Positions 1 through 48,009 of a stretch of DNA of 48,009 bases are shown here, piece after piece. The notes under the pieces are model-generated. The model was not told the origin of the DNA and did no database searches. It saw only the letters and a program-made list of their open reading frames with translations. A program made the position numbers and the translations under genes. The stretch covers positions 1 to 48,009 of the forward strand of contig RBNJ01000040.1 of assembly GCA_003990765.1 (NCBI GenBank). The letters run 5' to 3'. Origin of the DNA: Jimgerdemannia flammicorona (taxonomy: Eukaryota). Numbering within the stretch: position 1 is the first letter of the stretch; the number at the start of each line of letters is the position of its first letter.

Positions 1-1624
1 AAAAAAAAAAAAAAAGGTGCAAGGAGCGTAATCATATAATTACCTTGAACCTCGTGCTGTCCGAGTTATCTATCACGAGAACAGACATCGCTGCATCCTG
101 CATAATAGATATTGTGGTAGTTATATGCGACGCGATGTCCGAAAGCCAATTCAAAACATTGCCGGGTAACTCACTTGTTTATTTATCGACAAGGCTGTCG
201 CAATTCCCGCGAGTCCACCTCCCACAATGACAACTTTGTCATAAGAATCAAGATGAGATACAACTCCGTACTACATCATAGACAAATAAATCAATGTTGC
301 AACTTGTTGAATACCTCTGAAATGGTAGCTCTCTTGCTCATGTCCACTACAACGCGATGGCGACTCCATGATTATTGTACCTTACTCATTCCAGTGCGGC
401 ATGGATTTATATGATTCAATGCCAAAGCCCCGATTAGAAACGCAGCCCAGATCTGAATCCTTTCTTTGGAAAATTCCGGTTACATGACCCTATCGGGGAA
501 TGCGGCTTGGATGACCGTTCTGCCCTTCCCGGCCAACGGGCTGAGGTGGTGAGCGCTTAAAATAGTCAGGAGATAATCAAACGGAGTCATCGAGGCAACA
601 CACAAACATTCAGACCAGTTCCCGCCTAGGGCTGACATGATCAAAGCAAATATTGTCGTGAGAAAACAAAACGAACTTAAAAAAACTGCAGCGAATGGTG
701 AAGCGTAGATTAAGGAAACGCGCCGTGAATACACAGAAAAAACAATGCGTGCGTTGAAAAATATACTCCAGTTGGATATCTATGGTTGTATAGTTGGTTT
801 GTCCTGGGCGTGGCGTCAGAACAGTTCTACACATTTCAGGAAACTTGTTTGTTTATTTGTTTTTCATGGGTCGGGTCCATACCCCAGAATGGACAACGTC
901 TTACTCTTCTTGCAAGGCGTATATGAACTGGGTCAACTCTCGTGTCCCTCGCAACTACATTGTATAATGAACGAAGTTGATGTCATCATTTGACCTTCCA
1001 TTTTAATTTTGACCTCATTCCCAAAACGGCCAGGGTTAGGGTTGTCAAAATCTGCAGTATAGTAACGGCATCAGAATTGACTAATGTGGATGGGTTCGAT
1101 AAACTGGAAGATTTTTATGAGTGGCGTGTATTTATTCACGTGGAAATTATTAACTCACTAAAATCATCTCCCCTAACCTGCAATTCGTTTTGGGCCGTAC
1201 TCAAAGTTGAATATGGAAATAATTGTGATGTCAACTTCGTCTGTTATATTTGAGTCACAAGCCTAACTTTGAGTACGACTATTGCGTGGCGAATGGTCAG
1301 TTCGGCATAAGCGAACCCGACAGGTAGAATACAGTAAACAGGGAGGTGGGAGGGTGCGAAAACGGGATGAAGTCGCTAGTTGCAGGATTGCAGCTAAACG
1401 GAAGAGGAACAACGATGTGTTTGGCAAATTGTATTTATGCGAGGTTACACAGATTTGGCCCGTTATACCTATTGCTATTCCTACTTCTTCCGCTCTGAAT
1501 TTTACCCAGAACGGTAAGGACCCGATCTCACCTAGCTAGATATCCGTGTTTCCTGTATTGGCTAAAACAAGGAAACAGGCTTGGCAGTCTACGTGTCTTG
1601 GAACATCTTCTAACCCCATATTGC

Positions 1625-1632
1625 TTTAAATA
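1625..1632 (+). promoter_or_regulatory. possible TATA-like box of the oxidase gene
   Basis: TTTAAATA about 65 nt upstream of ATG 1696; positional evidence only. Confidence 0.3.
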
Positions 1633-1695
1633 CCATACAGCAAGCGACCTTCCCACCAAGTTGAATGCATACGCTTTTCAGCTACGGTGAAAATC

Positions 1696-4600
1696 ATGTC
1701 ACCAATTGATCCTAATCATATCCACCATGTTGCCATCTATCCCCCGATTGGTGTCGCCCGCGTTGGTAACAGCACGTTCGAGCGGGAAGACGAAGGATGG
1801 TACTATGCTTCCGAAGCACCCGGAGTGCTGGAAACACCCAAAGGTGGTTATAAAGACATCCATGGTCGCGTCAAACGCCAGGTGAGCTTCGCTTTTCGCC
1901 GCCCGAAAACTGTATATACGTCCCTAAATTCTGCTAAATATCAAATCACCCTTTTTGTAATTATAGGCCGCCAAATTCAGGGTGTACGCGTTCGACGCGC
2001 ACCACCGCGCCATCGGCGAGCTGAATAAAACCTCGGGCTACACTATCGACTGGGCCGTCCATGTCGCCAACAAGAAGGGGGCCACGTATGCCTTCGCGGG
2101 CAGGTACCAGCCACAGTACGAACTGCGCAATCCGAAGGTCCAGGCACGTGTCGTTCTGAGATCCAGGCGGTCGACGCAATCTACGCTTACAATTTACTAA
2201 TATGGTTACTTTATACCACAGGCTCAGAATATCGTTGACGAGCGCACAGATCTCATCATCGACCCTGGGGAGAAAAAGGTCAGGGGCTCCAACCATAGTC
2301 GGGTCGAGCTTAACGGCGAGTTCAAGGGGAGCCAGGACAAGGCCAAATCGGTTTACCTCGGCGAGATATTCACCGACGCCGAGGGCCGTCTGGTGTTTCT
2401 TGCCGGCAGGGGCGATGCCATGAGCATTGATCCCGGCAATCCCGACAACATCATCCAAAGCGACTTCAATAACGTGGATTGGTACGACGATACATCCGAC
2501 GGGACAGTCAGGGCCTTCGTGACGCATAACAATACTGGTAAAAAGTAAGTGTTGATTTATATCGTCATGCCCTCAGAACATATCAGACGCTTCTGGAGTC
2601 ATGTGCATAGATTTCAAGAATATTCTGTCTTGCAAATGTACTCACTTTTTAAACCCGCATCAACCTACAGATTCAAGTTGGAGAATGACAGCTGGGTGCT
2701 TGGATCCCCACCAAAGTTCGGTAGCTCCATTTATCCCCCCACCTCCCTCTACGACGTCATCGAGGATGCCAACCAAAAGAAGCAGTATGGCACCTCCGGC
2801 TCCAACTACTCCATACCCGAGGTCCAGTATTACCGGGACATCGAGCCTCTGCTGCTCCGCCCCGTCCTTATATCGTGGGTCAACGCAAATGCCAACTTCG
2901 TCCACGGCGTCGAGGGCCGTGGCTACTTCCTCTCGGACGATTGGCGCCAGAAGCTGTCCGACAATACCGATGACGCCAAGATCTACCGCCAGTCTGTTTT
3001 CGGTCGCATTCGATTCCCGGAGGTGCCCGAATACCAGATCGCCCGAACAGGCCAAGCCTCAGGGTACTTTATGCCCAAGCTATCTGGTGACGGCGGCTAC
3101 ACAACCCGTGGGGACCCACAGACCTGGGTGTCGCTGACTCAGCTGCAGTACGAGCGATTGAGGAAGTGGGCGAACGGGGAGTTCAAGACCGACTATCATC
3201 CACCAAAGTACACAAGGATTGAAGATTACCCGATCCACGAACAGCCAGGTTTGTGTCGCTCACACCCCGGTCCCCCACCCCCCACCCCCCACCCGATTAC
3301 ATTATACAAGTATTTAGTATTAACATCACCTCTCAAACATAGATAAGCTCACGGAGGCAGCCATCGAGTGGGTCATCGGTGCCCCCCTCTATCCCGGCAT
3401 CGAAGTCACCTGGAACTCGGAAGATCCCGACACCTTTCAGAACCCCAAAATTAAGCACGCTGCCTTCCGCTACAGTACCAAATTTAAACCCGGCGATATC
3501 AGCATGTCCATGTCATTGCCGTGGCAGTCGGACTTCTATGAGTGCCAGGCTCACTGGTGGCCTTCGACGCGGCCGGACGACGTGGTCCCTGAGGCTGAAT
3601 ACAAAGCCATCAAGGATAAGGTTCCCCTCGACGAAATCGCCGCAAAGCTGAACGATAAGCGTGTCAGCTGGGACCGAGGCCTGAGCCAGAGCTACCACCA
3701 AGGTGGCTACGGCGGTAACACGGACATGGCGAAGAAGTGGCACCAGCTCGGGTTTGTTGTTCCCGTCGAAGCAGGCGATCGAAATCCCGTGTTTGTCGAG
3801 GTGCAGCGTTCGCCGGGTATGCCGGATCAAGGGCCCGACTACGATCCTGCTGTCCCGTTCTTCATTAGCTCCGTGATAGACACAAAGGAAAAGCTTCAGC
3901 AACACCTGCAGCTTGCTTTGCGAGTTGAGCTCTCCACTATCCCGTACTATCTGTACAGCATGTACTCAATCGACCCTAAGGAGGATGAGGATGCCGCCGA
4001 TGACCACCTCGGACGGAAGGACGCGCAGGAGGCAGCACGGGTGGCCAGGTTTATAATTAAGGGTGTCGTATCGGAGGAAATGCTGCATTTGAGCCTCGCG
4101 GGCAATGTCTTGTTGGCAGTAGGGGGACAGCCAAAGCTCTATGACGAGAATGTGATTCCCACGTTCCCTGGGACGCTTCCTTACAGAGTGCCCCCCCTGC
4201 CGCTTAACCTTCGTGCCGCGACGGAAAAGCAGTTAGAGGCCTTCATTACGGTAAGCCAAAGAGCACGGATCTAATCAATGCCCGTTTTCCTTGCGGCCCT
4301 TGTGTGGCAACGGATGGATTCTATCGTCTCTGACCATGCCAAATACCTTCACTCAGCTCGAGGAACCAGAGCTCATATGTCGCACCAAACAAAACGACTC
4401 AGGGGAGGAGAAGTACCGCACAATCGGCGAGTTCTACCAATCCATCGAGGAAGCTCTTCAGCCGATCTTCGACAAAGACCCTACCCTGTTCGCCAATCCT
4501 CGCCCCAAATGCCAGTTCGCACCTGAAAAGCATGAGTATTCGCCCCGGGTTCCCGATGCTGGCGGTCTTGTCGTTGTCGAGGACGTCAAGTCGGCCATCG

Positions 4601-5430
4601 CGGCGCTCACGACCATCGTCAGAGAGGGCGAGGGTTCACCCCTCAATCACGGGACTGAGCATCTCGATGAGGCACTACATCATAGATACCGTCAGGAATT
4701 GAGCCGAGCCAAAGAAAATCAAAAGTTGGGTACTGCCCCGGGGCTGAGCGAATACGATGACGATAAGAAACTGGAGCTATCGCATTACGCGACATTCATT
4801 CACTTGAAGAAGAAGCTTAAAACCAAAAAGCACCTGTGGACAGTCTTTCCTGTGCCAGAAAACCCTCAATCGAGCCAATACCAGGACGAGAAGATACGGA
4901 CAGTATGTGACATATCATATTTGTCGTTGCTTATCGTTCAACAAACTGGCAATTAATGTCTTGCTTTTTTCTTCTCTCTGCGACAGGTTTCCCTCGCCTT
5001 CGATGCGGCTTACTGCTACCTCCTTATGGTACATATATTATTTATTCACTTTGGCATGTGCAAATGGAGTTTCTGCTAATGACATTACCGCATTTTTTCA
5101 ACCCAGACCATTGAGACGCTCTGGACTGTGCCCGATCCTGTGGAGCGGCAAAAGATTGTCTACGGATCCATGTATGGGACAATGATGGGCGTCATGGCTC
5201 CGCTTGCCGAGTTCCTGGTCCGGCAGCCTGTGGGGCAGAATCAACATGCCGCGCCCTGCTTCCAATACTATCAATTCACTACGTCGACACCTAAGACGGA
5301 GTTGCAGACCTTGATCCAGCGAGCTCTCGACCTATATACACAGGCAAACGCACAAAATCCGGCCAGTCAACTGACAGTGATCCTCACTGCCGTTGAAAAT
5401 TTGTATTCAATTACATATGCTACTGTATAA
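1696..5430 (+). CDS. LodA/GoxA-family CTQ quinoprotein oxidase fused to a C-terminal ferritin-like (VioB/RebD-type) domain; 8 exons, ~1027 aa
   Basis: Exons 1696-1881, 1967-2143 (or 2137), 2222-2544, 2671-3248, 3343-4250, 4357-4902, 4987-5028 and 5107-5430 join in frame (3084 nt); all acceptors are AG and all donors GT except a possible GC at 2144. LodA motifs: IYPPIGVARVGNS, KRQ|AAKFRVY, VHVANKK, LIIDPG, YLGEIFTDAEGRL, WYDDTSDG, MPKLSGD, QYERLRKWANGEF, LYPGIEVTW, PGDISMSMSLPWQSDFYEC, WWPSTRPDDV, WHQLGFV. Ferritin-like motifs: VELSTIPYYLYSMYSI, EEMLH, LEEP, TIGEFY, REGEG, ELSHY. Confidence 0.92.
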
Positions 5431-6706
5431 GAAATATATGTGTGTGTGGATGAGGCGGAAATGTTGCTTATTTCACTCGGTATCCTATTACGTAAGTCGG
5501 ATTAAGAAAGATAACAGGTTATTGTAACTGAAGCCAACGAAGGGAGAGAACGCCTTGTACCCTTGCGAGTAGCAATAAAAGAGACAGAACTTAAATGAGT
5601 GACCATACCGCCAGTTTCTAGTTTGCCAACTTGCAACGAGCAGAGTGATTCAACGTGGTTGAGCGGCACCACCATCAGCAGCAATAACAGTTATTCTATA
5701 AACTGCAGGAATCAGTTTGTTTGCTATCACAACTTTTCGAAATAAATGGTCTGACTCCCTGTCCAGAAGTGGCCAAAATCTAATCACTAGGGCAGCATCT
5801 GCGAATGTAGGAATAGGGCAGGGGGGTCAATGGGATGGAGAGCTCAAACGGAGGTTTTAGATTGTTCTCGAACGCTACAATGTCACAAAAAAAAAAAAAA
5901 GGCATACATACACCTGTTAACATACGTGTCAACGTTCTTAGCAAATAAAACATTCAATAATAATGAGTGCTTGGCGCAAGAAAAAGTTGCTTCAACTATT
6001 CTTTGTGCTGCAAAACACGAAATGACAAGGGAAGCGCCCAGCGGATCCCACCTCAATGCTCAAGCATTTGAAATCAATCATTTCGGTTCCAAAGTGTGGA
6101 ACGAAAAATCTAGTCAGCGCCTCCGTCTGAAATCGCGCAAAAAAATAAAATAAAATAAAACTAGAAACAAAAAAAGGGGGGAATAAAAATGTACCCAATA
6201 TTAAGTTGGCGACCGTTTCTAGCCGTTAAAGGGGTTCTTCGTATATCTTTCTTTCTATTTGTTCCATAAAGGGCGACTAACGCTTTACTATGTGTTCTCT
6301 GCGACTGGCTGATACTCATACTATGCACTCGTTTGATTCACTGTACACGTTCTTGTACAGATGGTTAATTATGTGGGGAGGGGAGGAGGGGGAAGGGGGG
6401 AATGTTCGTTTGTTCCATTAGAACAAAAAAAGAATATTCTGTTCACATTCCTAGTTCACGTCTATATAATTACATTTTCTGTTTGCATATGGCTGTTGAA
6501 ACTCGTGAAATAGTGTTTTCTGTTTATACAAGATATTCTTGTAATTTCAAAGAGCCAGCACAGAGGGCACCACTTCATGGAAGTTATAACTTATTCTTTA
6601 TTATTTATCATGACTTCTGAAAAGTAATATAGAGATATTATATCTTCAAAGTTATAAATATTTATTACATACAATTCATTACAAATTATACTAAATATAA
6701 AAATAC

Positions 6707-7045
6707 ATATTTGAGCTCTGTAATATTGTGTACTAGGTATTTCTCTACATAGTTACAGAGCTATATTTTGCTAAATATATATGATATCTAAAGGAATAAT
6801 ATTAGTCAGAACATATTAATTTCTCTATAATATATTCTAGAATACAATCTCTAGATTTCTGAAATTTGGTTAGCATAAAATGTCATCATCTGATCAGCTC
6901 ATTATATCTTGAAAATTTACTTTATAAAATATCTTTTCAATAATTAATCTCTCTATAATCTGTGAATAATTATATATTTAAGCTCTGTAATATTGTATAT
7001 TAGATATTTCTCTACATGGTTACAGAGCTATATTTTGCTAAATAT
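6707..7045. repeat. 72-bp direct repeat pair (6707-6778, 6974-7045)
   Basis: Both copies read atattt(g/a)agctctgtaatattgt...gttacagagctatattttgctaaatat with only transition differences. Confidence 0.8.
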
Positions 7046-10000
7046 TATGACAAACCAAAATGTACTATCCGAATTATAACTTAGCCAGATGATATGAACA
7101 ATTAGTAACTGAGCTAGATGATATGAACATATAGTATAGTAATCAGAGACAGCAATCATTGCTGTAGAAAACTATATAAATAGCCAGACTACCAGATAAG
7201 GTATATCTGTACAGGATCTGCACACCTGTGCCAGACCTGCACACTTGTGCTAGACCTGCACAACTTACCATAAGTAGCAAATCTATTAGCAATCAGATAG
7301 TAACCATAATGTATAAAATACCCCAGAGACAAGAGTGAATAAACCTCAGTTCCGAAACATAAAGCAAAAGATAAGTCTGCCTACTACACTTCAAGAGATA
7401 TATCTGCCAAAAGCTACTTAATCCAGAAAGAATTACAACACTTAGGAGAAATGTCTGCTCTACAGCCACTACTAGGAGATTGTGAGCTTTGCCCCTTTCC
7501 CACTCCAGTCCACTTTCCAATACAAAGCCTTGGTTCACTTGCCAGATAAGCCTGAAGAACTTTGCTGCCATTTGAGTAATCTGCTGCTTAAGGAATAAGT
7601 GGCTGTTTCCAAGTTATCAGTATTTCCAGAGAACTCTTAAGGAATCTTGCCACTAAGCCAGTCTCTTAACACAACTTCACAGTGATTCATTTATACAAAT
7701 AAAGCCAGTCTTTGATATAACTTACCAAGAACCTGAGTTATTTGTTCTCAGTGAGCCTGATTTAGAAGAGTTTGCTACCAGTACAGTTCTTAGTAAGAAG
7801 AATCCGCACCACCCTCCATTCCCAGTAAACCCATATCCAAATCAAGTTATTCAGAAATTACATACTTTTGGAAATTGTTGTGCTACACAAGATTATCATA
7901 TAGAAATCGCATAAGAAAAACTGCTAAATTGCCAGACTGTCATACATAAAGAACCCATGCTACACAAGATCATAACACAGAAATTGTCTACTTTGGAGAA
8001 TGCCATACTACACAGAAATTACCTATCGACCAAGAAGGAAAAACATACAAATCGCTGCTATACCCAAAGAACTGTCCCAATAAGGAAATCACTCACAGAT
8101 ATCCAGCTTTGACTATTATACCACTAAATATCAAGAATATTTTGTTGCTTTTAACAAAGTAACTAGGGGCTCAAGCCAAACTACACCAACCTCCAATCTT
8201 GTAATTTGCCTCCATTGAGCCAGGCACATTATATTTGAGGGCTCAACTAGGAAGATTTCAAAATTGACATGACTTTTCAGCTCACAAGAACCCACAGTCA
8301 AACTGGATACATTTGACATAACACCAATCTCTGCCACTATAGGAGAACTAGTTATTACCAGCATCTGGACAGGAAGAGAAGTAATCACCTCAAGACTTAC
8401 CAACTATCCAGCATCAGAAGGATCCCAACTAGAACTGGAAGCCAATACAGCCAGAGATCTCCAAGCAGATCAACCAGACAACACAGGTAGCCCTGTTGAA
8501 GATCTTGAAGAACTTACACAAGAACTAGAAGATCTCATTACACAAGCCTGAGATCTTACAGTCAGACACTCCATACCAGTCCCACTAATCTCACCCATTG
8601 AACCTTTACCACCAGCCCTCGCAGAATTGGAAGCAGCTCCTATAAGAATACCTAGGCTCATTCTACTTTGTCCAAGGTCCAGAACACTATCCTCAAGATA
8701 CCTAAGCACTTCCATCTCCAGTGACAGTTCAGAAAGCAAATCAGAGTCAGAATCTGAATCAGAATCTGGACCAGAACCAGAATCAGAAGAAAGTGACAAT
8801 GAAATGGCCACCTCACTGCCAACTTTTGCAGGATATCTGGAGGAAGACCTCAGAGAATTCCTTGATGGAATTGAAGGAATCACAGCTCTGAGAAATCTCT
8901 CAGATAAAAGAAAAATTGCCATCTACAAGACCCAGCTCAGAGAACCAGCCAGAGGAATTTTCCACCAAACAGAAAATGACCCACATTCAGAACTAGCAAG
9001 GCAGATACAAGCAGCAGCATCTTATAAGCTAAAATATGTAGCTATGGTCTACTGGCTCATTGCAAAATATGCAGGAAATGAAACCCACCACAAGGCTCAA
9101 GAATCTATCATAGAGATGAAGATAAATTTTGGAGAATCATCCAGAGCATTCTTCATAAGAATCCAGAAGAGAATGCATGTAGCTGGGTTCAATGCCACCA
9201 ACCAAGACATCATAGGTCCAATGACCTTCATGAATGGGATTCCCCCAAACATTGCCCAGCATATCCACAACCTAGGCATCAGAAGGTCTGAAGAGCAAGT
9301 TGATATAGCCCAAGAATTCTTTAATGTCAGACAAGGAACTACCTGGAGTGACCATGATAAGAAGGATGACAAGGAAGACATCCTGGTCAAAGCCCTATAA
9401 GAACTCCTCTAAGGACAAGAGAGATCTGAAGAAAGAAGGCCAGCCAAAGAAAGAAAGAAGGACAGAAGTGAAATTCAAGACCTCAGCTCCAAGTTGGACC
9501 AATTGGTTGGACAGATTGAAAAACTCACCATATGTGAAAATTGGAGTTATCAAGACAACAGAGGATACCCACCTCAGAGGAGCCAAGGTTATCCACCAAG
9601 AGATAGCAGGAACTACCAGCAAGAAGAAAGAAGATACCCTGTCTAAGAGAGAGCCCAAGTCCAATGCTTCTACTGTGGACAATTTGGACACTATGCCACT
9701 GAATGTAACAACAAAAGAAGTGACCAAAGGGACTCAGAGATGTCAAACTGAAGAAATGATACTCAGTATAAGAAGACAGAAGCCCATCCTGTTGAAGATT
9801 TCGAAGAAGCAAGCAACAGTAAAGACTACAGTGACCTAGACTTGTATTCTACCAAGATAACCACCCAAAAAACAGTCTACTCAGCAGAGAAGAGAAAGAG
9901 ACCCATAGGGAGGCCATCCAGGAATATCAGCAGAAGAATTATCCAGGAAGAAGATGAAGAGCATGAAGAGGAGCAAGTAGAAACACCTCCCCAGACTCCC

Positions 10001-13000
10001 TCACCTTTTGTCCCTGAGACAAATGAGTTGCTACCAGAGGATGAAGAAATAGAGCAAGAAGAATGGGAGCCTGCCACTCCAAAGCCCAAGAAGAAGTACA
10101 CCCCAAAGACCATGCCCAGAGATATCTACAATGAAGCCTGGCAGAAGATTCAAGAAGCCAAGATGAAGGTCCCCCTTCTACAGTTCCTGCAACTGATACC
10201 AGCTGGAGTCTGAAACAAATTGCTGAGAACCACCAGGTCTAGCACTGGCTGAGTTCCAATCCCACAGCAAGAACCAGTTCCCATCTCTGTCCAAGCAGCT
10301 GAGAGACATGTCAGCACCTACCTATATGGAGATATTGGAGGACAAAAGGCAAAAATCCTCATAGATACAGGAGCAGCTGTCTGTGTTATTGCCAAATGGT
10401 TCCTGGATACCCTCCAATGGCCCATTTATGGACCATCCAACCTCAGCATCATAGTAGCAGATGGAGCCCAAACTCAACCCCTTGGAGAAGTATGAAACAT
10501 TACCATCTCCCTGGAACACATTTAGTTCTCCATCCCGAAAGCTATTATCACTGAAGCTGTCACCCATGACATGATTCTTGGCACCAACTGGATGAAGGAA
10601 ATGAATGCAGTTGTTGATATTGGTCAACAAGTACTCAAGTTTGACTACTGAGGCAAAAAGTATAGAGTTAAGGTGATCAGTTATGAGCAATTGAAGAAAA
10701 TGAAGAAGGTCACTATTTAGGAAGAATATACCAGCAGTGAAGAATCTACTATAGAGGAAAAAGAAGAATCTGAAGATAGAAATGATCCCAGACTCAATCC
10801 CAGGATCAACCTAGTGGATGACAGACCAGAAGTCAATATATGGGCCAAGAACACTGTCCCCATTACCATTGGAGCCATTGTAGGAGAAATCAAAGGATAC
10901 CCCACCTGCCTCAAGAGACACAAGTGCTCCAAGCAATCCTCCAAGATCATTGGGACAAGGAATTCGCCTGGCACAGCCTGCCCTGAGTGCAGAAGGAAAA
11001 AGAAGAAATGCCAACATGTTCTAGAAACACTTGCAGCTGAAGCTGCAGAAGTCTAAGCAATTTTGGGACAAAAATCATCTGAGAAAGAAGAAGTCCCTGA
11101 ACTCATTCCTTGAGATGACTCTTGTTGGACACCACCTGAAGATAATGACCCTTGGAATATAGAAGAAGGACCCAGCACAATCCCCATCATTCTAAAGAAA
11201 GAAACTCACTAAGAAAGGACATTTCAGCTAGGGAAATGCCCACACCAAATGGTCTTCCACTCTCCCTGAGACTACTGCTATCAGTGCCACCTACTAGACT
11301 AACAGGAGAGACAGAGACCCCAGAGACCAGAACCCCCAACTACAGTTATACAGTCAACTACCTTCCAAGAAGTTACTACCAGATTGCAAAGCTGATTTAG
11401 AGGACAAGATCTCTTCACCTGAACAGAAGTATACCCATTGTCCACCCTTCCTCCAACTTATGACCAAGATGGGTACTGATTCCTGAGACAACAAGAAATC
11501 AACAACCAGGAACATCATTTCCAAGCAATGGAATATGTAACTATGGAAGACACTCAGACTGCTGAGACTGCAGACATTAGAAGATTCATCTCAGTCATGA
11601 TGTTGCAATCCATACTTTGAAGAGAGGAGATAACAGAGGCTATATCCAAAAAAGCCAGATCCAAAAAAGTAAGACCAAGAAGCCAGGAAAAAGGACCCTC
11701 AAGATCTATGATTTAGGAGAAAACATCCTAGCTCTTATCAGACATGCAACCCACCAAGAATAGGTAGAGAATGCCATCAACTTCATGAAAGCCCTAGACC
11801 CTACAGAAATAAGAGGAATCAACTATCTCTGAGACCCCTCTACTGGAGCCAGGTGGTCACACCTCAACCTCAGAGCCTGGAGGCTCTCTGCTAGTAGAGC
11901 CTCAGCCCAAGAATAGCCTGAACTCAGCAAGGATGTTGCCCATTATGCCCTGCTACATTCAAAGGCCAAACCCCTGACCAAAGCCCACCCAGAGGATGTA
12001 GGATATGATCTTCATAGTCTGGAGGATGAATTCATCAAGCCTAGAAAAACATTTATGATCAGAACCAGACAAGCCATGCAGCCACCCCAAGGAGCTTACA
12101 TCCAACTAACCCCAAGGTCTGGACTTGCCAGACAAGGAATAACCATAGAAGGAGGAACAATTGATCCAGGATATATAGGCGAAATCAAGGTCATCCTATA
12201 TAACAGTAGTACAGAATGACACCAAATCATTAGAGGACAGAAGATTGCCCAAGCAGTCTTCATGAAGGTCAAGACCCCACAGTTATAAGAAGTTTCTGAA
12301 CTGACTAAAGGAATAAGACAAGCTAAAGGATTTGGAAGCTCAGACAGGAAGGAAGTATATCTCCTTTAAGTCAACTACCTCAAAAGGAATATTTCTCAGC
12401 AAGTATACTGCCAACCAGTCAAGCTGCACAAAAACCTCATCCTGGAGCCTGAAGAACAAACTACCTTCAAAATATTTACACCACCCGACCTCAGAAACCT
12501 TTTCTTTGAACCCAATGAAGATATCCTGTACCTGGACATAGAAGGACACACATTCCCTGACAAGATGAATCCAGTATACTCCTGAGCAACCAACCAAAGT
12601 TGGGAAACCATCATCTTGCCAAAAGGAACCATCATAGGACATCTGGTGCCTTTTCTCAGCCAAACTCATAGAGAAGTATATGAACTAAACTAATCGGGAA
12701 ATGGTAAAAGGTCCCAGAAGAAAGGAAAGGCCCCTCTGTGACCCAGGAGACAGTAAAGCCTTCCACCAATATTGGAGAAGAATTGACACCCCAGCAATGG
12801 CAATAACTAGTAGAACTCCTCAATAAATATCAAGATATCTTCACTACCGATTATGGCAACCTACCATATAATCCATCATATCACTACAACATAAATATAG
12901 AAAATGCAACACCCATCTGACAAAAACCCTATAGAATACCTCATCACTTAAAAATATTTGAAAAGGAGCACATTCAAGAACTCTTAGATAATGGAGTCAT

Positions 13001-13444
13001 CCGACCCTCAACTAGCCCCTGGGCCAGCCCTATACTTATTGTATCAAAGAAAGGAGGATGGAGACTCTGTATAGATTACAGGAAACTCAACTCAGTCACC
13101 AAAAAAGATGCCTATCCCCTGCCCAGAATCAATGACCTTTTGGACCAGTTACAAGATGCCAGATACTTCAGCAGTATGGACCTTTTTGCAGGATTCCATG
13201 AGATCCCCATGGACCCCAAAGATATTCAAAAGACAGTCTTCCTTACTTTAGGAAAACTGTTTGAATACCTCCAAATGCCCTTTGGACTTTGCAATGCACC
13301 CCCCACCTTTCAGAGGATGATGAATTCAGTCTATGCCCCTCTGATCTACTACTGTCTGATTGTATATATAGACAATTCTAACATCTATTTAGCAAATTTC
13401 GAAGAACACCTGCACCACCTGGAGGAATTCTTCAAGCTCACTGC
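7046..13444 (+). mobile_element. Ty3/Gypsy LTR retrotransposon family C, 3'-truncated; putative 5' LTR ~7046-7862
   Basis: Gag, protease, dUTPase and RT motifs follow in order. The LTR limits are tentative because there is no second copy: it starts tatgac (decayed TG), has TATAAATA near 7174 and AATAAA near 7698, and ends ttaca at 7862. Confidence 0.8.
8802..13444 (+). pseudogene. gag-protease-dUTPase-RT of Gypsy C (decayed)
   Basis: MATSLPTFAG... gag; zinc knuckle CFYCGQFGHYATEC (~9665-9706); protease LIDTGA (~10358); dUTPase DVGYDL, PRSGL, GTIDPGYIGEI, IAQ, RQAKGFGSS (~11950-12345); RT PWASP, LCIDYRKLN, MPFGLCNAP, YIDN. Many in-frame stops, often TGA at Arg positions. Confidence 0.88.
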
Positions 13445-14712
13445 TAAGTTCCAGGGTTGGCACTGATGGTTGTACAGGTTCAGGATACTGGTATAATTCA
13501 GTGTCATATCAAAATGCCAGTGCTGGAACAATTCTGCATTACCTCAAAATGCTGGTGCTGGAACAATTCTGCATCACCTCAAAATGCTGGTGCTGGAACA
13601 ATTCTGTATCACCTAGAGACTTTAGAGCAGAATGTTTAAGACCATGGGGGCTTCATCCTTATCAGAGATCAGGATGTCTTTGAAGGAGATGAGGTCTGTG
13701 AATTTATTGTTATTGTATAGGTTGTGCATTTCACATATTTTGTGTGCTTTGTATATATTGTGTGGGATGACATCATTGCTGATGATGTCATCACGTTCAG
13801 CTGAGGCAGTGGTGGGAACAAGAAGATCTGAAGCTCTCCAATCTATGAGATTCTCTTCTACAAAATAGGGAACAAATGTGGGGTCTTGGGGAGGTCTAAC
13901 CTGGATGCTTGGGCCTTGGAATACTGAGATCAATCCTTGTAGGAATTGGTCTGGATTGTCCTGAAGAATAGAATATCAGAAGTCTTCTACTTTATCACTA
14001 TTGAGAGTAATAGTAGACTGGGCTTCTGTAGCCACTCTGGCTTCTAGTGTATTGATATGGCAGGATGATAGGTCTCTGAAGTCTGAGACTCTAACATACT
14101 CCAAGTTGAGGATTGACCATGGTGTATGCCTGAAAATCTGATGGATCTTCTTAGCTGTCCTTGCCTCACATATATCTATGGGAGTGGCATCTTGTAGCTC
14201 TTGAGGGCTGGCCTGTGGGAACTCTTGGTAGAGGAGGTTTCCTATTTCATACTTCTGCCACATTTGGAGGCATTCAGTAGCAATAGTGATCCTTGTTTCC
14301 ATTTCATAGTGGTAGAGGATATAGTGATAAGGGTTGGCAGTACCCAGGTTGACACTAGGAGTCCTTCTTGTATGGGTCCCCATGGCTCTTCTGATATCTT
14401 GGAACATCCTTTCTTCAACTGAGGTGCCTTGGTGGTTCCTTGATCTTGAGGTTTAGTAAGTGGTAGGCATTTCATTTATGGTAAGTCTTTGAGCTATTTT
14501 GGAATTAGTGGGTCTTGTTGATTGCTGCTACTGTAGTTCTTTGATTCTTCTTTTATATTCCTCAAGATACTCATACTGTGGTCACAATGACTCACAGTTG
14601 GTCATCATTGCTTATCTCACATAATATATGATCTTCTTATGCTCTGATCTGGTGGCTTGCAAGGAAAGGCTGTCTCCTGTACTGATGTCATTATTCTGGG
14701 GTCACTATTACA
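13445..14712 (-). mobile_element. partial LTR of Gypsy family B, including its LTR ORF
   Basis: Colinear with ~44155-45367 and with ~36251-38165 minus its MITE; ends ttaca at 14712; ORF MFQDIRRAMG... at 14407 runs in one frame to 13622. Confidence 0.9.
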
Positions 14713-14888
14713 ATATATATCAAAATCTTAGTAATCTTATAATGGTATATTTGTGATAGATTTAATCCAATAAAATTCTCTAGAATGAACATACTTGCTG
14801 AAATTTCTATCTATTAATATGAGAAGTAATCCTTTGAATATTTTTATCATTATTTAAAACTCCTTTTCTCTAAGTATTATTAGTGATA

Positions 14889-15055
14889 CAGTCGATTCAG
14901 GTTTTACTACCAAATTTCAATTTGTTGAGAGTGGGGCCAAATTTAAATTTTGTTGAGGGTGGGCAGAATTTGGTAATATTCAAATGAATTTGTAAGGTGG
15001 GTAGAAATTAGTAACAATGCATTAAATTTCAATTTGGTAAGAAGCCTGATAACTG
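14889..15055. mobile_element. Tc1/mariner(pogo)-type MITE
   Basis: TA|CAGTCGATTCAGGTTTTACTACCAAATT ... AATTTGGTAAGAAGCCTGATAACTG|TA: imperfect ~27-bp TIRs starting CAGT, with TA on both sides. Confidence 0.7.
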
Positions 15056-15458
15056 TACTAGAAGCAACTTTTAACAGCTTATAAATTTGCAACTCAATAT
15101 CAATAGCAAATTCTGGATCTGTAATATTATTTAATAAGCATCTCTCTGCAGAGTTATAGAGTCACCTTGGTCTCATAAAGGTATTGTCCAAGTTAAAACA
15201 TATACAAGACTACTCTAAATTATACTATACTTATAGGTAGCTATCCACCAAATATTACAATTGCTGCTGGAATTTCCATTATCTATTTTTCAATATAACA
15301 GCACAAAAACATAGAACAGGCAATCATTTGAATTGTATTTATGAATTTTGGTATTTTTATCTTATTTGTAAACAATTTTATATATATTAAAATCTCAGTA
15401 ATCTCATAATAGTATATTGTAGTAGGTTTAATTCAATAAAATAATATAGTTATCCTAA

Positions 15459-16911
15459 CTATCTGCTACTGGAAATCTCTGGAAATAGATTTGCCATTAC
15501 TTTTGTTTGAGCTAAATCAAACAGCATCAGACTATTGTACAATCTGATACTAGTATCTACCTTATACTCATTAATAAGATACATTATAAGATATATGTTA
15601 TTAGATTGTACTGTAGTTTCTAGTGGTATTTTACCCAACTTATTCCTTGCATTCACATCTGCACCAGCCTCTATAAGGATTCAGGCAATTACAATCCTAT
15701 CTGCCTCAGTATATCTCATATAATTTTCATATATGATATATAGAGGGGTAAATTCACTTGATAGTGTCCTTGCATTAACATCAGCACCATGATTGATAAG
15801 TATTTCAACAAAGACAAATAAACCTCAAGTAGCTGCCTCATGCAATAGAGTTATATCTCTCTACTATTCATTGACATCAATACCAAACTCAGTCACTATA
15901 ATCTTGAATATATTGAGGCTGCCTCTACATATATTCCCAAATAAGTCCTTCTTGTACAGCCCCAACCTCATTGTAGAGTATTTGCATTATCTCAGGGTGT
16001 CTTTTATATATTGCCAGCTATAATGCTATTTTATTTAATGAATTCTAGATTTCAGTATTAGTATGGAATTAAGCATAGAGTATTCACACAACCTCAGAGT
16101 AATTGCTCTCTACTGCAACATGCAGTAGTGTTATTTTATCATATCTCTGCAGATTAATATTGGCCTTGAGATCATGATAAAGATCCCAACTAGTTAGAGA
16201 TCTCCTAGTAAAGTAGCTTCATGGAGCAGTGTCTAATGATTATTGTAAATCACAACCCCATCAGCTAAGTATTTTCTGATGACTACCCTGGGGTTGAATT
16301 TCTATCTGACCAGCCTTTCAATAAGATATGAGAGCCTTTCTATCATAGAATTAACTGCTAGTTTATCAACAGTAGATAGCTTTATGACTGGTTCATACAC
16401 TTCTTGCAGCTTATTGGCCAGATTGATACCAACATCCAAAGAAGTGGCAGCACTATGTGGGTGAGTAGTATTGGCTAGTATCTTTTGGTGTTTCATAGTA
16501 GTAGATACCTTCATATATTCACTAGAAGAGGTGGTGGTATCTTGTAGATAGATAGTAATAGCAGATGTTCTTTTACATTTGAGTATAGGTACTTTTATAT
16601 ATTCACTAGAAGAGGTGGTAGTATCTTATAGATAGGCAGTAATAGCAGATGCTCTTTTGTATTTGGATGCAGGTACTTTCATACATTCACTAGAAGAGGT
16701 AGTGGTATTTTGTGGATAGACAGTAATGATAGATGCTCATTTATATTTGGGTGCTAAGATGGCAACATCATGTCAACAGATAGTAATGGGAAATATTTCT
16801 TTATGTTTGGGAGCTCCTTATATTTACTTGTACTTGATATCATGAAATCAGATAGCTGATATGGTGAAATTATCAGTTGATCCTGAATATATCAGATTTT
16901 GTTGTTATTGT
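15459..16911 (-). pseudogene. 3' part of a long ankyrin-repeat pseudogene
   Basis: Decayed ankyrin repeats (GADVNARNKLGKIPLETTV, LLHEATLLGDL, KITLLHVAVE). The 16.1-16.3 kb module matches the modules at 24.2-25.8 kb. Confidence 0.7.
16500..16810. repeat. 84-bp (28-codon) tandem repeat within the ankyrin gene
   Basis: ttcactagaagagg recurs at ~16518, 16602 and 16686. Confidence 0.8.
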
Positions 16912-17024
16912 TAGTGCTCCAAATGAGTCAATTTGAATCAAATCCAGATTCGATTCATCACATAATGGTTTGATCTGAATCTCAAATCCAAAGCCATCCA
17001 AATCAACTTGGATTAATCTGAATT

Positions 17025-17280
17025 ACCCCATCTGAATCACCTCATCTGAATCACCCATCTGAATCACCCCATCTGAACCACCCCATCCAAACCACTCAAT
17101 CCGAATCACTCAATCTGAATCACTCAATCTGAATTACTCAATCCAAATCACTCAATCCAAATCCTCCAATTTGAATCCTCCAATTCAAATCCTCTAATTC
17201 AAATCCTCTAATTTGAATTCTTCAATCTGAATCCTCATCCAAATCCTTTAACTGAATCCTCCAATCTGAATCCTCCACAT
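17025..17280 (+). repeat. 14-bp subterminal tandem array of the hAT element
   Basis: Repeated units such as atctgaatcacccc, atccgaatcactca and atttgaatcctcca. Confidence 0.8.
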
Positions 17281-17349
17281 GACTCATATGCTGGACATGT
17301 CCACATACACAATACACACACATGCAAACATACACATGCACATGCAAAG

Positions 17350-20300
17350 ATGCAAACACACATGTCAACAGATCAGTCTTCAACAGTTCACAGTACTGAT
17401 GATACTTCAAGTCAAACATCCCTGATAGTTCCACACCTTCCATGCAATCCTCACTCCGAAATCTGGCAACTAGTGCTCCGAACGAGTCAATCTGGATGGG
17501 ATTCGGATGGATTCGAATCAACCATTGTTTTGATTTCCAAATTAGACAATTAAATGTTTACATCAATAACTCGATTAATAATCATCCAAATTTGATGATT
17601 TTGGTGTCATTTGAAAGCCCTTAATAAGGCCTTTCTAACGATACCAAGAACATTAAAATCGGATTACGCGTTGCCGAGATATTAAATTTCCAAAATCGGC
17701 AAATCGAAGAATTTCCAAAATCGGCGATTCAGACGGTTTCCTTCATAACTCAGCAACGCATAATCCTATTTCAATGTTCTTGGTATCATTAGATAGGCCT
17801 TATTAAGGGCTTTCAAATGACACCAAGATCATCAAATTTGGATGATTATTCATCAAGTTATTGATGTAAACATTTAATTGTCTAATTTGGAAATCAAAAC
17901 AATGGTTGATTCATGGGATTTGAATCCCATCCGAGTTGATCTGGATGGGATTCAATCCAAATCAATCCGAATCCAATCCGGATTAAATTGACTCATTAGG
18001 AGCACTACTGGCAACATTGTGCTAAGATAAGAGATGATGTTGTTTGTAATTATTACAGGTAAAAAATTAAGACATACCTATTGATATAACTGACACTTTT
18101 GTTTAACACACACATGATACTGTTTCATTCACCCCTATAAACTGCATCAGCCAGAAGTTCAAAATGCTTGATGGTACAACTTTGAATATGTATTGACATA
18201 TAAAAGACAAGCACTCTGACAAAATCAAAAAGAACATAGAGATAAAAAAAATTGACATCCAAGCTGTGGTGGGTATATTTATCTGATTGCCTGACCATTT
18301 CTGTACCAATAACCCCATTTAATCAAAAATATTTAGCCATACTCTTTGGCAGAATTTTGAAATCGGCTCATTCACTGGATTATATGTACAGATCAGCCTT
18401 TCACAACCATTGAGAGTGATCAATTGCATAGTATCTTTGACCTTCTCAAGCATGATTTATATTTGCTAAGTGCTGATACTATTTGCAAAGATGTCCTGGA
18501 GGCCTATAGGAAGGAGCATGACAATCTCTGCCAGATACTTCAGATAAAATAAGGGCAGTACCATGACCTTTGCAAGCTGAATTATATATATTTTTTTATA
18601 AAGAGCTCACCAATGTAATCTTACATTCAATAAGTAGAATTCAGCAGACAAAATTTCATTTACGATTGACACATGGACATCCCCCAATGTAATTTCATTT
18701 CTGGGCATTACTAGTTATTGGATTGATCTTGATTGGTAGCTTAAATCTCTCACCCTTGACTTTGTCAAACTTGCTGGCCCTCATTCTGGAGACAATATCA
18801 CAGATGCTTTTATTAGTTATATCTGGGAGCTTGGGATCACAACTAAGGTAAAAAAGGGAGACTTGCTGTCAGGTTGGCATTTTGAGAGAGGTTCTAAAAC
18901 AAAACAGATTTTATTGGTTATTTATTTTTGCATAAATTTGCTGACTGAATATTTCATGTACAGATTTTGGCCATTATGACAGACAATGCTACAAATAACT
19001 CAATATTTTTCCAAGTTTTAGCAGCCAGCCTCAAACAGGAAAATGTAGCCTTTGGTGCAGAAAGCTGCCATGTGCAATATCAGGCCCACATACTGAACCT
19101 TACTATTCAGGACTATCTTATGCATGTAGACAAAACATCCGAGAGAGGAGGGGCCCTAAGTATAATTTTCAAGCTATGCAAACTAGTTGTATCAGTCCAA
19201 TTGTCTTTACAATGATAAGACAAATTTGCTACACAGTATAGGGCAATAAGTTTAGCCCTAAAAGAGCTTATATTGGACATCTGTATACATTGGAACTCAA
19301 CATTTATAATAATCTAGCACATGCTGGAGTTTGCTGTGGTACGCATCCTTTTTTTTCTTTGATTGGCTGAAGCAACTTGTTTCAGATAATTGAAGATTTT
19401 TTTTTTTTAAAAAAAAAAAACCAAAAAAAAGCCAATAGATTCAATGGTGGCTGCTGACAAGGAAATACAGGATAAGGCTCTAGGTGAAAGTGAGTGGGAC
19501 TTACTTAGAAATGTTGTCAGAGTTTTGGAAGTAAGTGGTGATTGCTCTGGCTCCATACTTGTTTTGTCTGCCTCCACACAATGCAATATCTCACTACATA
19601 TAACTGCTAGTGTTTGGATGATTGTATGAAGGATATAGTCAAATAAACGACCTCAACAATAAGCTCTGTAATACCAGTATACAACCTTCTGATTGACTGG
19701 CTAGAGGACAAGCTCAAGGACAGGCTGGAGGGTTGTAGTGATTTATAGTTAAGCCCAGATCAGAGAGACACTATGGAGGTTGCTCTAAGCAAGCTCAGAA
19801 AATACTACTCCAAAACAGATACTGCCATATACTCAATCAGTACAGGTATGTTGGCATGTAGCCATTGCCCCTTCCAAAACAGAGAAACCACCACAAAAAC
19901 TCACTCTCTTTTCTCTAAACAGTACTGGACCCATGCTTAAAGCTACAATATCATAAAGATCAGGGCTGGGAGCAGCACTTCATTGAGAGAACCAAGCAGG
20001 CTGTAATCAAAGTATACCAGAAAAACTATGTGCTACCACAAGGTTCTGACCAAAGTCCAGACAAATATGCTGAAGGATCCCTCCTGTCTCACATTTACTT
20101 CAGCAGAAAGAGGAAGAGGGAGCTGTCAGTAAAAGAGCTGCTGTCAATAAACAAACTTACCATTTATCTTACCAGTGACCACATGATCCTGCTAGAGGGT
20201 ACAGAGGTGCTCAACTAGTGGAAGGTGGGTTATCAGACAGGCATTGGGCCAATTTAACCCACTAATCTAACCACTGCTCTACCCACTGAGACATGCAGCT

Positions 20301-20490
20301 ATATTAAATAGACTTCTCCAGCCTGTATGGTATGGCTCAGGACTACCTGGCAATTTCTGCCTCCAGCACTCTTGTCGAGCAGGTATTCTCAGGTGGGGTA
20401 GACCTTGTTGCCCCAAAGAGGTGTGTGCTAAATGCTGAGACAATCTAGGTATATATGTGTCTGAAGTCTTGGTGGAGCTCAGGCTGCTAA
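17350..20490 (+). pseudogene. intron-containing hAT transposase with BED finger (decayed, interrupted by a MITE)
   Basis: SEIWQH..CNY / GTTLNMY*HIKDKH (BED finger); ISFTIDTWTS; IMTDNATNN; QAHILNL; LILDICIHWNST; KLRKYY; LDP; AQDYLAISASSTLVEQVFS (dimerisation domain with the catalytic Glu). Confidence 0.88.
17471..18007. mobile_element. non-autonomous hAT MITE (foldback), copy 1
   Basis: TIR TAGTGCTCCGAACGAGTCAAT / ATTGACTCATTAGGAGCACTA; perfect 8-bp TSD ctggcaac; ~165-bp internal inverted arms. Confidence 0.93.
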
Positions 20491-20589
20491 AATTCAGCAG
20501 GTCCTGGGGATTTATGGATAAGTTGGTTGGCCTTGTAGAATAATTAATATCTTTCAAAAATAAAAAGGAAAAAAAACCTGAGGACTTGG

Positions 20590-21350
20590 TCCGGAGTTTG
20601 CAGCCCAAGTGGGGCAGTGGTCAGTGGGGTTGGTGGCAGTGAAGGAAGCATACAAAATTTGTGGCCCTCTGCCAGCAGTAAGGGGCAGCCCCAAGCTGTC
20701 AGTACCTGAGTTGGTGGGTGGGTTGGTGGGCATGGGTCGGTGGAGAGAGTATGCAAAATTTGCAGCCCTCCACTGGCAGCAAGAGGCAGCCCCAAGCTGC
20801 AAGTGTCCAGGACAGGGAGTTAGGGGAGGGGGGGGGTAGGCAGAGGCAGTACACAAAATTTGCAGCCCTTCACCAGTAGTGAGGAGCAGCCCCAAGCTGT
20901 TAGTGGTCAGGATCAGTGGGCAGGGTTGGTTGGTGGAGTCAGTGGATATGAGGTTGGCAGAGAGAGCATGCAAAATTTACAGCCCTCCACCAGCAGCAAG
21001 GGGCAGCCCCAAGCTGCAAGTGTCCAGGACAGGTGGAACTCCCCCCAGTAGCCTGTGTCCAGGCCAGGGGTCAGCAGGGTTGGCAGAGGGAGTGTGCAAA
21101 ATTTGCAGCCCTCTGCCAGCAGCATAGAGGCAGCCCCAAGCCACCAAGGAGTCCGAGTCCAGGTTGGAGAGTGCTTCTGGCAGTCAGAGGGTGCTTCTGA
21201 CAGTCAGAGGGTACTTCTGGTAGTTGGAGGGTGCTTCTGGCAGTTGGAGGACATTTCCAGTAGTTGGAGGGTGCTTCTGGTGGTCAGAGGGTGCTTCTGG
21301 TGGTCAAAGGACATTTCTGGCAGTTGGAGGGTACTTCCGGCAGTCAAAGT
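20590..21350. repeat. GC-rich minisatellites (~115-bp and 21-bp units) inside the hAT
   Basis: About five copies of caaaatttgcagccct..ccagcagcaaggggcagccccaagctg, then gagggtgcttctggcagtt 21-mers at ~21165-21345. Confidence 0.85.
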
Positions 21351-21549
21351 CCACCACAGATTCAGGCCCCATCACTGGTTCAGATCCTATGGGCACCCTG
21401 GCCCTGTGCTACAGCACCGCACTGGCAGCACTACAAGAGCAGGGCCAAGGGGCTGGTAGGGTCCAGCATAATAGCTAAACTAGTGCTACAGAAGAGGTGC
21501 CAGGCTGCCAGCCCAACCTGCACAAAATGACTGCTGGACCCTCACAAAA

Positions 21550-21632
21550 GATTGCCTAACCCTCATGAAAGATTGCCTAACCCTCATGAAAGATTACCTA
21601 ACCCTTATGAAAGATTGTCTAACCCTTACAAA
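21550..21632. repeat. 21-bp tandem repeat, 4 copies
   Basis: gattgcctaaccctcatgaaa units. Confidence 0.85.
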
Positions 21633-23650
21633 AACTGCTCCACCCACTGGTCCCAGGCCTTGATGAGTCTGTCATCTATTGTGAGTGTGACAACTATTGT
21701 GTCCAAGCTCTCCTCGAAGATGATAGTACCATGGTGGTTGTGTGTTGGAATAGGATGGCCATGTTGGCCACAAATGAGACCCCAAAACCATAGGTGAGGT
21801 CATATCAGACTCTGCCACTATTCTTCCAGGTTGGGCCCTTCCTTTCTGGAACATAGAACATTACTAGGGTGACATTGTTGTCTGTGTGTGTGGGCAGAGA
21901 AATATTGTGCTCAATATATTCTGATGTGATATAAGTATACAGTTGGGTGAACCCTTGGCCCAGGACCTTATACTGCCAGGCTGTGCTAGTGAATGCCTGC
22001 CCTTGGTCTAGCCCTGGGAGCCCCAGCTTAGAAACCTGCCAGACAGATAGCATCTGGTCAGTCCTTTTTGCATATGGGGGGGCAGAAATCTCCCAGGCTG
22101 CAGCATCCAAATAAAGCAGAGCTCCTCACCTTATACTGTATGCTAAATTGTGCCAAGAATGTACATACAGCTGTGCCAAGATCACCACCAAGCTGATCTG
22201 CTATATGCTCTACCAATCTGCTCAAAGAACTCCAGATCATAGCCACCATTGCCACATAGGCCATGTTGTGCTCATGTATAGTTTGCTCTTTGACGGCACT
22301 TTTAAAGTTCCAGTAGAGGTATAGAATCTTGTGCATCTCTGGAATTGTATCAAAAAAGAGTATGTTGGTGAAGAGTGTGATTATCTGGAGAGGAGCAAAA
22401 AAAAGGGAGACGAGTGCAGGAGATTTTGGAACTCCAGAACCCCTCCTTTACCAATGTTGCAGTATACCCAATTCCCATCCAAACCCCCCCTCCTTGCTTT
22501 TTTCACCCCCTCTTTCCTGCTACCCTGTATTTGATGCAATCCTTGCAAATCTTATTGATGTGGCAGCAAAGCTCATCACTATAGAGATTCCTTACCACCA
22601 TTGCAACTATCTCTCCATGTTCATTAATAATGATATAGTTCTCTTCATCATTGGTTACTCCTGCTGGCCAATAGACCTCTTGGTTAAGAACGATTAGCTC
22701 TGATTCAAATATAGACCCCCAAGCCTTGATGATGATGCTGGTACTGCTTATGCTGAACATCTTGCCCTCAAATTTCTCTATTTGATCAGATGCCAGATGT
22801 GGTTGAACTCGGATAATTTTGAATTCTCCTTTCCAATGGAACTGAGCCCTAATCTGAGGGGCTGAGGTAAGTATGTGGATGGGTTACATACAGATGGGTT
22901 GTATGTGGACAGGTTGTATATAGATGGGTTGTATGTGGGCAGGTTGCATGCAGATGGGTTGTATGCAGATGGGTTGCATGCAGGTGTGGGTGTTTTTTAG
23001 GGGGAGACTATATAAAAAATGAAGTTAAATAAAACATGGAGATGGGAATTTCAGAAAAAGAGTATGAGTGAGTGAGTGAGTGAGTTGTATACTGATGAGT
23101 TGCATACCAATAAGTTGCATAAGTTGCATGAGTTGTACAAGATTGCTCATGAAGGCTTGCTTCTGTTCCTTTTGAAACCTCTGCCATGTAATGCATTGAC
23201 TCAACAGCTTAGCCACCAAAGGCATACCCCTCAATGTCTGCCAGGCTTTCTTCATCTTGACCAGATATTGCAAATAAAGTCAGCAGATCTTACCATAGAG
23301 CTGTAAACCCTAAGAAAAGCATGAGGTGAATTGAGTTGTACTGGGAAAATTTAAATAAATATAAGTAAATAAGTGGTGGCAAAGTGAGCAACCTACATTA
23401 CTATCAGCTGCTACAAAAAGGCTGCCACATATATAGTTGTGAGGTCTGTGAATTCCGAGGTCCAAAGGGCTACTGTGAGTTATTGCCAGAATTCTCCCTC
23501 ATCCCCACCATCACCACTGCCATCACCATTGCCATTGCCCCTTTGGCTCTCAATGAGCAGCTTGTATACTGCCCATATAAGAAAGAATCTAACATTGTCA
23601 GCAGAGAGTACATTTTCACCTCGAATACTCTCTCTTTTGATGATCATTAT
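21626..23650 (-). pseudogene. intron-containing hAT cargo gene; putative TET/JBP-like 2OG-Fe(II) dioxygenase (decayed)
   Basis: Reconstructed ...IIINEHGEIVAMVV... FSIQYK|VSKLGLPG (phase-0 GT-AG intron ~22128-22036) ...LPTHTDNN (HxD at 21888-21880) VTLVMFYV...YGFGVSFVANMAILF(1-nt frameshift)PTHNHHGT...IVVTLTIDDRL, stop at 21628-21626. The 5' limit is approximate. Confidence 0.55.
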
Positions 23651-24003
23651 AGGGTAAAAAATGAGTAGACTGGACCAATGTATGATTAAGGGCTGCTGTT
23701 TTGTTTGCTCATGATGCAGTAGAAAAGAAAGAACAAAGAAAAAGAACAAAGAAAGAACAAAAGAAGAGAGAGAACAAAAGAAAGAGTGATATCACCAAAG
23801 TGTAGTAGAAAAAAAAAACAAGAGCAAAAATGAACAAAAAAAAGAGTGATGTCACCAAAGATTTCAATCTGGATGGATCAATCTAGATCAATCCAGATCA
23901 ATCTGGATCAGATCATAAGACCAATCTAAGTTGATTCAAATCCATCACATGATAAATCTGAATCAAATCTCATCTGGATCAACTCCATCTGTTTAGAGCA
24001 CTA

Positions 24004-26755
24004 GTTGTTGTAGCCAATCTATTCTTACTCAGAAATGATAATCATCTATAGTATCATTAGATAATTTAAGGAATATGTAATAAAAGTCACTATGTTCTTT
24101 CATAAATAAGATATATATCATGATTGATAGAAGTACTCCATTATAGAACACTATTTATTAATATCAGTACCACACTCCAGCACCAGGACCTTAAATGTAT
24201 CAAGGTTATTGTGTAGCATTGCAGAGATGAGTACGGAGTTGATATCTTCCTATATAGCTCCAAATAAATTGCAGAGCATCCAAATTATTTCATAATGTCC
24301 TCCATCTACTACCAGTTGTAATGCTGTTTAGTTTCTCCAATCTAGGATCCTAATATCAGTATTTAATCTTGTACAAAGCATTCTTACAACCTCTGGATGA
24401 TTTTTCACCACTGTAATATATAGTGATGTTATTCTACCATATCCCTGCAGATTAATATTAGCCTTGAGATAAGTAACAAATATCTTAATGAGTTTAAGAT
24501 CTCTCAATATGATAGCACTATAGAGCAGTGTCTAATATTTGTAGGTCACTATTCGACCTACCATATATTCCATAATAACTATTCTGGGGTCCAATAACCA
24601 CTGGGTCAGCATTTTGGTAAGATATGGAAGTCTTTAAATTATAGTATTAATAGCAAGTTCATTATCAATAGATACCTCTACAACTGGTTCTTGCAATTCA
24701 GTAGTAAGGACAGAATGTTTTTGAATATATAATTGGGCTATATCATTATCATATTGACTAGTGTTGGCACCACAATCATTTACTAAGACTCTGAATATAT
24801 TGTAGTCATTATTTAGTATAGTAGAGATGAGTGTCGAATTGATATCCTCTTGTGTAGCTCCAAACAGATTATATAGCATACAAATTATCTGGTGGTGTCT
24901 TTTATCTACTGCCAATTGTAGTACTGTTTGATTGTACCAATCTCTGATTGTAATATCAGCACCAAACCTAGCATAGAGCATTCTTACAACTTCAGAATAA
25001 TTGTACTCTACTACAATATACAGTGCTGTAATTTTATCATATCTCTATAGGTTGACATTAGACCTGAGACCAATAATAAGATCCTCTATAAGGTTGAGAT
25101 CTCCCAGTAGGGTAGCTTCATGTAGTACTGTCCAGCATTCATTATAGTACATAATTTCATAAATCTCATATCTCATAATAATTGCCTCAGGATGTTTAAT
25201 TAAATTCTGTTTATATCTCCAGTTCAGCCATTCTATAAAATATAGAACTCTTTCAACTATTGTATTGTAGGTAGTTTTGGAATATATGCATACTACTCCT
25301 CTACTTCTAAATATTTGGGTAAAGTCATCACTTTTGTTTAGACTGGCTGCTATATATCATAATACTATACCATTACTATGTTCAATGAGATCAATACTAC
25401 AATTATATATCAGAACTGTGAATATATTGAGATCATTATTTTAAATAGCTGAGATGAGTGCAGAATTGATTTCTTTCTGTACAGCCCTAAATATTTTACA
25501 GAGTATTTTAATTATCTCATAGTATTCTCTATCTATTGCCAGCTGTAGTATTGTTTGATATTACTGATCTCTAATTTCTATATCAGCACTATATATAGTA
25601 TAGAGCATTTCTACAGCCTCAGGGTAATTGTTCTCTACTGCAACATATAGTGGTATCATTTCATTATCTTGATAGTTGATATTAGCCTTGAGTTCTACAA
25701 CCAAAATGATAATAAGTTTGAGGTCTCCTAGTTTAGTGGCCTCATGGAGCAGTATCCACTCATTATTACATATAATAACTCTACCAGCCATATATTCTCC
25801 AATGACTATTTTGGGATCTAATTGCCACTGGAGTTTGTTAATTATGATATCAATTATATATTTACTTATATTGATAATTAGCAGCTCAGTGATATTATGG
25901 TCAGATTGATCATGAGTAGCTATATCTTATAGGTAGGTATCAGTCATAGATATACCATCATTATCAATCAATAGCTCTGCAATAGGTTCTGATACCTCTT
26001 GCTGCTACTGGTTAGGTCAATGAATTCAATCATTTGGAAGAGTGGTAATATTCCATGGAGGAGATATAATAGTAGACACCTCAGCTATAGTATTGATTGC
26101 CCATTTATCTGTAACTATAATATTGGTTTCCTATTTACCTTTGACTATAGTATTGGTTACCCATTTACCCTCAATTATAGCATTGGTTATATTTTCATCC
26201 TCAATCATAGTATTGGTTTCCCATTCATCCTTGACTATAGTATTAGTTGCCTATTTATCCTTATTTGCAACATATAACTCTGTGGCCTGTTTATATATTT
26301 CTGGTATGTTGGCCCAATTAATCTTGATATTTAAAGACATAGCTACATCATACAGATTGATAGTAATGACTGGCAGTTCAATCATAGTATCAATCATTAG
26401 TTCACCATTATTACTAATAGGTGGTTTATGTATATTAGTTATAATATCAGATAGAGTAGTATCAATCATCAGTTTATCCTCAGTAACTATAGATGGCTCT
26501 GTATTCTGTTGAGGTTCTGTATTCTGTATGTATAGATTCAGAGGGATAGGTAACTCTATGGCCTATACAATATTTAAAGATGTGGCTATATCATATAGGT
26601 CAATTAGTTTACCATTATTACTAATAAGTGGTTCATATATATTGGTTATAATATCAGAGCAATCTGTAGAAGTATAGTAGTGGTGGATATTTCAATCATT
26701 GCATCAATCATCAGTTTATTCTCAGTAACAATGGGTGGCTCTATATTCTATACAT
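24004..26755 (-). pseudogene. middle part of the ankyrin-repeat pseudogene (three ~0.6-kb ankyrin modules plus low-complexity repeats)
   Basis: LLHEATKLGDLKLIIILVVELKANINYQD, PLYVAVENNYPEAVEML, GADITIRDWYNQTVLQLAV recur at ~24.2-24.6, 24.8-25.2 and 25.4-25.8 kb. Confidence 0.8.
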
Positions 26756-27222
26756 TGTAATGTAGCAGACACTTAACCTTGGAAGTACATCAGATTTCTG
26801 TATCTTAAAAACTTGATCTTCTTTGACTCTGCAGAGTCCTCAGGATGCAGGGGTGGGTGAGTTCGAAGTGTATCTGCCTGCAGGCTTACTAGTTCCTTTG
26901 CTTTTCTCTTTGCTTTGAACTACTTCAATCTGAGGTTTATTCACTCTAAGATACTGGGTTATTTATACAAGTTTACTAGCTATAAGATGGCTAAGTAATG
27001 AGTCATTTTCTACAAGTATTAGATCTTTTAACATCTGCTAGGATTTTGCTGATTACTGATATTCTAACATCTTCTGAATCTTTGCAAATTTTAAAGTTTC
27101 TGCACTTTGCAGAATATGACTGCTATTTTTAAGGCTATACTATATTGGGAATTGAGTTCAGGTACTATGATCAAATGTCTAATTCTCCTGATTCATGTTA
27201 CTAATTCAGATCAACCATCACA
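26756..27222 (-). repeat. 3' LTR of Gypsy A
   Basis: Direct repeat of 32996-33462; abuts the polypurine tract (acttcctcctgaat on +). Confidence 0.95.
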
Positions 27223-27725
27223 ACTTCCTCCTGAATAGATGATTTATCCCTGAAATATCCTATTCACTTGAACTCCCAGGCTTCTACAATTTGTATCTCC
27301 TTGTACTGTGTGATTTATGCTATTACATTCTTCCAGTATTGTCTCCTGAGATATCTGAATTCTCCTAGAGTTACATCTCGAAAATGAGCTAGAGCTGGCT
27401 CATTATCTTTGAATAACTTGTGCACTCTCTTGGTAATTGTGATCTGAATGTAGGAGAGCTGATATTCTCTGATCCAGTCTTCTTTTCCCATTTTTGGCTT
27501 TGAATTCAGTAGCTATCCTATCTTGAAGTATTCCTGGAACTCAGCTCGGTTCTGGTAGGTCTTAAAGTGTGAAATTTGTGATAAGTATGTTTGCACTATA
27601 CTCTGGATACTGTTGAAGGATTCCTCCATTGTGGGTGGCTCAGTAGAACACCACTGTCTTTCTATGACTCATTGGACAGCACTTGTGATCTTGAGAGCAG
27701 CTGCATTACTTTGTTGACTGGTCAT
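27201..27725 (-). pseudogene. ORF3 of Gypsy A (post-integrase accessory protein, ~175 codons)
   Basis: MTSQQ...EFQEYFKIG*LLN...ITKRVHKLFKD...VTLGEFRYL...IQEEVVMVDLN in one frame, with only transition-type internal stops; homologous to the family B LTR ORF. Confidence 0.7.
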
Positions 27726-28907
27726 GATACTTCTTGAGTCAGTTTCAGTAAATGGTAGTGGAGATGATTGTGCCTGAGAGTTTTCATAGCCAAAAGGTGG
27801 TCCCTTTTATATCTTACACAAGGTAAGGTCCTTCCTACTTAGGCTCCAGTTTTCATGACTATAAAGCTTCTACTATGTTCTGATATACTAGGACTTTGTC
27901 TCCTATCTTGATAATCTCCAGGGGCTTGTAATTTTTTTCTGCATTATTCCACTATAATGTCTGCACCTTGTTTATATAATCCTCAGCCTTCTTCCTGATT
28001 TGGTATAGTTTCCGTATCTCTATGTCCATACATTTCCATACAGCATCTCTATTAGACAATAGAGTTCCTTGAGAACTTTCTTCTCCGAATAGCATTTCTC
28101 GAGGGGTAAAGTGGGTGCTTTGCGATTGGATATCTCGGAGAGCAGATAATACTATTGGCAGATAGTGATCCCAGTTTTCATAGTTATCACAGATCTTGGC
28201 AATAACATTCTTGAGAGTCTTGTTGGTCCTTTCCACCTGTCCATTTCCTTGAGGGTGATAGAGTGTAGTCTGAATATGCTGGATCTTGTACTTCTTGTAG
28301 AGAACCTCAAAGAACTGGTTTATGAATTCTATTCCTCTGTCTGTAGTTACTTGCATTGGGGTCTTGAATCAGCAGATGATTTCTTTGTAGAAGAAATAGC
28401 AATTAACTGTGCATTGGCTTTTTTGAGGGATCCTGCCTCTATCCATTTTGTGAAGAGGTCTATTATGATGATGATGTATTAGTTGCCAGTCAGGGTCAAG
28501 GGTGGAGGGCCAATTACATCTATTGTGATGTGGGCAAATAGTACTGGTTCTATATGTGATGATTCTGGGGCTTGATTTCGTTGGTCTTGTTTCTGTTTCT
28601 GGTATTTGTTATATATCTTGACAAATCATCTGATATCTTCCTCCATTCCTGGCCACCACATTGTTCTTCTTGCTTTATCATATGTATTGGTTCCTCCTAA
28701 ATGGCCAAGTTCATATACTGATTTTATTGCTTGCTCCTTCTTGTATTCTAGTATAACCAGTAGTTTTCCTTTCTTCAGTATTTCTCCATCAGTCTTGAAT
28801 TGTTTCCATGTTCTGTTGATAATCATTTATATTCATTCTTCTAGATGTTGGGGCATCTTTCACTGTCCTAGGTATGTGATGATTCCATAGTAGAGTTCCT
28901 TATTCAT
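27706..28907 (-). pseudogene. integrase of Gypsy A, in its own reading frame
   Basis: MNKELYYG..., GHLGG, WWPGM, TTDRGIEF, YHPQGNGQVER, KLEPK*EGPY; no chromodomain. Confidence 0.88.
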
Positions 28908-31900
28908 GATTAATTTGCTGGTTGGAGGTCCTTTGAGGTGTCTGTGAGAGGGTATCTGCATTGGCATTGGTTCTTCCTGGGTGGTGTACAATGGTTACAT
29001 CATATGCTTGTAACTTCATGATCCATCTGGCATAGATTCCTTTGGGTTGCTCAGTGGTCAGTAGCCAAGTGAGGGCTGAGTGGTCTATCTGGATGGTGAA
29101 GTGTCTTTTGGCAAGATAGTAGTGGAACTTTTCTACAGCCCAGATAACTGTGAGACACTCCAACTTGTATGATTCATATTCTTTTTCAGCTCCTCAGGTT
29201 CCATGGCTGAGATATGCAATGACATACTCTACTTTGTCTTTCTTTTGAGTTAGGACTGCTCCTAGTCCTTGTGCACTTGCATCTATCTGAAGGATGAATT
29301 CTTGGGTCCAGTCTGGTCTTCTAAGGATGGGTGCTTGGGTCAGTCTGACCTTGAGCTCATCAAATACTTGTTGCTGGCTGTCTGTCCATTGGAATTTGAT
29401 GTCCTTTTTGTTCAGTTCATAGATTGGGCTTGCAATGTTGGAAAATCCCCTAATAAATCTGCAATAGTAGGAGGCAAGTTCCATGAAGGCTTGGGCTTCA
29501 GTAATAGTAGTGGGTCTTGGATATGCTGCTACTGCTTGTATCTTGAGGGGGTCTATATGTGTTCCATCTCAGTTGATGATATGAACCAGGTAGGAGATCT
29601 CAATTTCCACAAACTTGCATTTCTTGGGCTTGATGTAAAGACCATATTCTCTCAGCTTCTCTATTATCTGCTGAATATGCTGCAGATGTTCTTCAGCTGT
29701 CTTGCTGTAGATGATTATATCATCTATGTAAACCATCATCCATCTTCCTATATCATAGTGGAAGATTTTGTTCATCATTTGCTAGAAGCTTACTGGTGCA
29801 TTGCACATTCCGAATAGCATTTGCAGATAGACATAGGTTCTGTCTGGAGTGATGAAAGCTGACTTTTCACTTACTGCTTCTGTGAGACCAATTTGATAGA
29901 ATCCTGAATATAAGTCCAAAGTGCTGTAATACTGTGCTTCATCTCCTAGGGTTATGAGAATATCACTGATAAGGGGCAGTGATTGGCAATCCTTCTTAGT
30001 GACCAGGTTGAGTTTCCTATAATTGGTGCAGAGCCTTGGGGCAAATTCTCCCGGCTTGCTTCCTTTCTTCAGGACTAGTATAACTGGTGAAGCCCAAGGG
30101 CTGCTGGCTTCTTTGATGATACTAGCTTCTTCCATTTGCTTGATTTCTTCTCTAAGCCATTCATGGTAGGCTGGCAGGATGGGTCTTGCCTTCTGATAAA
30201 TTGGTTTGGTGTCTTCTGTGTCTACATCATGATAGCAGTGTGGGGTCTTTCCTTTGATATCTCTGAAATCTGTAGCAAGGACATCCTCAAATTTATAGAG
30301 TATCTTCTTGAGTTTCTTCTTGAATGAAAACTTATTTCTAATGGTATAGCTATGCTTGTTTGTAGTTTCCTCCTTCTTGTATTCCAGTTTGGTAATCTTG
30401 GTACTGGTGAATACTCCTCTTCTAGTAGATCCAAATTCTTTTCTTTCTCTTCCTGTTTCTTTCAGTTTCTTAACTTCTATGATCTTTGGTTGTAGAATCG
30501 GAAAGATCAATATCTGCACCAATCAGTTCTTCTTCTTGATTGGGAATGGGATTGTAGGGTTGTGATTCCTGATGATGAGTAGGATTTCTCCAGTATAGTC
30601 TGAGTTAATGACTCCTCCTTCGATGGTAATTTTGCTTTTAGCCAGACTGCTTCTTGTCTTGAGAATTCTGACATGGTCCTTTGGTATGGTCATCTCCAGG
30701 CCAGTTGCAAGTAGGGTAGTTGTCTGGGGCTCCAGTACAGTTTCTTCTACAGTGGTGATGTCCATTCTGGCTGCATTTTCTGACTTGTATTCTGGTAGAA
30801 CTGCATCTGGGTAGATCTTCCAAATTTTGACCTTGATTTCTTCTTTATCATCACTGTCCTCCAGGAGGACTGGTGGTTCATCATCTTCTTCCTCCTGTTC
30901 TTTGGCCTGTTTCTCAAGAGCCTTCTGTCTTCTTTGTTGGTAAATCTCTTTGATTTTGCCAGTACACTTGTAGCAATCATTGATATGCTCCATATAGTAC
31001 ATTTGGATCCCATGGGGGCAGACTCCTTGTAGTGCATATCCTTCTGTGATCTTCTTACACCATTCTTCTTCACTCATCCATCCAACTTTCTTCTTCTTTT
31101 TCTGAGTGGTCACCATGTAAGCTTCCTCTTGTTCACTCCCTTCTTCCTCCATATTGGGCAGGACTCCCTTGTTGATGTTGATGGGAATTTGTATCTTCTG
31201 TCCTTGGTAGATGATCTGCATCTTCTGTGCATTGAGGTCAATTATTGCTCTGGCTTTGTGAAGTCATTGATTGCTGATGAGGATGTCATAGTTGATTGTA
31301 TTGGTTACAATCACATCTACTGGGATGGTTGATCCTCTAAGCTTGATGGAAACATCTTGGATTTTTCCCAGTAGAGTAGCTCTTGTACCATCTGCTGTGA
31401 TGAATACCAATTTGGTTACTTCTTCAACTTTCCAGCCTAGGCAGTCTGCTGTTTTCTTGCTGAGGAGACATCCTTCTGCTCCAGTATCAATGATGGCTTC
31501 AAATATTCTGTCCTCAATTTGACAGGTTGTATAGGCAGAGGTCTTGCAGTTGTCTTTGCTTTCTTTTCCTAAGTCTTCTTGAACATTGTTGGCCTTGGTT
31601 ATCTTCCAACCTTGCTTCTTGGTTGTTTCAGCAAGTTCAAACCTCATTTGCTGTCTGAATGTTGGGATTTCTGTGAGCTGACTAAAGGTTACATTGACCT
31701 TTTGTTGGCTGAGGTCCTTGAAAATATCATACTTAAAGGTCTTGGTCTTGTGAAGCTTCTTTTCTTTTTCTCCCTCACTGGCTGGAGTGGTTCCTCAGAT
31801 GATATCTTGAACTACTTGTTCCAGCTCTATATCTTGATTCATTTCTTCAGCTTGACTTTCTGTAGCGGTTTCTATCTGTTTTTCCACCGGGTTCTTCTTA

Positions 31901-32881
31901 GGTCTTCCTGGTGGCCTCTTGTAAGGTTTCTTGCAAACATCCTTTTTAGTAGTCTGTGCAGGATATACCTCCTATTTCTCTTCATCAGAGTCTCCAATTT
32001 CCTTGAATGTGATGATGTTGGCCTGTTTCTTATTTCTAGTAGCATTGCTCAGCTGGGCCTTGTGCTTGGTTCAGCTCATGCATTTATATGAGTAGTGGCC
32101 TTCCTCTCCACAGCTGAAGCAGATACCTTTCTTCTTGTCTGTAGTAGCAGCAAACTTCTGAATTGAGCAGCGATCTCTTCCTCTGATTTCTTTTACTATG
32201 TCTCCTAGGTGGGCAGTCATTTCAGTGAACTGCTTGGTGAGCTCCTCCATAGGGTCACTGTTTCTCTGCTGCTCTGTAGCTCTTGGCTGAGGTGTGTTTC
32301 AATTGATCATTATAGTAGGGATCACACTAGTTGCCTTGGGTGCTTTGATTCTAACTTCAGTAACTCTTTCCATTGTATAGTCTTATGGGTGTCTGGCTAT
32401 CTAATATTGCTGAGCATAGGTGACCTTCTGTGGCAGATTCAAGACTACTGGTGATGAGAAGATGGCCATAGCTATCTCTGGGTGTGAAGGTTGCTTCCGC
32501 TACTTGATCTCAGATAGCATCAGCATAATCTGCAAGGATTATCTGATATCGGATTCTAGTATAGAATGTGTTTGGATCCTCACTCATTCCTTGGCATATT
32601 GTGTTGAGCTGGTCCTTCAGGGCTTGCTTGATCTCATCTGTGTAATAGGTGTTTCGGAGCCAGGTCTTCTTTGCTGTAAGTATAGCATCAGCATCATTTC
32701 CTATATGGGTTGCAGCTGTGAATGCTGCTCTGGCAGGACCTCATAGGCTGAAGAGCATGAGGGCTACTTGCTGTGCTACTGTTAGGGTCCTTACAGCAGC
32801 ATACTGCTCAAAATCATCAATGAAGGTAATGATTGATTCATCTGAGGTATATCTATAGAATACTAGTGGTCTCATATCCAT
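28900..32881 (-). pseudogene. gag-protease-dUTPase-RT-RNase H of Gypsy A
   Basis: CFSCGEEGHYSYKC, IIDTGA, TRSSLA/GVINSDYTGEI/EFGST, PWASP, YIDD, QIDASAQGLGAVL, IDHSAL. The six ORF fragments from 31647 to 28900 share one frame. Confidence 0.92.
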
Positions 32882-32974
32882 CTTGTCTAGGTATCTTGAC
32901 TCAGTTTGTGTGATTGTTTAAGTGGTGGTAGTTGTTCATTGTTCAGCTTGAAAGTGAGGGATTCATCTTGAATC

Positions 32975-32992
32975 ACCAGCTAATGGGTACCA
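32975..32992 (-). promoter_or_regulatory. primer-binding site of Gypsy A
   Basis: TGG-starting 18-mer 3 nt inside the 5' LTR; near-identical to family B 43832-43849. The cognate tRNA was not identified. Confidence 0.7.
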
Positions 32993-32995
32993 AGT

Positions 32996-33462
32996 TGTAA
33001 TGTAGTAGACACTTAACCTTGAAAGTACATCAGATTTCTGTATCTTGAAAACTTGATCTTCTTTGACTCTACAGAGTCCTCAGGATGCAGGGGTGGGTGA
33101 GTTTGAAGTGTATCTGCCTGCAGGCTTATTAGTTCCTTTGCTTTTCTCTTTGCTTTGAACTATTTCAATCTGAGGTTTATTCACTCTAAGATACTGAGTT
33201 ATTTATACAAGTTTGCTAGCTATAAGGTGGCTGAGTAATGAGTCATTTTCTATAAGTATTAGATCTTTTAACATCTGCTAGGATTTCACTGATTGCCAAT
33301 ATTCTAATATCTCCTAAATCTTTGCAAATGTTAAAGTTTCTGTACTTTGCAGAATATGACTGCTATTTGTAAGGCTATACTATATCAGAAATTGGGTTCA
33401 GATACTGCAATCAAATGTCTAATTCCCCTGATTCATATTACTGATTCAGATCAACTGTCACA
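32996..33462 (-). repeat. 5' LTR of Gypsy A
   Basis: Direct repeat of 26756-27222, followed by the PBS on the minus strand. Confidence 0.95.
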
Positions 33463-33680
33463 ACATACAAATCAGGAGGGGTAGCAGCATCCTGCAGATG
33501 GGTAGACTTGGCAAGATTTTGTTTGTATTTATATACAAAATACAATATAGCAGGCATTTCAATCATTGTATTGATCACCAGTTTATCCTTAGTAACAATA
33601 AGTGGCTCTGTATTCTGAACTGGCAGATTGGGTAGATTTGGCAAGAATTTTTTTATATTTATATATAAGATGCAATTGTA
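33463..33680 (-). pseudogene. 5' part of the ankyrin-repeat pseudogene
   Basis: QNTEPLIVTKDKLVINTMIEMP matches the repeat units at 26.35-26.75 kb on the other side of Gypsy A. Confidence 0.6.
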
Positions 33681-34199
33681 AAATTCATTTATTTGGATGT
33701 ATATTGGGTTGGTTAAGATAGATCAGAAGAAGGAATTTGGTTGGGATGGGTCAGATTTAGGAAGAAATCTATGATTATTTATAATTAAGAAAATAGTACA
33801 ATTTTAGACTAGAACAGATATGCTAGAGTGTAATTTCAATTCATTAGTGCAATTATAATTCTCACCCCTTTCTATAAAGCTGATAATTGATAGTACCATC
33901 TGATAGTGCAATTTAAGACTAGATTGGATAGACTAATGTGCAATATAGTGTAATTGGTCAGTGCAATTATAATTCTCACCAATTTCCACCCTTTCTATCT
34001 TAGATCTTATATTATCTGAAGTTCAGATCTAATCATATTATAATCACAGATCTTTAATCTGCTTACCATCTAATTATTTTATAATTACATATATATAATT
34101 TCAAAATTATAGATCTAGTATTCTGAATCTATAAATCTCTGAATATATATATATCACTCTCTATATTATATACAGGATATCTTTTACTAGTATACACAA

Positions 34200-35947
34200 A
34201 CACTCACCATTCTACAAACAATCTGAATGAGTTAGCTCAACCCAAATAGATCATCTGATTGTGTGCCCAAACTGAGATTGCTCAAGGATATTTGATTTCT
34301 CTATTGAAATTTGTCATTGAGAACTAGGTGGTTCAGAATAGTTAGTTGTATAATGATCAAATATTTTTCCACCAGCTATGTTGAGAGCATTCTATATAAT
34401 ATATATTTACAAAATTATTATTGGTGAATTTTTAATTAGGCCAACTCTGGTTATGCACCCAAGGCTACATGATCATGTGCCCCATGAGTTTGGTATTACC
34501 AAATTAATGAAATATTCTTTCAGATAACCATATGATCACTCATATAGTTGTACAGCAGTTGATAATAACTCAGGCCAGCCTGTGGAGCAATTGTGGCTAA
34601 TTCTTGTTACTGAGATATGCCAATTTGGCTGTAAAAAAAAAATTGAAGTTTATGTGAGTACCTTGAGGTACAGGGTCCATTATGACTAACTGGACTCAGA
34701 TCAAGACCTTTTTTGAGCCCTAATCCTCTTGATAACCATATTTTCTATAGCTTATATATATGTAAATTTACATAACTGAGTTTTTTATATGATATCTTCT
34801 TCTACTACTTTATCTGCCTTACCTACTTCTAATACTTCTATATCCACATCAGCTGCTACTATTGCTAGATGACATGACTATACTCTTACTGTTATCTCTT
34901 TATTCAGCCAAGCTATTGCTCACTCATCTTCATTATCTGAAGCTATTGCTGATCTATCTTTGTTACCTCAAGCTATTGCTAGCTCTTTCTTGTCTTTGTC
35001 TATCCAAGTTGTTACCACTCCATCCTTGTCCACCCAAGTTGCTGCCAGCTTATCATCAGTTTTTCTTATAGACAAGTACAAAATTTCTATTAATGTCCTC
35101 TTTAGTTATCTATGCATGAGTGTTTTTTAAACAATAAATAGAAAATTACCTAAAGGAGCAAAGCTGTCCAGAAATATGAAAAAAGATGAGTTGCAGGAGC
35201 AGTTTTATAAGTTTCTTGAGCTTGGGGATGGTGGTTTAGTAATAAATATTCAAGATCCTGTCACTGTTTGCAAGATCTGGAGTTTTTGAGAATTAATCAT
35301 AGATATGATAAAGTACTTAGATATGTAAACCAAACTGCATCTGAGAAGTCTTTTGAGGATTACACATGTAACAATTGCCACCATAAGGTCTGGAGACCTT
35401 TCAGAAATACCTCTTTATAAGCAGATATACTTGAATCTATCAAAACAACTGAGCCATTATTAATAACAATACAGATCACCTCAAGTATACCCACTCTTGC
35501 TATTATTTCTCAAGTGAAGAATATTGTAGAGACTGTTTATCAATGGGAGGATAGAACAATCAAGCAGCTTACAGATCTATACCACAATATAACTAATTGG
35601 CATATTTTTAAGAATACAGTTTCTAAACATAAAGTAAGAATCAATTTATTTAAAATGGGCAGAAATTGGTAGGAATCATTAGTAAACTACATATTTTAGT
35701 AGAAAAAATGTTGAATTGTGCTAATCTCAAATTCTTTACATTATTCTTAAATTATAGCATCTGTATGAAGAATATATTAGTCATCAAAGTAATATAGATC
35801 AATTTGTTACAGTATATTCAAATGCTAATGCAAATAGATAAAGAATTATATAGAGTGTCAAAAAGATAATAGACAAATTGGAAGAATATAACAGTTATAA
35901 TAAGTAAGTATGATTGAGTGAGGATTAAACAAATATATAATATAAGT
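34200..35947 (+). pseudogene. heavily decayed plus-strand coding remnant, possibly the N-terminal part of the recombinase gene
   Basis: Cys-containing fragments (VCPN*DC, CNNCHH), a 30-bp repeated Ser/Ala-rich linker at ~34900-35050 and intron-like signals; family not recognised. Confidence 0.35.
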
Positions 35948-38165
35948 TATCACGTAGTGATTACCGAGTCCTTCAAATATACCAGATTCTCTTCAAGATA
36001 TATCTCTTAGACTAACTCAAGTTTGTTATAAGCAAGTTCTTATTGGAGTGCCTTCCCAAGGTCTTATAGTCCTCAAACTTCTTATCTTTAACTGTCTTGT
36101 TATCTCTTATATTGCTTACAAGGAAGTATGTGTATTGTACTGAGAAGACTGACTTTATTTCAAAGAAAATAAGAGGGATATTTATACAAAATATAATTCA
36201 ATGGTTGCTAAGATATAAAGCTAAATATAAATTCTAATAACTAAAACTACTAAGTTCCAGGGTTGGCACTAATGGTTATACAGGTTCAGGATGCTGGTAT
36301 AATTCAGTATCACATTAGAATACCAGTGCTGGAATAATTTCATGTCACCTCAGAATACCAGTGCTGGCATTATTCAGTGTTACATAAGAATACCGGTGCT
36401 GGCATTATCCAGTGTTACATGAGAATACTGGTGCTGGCATTATCCAGTATAACAAAGAACTTAGAGTAGAAAGTTCAGGATCATGGGGGCTTCATCATCA
36501 TTATCATCATCACTAAAGGAGATAAGATCCACAAATTCATCATTTTCACATACTTCAATATTGCGTGGGATGACATCATTACTGATGACATCATCACATT
36601 CAGTGGGGAAATCGGGGGCTCTCCAATCTATGAGGTTCTCTTCTACAAAATAAGGGACAAATGTGAGGTCTTAGAGAGATCTAACCCGGATGCTTGGGCC
36701 TTGAAATAATGAGATCAATCCTTGTAGGAATTGGTCTGGGTTGTCTTGGAGGATGGGGTGCTAGAAGTCTTCTACTTCATCACTATTGAGGGTAATAGTG
36801 GACTGGGCTTCTGTAGCCACCCTGGCTTCTAGTGCATTGATATGATGGGATGATAGATCTCTGAAATCTGAGACTCTAATATACTTTAAGTTGGGGATCG
36901 ACTATGGTGCATGCCTGAAGATCTGATGGATCTTCTTAGCTATCCTTATTTTGCATATATCCATGGGAGTGGCATCTTGTAGCTCTTGAGTGCTGGCTTG
37001 TGGGAACTCCCAGCAGAGGAGGTTTCCTATTTCATACTTCTGCCACATTTGGAGGCATTCGGTAGCAATGGTGATCCTTGTTTCCATTTCATGGCAGTAG
37101 AGGATAAAGTGATAGGGATCTACAGTACCCAGGTTGACACTAGGAGTCCTTCTTGAGCAGGTCCCCATGGCTCTTCTGATGTCTTGGAACATTCTTTCTT
37201 CAACCAAGGTGCCTTGGTGGTTCTTTGATCTTGAGGTTTGGTAGGCAGCAGGCATTTTATTTGTGGTAAGTCTTTGGGCTATTTTGGAATCGGTGGGTCT
37301 TATTATTTGCTGCTACTGCGGTTCCTTGATCCTTCTTTTATATTCTTCAGGATGCTTGTACTGTGGTCACAGTGACTCATATAGTGCTCTGAATGAGTCA
37401 ATCCGGATGGGATTCGGATGGATTTGAATCCCATCCAGATCAACTCAGATTGGATTCGAATCCCATCCAGATCAACTCGGATTGGATTCGAATCCCATCT
37501 GGATCAACTCGGATTAGATTCGAATCCCATCGGGATGGATTCGAATCAACCATTGTTTTGATTTCCAAATTGGACAATTAAATGTTTACATCAATAACTC
37601 AATGAATAATCATCCAAATTTGATGATCTTGGTGTCATTTGAACGCCCTTAATAAGGCCTTTCTAATGATATCAAGAACATTAAAATCAGATTACGCGTT
37701 GCCGAGATATTAAGGAAACTGTTCTATTTGACGAAATTTCCAAAATCGGCAAATCGAAGAATTTCCAAAATCGGCGATTCAGACGGGTTCCTTCATAACT
37801 CAGCAACGCATGATCGGATTTCAATGTTCTTGGTATCATTAGATAGGCCTTATTAAGGGGTTTCAAATGACATCAAGATCATCAAATTTGGATGATTATT
37901 CATTGAGTTATTGATGTAAACATTTAATTATCTACATAATTTGGAAATCAAAACAATGGTTGATTCGAATCCATCTGGATGGGATTCAATCCGAATCAAT
38001 CCGAATCCAATCCAGATTAAATTGACTTGTTAGGAGCACTAGACTCATAGTTGATCATCATTGCTCATCTCGTATGCTGTATAATCTTCTTGTGCTCCGA
38101 TCTGGTGGCTTGCAAGGAAAGGCTGTCTCCTGTGCTGATGTCATCATTCTGTGGTCACCATTACA
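35948..38165 (-). repeat. 3' LTR of Gypsy B (interrupted by a hAT MITE)
   Basis: Colinear with 43853-45367 after removing 37382-38049. Confidence 0.93.
37382..38041. mobile_element. non-autonomous hAT MITE (foldback), copy 2
   Basis: Same TIRs and arms as 17471-18007; perfect 8-bp TSD gactcata; the empty site is visible in the other B LTR copies. Confidence 0.95.
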
Positions 38166-38467
38166 TCTTCCTCCTGAATAAGGATCTTCCTGAGCATTCT
38201 TATTCATTGGTCCAGTCCTGAAAAATTTGCTGATCCCATAATCTCTGGCAAGGGGTTGAAAAGTGGTGTTTATGGGCTGGTGTCTTCTCTTTGTATTTTG
38301 GTGTGATGGTGAAGAGTCGCTCCCTTCATATAGAGCAAGGGCCTGATTCTGATCTTGACCAATCGGTTGATAGTTTGAACTCCTCTGACTTCGAAAGTCT
38401 CACAGATGAGTAGTTGCCAGTGCTGTATCCCTTAGAGAATGGTCCAGACAGATAGCCTGCTGGTCAT
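38144..38467 (-). pseudogene. candidate post-integrase ORF of Gypsy B
   Basis: MTSRLSVW...ICETFEVRGVQTINRLVKIRIRPLLYM...LIQEEDVMVTTE*. It crosses the polypurine tract in the same frame as family A ORF3 (IQEEVVMV). Confidence 0.45.
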
Positions 38468-38478
38468 GAGACATGCTG

Positions 38479-39726
38479 TTATAATTCATGGACTAGAATC
38501 TTGTGAGCAGTCATCACATTTTGCTTCTCTTGTATGGGTTCATGGTACTTCTTGAGTCTGTTCCTATGTACCATGGTAGGCAGTATGGTCCCTGAGATTT
38601 TTCTAAGCCAGATAGTAGTTATCTTGATATCTTGCATGTAGAAGGGTTCTTCCCATTTGGGCTCCAGTTTTCGTGACCATGAGGCTTCTACCATATTTCA
38701 ATACAGTAGAACCTTTTCTCCAATTTGGATGGATTCTAGGGCCTTGTGATTCTTTTCTGCATTCTTCCTTATCAGTGCTTGTGATTTGGTGATGTAATCT
38801 TCAGCTTTCTTCCTGATTTGGTATAGTCTCTGGATTTCTGCATCAACCCATCTCCAAGTTAGGTCTAGATTTGTGGCTGAGGTTCCATCAGAATCTTCTT
38901 CTCTGAAGAGCAGCTCTCTTGGGGTAAAGTGTATGCTCTATGATCATATATCTCATAGGATAGAGAGGGCAGTTGGGAGATAGTTATCCCAATTCTCATA
39001 TGTCTCTGAGATCTTCACTAGGATGTTCTTGAGGGTCTTGTTGGTTCTTTCTGTCTGTCCATTTCCTTGAGGGTGGTATGTGGTGGTCTTGATATACTGG
39101 ATGTTGTATTTCTGATACATTATCTTATAGAATCTATTGATAAATTCCATGCCATGGTCTGTTGTGATTTGCTTTGGTATCTTGTAGTGGCAGATGATTT
39201 CTCAGTGCAGGAAGTCAGCTATAGAGAGGGCATTGGCTTCTTGTAATGCTCCTGCCTCTATCCATTTGGTGAAGAGGTCTATAATAACTATAATATAGTA
39301 GTTTCCTGATAGTGTTACTGGTAGTGGTCCAATGATATCCATTGCAATGTGGTGGAAGAGGATAGGCTCAATTCTTGATGACCCAGGTGCCTGGTCTTAC
39401 TGATCTTGTTTCTGTTTTTGGCACTTATCACACCCTTTGAAAAATTGGTGCAGGTCTTCTTCTATCTTGGGCCACTACATAGTTCTTCTTATCTTGTCAT
39501 ATATGTTGGTTCCTCCTAAATGTCCTTGCTCATGTACTTTCTTTATTACTTGATACTTCTTGTGTTCGGGTATTACTAGCTTTTCTCCTTTTCTGAGTGT
39601 AGTGTTGTCTAGTTCAAACTGTTTCTAAGTCCAGTTGATAATAGTGATTGTCCAGGGTTTGAGGTGGTTGGGCATCTTCTGCTGCCCAAGATAGCTGATT
39701 AATCCATAGTATAGCTCCTTATTAAT
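38479..39726 (-). pseudogene. integrase of Gypsy B, in its own reading frame
   Basis: (I)NKELYYG, H..GHLGG, CDKC, MDIIGP, TDHGMEF, YHPQGNGQTER, KLEPKWEEPF, VHRNRLKKY. Confidence 0.9.
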
Positions 39727-42700
39727 GTTGAATAGTCTTGATGGGAGTGTTTCGGGGTGTCCTTGAGAGTACATCAGTATTGGTGTTGGTCTTTCCTGAG
39801 TAGTGCTTGATAGTATAGTCATACTCTTGCAGCCTGTAGATCTATCTGACATATATTCCTTTGGGGTTCAGAGTATGGAATAGCCAGGTAAGAGCAGAAT
39901 AGTCTGTTTGAATAGTGAAGTATTTCCCAGCTAGGTAGTAGTGGAACTTGTCTACTGCCCAAACTACTGCTAAGCATTCGAGCTTGTATGACTCATAGTT
40001 CTGTTTTGCTCTGCTAGTACCTCAGCTTGCATAGGAGATGACATATTCATGTCCATCTTTCTTCTGAGCTAGGACTGCTCCAAGTCCTATAGTACTTGCA
40101 TCTGTTTGCAGGATGAATTCTAGGTTCCAGTCTGGTCTTCTGAGGATAGGTGCTTGAGTCAACCTGGTCTTGAGTTTATTGAAGGTCTCTTGGCGCTCCT
40201 TGGTTCATTCAAATTTGGTTTCCTTCTTCAGTAGCTCATAGATAGGTGCTGCAATGTTAGAGTATCCTTTGATGAATCTTCTGTAGTAGCTGGCCAGTCC
40301 AAGGAAGGCATGGACTTCTGTGGTTGTTCTGGGTCTCAGGTAGGCTGCAACAGCCTCGATCTTCATAGGGTCTATATGGATTCTGGTCTGGTTGATGAGG
40401 TGTCCTAGATAGGCAATTTCTTGAGCTGCAAACTTGCATTTCTTGGGCTTGATGTAGAGGCCATGCTTCTTGAGCTTCTTGAGGGCTAGCTGTATGTGAT
40501 TGACATGTTCCCATGTTGTGTTACTGAAGATGATCACATCATCAACATAGAAAAAGAGCCATTTTCCAATCTTGTTGCTGAAGACTCTGTTCATCATTCA
40601 CTGGAAACTTGCTGGGGCATTGCACATTCCAAATGGTATTCGCAGGTAGATATAGGTGGCATCAGATATGATGAAGGCTGATTTCTCACTGGCATCTTGA
40701 GTGAGACCAATCTGATGGAAGCCTGAGAACAGATCCAAGGTGGTGTAGTATTTGGCTTCGCTTCCAAGGGTGGTAAGGATTTCTTGAATATTTGGCAAGG
40801 GCTGCCTATCCTTCTTGGTGATGGCATTGAGTTTCCTGTAGTCAATGCAGAGTCTTGGCACAAACTCTCCAGGCTTGCTTCCTTTTTTCAGGGCAAGGAC
40901 AATGGGTAAGGCCCAGGGGCTGATAGCTTGCTTGATGATTCCAGCTTCTTCCATTTCCTTGAGTTCTGCTTGCAGCCACTCTCTGTAGGCAGGTGGTATG
41001 GGTCTGGCTTTCTGGTAGATGGGCTTGGTATCATCAGTATCAACTTCATGGTAGTACTTGGGTTCTTGATTGTGGATATCCCTGAAGTCTGTAGCAAGTA
41101 CTTCTTCATTCTGGTGCAGGATCTTGAGAAGTTGTTCCTCTAGGGGAAAGTTTTCTCCAATAGTATATATGTGCTTATTCTGGTCCTTGTCTTTCTTGTG
41201 CTCAAGTTCAGTAGTCTTGGTGGTGGCATAGGCTCCTCTTCCAGTAGATCCAAAGCCTTGTTCTTCTCTCTTGGTCTTGATGAGTTCGATGGCTTCTATG
41301 ATCTTGGGCTTCTTGATTTCGTGGATCAGCATCTGGCCAATCCTGTCATGCTTCATGACTTCAAAGGGGGTGGTGTGGTTGTGATTTATGACTATGAGGA
41401 AGATCTCACCAGTGTAATCAGAGTCAATTACTCCTCCTTCAACTGAGATTTTTCTTTTGGCCAGACTGCTCCTGGTCTTGATAATTCTGGCATGGTTTTC
41501 TGGCAGCTTGACTCCAATTCCAGTATAGTGGTCTGTGGTTCGAGGGTAGCATCTTGAATGCTGGCAAGGTCCATTCCTATAACTCCTTCAGTCTTGTATT
41601 CTGGGATCTTGGCTTCAGGGTGAAACTTCTTAACCTTGAGGGTAATGTCTGATTCTTATTCCTCCTCATCATCACTGTCAGCCTGAAGTTCTGGGGGCTG
41701 GTCATCTTCTTCGGCTTTCCTTTTTGCTTCAGCAGCTTCTTGCTCATATTTCTGTTGGTGGATTTTCCTGACTTCACTGATATAGGACCAGCAGTCATTC
41801 AGGTGTTCAGAGCAGTACATCCTAGTACCATGGGGGCATCTTTCTTAAGGGGCATACCCATCGATGATCTTGTTGTACCACTGCTCATCTGTGAGCTTGG
41901 GTGTCTTGTTCTTGTTCTTGTTCACTGAGTGCATGAAGACTTCTGTGTCCTCTTCATCTTCTTCCTCCATGTCTGGTAGGACTCCTTTATGGACATTGAT
42001 AGAGACTCATACCTTTCTTCCTCTATAGTTGATCTGCATCTTCTGGGCATTGAGATCAATGATGGCCTTGGTCTTGTGAAGCCATTGGTTGCCAATGAGG
42101 ATATCATAGTTGGTGGTGCTTATAACAATCACATCTACTGGGATGGTAGCTCCTCCTATCTTGATGGGGACTTCTCAGATTTTGCCAAGTGGGGTAGCTC
42201 ATGTACTATCTGCTATAACATAGACCATCTTAGTGAACTCTTCAATATCTCATCCTAGGCAGTCAATTACCTTCTTGCTCATAAGGTATCCTCCAGCACC
42301 AGTATTAATGATGGCATCAAAGATACAGTCTTCAATCTGACAGGGGGTATAGGCTGATGTCTTGTGCTGGTCTTCAGATTCTTCACCTGAGTTCTCAGAA
42401 TCTTCCTGTACATTGTGAGCTTCTACAATCTTGTACTCTTGATTCTTGGCAGTCGTTGTAAGTCCTACTCTCAACTGCTGTCTGAAGGTAGGGACTTCAG
42501 CTAGCTGTCCAAAGGTGGCATTGACCTTCTGTTCCTTGAGATCCTTATAGATATCATACTGGTGGATCTTGGTCTTGCACAGCTTCTGTTCCTTCTTGCT
42601 TTCACTTTCTCCTGAGACTGGAGTAGTGCCTTCAATGATTTGGTGGGTAGCTTCATCTAACTCCATGTCTTGATCAATCTCCTCGGGTTGGGTCTTACTT

Positions 42701-43732
42701 TGAATAGTGACAGCTGGGGTCTTCTTTGGTCTTCCAACTGGCTTGCTGTTGCTTTTCTTGTCATAGGGCTTGGACTGGGTTCTGGTACCTTCAGTAGCAG
42801 GGTAGAATTCAAGCTCCTTATAGTATTCTTCATCATCAGTGTCACCAATCTCCTCGATGACTACTACATTGGTTTGTTCTCTAGTTCTGCTAGCATTGCT
42901 TGGTTGGACTTTGGGTCTTGTTTTGGTCATGCAATTCTTTGCATAGTGGCCTTCTTCTCCACATCTGAAGTATGTAATATTGCATTCTTCTGTAGCAGCT
43001 GCAAATCTCTGCACTGGTCTCCTGTTGGTACTTCAGACTTCTCTAACAACATCACCAAGGTGTGCAGTCATCTCAGCGAACTGCTTGGCAAGTTCATCCA
43101 CTGGGTCAGCTTTGGCTATCTTGGGGGTAGGTGGAGTTGGTTGTCTGTTTACAACTGTGGCGGGTATGATACTAGTTGGCTTTGATGGCTCTATCTAGAT
43201 GCCAGTTATTTTCTCCATTGAGTGTTCAGCAGGGTGTCTGGCAGTCCAATATCTCTGTGCAAAGACCACTTTCTGATCAAGAGTCAGTGCAGCTGGGGTA
43301 CACTGGATACTAGGGCAATTTCGGGTGAACTCCTTTGAGGAAGGTTGAATCTGCTATTTGTTCCTTGAGGCAGTCATCATAGCCAGCCAAGATAATCTGG
43401 TAGCAGATTCGGGTATAGAATGAGTTGGGATCTTCACTAAGTCCCTGGCAGATAGTATTGAGTTGATCCTTGAGAGCTTGCTTAATCTCTTTGGTATAAT
43501 ATGTTGTTCTGAGAAAGGCCTTCATATTGGCAAGTTTGGCTGCACCAGCATTAGCAATAGTGGCTGCATTAAACTTGTCTCTGATAGGTCCTCTGAGGCT
43601 GACTGATAGAAGGGCCAATTGAGCATCCACACCAAGGGCTCGTATGGCAGCAAATTGTTCAAAGTCTTCAATAAAGGTCAGGATTGACTCTTCAGTAGTA
43701 TATCCATAGAATATAGGAGGGTGCATTTCCAT
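39722..43732 (-). pseudogene. gag-protease-dUTPase-RT-RNase H of Gypsy B
   Basis: MEMHPPIFYG; (Y)FRCGEEGHYAKNC; IINTGA; TRSSLA, GVIDSDYTGEI, IGQML, QGFGSTG; LCIDYRKLN; YVDD; QTDAS. Confidence 0.92.
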
Positions 43733-43852
43733 CTTATCTTGAATTCTTACAAGGGTGACTCTTGTAGTCAGGGTAGTTATTGTGGGGGTTGTATGTTTTT
43801 CAGCTTGAAAGTGAGGGATTTGTCTTGAATCACCAGCCAATGGGCACCAAGT

Positions 43853-45367
43853 TGTCACATAGTGGTTGCTGAGTCCTTCAAATATGTCAGATTCTCTTCA
43901 AGGTATATCTCTTAGACTAACTCAAGTTTGTTATAAGCAAGTTCTTATTGGAGTACCTTCCCAAGGTCTTATAGTCCTCAAACTTCTTATCTTTAACTGT
44001 CTTGTTATCTCTTAGATTACTTACAAGAAAGTGTGTGTATTGCACTGAGAAGACTGACTTTATTTTAGAGAAAATAAGAGGGGTATTTATACAAAATATA
44101 ATTCAATGGTTGCTAAGATATAAAGCTAAATATAAATTCTAATAACTGAAACTACTAAGTTCCAGGGTTGGTACTAATGGTTATACAGGTTCAGAATGCT
44201 GTTATAATTCAGTATCACATCAGAATATCAGTACTGGAACAATTTCGTGTCATCTCAGAATACCAGTGCTGGTATTATCTAGTGTTACATGAGAATACCA
44301 GTGCTGGCATTATTCAGTGTAACAAAGAGCTTAGAGCAGAAAGTTCAGGATCATGGGGGCTTCATCATCATCATCATCATCACTGAAGAAGATGAGATCT
44401 GCAAATTCGTCATTTTCGTGTGCTTCAATGTCATGCGGGATGACATTATCACCGATGATGTCATCATGTTCGACAGGGATATCAGGGGCTCTCCAATCTA
44501 TGAGGTTCTCTTCTACAAAATAAGGAACAAATGTGGGGTCTTGGGGAGATCTAACCCAGATGCTTGGGCCTTGGAATACTGAGATCAATCCTTGCAGGAA
44601 TTGGTCTGGGTTGTCTTGGAGGATGGGGTGCCAGAAGTCTTCTACTTCATCACTATTGAGGGTGATAGTGGACTGGGCTTCTGTAGCCACCCTGGCTTCT
44701 AATACATTGATATGGCAGGATGATAGATCTCTGAAATCTGAGACTCTAACATACTCTAAGTTGGGGATCAACCATGGTGCATGCCTGAAGATCTGATGGA
44801 TCTTCTTAGCTGTCCTTGTTTCATGTATATCTATGGGAGTGGCATCTTATAGCTCTTGAGTGCTGGCTTGTGGAAACTCCCAGCAGAGGAGATTTCCTAT
44901 TTCATACTCCTGCCATATTTGGAGGCATTCAGTAGCAATAGTGATCCTTGTTTCCATTTTACAGCAGTAGAGAATAAAGTGATAGGGATCTGCAGTACCC
45001 AGGTTGACACTAGGAGTCCTTCTTGAGTGGGTCCCCATGGCTCTTCTGATGTCTTGGAACATCTTTTCTTCAACTGAGGTGCCTTGGTGGTTCCTTGATC
45101 TTGAGGTTTGGCAGGCAGCAGGTATTTCATTTGTGGTAAATCTTTGGGCTATTTTGGGATTGGTGGGTCTTGTTGTTTGCTGCTACTGCAGTTCCTTGAT
45201 CCTTCTTTTATATTCTTCAGAATGCTTGTACTGTGGTCACAGTGACTCATAGTTAGTCATCATTGCTCATCTCATATACCGTATGATCTTCTTGTGCTCT
45301 GATCTAGTAGCTTGCAAGAAAAGGTTTTCTCCTGTGCTGATGTCATCATTCTGTGGTCACTGTTACA
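43853..45367 (-). repeat. 5' LTR of Gypsy B (1515 bp)
   Basis: TG...CA ends; adjacent PBS; contains a 30-bp tandem array (~44190-44320). Confidence 0.93.
44331..45263 (-). pseudogene. LTR-encoded ORF of Gypsy B (~310 codons)
   Basis: One frame MMTNYES...MFQDIRR...YEIGNLL...TAKKIHQIFRH...VRVSDFRDL...DDDDDDEAPMILNFLL; the frame is retained in all three LTR copies, with only scattered transition-type stops. Confidence 0.75.
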
Positions 45368-45819
45368 ATATATATATATATATATATATATGTATCACTT
45401 CTATCAATGTAATTTCAATTTTATCTTATAATAGATGAGGATAAATACTGCAATTAATGTGACTATCAATGCATGAGTTCAACAAGATGAGGTTGAAGAT
45501 TATACAGATATACTTGACATTTCAGCTGAAGAAGAAGCTATTGATGGAAATAATTCAAATTGAAAATTTCCAGCTCTTATTAATGATACTTAAGATGATC
45601 TTGATGATGATGATATAAAGAACCCTCTATAGTAGATTATACCTCTCTTATATAAAAGCAAGAGGTTCATGATATTAGTACAGTTATAGTAAAAAACTAT
45701 AATCAACTATAAAAAAAAAATAAAAAAAAAACTATAATCAATGAGTGATTATTTCTAATATATATTAATATATATACATCAGACTTCTTATTTATTATTA
45801 TTATTACATATTTTAGAAT

Positions 45820-47030
45820 CATTAAAGCCTATACTATTTTTCATCAAGAATGTAATCCTAAGTTTGATCTTGCCTTTTTGATGGAAGATACTTTAGGCTA
45901 TATTTGTATATATATTTATAAAAAATGTGATTTTGAGGATCAAAAGAATATTAATGGAAAGATTGTTAGATGTGAAGGCAAATCTGTAAGTATTTAAATA
46001 TATATAATTCATCAATATATCTGATAACAAAAAATACTTATATATGTATGATATTCTCTTGCTATGGCAATTCAATCAGCAATCAGCAAATATTACTGTA
46101 ATTTGAATAACTATAGTGATCAATGATGGAATTTCAGCTATGTAGAGAAGAAATGAATGAGTAATACATCATTATTTACCAAAGTCAGCAGATATATATA
46201 GAGTTTATACAAGTGCAAGACACATGCAAGTGATAGTGCTGAATCTGTTTGAGCATTGACAAGTGATGATATAAAAACTTTTCATACACTTTGTCAAACA
46301 AAAGGTGCAATTGGAGCTAGACAATATGTAAATATTTTTATTTATTTCTTTAATATCAGTCAAATATATGTATTATTATTAACATATCATAGTGTATTTA
46401 TTTATTTGCATTTCTTTGTCTTTTATGTAGAGATGAAGCTTTGTAGATAAAATAGAGGCATGTTGAATATATATCAGATAGAACACAAATTATCTTGATA
46501 TTAGATTTCTGCAAAACTCATTAAGTTAGTAATAAGTTTCACTTAATAACTTTAATTTTGATAACTCTATTTCATTTGAACTAATAATCTCTATTACCTA
46601 AAGGAATACAACTATTTTGTTTATATCATAATAATTACATGAAGTATATATGTCCAGTTCATGCCTATTTGAACTAGAAAGTCCACTGTGGTAATTTTCC
46701 AGGTGTACTTTTTACTAAAGTTAATAAGTATAATCATGTTCACATATATGATCCTTTGCTTTATCCAGTATTTAAGAGTTAGTTTGAGAGTGATTTATAT
46801 AATGTAGATTATGCAAAGTAGTATCTTTATGGCACTCACTCTTTTCAAAGAGGTGGATGCCAGTACTAGTGTCATTATATAAGTCTGAAATGGGATATTT
46901 GACAGTTGTGTATTTGGGGTAGATAGAGTATGGAGTTTGATAGTTTAACTATTATATGATATATGGTCAGTACAAATAATGTCTATCATACTTCTAGAGA
47001 TCTTTATATGAAGCCTTACAAACTATTTAC
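45820..47030 (+). pseudogene. intron-containing tyrosine recombinase (Crypton-like), decayed
   Basis: FAFLCLL(C<R)RDEAL (~46405-46443), LDF(C<R)KTH, CPVHAY, YGTHSF(Q<R)RGGCQY (46828-46866), W..*QLCIWGR*S.EF...TII*Y. These fit the R...K...HxxR...W...Y pattern once C>T/G>A changes are reversed. The 5' limit is approximate. Confidence 0.75.
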
Positions 47031-47419
47031 TAATAGTACTAAAGAATCTCCTTTTTTAATAAATATATTCATAGATTTTGTTAGTAAGTAATTTAAATTT
47101 AAATTTAACAGAAATCAGCTAAATGTACTAATAAATGATAAATTTAAGCTAAAGAACGACTTATTTCTACTGATTTCTAACATAACATATTTATATTTAT
47201 ATGAACTACAATATTATCATTTATATTTCTCATTAAGCTTTCAGAGAACCTAATTATTTACTATTATTTATATTTTTTCTTCAGAATTCAGAGGGAATCT
47301 AATTATTTGTATAGTGTTATTTATATTTTTTCAGAATTCAGAGAGTATCTAATTATTTAAAACTATGTAAGCTGTCAATTATTTATATAAAATTTATTTT
47401 AATAGATATAATGCAAAAA

Positions 47420-47760
47420 TATACTTACAATCTTCTTCACTTGGTCCCAATACTTCTCTATCTCTGAACTTCTCTTATGTTTTGATTGCAGCAGCCTAGG
47501 CTATATCTAATCACTGGTACATTTCCTGCAAGTCAACTCCATTGATTGTTGTGAGGATATTCTCATACCAAGCCTTCCAAATTAGTTCTTTAAACTTTGA
47601 CCTTATGATAGTGATATATGCCTGAAACAAATAAAGTATAATTAGATTCTATAATTTATGAGTGAAAAATATTAACATTATATAAACTTACCACAATAAT
47701 AGTAAAAGCTGTCATTCTTCTATTCAATATCTTTAATTGATACATTTGGGCTAAAAATTG
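47420..47760 (-). pseudogene. decayed minus-strand exon(s) of an unknown gene convergent with the recombinase
   Basis: On the minus strand, tttcag|...AYITIIRSKFKELIWKAWYENILTTING...|gtaagt looks like an exon with in-frame stops. Confidence 0.3.
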
Positions 47761-48009
47761 TAGTATTTTCAATCTATGATACAATCTATAATTATGGTAC
47801 ATAAAGACAATTCAAATTATTTCTTTAAAAGTAGGGCCTACATAGATCTAATTGACTGTTTACTCCTTGAACTTCACTTGTTTTTATTTTTATTTTTATA
47901 TAGTCACTTAGACTTTGCTATTTTTTACTAGTCTATAGATATAGTTACAGTATCTTCTCCCACTACCCAATCCCCATAGGGGAGCCCCCCCCCCCACATT
48001 CTCATACTT

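Follow-up and report, generated by a model that had tools for sequence, protein, structure and literature searches.

A decayed hAT transposon of Jimgerdemannia flammicorona with a putative TET/JBP-like dioxygenase gene

A single hAT element was delimited at positions 16912-24003 of a Jimgerdemannia flammicorona contig (RBNJ01000040.1, assembly GCA_003990765.1), in an analysed stretch of 48,009 nucleotides referred to here as the window. The element is probably an old, inactivated autonomous hAT with an 8-bp target-site duplication (TSD), which carried a transposase gene and, convergent with it, a gene for a TET/JBP-like Fe(II) dioxygenase closest to the PE type of transposon-borne enzymes.

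The left end of the element, TAGTGCTC, lies at 16912 and the right end, GAGCACTA, at 24003. The two termini match at 8/8 positions and, on extension, at 11/12. The left terminal inverted repeat (TIR; 16912-16934, plus strand) begins with TAGTGCTCCAAA and is complementary to the right one (23981-24003, minus strand), which ends in TTTAGAGCACTA. The flanking TSD copies, GTTATTGT at 16904-16911 and GTTGTTGT at 24004-24011, agree at 7/8 positions; the flanks fit an 8-bp reading and no 7-bp one. Four TAGTGCTC-type ends are present in the region, and alternative pairings among them were ruled out by the flanking sequence. About 19 copies of a AATCTGAATCACTC-like 14-bp tandem repeat fill the left subterminal part of the element (17015-17277).

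The transposase was found as a pseudogene on the plus strand (17359-20472), with several in-frame stops and a MITE inside its first exon. After deletion of the MITE and one TSD copy in silico, the transposase frame continued across the junction. The Pfam model Dimer_Tnp_hAT (PF05699, cut-off 21.4 bits) matched the open stretch 20308-20448 with 21.7 bits, and a match of 30.3 bits (E 3.6e-7) over about 20314-20472 was obtained when stops were read as X. For the RNase-H-like DDE core, blocks which we take to be typical of hAT transposases were seen by eye in the translations, and the same pieces were without a Pfam model match. The TIR- and TSD-bounded hAT ends described in the initial annotation were thus borne out by the termini, the 8-bp TSD and the Dimer_Tnp_hAT domain.

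The 17471/18007 pair of ends belongs to a nested MITE, because it is flanked by a perfect (8/8) 8-bp TSD, CTGGCAAC, at 17463-17470 and 18008-18015. This non-autonomous hAT derivative of 537 bp (17471-18007) is younger than its host element and of the same family; the left TIR of the host and the MITE end are 96% alike over 23 nt. Its internal 171-nt arms are 94% complementary. The nested MITE was absent from the earlier account of the region. A second copy is located at 37382-38041, and both MITE relatives within the window (2/2) are flanked by perfect 8-bp TSDs. The observed/expected CpG ratio of the nested MITE was 1.14. CpG-intact MITEs, together with contigs at least 99% alike, could mean that the hAT family is still mobile.

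The hAT element itself had a CpG observed/expected ratio of 0.07, against 0.95 for a neighbouring gene at 2500-5000, and the ratio was the same in its two halves (0.07 and 0.07). Old repeats all saturate at this level. The cargo, whatever its action, therefore gave this copy no protection, and the element is a natural case of a cargo failing to spare its carrier from CpG decay.

The putative cargo is a spliced gene on the minus strand with exons at 22883->22524, 22384->22130 and 22053->21626. The introns of 139 nt (22385-22523, with a pyrimidine tract) and 76 nt (22054-22129, GTGAGG...CTGAC...CAG) are both bounded by GT..AG and both preserve the frame. The N-terminal strand motif IINEHGEIVAMV is encoded at 22631-22596 in the exon 22524-22883, the 5' border of which is tentative. 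The middle exon (22130-22384) consists of 85 open codons, and the last exon (21626-22053) ends in a stop codon at 21628-21626. Possible further exons and introns lie upstream on the same strand at 22884-23660, where open stretches and 15/30-bp tandem repeats are found and which is covered by related contigs of the DNA run X1. HTD was located at 21888-21880 (H 21888-21886, D 21882-21880) and HHGT at 21736-21725, with the distal H at 21733-21731, behind a frame change at 21744/21743. The lesions of the gene are an in-frame TGA at 21807-21805, which is an addition to the earlier description, and the loss of 1 nt at 21744/21743. The convergent spliced gene, its N-terminal segment, the HTD, the distal H behind a 1-nt frameshift and the decay of the copy had been proposed in the initial annotation, and each was recovered. 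In undamaged form the gene (about 23660-21626) would comprise three or more exons and encode a double-stranded beta-helix Fe(II) enzyme.

Two relatives of the predicted protein were found among 1.84 billion representative proteins, P0001 (E 1.3e-30, 79% identity) and P0005 (E 2.3e-6). Both are intact, with PTHTDNN...DLHGT in a single open frame and 134-136 residues open; the spacing from HTD to HGT in P0001 is 50 residues. PTHTDNN, YGF, HGT and D/E-RL..AWD are kept across the window gene, P0001 and P0005, and with them the HxD...H iron-binding triad (HTD and HGT). The N-terminal half of the protein was without an intact homologue in these searches. The other five of the seven matches of the exhaustive protein search were spurious, to repeated bacterial discoidin-like domains and low-complexity proteins.

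The DNA run X1 yielded 499 contig pieces with a likeness of 80% or more, which together cover 30/30 bins. Since hundreds of contigs are related to it, the dioxygenase-like gene belongs to a multi-copy family. Position 21805 is C in these contigs at 237.4 of a total depth of 246.5 (28 contigs), giving TGG for the TGA of the window, and one contig had an extra G behind 21743. It is extremely improbable that the open stretches on the minus strand arose by chance within decayed repeat DNA and form no gene, as the missing Pfam match and the five spurious matches of seven might suggest. This reading is refuted by the two open homologues (E 1.3e-30 and 2.3e-6), by the related contigs, most of which show amino-acid changes toward P0001, and by the frame-keeping introns.

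The kinship of the enzyme was examined with sequence and structure searches. Pfam, including Tet_JBP and all 2OG models, gave no match to P0001 or P0005 at E<=10, and the exon pieces of the window gave no match for the dioxygenase gene at E<=1; neither of the TET/JBP sequence models (PF12851 and the Tet-like PF20515) recognised the window gene, P0001 or P0005. Searches of PDB sequences returned nothing relevant and no match to CMD1, CcTET, NgTET or TET2 at E<=10. Two AlphaFold models of the dioxygenase-like protein had pLDDT values of 40.7 and 34.4, too low to be usable. A placement in TET/JBP is thus not supported by the Pfam, PDB-sequence or AlphaFold results. A protein atlas, which describes its own output as a lead and not a test, placed a 'Tet-like 2OG-Fe(II) oxygenase' cluster at rank 3 in a feature search with P0001 (score 0.91, 178 shared features), and PF20515 is found on 72% of the members of that cluster. 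The atlas model of P0001 had a pTM of 0.59, and its ten listed structural neighbours had TM values by query of 0.54-0.63. The name or family of seven of these ten marks them as clusters of 2OG-Fe(II) oxygenases, one of them with Tet_JBP on 28% of members; the remaining three were without name or family.

Transposon-borne TET/JBP proteins were compared at the level of short motifs and by eye, in a text search of Table S1 of Kojima 2025 (Biology 14:1741, PMC12730594). GEIVAMVYRN was found in a PE-type Tuber Helitron row, versus GEIVAMVVRN in the window, and NYIF..EIVGLV.RN in a PE-type Morchella Helitron row. At the C-terminus of PE-type rows, [LF]HGT[ST] and G[LM]S[FI]VT..RL were seen, and HTDN...TLV was present in two PU-type rows. 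Row counts in the table were 1 for GEIVAMV, 3 for LHGT, 10 for HGTS and 1 for NYIF. THTDNN, DLHGT, YGFGV, GLSLT and KAWD were found in 0 rows, and of the 21 short protein motifs looked up in this supplement, 12 did not occur.

The TET-like dioxygenase proposed in the initial annotation therefore stands in part: the HxD...H signature, the atlas neighbours (Tet-like clusters and double-stranded beta-helix models) and the PE-type motifs speak for it, whereas the Pfam and PDB-sequence searches for TET/JBP membership do not. The gene could instead encode a generic 2OG-Fe(II) oxygenase captured from a host, prolyl-hydroxylase-like or with another double-stranded beta-helix, that is unrelated to TET/JBP and does not act on DNA. 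The lack of a Tet_JBP match fits such an origin, as do the prolyl 4-hydroxylase-like and 2OG-FeII_Oxy_3/5 neighbours, which share the TM range of 0.54-0.63 with the cluster containing Tet_JBP. It is nevertheless unlikely. The best named feature neighbour is the Tet-like PF20515 cluster, the gene shares motifs at its N-terminus, middle and C-terminus, in the same order, with the transposon-borne PE-type rows, and it belongs to a multi-copy family with the transition decay usual for transposon genes. A Pfam miss is also to be expected, because sequence searches hardly detect even the PE type, its best HHpred match being CMD1 with an E of 1.4 (PMC12730594). A TET/JBP-like enzyme accordingly is the preferred reading.

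The Arg that binds 2OG (R-x-S), on the strand past the second His, was absent in the window gene, P0001 and P0005; its canonical place is presumably that of TET2. A conserved Arg sits a few residues downstream of this place in all three proteins. The initial annotation had noted that the usual Arg was not evident, and its absence is not a product of decay, as the intact relatives P0001 and P0005 also lack it. An explanation for the missing Arg could be a TET/JBP-like fold that makes no 5hmC, with another co-substrate or base modification, as in CMD1 (vitamin C, 5-glyceryl-methylcytosine). Gln occupies the canonical place in most PE-type rows of Table S1 examined, CMD1 is the best HHpred match of the PE type, and other activities are left open in the paper (PMC12730594). 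The downstream Arg, found as D/E-R-L in the window gene, P0001 and P0005 and as S/V-R-L in the PE rows, could however replace the contact to 2OG, and we regard an enzyme without 5hmC as improbable.

The dioxygenase gene is unlikely to be foreign to the hAT family, whether brought in by another inserted element or captured once in this copy. Such an origin would agree with the single copy available with its context, with the frequent moves of TET genes from one transposon superfamily to another, which leave borders without signature sequences (PMC12730594), and with the 1.2 kb of repeat-rich spacer between the two genes. This intergenic spacer (20600-21626) holds internal direct and tandem repeats, with units of about 100-200 bp and arrays of 20/60 bp and 21 bp. 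Yet no inverted repeats of at least 80% or duplications bracketing the gene were found among the 25 longest pairs listed, the 5' end of the gene is at most about 350 bp from the right terminus, and CpG decay is equal in both halves of the element, though at the level where old repeats saturate. The gene is probably a regular part of this hAT family.

In intact members of the family, the enzyme would hold Fe(II) via H-x-D...H and may oxidise, or otherwise modify, 5-methylcytosine on the element's own DNA. Such a modification would counter methylation-based silencing and the ensuing C-to-T decay. In the window copy both genes are dead, the transposase by several stops and the MITE in its first exon and the dioxygenase gene by one TGA and one frameshift, and CpG loss extends over the entire element. 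A transposon with its own TET-like enzyme is a rare counter-measure of mobile elements to DNA methylation. Should active copies truly lack the Arg, the family could be of use in sorting genuine 2OG-dependent 5mC oxidases among divergent enzymes.

The initial annotation had known of no described association of such a gene with hAT. This novelty fails, because twenty TET-bearing hAT ('hAT7') families are already described from six Puccinia species (rust fungi), and a role in escape from methylation is proposed there for TET-bearing transposons, hAT included (PMC12730594). The window copy adds no new kind, since the principle is in print; it could add one carrier lineage and one enzyme subtype to genes that hop between transposon superfamilies. 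The element resembles hAT7 in being a fungal hAT with a TET/JBP-like gene beside the transposase and the same proposed role. It differs in its TSD (8 bp, 7 bp in hAT7) and in its terminus, which starts with TAGTGCTC where hAT7-1_PGr, the one hAT7 end compared, starts with CAACGG; no row of Table S1 begins with TAGTGCTC, as judged from the leading 400 letters of its DNA cells. The gene lies downstream of and convergent with the transposase, whereas it is upstream and in the same orientation in three named hAT7 families, and the enzyme is probably closest to the PE type, in contrast to the PU type of hAT7.

The PU type shares HTDN...TLV past the first His (in the two rows mentioned), a transposon-borne location and multiple copies with the window gene. 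The PU rows examined contain G.[ML]W..GWRK and, on the last strand, mostly R/K-x-G-x-S; the window gene, P0001 and P0005 have no recognisable form of either. For fungi with extreme CpG decay of repeats, no enzymes other than the PU type and no carriers other than hAT7 are known to have been recorded. The combination of an 8-bp-TSD hAT that is not hAT7 with a PE-like enzyme having HxD instead of HxE may be new. Possible, but clearly short of probable, is an independent and so far uncatalogued capture, in which a canonical 8-bp-TSD hAT took up an HxD-keeping sister lineage of the PE type without the canonical Arg and is still mobile in a CpG-decaying fungus, the enzyme perhaps having a non-classical co-substrate or product.

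With CMD1, CcTET, NgTET and TET2 the likeness is the iron-binding HxD...H triad, presumably set on a double-stranded beta-helix, and the difference is the lack of a sequence match at E<=10. The hallmark of the PE type is HxE in place of HxD (PMC12730594), and from this the window gene, P0001 and P0005 depart with their HTD; the hAT carrier is a further difference, and the comparison is one of motifs. The likeness to the PE type lies in motifs that follow one another in the same order (N-terminal strand pair, region of the second His, last strand), in the lack of a conserved Arg at the canonical place in the PE rows of Table S1 examined, and in a divergence beyond ordinary sequence models.

The ends of the hAT element proposed by the initial annotation were borne out. 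The left end at 16912 starts with TAGTGCTC and the right end at 24003 closes with GAGCACTA. The termini match at 8 of 8 positions and at 11 of 12 when extended; further inward, likeness was observed only with gaps. Over 8 bp, the flanks GTTATTGT and GTTGTTGT agree at seven positions. Ends of the TAGTGCTC type occur four times in the region (16912, 17471, 18007 and 24003), and their pairing was decided by flank duplications. The perfect CTGGCAAC duplication on both sides of 17471-18007 identified these 537 bp as a nested MITE, a non-autonomous hAT derivative. The remaining cross-pairings were ruled out, as their flanks lacked a duplication. A second MITE copy was found at 37382-38041 with a perfect GACTCATA duplication. 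Both copies thus combine TAGTGCTC ends like those of the hAT with a perfect 8-bp TSD, and together with the element they give 8-bp duplications in three of three cases for the family, as in hAT. Internally, the MITE at 17471-18007 forms a long palindrome, its arms of 171 nt being 94% complementary.

The transposase lies in pieces on the plus strand at about 17359-20472, as traced by Pfam and by blocks recognized by eye. The open stretch of the C-terminal piece matched Pfam Dimer_Tnp_hAT with 21.7 bits, and when stops were read as X this piece reached 30.3 bits (E 3.6e-7, cut-off 21.4). The other pieces contain hAT-like blocks by eye and matched no Pfam model. The nested MITE is positioned in the first coding exon of the transposase, and the frame was unbroken across the junction once the MITE and one copy of the duplication were excised by script. 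The spacer between the two genes (20600-21350) consists of diverged direct repeats of 100-200 bp and a 20/60-bp tandem array.

The second gene of the element was resolved on the minus strand. Open stretches are joined by two canonical introns, with the frame kept at both: one of 139 nt at 22523-22385 (GT..AG, with a pyrimidine tract) and one of 76 nt at 22129-22054 (GTGAGG...CTGAC...CAG). The resolved exons (22883->22524, 22384->22130 and 22053->21626) comprise about 347 codons in total, and more exons are likely up to about 23660. Of the key residues, the first H occupies 21888-21886, the D 21882-21880 and the distal H 21733-21731. The gene is inactivated by two lesions: the codon at 21807-21805 reads TGA, and one nucleotide is missing at 21744/21743. 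The frameshift had been seen previously, while the stop codon had been overlooked. The hAT element carries a dioxygenase-like second gene, in decayed form.

A look-up of sequencing runs for the second gene listed no RNA run and a single DNA run, X1, labelled soil metagenome and sharing 0.05 of the gene's words. At 80% likeness, 499 contig pieces from X1 covered all 30 bins of 21600-23700, which shows that the second gene belongs to a multi-copy family. By likeness, 28 pieces were at >=99%, 86 at 95-99%, 227 at 90-95% and 158 under 90%. Transitions accounted for 195 of the 206 places for which the kind of change was listed. Among 40 individually listed differences, the window had T or A against C or G in nearly all other depth in 36, and six of the 40 would restore a CpG given the present neighbours in the window. 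Most window-private differences are C-to-T or G-to-A and stand in non-CpG context as the window now reads. At position 21805, C makes up 237.4 of the 246.5 depth (28 contigs), turning the TGA into TGG, and an extra G behind 21743 in one contig would restore the frame. Several of the majority residues in X1 are those of P0001, an intact protein relative described below. At about 150-210 nt, the contigs are too short to inform on linkage to the transposase.

Decay of CpG was strong throughout the element. The observed/expected ratio was 0.07 for the element without the MITE, 0.07 for the transposase half and 0.07 for the dioxygenase half; the present autonomous copy did not escape decay. In the rest of the window, 2-kb bins rich in repeats mostly had ratios of 0.02-0.12, and repeats other than the MITEs are near 0.05; the exceptions, at 0.34-0.42, number three, and the MITE copies lie in two of them. 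The ratio was 0.95 for the neighbouring gene at 2500-5000, 1.14 for the nested MITE and 1.08 for the second copy. Shielding of the MITEs from methylation could account for such values, but was rejected, because the pair shows 95.4% likeness, with CpG transitions making up 8 of the 24 mismatches. The MITEs are thus young insertions rather than protected ones, which suggests that a transposase source of the family was active long after the present autonomous copy died. CpG-directed repeat decay has been described for Pucciniomycotina, in section 4.2 of Kojima (Biology 14:1741, December 2025; PMC12730594). Elsewhere in the window, the plus-strand gene at 2549-4956 is the sole CpG-intact gene (GC 0.53, CpG o/e 0.95). 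Its Pfam domains, LodA_C (L-lysine epsilon-oxidase C-terminal) and Ferritin-like, are spread over three consecutive frames, and the gene is therefore probably spliced. At least three Gypsy-like copies occupy much of the window. LTR-retrotransposon pol frames are present on the minus strand at 40598-41587 and 30523-31263, and in them a dUTPase domain (Pfam PF00692, E 7.4e-19) precedes the reverse transcriptase.

Protein relatives of the second gene were sought with an exhaustive HMMER search of the HxD piece against 1.84 billion representative proteins. Seven matches were obtained, of which two were kept, P0001 (136 aa, 79% identity, E 1.3e-30) and P0005 (134 aa, 48% identity, E 2.3e-6). Each is open, and the motifs PTHTDNN, YGF, HGT and D/E-RL..AWD are common to both proteins and the window. 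P0002, P0003 and P0006 were discarded as bacterial repeated-domain proteins with weak summed matches that missed H and D and fell partly on an intron; P0004 and P0007 were discarded as low-complexity or repeat proteins. Word-index searches among longer proteins gave no significant match for the N-terminal exon of the window (39 candidates) or for alignment A2 (6809 candidates), and at near length A2 found nothing beyond P0001 and P0005 among 316 candidates. Two metagenome scans detected no relative of the second gene. The usual 2OG-binding Arg, the canonical position of which we take from TET2, is likewise absent in the intact P0001 and P0005, in agreement with its reported absence in the window.

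Direct searches assigned the second gene to no known family. Pfam gave none for the window pieces at E<=1 or for P0001 and P0005 at E<=10. The PDB sequence search returned nothing for A2 at E<=10 and only chance-level rows (E>=0.14) for the other queries. AlphaFold on shallow alignments of three and four rows gave pLDDT values of 40.7 and 34.4, too low to use. The protein atlas, the output of which is a lead by the tool's own description, placed a basidiomycete 'Tet-like 2OG-Fe(II) oxygenase' cluster third among the feature neighbours of P0001 (PF20515 on 72% of members, score 0.91, 178 shared features). The ten listed structural neighbours of the P0001 atlas model (pTM 0.59) all fell within 0.54-0.63 in TM by query. 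Name or family identifies seven of them as 2OG-Fe(II) oxygenase clusters, one with Tet_JBP on 28% of members; three are without name or family. The atlas neighbours of P0001 are mostly basidiomycete.

Likeness at motif level was found to the PE type, one of the classes of transposon TET/JBP enzymes of Kojima (PMC12730594), in the available part of the supplement, which was compared by short-motif text search and by eye, without scored alignment. Its PE rows share a colinear motif set with the second gene. GEIVAMVYRN of a Tuber borchii Helitron corresponds to GEIVAMVVRN in the window, and a Morchella Helitron has NYIF...EIVGLV.RN. At the second His the PE rows read [LF]HGT[ST], and in the last strand G[LM]S[FI]VT..RL compares with GLSLTTDERL in P0005. 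The aligned place of the missing Arg is mostly Gln in the PE rows examined, and an Arg a few residues downstream is conserved in these rows, the window, P0001 and P0005. The middle exon runs parallel to PE sequences by eye only, and an 'APP' match upstream of HxD was discarded since its position is intron 2. Text search of the same supplement material gave no match for THTDNN, PTHTD, THTD, DLHGT, YGFGV, GLSLT, HGTAAF, KAWD, MVVRN or NYII; HTDN...TLV is present in two PU-type rows. According to section 3.2.3, the PE type is itself tied to TET solely via an HHpred E of 1.4 (CMD1) and predicted-structure comparison, so that a relative of this type is expected to escape Pfam. TET/JBP kinship of the second gene is likely, if unproven.

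The initial annotation was thus confirmed and refined in its observation and upheld in part in its interpretation: the hAT with a dioxygenase-like gene stands, TET/JBP kinship has the standing just described, and the association is not new. PMC12730594, the one paper from the literature searches with a direct bearing on the element, reports TET/JBP genes in 11 DNA transposon lineages, including twenty TET-bearing hAT families from six Puccinia species. These hAT7 families, named after their 7-bp duplications, carry PU-type enzymes, and their publication contradicts the claim that no hAT association had been described. The paper proposes a role for transposon TET enzymes against methylation and C-to-T hypermutation. 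The present element is best classed as one more member, in decayed state, of the TET-bearing DNA transposons already published from fungi, and its second gene is a fairly good candidate for a regular cargo of the hAT family. The element differs from hAT7 in its 8-bp rather than 7-bp duplication, in its termini (no supplement row, with DNA entries covered over their first 400 letters, begins with TAGTGCTC) and in its convergent gene arrangement. Its enzyme is PE-like in looks, whereas that of hAT7 is PU-type, and it has HxD where the PE hallmark is given as HxE. The element may represent a new combination of carrier and enzyme.

Follow-up and report, generated by a model that had tools for sequence, protein, structure and literature searches.

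Two decayed LTR elements in the window

The window, that is, the whole stretch of 48,009 nt analysed here from Jimgerdemannia flammicorona contig RBNJ01000040.1, contains two full-length, decayed LTR elements, A and B. Both lie on the minus strand, as do all the features described below, and they have in common a series of domains comprising zinc knuckle, protease (PR), dUTPase, reverse transcriptase (RT) and RNase H (RH), then integrase (IN). In each, a stretch starting with TGG follows the 5′ LTR and a clear polypurine tract is present. The two copies are heavily mutated (CpG observed/expected 0.07-0.08).

Element A is bounded by a 470-bp 5′ LTR (32995..33464), which has a TATA box at 33207, and by a 3′ LTR (26755..27224) that is 92.3% identical to it. 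A PBS-like stretch directly after the 5′ LTR (32976..32992) is a candidate primer-binding site. The gag-PR-dUTPase-RT-RH ORF (28900..32881) is decayed and has Pfam matches to zf-CCHC (weak, E 0.0024), aspartyl protease, dUTPase, RVT_1 and RT_RNaseH; there is a private frame break in gag near 32490, and the ORF ends 18 codons past the start of an ADALSR-type motif. As the first-pass annotation had proposed, the domains from protease to RNase H keep one frame: the motifs of PR (31494), RT (YIDD, 29730) and the end of RH (28959) share it, with decay stops within. This ORF overlaps, at 28900..28907, a stand-alone integrase ORF (27706..28907), also decayed and with a private frame break in its core; the HHCC and D,D35E motifs are kept in its relatives. 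A TATA box lies within the IN Asp-Ile-Lys codons (27805..27811), 86 nt ahead of the ATG of ORF3 (27264..27725), which encodes about 153 aa of a helical family without a recognised fold. The polypurine tract is at 27224..27235.

Element B has a longer 5′ LTR of about 1.5 kb (43849..45368), which carries a gene of the ORF3 family (HMM match 44673-44927) and two TATA boxes, one for this gene at 45212 and the main one at 44091. The gag-PR-dUTPase-RT-RH ORF (39719..43732), decayed and with private frame breaks, overlaps at 39719..39726 a decayed stand-alone integrase ORF (38479..39726; Pfam Integrase_H2C2 and rve). The polypurine tract (38167-38176) is followed by the 3′ LTR (35944..38165), which is split by a palindromic insertion at about 37400-38040 and is 92.1% identical to the 5′ LTR across 1403 aligned nt. 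It too holds the ORF3-family gene (36761..37255; HMM match 36800-37063, E 1.5e-7), preceded at a distance of 87 nt by a TATA box (37342); in B the homologue of ORF3 has been relocated to the LTR.

The RNase H/integrase junction and its inheritance

Re-reading the two junctions confirmed the positions first assigned to them. The RH frame of A ends cat gaa TAA (stop at 28902-28900), and the IN ATG (28907-28905) starts 5 nt ahead of this TAA in the +1 frame. The corresponding codon of B is ATT, at 39726, where the RH frame reads cat TAA TAA. We compared these junctions with those of other genomic copies. Both ATG and TAA were kept in 29 of 30 family A loci, the window copy counted (the best 30 of 40 scored, from 2640 candidates). 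The family B sample (the best 30 of 40 scored, from 1910 candidates) had TAA in 30/30 loci and, as start codon, ATG in 27, ATA in two and ATT in one, the window copy; judged against these copies, the ATT of B is a private substitution and not a non-AUG start. None of the 60 A and B loci had RH and IN in one continuous frame. What decay looks like in these copies is shown by the gag frame breaks, which are private to the window copies: among the other copies, 10 of 12 in family A and 12 of 14 in family B have the capsid and nucleocapsid/protease motifs in one frame.

Copies within each family are 92-93% identical. A and B are 70% identical to each other and collinear, with identical junction sequence; by this comparison they are sister families that share one inherited ancestral split, and not the two independent families that they had been taken for. 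The divergence between A and B falls at the third codon positions of the RH frame before the ATG and of the IN frame after it. This switch of frame at the ATG argues that both ORFs have been under selection with the split in place. In a third family of the genome, D, an ATGA overlap was present in 24/24 loci in which the junction pattern was found. The search for this family returned 27 of 30 loci that belong to it, the remaining three being an ordinary fused family; RH reaches the ATGA stop in 14 of the 27 and an earlier decay stop in three, while 10 were not parsed.

A break produced by decay or by an assembly artefact would be in keeping with the heavy mutation and the private frame breaks of the window copies. 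It is refuted by the recurrence of the same layout in 60/60 A and B loci, in a third family and in metagenome elements that are intact, with open gag-pol ORFs of 1577-1651 codons and open IN ORFs, and we regard its probability as negligible. The RH/IN frame break is inherited and, as first proposed, not decay; the split itself is near certain.

The closest full-length IN homologues are stand-alone ORFs of 410-430 aa, 39-44% identical, with a Met-Asn or Met-Asp start at the same column. RH and IN were both held by 67 of 137 loci, of which 37 were fused, 19 clearly split and 11 (L103, L115, L128, L136, L142, L184, L186, L188, L194, L195 and L197) set aside and not counted as split, because they are without the homologous start Met and resemble fused elements in decay; the status of L142 is ambiguous, and only the first RT-RH tree labelled it as split. 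L082 nearly duplicates L078. Twenty of the best 42 metagenome loci contain both domains, and 19 of these have them split. Of longer RT-RH homologues, IN was absent in 9/9 best and in 12/14 best. Retrotrans_gag and Ty3_capsid matches were found in the split relatives L078 and L090. Long homology matches were also considered as spliced fungal gene models; this was rejected, as the named ones are fused animal elements.

All 18 split rows of the IN tree fall, together with two fused rows, in one branch (SH-aLRT 97). Constraining this tree to hold the split rows together gave a likelihood 9.6 lnL better (p-AU 0.67), and with the RT-RH+IN alignment the same arrangement had p-AU 0.30, so a single origin of the split is allowed but not proven. 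The base of the first RT-RH tree was poorly resolved, with three loci left out for short RT matches, and seven long-branch rows were left out of the later tree. A, B, D and L062-L065 form a tree-defined subclade (SH-aLRT 96-100). On these trees and alignments the split marks an old Ty3/Gypsy lineage, whose hosts are probably mycorrhizal-type fungi: one cluster member is annotated Funneliformis geosporum, and the Atlas clusters are commonest in Mucoromycota.

The integrase of this lineage has a well-defined beginning. Met stands at aligned position 1 in 16/16 integrases, most of them only 39-50% identical to the first sequence, and the IN ATG maps to profile position 1 at the DNA level too. We rely on these two results, since the Met found in 35/35 of a wider set is partly circular, ORFs having been picked from ATG. 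Position -3 of the IN ATG is A in 14 of 19 relatives, against a background of 36%. In the predicted protein a helical N-terminal domain is modelled with confidence from residue 3 onwards (pLDDT about 90). Among solved sequences the IN profile matches Ty3 Gag-Pol best (E 2.9e-52), and the closest fold to the model is PFV IN, the model resembling both PFV and Ty3 integrases. No match to a chromodomain, the mark of chromoviruses, was found at the C-terminus, and IN ends from a few to about 25 residues past KKYH. These alignments and models show that IN begins with a conserved ATG of its own, placed where the first helix of the N-terminal domain begins, so that a stop and a start take the place of the protease cut between RH and IN. 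In fused relatives the homologous position follows the RH-IN linker, which is the usual protease cut site.

Expression of the integrase and ORF3

To get clues on how IN is made, we examined the distance and frame between the RH stop and the IN ATG across the lineage. The offsets are -8, -7, -5, -1, -1, -1, +5, +5, +31, +42, +51 (L096), +65, +85, +92, +95, +159, +281, +311, +374 and +524 nt, and IN lies in frame -1, 0 or +1 relative to RH. Junctions are tight throughout the subclade of A, B, D and L062-L065, with offsets of -5, -5, -1, -1, -8, -7 and +5, that is, a start within 8 nt of the stop; there the frame and the length of the RH tail (17-32 aa) vary while the offset stays small. A test of this tightness gave a p of only about 0.006 for six junctions, if these are independent. 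In control frames a stop was found within the same interval in 15 of 35 cases, and in A and B in both alternative frames, such stops being common because Met-Asn starts create one. The IN/ORF3 overlaps of the same elements are looser (-8, -17, -26 and -50). A peak of synonymous conservation at the junction was not found in the A/B comparison, nor was a shared hairpin or calicivirus-type (TURBS) motif found near it by motif scan and folding z-scores.

A TATA box lies 35-84 nt ahead of the IN ATG in 7 of 13 spaced junctions, all from two sub-lineages, and has the same form as the TATA box of the LTR; this makes 7/19 relatives where 1.6 were expected. At tight junctions TATA boxes before IN were seen in 0/6 relatives and in 1/30 A, 1/30 B and 0/20 D copies.

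In most other A copies the ATG of ORF3 lies 8 nt ahead of the IN stop. ORF3 of family A is homologous to the ORFs that follow IN in split relatives, and no homologue was found in the 37 fused loci, whose flank lengths vary. Its model is confident (pLDDT 91.9). Pfam gave no match in the five members tested (L064, L071, L074, L078 and L144), the Atlas matches were at 0.84 or lower, and Foldseek returned none at E<=0.001 in the PDB or viral libraries, the best VIA Z being 4.8; this does not make the fold a new one. Of 10 relatives, 9 have a TATA box ahead of the first ORF downstream of IN (1.0 expected). In A copies it is formed by the Asp-Ile-Lys codons of IN in 25/25, whereas B copies encode the same amino acids with other codons and have the box in 0/24. 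Of all the observations made here, this synonymous contrast at a TATA box embedded in coding sequence speaks most strongly for an internal promoter. The A junction between IN and ORF3 is also tight, at -8, and yet has its TATA box; a tight overlap can thus coexist with an internal promoter and is no proof of coupling. The layout of gag-pol, IN and ORF3 that the first-pass annotation had described is real and inherited. To call it polycistronic is only partly right, as the TATA boxes of ORF3, and those of IN in the spaced relatives, suggest transcripts of their own.

The mechanism that we propose starts from the single ORF of Gag-PR-dUTPase-RT-RH, which stops just past RNase H. In the tight subclade, ribosomes terminating at the RH stop would restart at the overlapping AUG on the genomic RNA. 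This would yield less IN than Gag and RT, and would yield it in cis, close to the RNA that is destined for packaging. The uniform tightness of the subclade despite changes of frame and tail matches termination-reinitiation, and we give it about an even chance of being how IN is made in A and B. ORF3 would come from its own TATA-driven transcript, and relatives in which the spacer has grown may often use a TATA promoter for IN too. Free IN would find its way to the cDNA through contacts with RNA or with proteins of the particle, not within Gag-Pol.

The most serious competitor to reinitiation, though a distinctly less probable one, is that all members make IN from an mRNA of its own, with an internal promoter that has a TATA box in the spaced members and in A and B is TATA-less and placed inside RH codons; the overlap would reflect genome compaction alone. 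The internal TATA boxes of the lineage speak for it, as do the up to eight ATGs in long spacers, which would block scanning from the stop, the 40 nt that A and B have ahead of the IN ATG, which are C/A-rich, unstructured and 5′-leader-like, and the strong -3 context, which fits initiation by scanning. Yet the tight subclade shows neither a TATA box nor a shared synonymous motif upstream of IN, out-of-frame ATGs 46-62 nt upstream in L062 and L064 would allow only a very short leader, and a promoter leaves unexplained why the stop stays within 8 nt across changes of frame.

Frameshifting and splicing fare worse. A programmed +1 frameshift at the RH stop, giving an RT-RH-IN fusion, would solve the packaging of IN, and it is locally possible by geometry in A and B, where the IN frame stays open for 87-141 nt before the ATG, in overlap with the RH ORF. 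The shift that is needed differs among close relatives, however (+1 in A, B and L063; -1 in D, L062, L064 and L065), the frames do not overlap in 8 of 21 junctions, and one shift or one readthrough is unable to bridge 10 of the 21; moreover, such a fusion needs neither an invariant Met nor a purine at -3. The varied frames and offsets exclude a shared frameshift as judged from these junctions, and +1 frameshifting, which had been put forward among the general mechanisms, does not hold as one; for the programmed shift as such we see little chance. Just as improbable is splicing, whether a short intron removes the stop to give an RH-IN fusion or a spliced subgenomic RNA carries IN. In 12 of 19 relatives the 60 nt before the IN ATG contain a YAG, and two spacers are pyrimidine-rich; both would suit it, and foamy virus Pol offers a precedent for the spliced route in the excerpted text of PMC7828637. 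Against it, the last 60 nt lack YAG in the other 7 of 19, A and B have no common acceptor in the junction stretch compared, and 15 of 21 junctions, including those of A, B and D, are without a frame-restoring GT-AG intron of at least 45 nt. Taken with the unbridgeable junctions, this scarcity of frame-restoring introns indicates that IN is initiated separately.

That IN is packaged within Gag-Pol and released by the protease counts as a basic rule for both Ty3/Gypsy elements and orthoretroviruses. An integrase that is a separate gene has to have an unusual route of synthesis and delivery, and the lineage that breaks the rule is large and successful, with thousands of first-look candidates in this genome alone. 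The most far-reaching interpretation, held tentatively and with a little less than even confidence, is that an old fungal LTR lineage turned its polyprotein into a modular genome of Gag-RT, integrase and an accessory ORF3 without a recognised fold, each of them initiated separately, and has switched between stop-restart coupling and internal TATA promoters, some of them within coding sequence; integrase would be delivered outside Gag-Pol, by RNA-guided packaging or by transposase-like action on the cDNA, possibly with the help of ORF3. The lineage makes testable how integrase dose is set, how free integrase finds the cDNA and whether LTR elements use termination-reinitiation, and natural controls are at hand in the matched tight and spaced junctions and in the A/B contrast at the coding-embedded TATA box. 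The split layout may also mislead annotation: Atlas clusters of Mucoromycota integrases of 392-417 aa are automatically named 'Gag-pol fusion'.

Comparison with known systems

The elements resemble Ty3/Gypsy elements (Metaviridae; Ty3) in their LTRs, candidate PBS-like site, polypurine tract and PR-RT-RH-IN order, and in the Ty3-type capsid of relatives; they differ in having IN as an ORF of its own, with a non-env ORF3 after it. The ICTV profile places IN inside pol (PMC7879559), as does a survey of fungal LTR elements in the portion consulted (PMC3248453). With IN outside pol, the lineage is on its sequence features best filed as a variant allied to Ty3/Gypsy, and not among the canonical Metaviridae. 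The dUTPase of A and B sits between PR and RT, as in the fungal Gypsy elements PosPlaTy3-5 (Postia) and those of Phanerochaete and Tuber in excerpts of PMC2864245; these are described there as having one fused ORF or two, with no mention of a separate IN in those excerpts, and are set apart from our elements by that description. In the full-text literature (subscription journals, Repbase Reports and supplements being outside its coverage), the passages retrieved held no description of a separate IN ORF in LTR retrotransposons, and those of PMC5009743, PMC13465315, PMC2774666 and two preprints do not mention one.

At sites of viral reinitiation the start lies no more than 20 nt from the stop that closes a long upstream ORF, and the cases named in the available part of the source include caliciviruses (TURBS), the fungal viruses HvV190S and CHV1 and the non-LTR retrotransposon SART1, with no LTR retrotransposon among those named in that part (PMC10275272). 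A and B (-5), D (-1) and six relatives (-8 to +5) are similar in having stop and start within about 20 nt, the spaced relatives not. A TURBS-like motif or conserved structure was not found here by motif scan, folding z-scores or synonymous conservation, and the geometry varies across the lineage. Unlike in the programmed +1 frameshift of the Ty1/Ty3 type, there is no single conserved direction of shift. A Gypsy-like integrase as a stand-alone ORF is known from integrase-only transposons of the Ginger/GIN type; here, by contrast, IN lies within a complete LTR element with gag and RT. Foamy viruses, according to the excerpts of PMC7828637, express Pol apart from Gag and package it through RNA contacts, and our elements likewise appear, from their sequence, to have an enzyme gene apart from Gag. 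In foamy viruses, however, the whole of Pol is separated by splicing and IN is still cleaved from it, whereas here RT is fused to Gag and only IN is separate.

TATA boxes and ORF3

In family A a TATA box (27805-27811) lies within the integrase codons, and the same arrangement was found in the related loci L063, L064 and L066-L068. The integrase codons of family B carry no embedded TATA box; its ORF3 has been relocated to the LTR, where the homologue has TATA boxes of its own (37342 and 45212). The ORF3 proteins (window 27264-27725; 2613-3053 in the related locus L144) form a helical family of approximately 140-155 aa that is restricted to this lineage, and the confidently predicted model had no clear fold match.

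Layout and cargo of related elements

The Gag-Pol of some split elements, in which integrase is a separate ORF, continues C-terminal to RNase H in a non-integrase extension of 219-370 aa (L078:3476-4441; L144:119-943; proteins P0216, P0218, P0221, P0222, P0226 and P0229). In another split element, L090:299-6944, gag is likewise in a different frame from pol, which brings the number of ORFs to four (gag, pol, integrase and an extra one); the ORF after the integrase of this element (6546-6944) is helix-turn-helix-like. Besides ORF3, cargo 3′ of integrase in split relatives includes a NUDIX hydrolase (L073:1945-2889, E 1.4e-10), and in family B a possible additional ORF of ~108 codons is located between the integrase stop and the LTR (window ~38143-38467, minus strand). 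Elements with RNase H and integrase fused (L207, L212, L224 and L122) are positioned within or next to the split clade, and may be re-fusions or early branches. Lineage elements L144 and L145 (proteins P0388 and P0389) come from MAG records labelled as bacterial and archaeal, and contaminating eukaryotic DNA is the most likely reason for their presence there.

Other features of the window

A third Gypsy-type element (~7300-13440, plus strand), with dUTPase-like and RT sequence, is broken off within RT by a family-B LTR (13440-14720), and its RNase H/integrase junction falls outside the window. A palindromic MITE-like element occurs twice (17487-18007 and ~37400-38040), one copy being an insertion in the 3′ LTR of B. 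A fragmented GC-rich gene at 2549-4956 (plus strand), its pieces probably exons, encodes LodA_C and ferritin-like domains, a pairing of bacterial type in what is likely the genome of a fungus.

Follow-up and report, generated by a model that had tools for sequence, protein, structure and literature searches.

An open reading frame inside the long terminal repeats of a degenerate Ty3/Gypsy retrotransposon was under purifying selection while its family transposed

We analysed a window of 48,009 nt of Jimgerdemannia flammicorona DNA, the whole stretch presented above. Its right end is occupied by element B, a degenerate Ty3/Gypsy retrotransposon with a dUTPase domain, which lies on the minus strand (Table 1). 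The type of the element follows from a CCHC gag, a reverse transcriptase (RT) and an integrase between long terminal repeats (LTRs), with PBS-like and PPT-like junctions; every reading frame is degenerate. Pfam searches of the ORF fragments of element B returned zf-CCHC (E 1.5e-4), dUTPase (E 7e-19) and RVT_1 (E 1e-11), together with a weak match to the integrase family rve_3 (E 0.007).

The 1.5-kb direct repeats that bound this region are read as LTRs because they have TG...CA ends, a PBS-like TGG stretch and an abutting purine run. On the minus strand the 5' LTR opens with TG at 45367 and closes with CA at 43853, the PBS-like stretch comes 3 nt after it, and the polypurine run AGGAGGAAGA adjoins the 3' LTR. 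Self-BLAST aligns 43849-45251 with 35944-37381 at 89.3% identity, and the match resumes at 45244-45367 and 38042-38165, past the insertion that splits the 3' LTR, a MITE of 661 bp (37382-38042) with an 8-bp target duplication. An (AT)n microsatellite lies in front of the 5' LTR. Both flanks of element B are AT-rich, which leaves its target-site duplication ambiguous. The same window holds a third, truncated LTR copy and an element of a sister family, family A, whose pol shares 67-75% identity with the element B pol.

Table 1 Position, strand and state of the features discussed in the text, numbered from the first letter of the window
Feature	Position	Strand	Remarks
Third LTR copy	13440..14720	-	3'-truncated, diverged subfamily; 81% identical
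ORF copy in third LTR	14470..13622	-	282 codons; start codon retained, two internal stops
Sister family A	26755-33464		LTRs 470 bp, with 92% identity between the pair
Family A stretch between pol and 3' LTR ('ORF3')	27297..27725	-	Weakly resembles the LTR ORF family
Element B 3' LTR	35948..38165	-	Split by a 661-bp MITE
ORF copy in element B 3' LTR	37255..36461	-	3 internal stops
Element B internal region	38166..43852	-	Order: gag with CCHC knuckle, dUTPase, RT, integrase; riddled with stops
PBS-like sequence	43832..43849	-	Begins TGG, just inside the 5' LTR; homologous stretch after the family A 5' LTR
Element B 5' LTR	43853..45367	-	1,515 bp, TG...CA; 89.3% identity to the 3' LTR (self-BLAST)
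TGTATAAATA, 19 nt, then AATAAA	44059..44091	-	TATA box 44091-44084, AATAAA 44064-44059; module also in the family A LTR and in L001
35-bp tandem repeats	44190..44324	-	Between ORF stop and LTR TATA box; TRF and alignment
LTR-borne ORF	44331..45125	-	264 codons and stop; start codon now ATA, one internal stop 44849-44847
TATAAAAG box	45205..45212	-	Presumed ORF promoter (from motif); at -87 from the ORF start

The ORF that concerns us lies wholly within the 5' LTR of element B, where it begins 243 nt from the LTR start and runs on the same strand as the gag CCHC knuckle, the dUTPase and the RT. The original prediction had placed here a gene of about 310 codons at 44331..45263, but that frame is not open: the stops at 45239-45237 and 45185-45183 are common to the three LTR copies, and a further one at 44849-44847 is private to the 5' LTR copy. 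An ATG-to-stop ORF of 310 codons was found on neither strand at the locus. The true start is set at 45125-45123 because public relatives begin with a conserved M-P-A/P, which gives a length of 264 codons from 45125 in place of about 310 from 45263.

None of the three ORF copies in the window (0/3) is intact, and they carry one, three and two internal stops in the 5' LTR, the 3' LTR and the third LTR, respectively. The start codon is ATG in two of them and has become ATA in the 5' LTR copy. The claim that the frame is preserved in three LTR copies is thus correct as far as its phase is concerned, since none of the copies, which differ by 11-19% in DNA, contains a frameshift, but the internal stops show that it has not stayed open. 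All four indels between the copies (18, 3, 27 and 6 nt) are multiples of three and separate the third copy from the other two. Substitutions are mostly transitions (147, against 49 transversions, some of which come from a misaligned stretch), and CpG is strongly depleted, with observed/expected ratios of 0.03-0.11. At the position of the stop private to the 5' LTR copy, contigs of two public runs have a sense codon; these contigs, retained at a likeness of at least 80% and uncertain in kind (possibly RNA), were used only to read the letters of other copies. The gene is copied with every insertion, as the original prediction had it; a second ORF copy sits inside the 3' LTR, and a truncated or solo LTR keeps the ORF as well.

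The LTR ORF belongs to a real but small protein family. Its translation, with X at the one stop, matches 7 proteins, including an intact protein of 247 residues that matches 100% of the query at 86% identity (P0002) and one of 271 aa that begins at the MPAA start (P0003). An exhaustive search of 1.84 billion representatives gave 5 matches at E <= 0.001 and added members at 45, 38 and 34% identity, and a profile search places 13 proteins in the family. Intact relatives in public data span 34-90% identity. Whole ORFs are also present in two metagenome contigs, one of 323 codons at 63% identity (L001) and one of 291 codons at 42% (L002), and the genomic context of the relatives consists of two short contigs (1.3 and 1.5 kb).

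Pfam searches with 14 members returned nothing above noise (ATG5_HBR at E 0.088 in 2/14 and NpmA at E 0.026 in 1/14), and profile and sequence searches of the PDB with the family gave 0 matches at E <= 10. Searches for longer, fused forms among proteins of 600-2000 residues also gave 0 matches, which is weak evidence, and no relatives of the ORF were found in viral contigs. The best score of the LTR ORF in a protein atlas, 0.86, was to clusters whose few classified members are Basidiomycota; we treat this as a lead only. As a separate observation, the neighbouring host gene meets only bacterial LodA / ferritin-like clusters in the atlas, at 0.87.

To assess selection on the ORF, we aligned L001 and L002 by codon with the three ORF copies of the window. 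Between lineages, dN/dS is 0.14-0.27 in the true frame as opposed to 0.7-1.5 in the two shifted frames, and the differences fall unevenly over the three codon positions, with 87/58/127 as an example from the comparison with L001. We then compared the synonymous fraction of each pair with 5000 shuffles that preserve the mutation spectrum of that pair. For the two element B LTRs against each other the fraction is 0.295, with a null mean of 0.293 (P = 0.49). Either of these LTRs against the third copy gives 0.41-0.42, with a null mean of 0.26 (P <= 0.0004), and the window copies against L001 or L002 give 0.285-0.350, with a null of 0.108-0.149, the observed value being reached by 0/5000 shuffles.

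The synonymous excess between lineages, taken together with neutrality between the two LTRs of one element, therefore points to selection during transposition and decay after insertion. Purifying selection acted on the ORF during the period in which the family transposed and diversified; all three copies in the window are dead relics, and their decay since insertion has been neutral. Selection thus acted on the transposing family, not on the insertions in the window. The codon-level comparison that the original prediction had proposed found no frameshifts among the copies and detected purifying selection, leaving the idea of an LTR-encoded gene unrefuted.

The DNA on either side of the ORF contains several conserved motifs. 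Relative to the start, the TATAAAAG box stands at -87 in each of the three window copies; its place is -65 in L001 and -80 in L002. It occurs 8 times in the 96,018 window positions of both strands, so that about 0.008 occurrences are expected per 100 nt. Just before the ATG, the leader ...GACTTACCACAAA... is conserved even in lineages with 42-63% protein identity. On the other side of the ORF, TRF detects the 35-bp tandem repeats at 44257-44324 (1.9 copies), 36292-36459 (4.8 copies) and 13509-13614 (3.0 copies). Their copy number varies between LTRs, more degenerate copies are visible in the LTR alignment, and they may be enhancer-like.

Further downstream of the ORF comes the TGTATAAATA...AATAAA module, with a spacing of 18-19 nt (18 in L001); in L002, represented by one short contig, no such module was found downstream of the ORF. 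We infer that the module is the canonical LTR promoter and poly(A) signal, because it contains the sole TATA-type promoter in the family A LTR, which has no ORF. The ORF would presumably lie in U3, upstream of the transcription start.

Comparison with the sister family bears on the length of the LTR. The polypurine tract and the first LTR bases are alike in the two families (AGGAGGAAGT followed by TGTGATGG in family A, AGGAGGAAGA followed by TGTAATGG in element B), and therefore the LTR border itself has not moved. Within that border the family A LTR and the element B LTR gave no significant alignment in a sensitive BLASTN search (E at least 2.1). The LTR of family A has TGTATAAATA...AATAAA and is without TATAAAAG. 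The expected difference between long LTRs in element B and short ones in its sister was borne out at 1,515 bp against 470 bp, and, as had been proposed, a sense-strand ORF on the presumed U3 side accounts for the step from 0.47 to 1.5 kb.

Family A itself has a stretch between pol and the 3' LTR, 'ORF3', whose resemblance to the LTR ORF family amounts to a tblastn E of 5.9, a profile i-E of 0.015 (six-frame), 12.7 bits when taken alone and an hhalign probability of 32%. Two pairs of motifs, FQEYFKIG with WQEYEIG and KRVHKLF with KKIHQIF, align at similar spacing. There is also a TATAAAAG in family A 86 nt upstream of the ATG at 27725, which sits within pol codons and may be there by chance. 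Kinship of the LTR ORF with 'ORF3' is a lead suggested by these similarities, not a result.

The position of TATAAAAG upstream of the ORF, and of a TATA box and a poly(A) signal downstream of it, suggests a self-contained gene cassette. In our judgement the LTR is probably an ordinary short LTR that has, in its presumed U3, a gene cassette of about 1 kb with the selected ORF. The cassette would consist, in this order, of the TATAAAAG box, a conserved short leader, the 264-codon ORF and the 35-bp tandem repeats, and behind it would stand the normal LTR TATA box and poly(A) signal. Each LTR, whether 5', 3' or solo, could then transcribe the gene alone, beginning at the upstream TATA box and ending at the LTR poly(A) site; the predicted mRNA measures about 1.1 kb. 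This mRNA, the two promoters, the poly(A) site and the U3/R/U5 borders are all predictions from motifs.

Retroviral genes that overlap an LTR are expressed by spliced subgenomic or 3' genomic RNA, and the LTR ORF could be expressed in this sag- or nef-like manner from the ordinary LTR promoter, in which case TATAAAAG would be no promoter at all. Genomic RNA contains the ORF by construction, because U3 ends every full-length transcript, and PMC10309623 describes, for the Cer1 element of C. elegans, an accessory protein, CERV, that is translated from a spliced mRNA. We nevertheless consider this mode of expression unlikely, since TATAAAAG and the leader are kept at a fixed short distance from the start where the flanking DNA no longer aligns, and a splice acceptor alone would not account for that.

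Distinctly unlikely, in our view, is an arrangement in which TATAAAAG is the main LTR promoter, R spans about 1.1 kb and the genomic RNA has the ORF as its first cistron, an 'ORF0' before gag, with TATAAATA and AATAAA acting only as 3'-end signals. Fungal poly(A) signals typically have a TA-rich efficiency element upstream of an A-rich positioning element, and TATAAATA lies just 27 nt from AATAAA, as this arrangement would have it. However, the ORF-less LTR of family A has the TGTATAAATA...AATAAA module and no TATAAAAG in its 470 bp, so the module must contain its promoter; moreover, an upstream ORF of 800 nt would impede the translation of gag.

The ORF might also be a passenger, that is, a host gene or a piece of one that was transduced into the LTR and hitch-hikes there without any role for the element. 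Gene transduction by LTR retrotransposons is known, but transduced ORFs occur in one or a few copies, according to passages of PMC7264820. The protein is without a retroelement-type domain in Pfam, as a passenger could be, but the ORF has been retained with synonymous bias in lineages down to 34-42% identity, where a passenger would decay neutrally between lineages. The search among proteins of 600-2000 residues, with its 0 matches, also gave no host-like or longer relative, although this counts only weakly, and on balance we find a passenger highly unlikely. That there is no gene, the open frame having arisen in a long LTR by chance or through its composition, would agree with the stops in every window copy and with the lack of a Pfam, PDB or fold match, but is barely credible given whole ORFs in independent records and a strong codon-position bias, and is contradicted by the shifted-frame controls and the randomisation.

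Returning to the gene cassette, we examined which kind of protein it would encode. In the 10 sequences with the MP start, the net charge of the first 45 residues lies between +1 and +8. At the other end, the acidic tail of the original prediction is indeed present, as the frame that runs through all three window copies ends in ...SDDDDDDEAPMILNFLL. The net charge of the tail ranges from -4 to -26 and is negative in 16/16 sequences that have a tail, not all of which are independent. A motif of the form F-x-x-hydrophobic-hydrophobic is found in 12 of these 16 tails and is missing from 4/16, and two of the matches in P0010 are atypical. A terminal LN[FI] motif is likewise found in 12/16 tails, and the C-terminal ...LNFLL is conserved.

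Two AlphaFold models, with a mean pLDDT of 48.1 and 50.8, predict, at low confidence in each case, a helical core and after it a beta hairpin (...FVPYFVEENLIDWR...). The tail, acidic in composition and with a pLDDT below 50, is predicted to be disordered. Fold searches with a query model of pLDDT ~51 gave a best Z of 4.2 in the PDB and a best E of 0.15 in BFVD (TM 0.17), none of them above the background of helical models. The tail has the composition of an acidic activator, an acidic disordered region with hydrophobic motifs, which is a compositional and not a specific feature; acidic tails with hydrophobic motifs are found across many unrelated kinds of proteins. Readings of the tail motifs as clathrin-box, SUMO-interaction or Atg8-interaction motifs were dropped as unsupported, as the motif positions are not consistently kept.

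A basic head, a helical core and an acidic tail fit a trans-acting regulator; among the 14 members, Pfam gave no match to a DNA-binding family. An RNA-export or packaging helper, or an anti-silencing factor, would match the same features. As a tentative suggestion, the protein may regulate the element in trans, most probably as a transcriptional activator that works on the LTR, and as such an activator it would have the 35-bp repeats as its response elements. More doubtful is the fullest form of the model, in which every LTR would be a free-standing promoter-ORF-poly(A) gene for a Tas- or Tax-like activator, or for an anti-silencing factor, that acts on the 35-bp repeats.

The placement of the ORF is sag- or nef-like, as the original prediction had it, in that it lies inside the terminal repeat on the sense strand. 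In MMTV, sag is a superantigen ORF of about 300 codons that lies wholly in the U3 of a betaretrovirus with an LTR of about 1.3 kb. The LTR of element B resembles it in its sense ORF wholly within the presumed U3, in its unusual length and in the duplication of the ORF with each integration. On the other hand, no sequence similarity to sag was found (no such Pfam family at E <= 1), element B is an LTR retrotransposon without env and its LTR protein has no obvious membrane anchor, and a conserved TATA box stands directly upstream of the element B ORF.

The foamy-virus tas/bel genes and nef of HIV/SIV are accessory ORFs that start upstream of the LTR and run into the U3 of the 3' LTR. The ORF of element B, in contrast, lies entirely inside the LTR, and no homology to these genes was detected in the Pfam, PDB and fold searches. 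With 14 members, no Pfam family of MMTV Sag, lentiviral Nef or spumaviral Tas was found at E <= 1, and with a structural model this poor a common fold could have been missed. Foamy-virus Tas, a transactivator, has an acidic activation domain at its C-terminus and an internal promoter of its own. As a working analogy it comes closest to the cassette model, with DNA binding and activation by the LTR protein being putative.

Accessory ORFs are also described for elements other than retroviruses. According to passages of PMC7264820, the aORFs of plant LTR retrotransposons (Grande gene23, Retand, RIRE2 and env-like ones) are conserved, without an assigned function and present in most copies of their family, and gene23 of Grande has its own promoter. 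These plant aORFs sit between pol and the 3' LTR, as the same source reports, whereas the ORF of element B is inside the repeat, so that solo LTRs keep it. The CERV protein of Cer1, as portions of PMC10309623 present it, is an accessory protein of a Gypsy-type element that acts in trans on element RNA and serves its export; it differs in its origin from a spliced mRNA of the Cer1 internal region, as compared with an ORF in the LTR of element B.

Among fungal Gypsy elements, portions of PMC2864245 describe some with a dUTPase between PR and RT, such as PosPlaTy3-5 of Postia placenta, which is like element B in having its dUTPase upstream of RT. A figure legend of that paper further marks in some fungal elements an 'add. 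ORF' of unknown function (PMC2864245). Our full-text literature search, which covered openly available papers, found no description of an LTR-borne ORF in a fungal Gypsy element. The placement of the gene is known from retroviruses, and the protein family, the type of host element and the apparent promoter of its own are new.

Genes in LTRs are regarded as a hallmark of a few complex retroviruses, and LTR retrotransposons are usually described as gag-pol elements with purely regulatory LTRs. Our findings mean that solo LTRs are not inert remnants and can stay carriers of a gene, and that differences in LTR length between sister families can mirror their gene content. Accessory functions of retroelements arose outside the retroviruses too. 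The protein family of the LTR ORF, which has no known relatives, escapes standard transposon annotation, since that masks LTRs as non-coding. If the LTR gene is indeed free-standing, the dispersed solo LTRs would form a pool of helper genes shared by the family, and the whole would be a retrovirus-style 'complex' circuit that evolved independently in an env-less, probably fungal, retrotransposon.

In the pol of both Gypsy families, A and B (the latter represented by the degenerate element B), a dUTPase domain precedes the reverse transcriptase (RT). The same order is reported for PosPlaTy3-5 of Postia placenta (PMC2864245). The minus-strand ATG at 27725 opens the family A stretch between pol and the 3' LTR ('ORF3'), which is weakly similar to the ORF carried by the family B LTR. 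The spacing between the TATAAAAG box and the ATG is the same in family A (86 nt) and the family B LTR (87 nt); this agreement may be a coincidence, because in family A both motifs fall within conserved pol codons (DIKG, YHD).

Features in the window and in L002, a metagenome contig with an intact relative of the family B LTR ORF
Feature	Position	Strand	Details
dUTPase domain, family B pol	40598-41587	minus	E 7e-19
dUTPase domain, family A pol	30523-31263	minus	E 7e-15
TATAAAAG box, family A	27804-27811	minus	86 nt 5' of ATG at 27725
Non-autonomous element, two copies	37382-38042; 17471-18007		about 540-660 bp
Third retroelement	8000-13466	plus	RT match E 2e-23 at 12921-13466
Host gene region, LodA_C and Ferritin-like domains	2549-4956	plus	GC-rich, 52-56%
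237-nt repeat unit	15950-16186; 24248-25711		four occurrences, 61-70% identity
Imperfect direct repeat, GTCAGGCGGAAC...CAGAACA...	L002 168-208; 1479-1520		about 45 nt

The 3' LTR of element B contains one copy of a non-autonomous element with long internal inverted repeats and the ends TAGTGCTC...GAGCACTA. This copy and its counterpart elsewhere in the window are 87% identical and are flanked by the target duplications TATGAGTC and CTGGCAAC, respectively, whose length of 8 bp suggests a hAT-type MITE. In L002, the copies of the direct repeat stand 1.3 kb apart, one on each side of the ORF, and may indicate either a repeat internal to the LTR or a tandem junction of LTR ends.

Outside the Gypsy elements, the LodA_C and Ferritin-like domains are distributed across three adjoining frames, which are probably exons. 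The closest protein-atlas clusters are bacterial LodA/GoxA-type oxidases, and such a gene is unusual in a eukaryote. Three of the four copies of the 237-nt unit recur every 600-630 nt or so in AT-rich DNA. This pattern suggests a satellite-like repeat or one arrayed in tandem.

The third retroelement breaks off within its RT, exactly at the start of the family B LTR copy that is itself truncated; a deletion, or insertion of one of these two into the other, has probably shortened one of them. An (AT)n or AT-rich microsatellite adjoins the 5' ends of both this LTR and the element B 5' LTR (about 14721-14735 and 45368-45395, respectively), and these flanks may reflect a preference of family B for AT repeats as targets.
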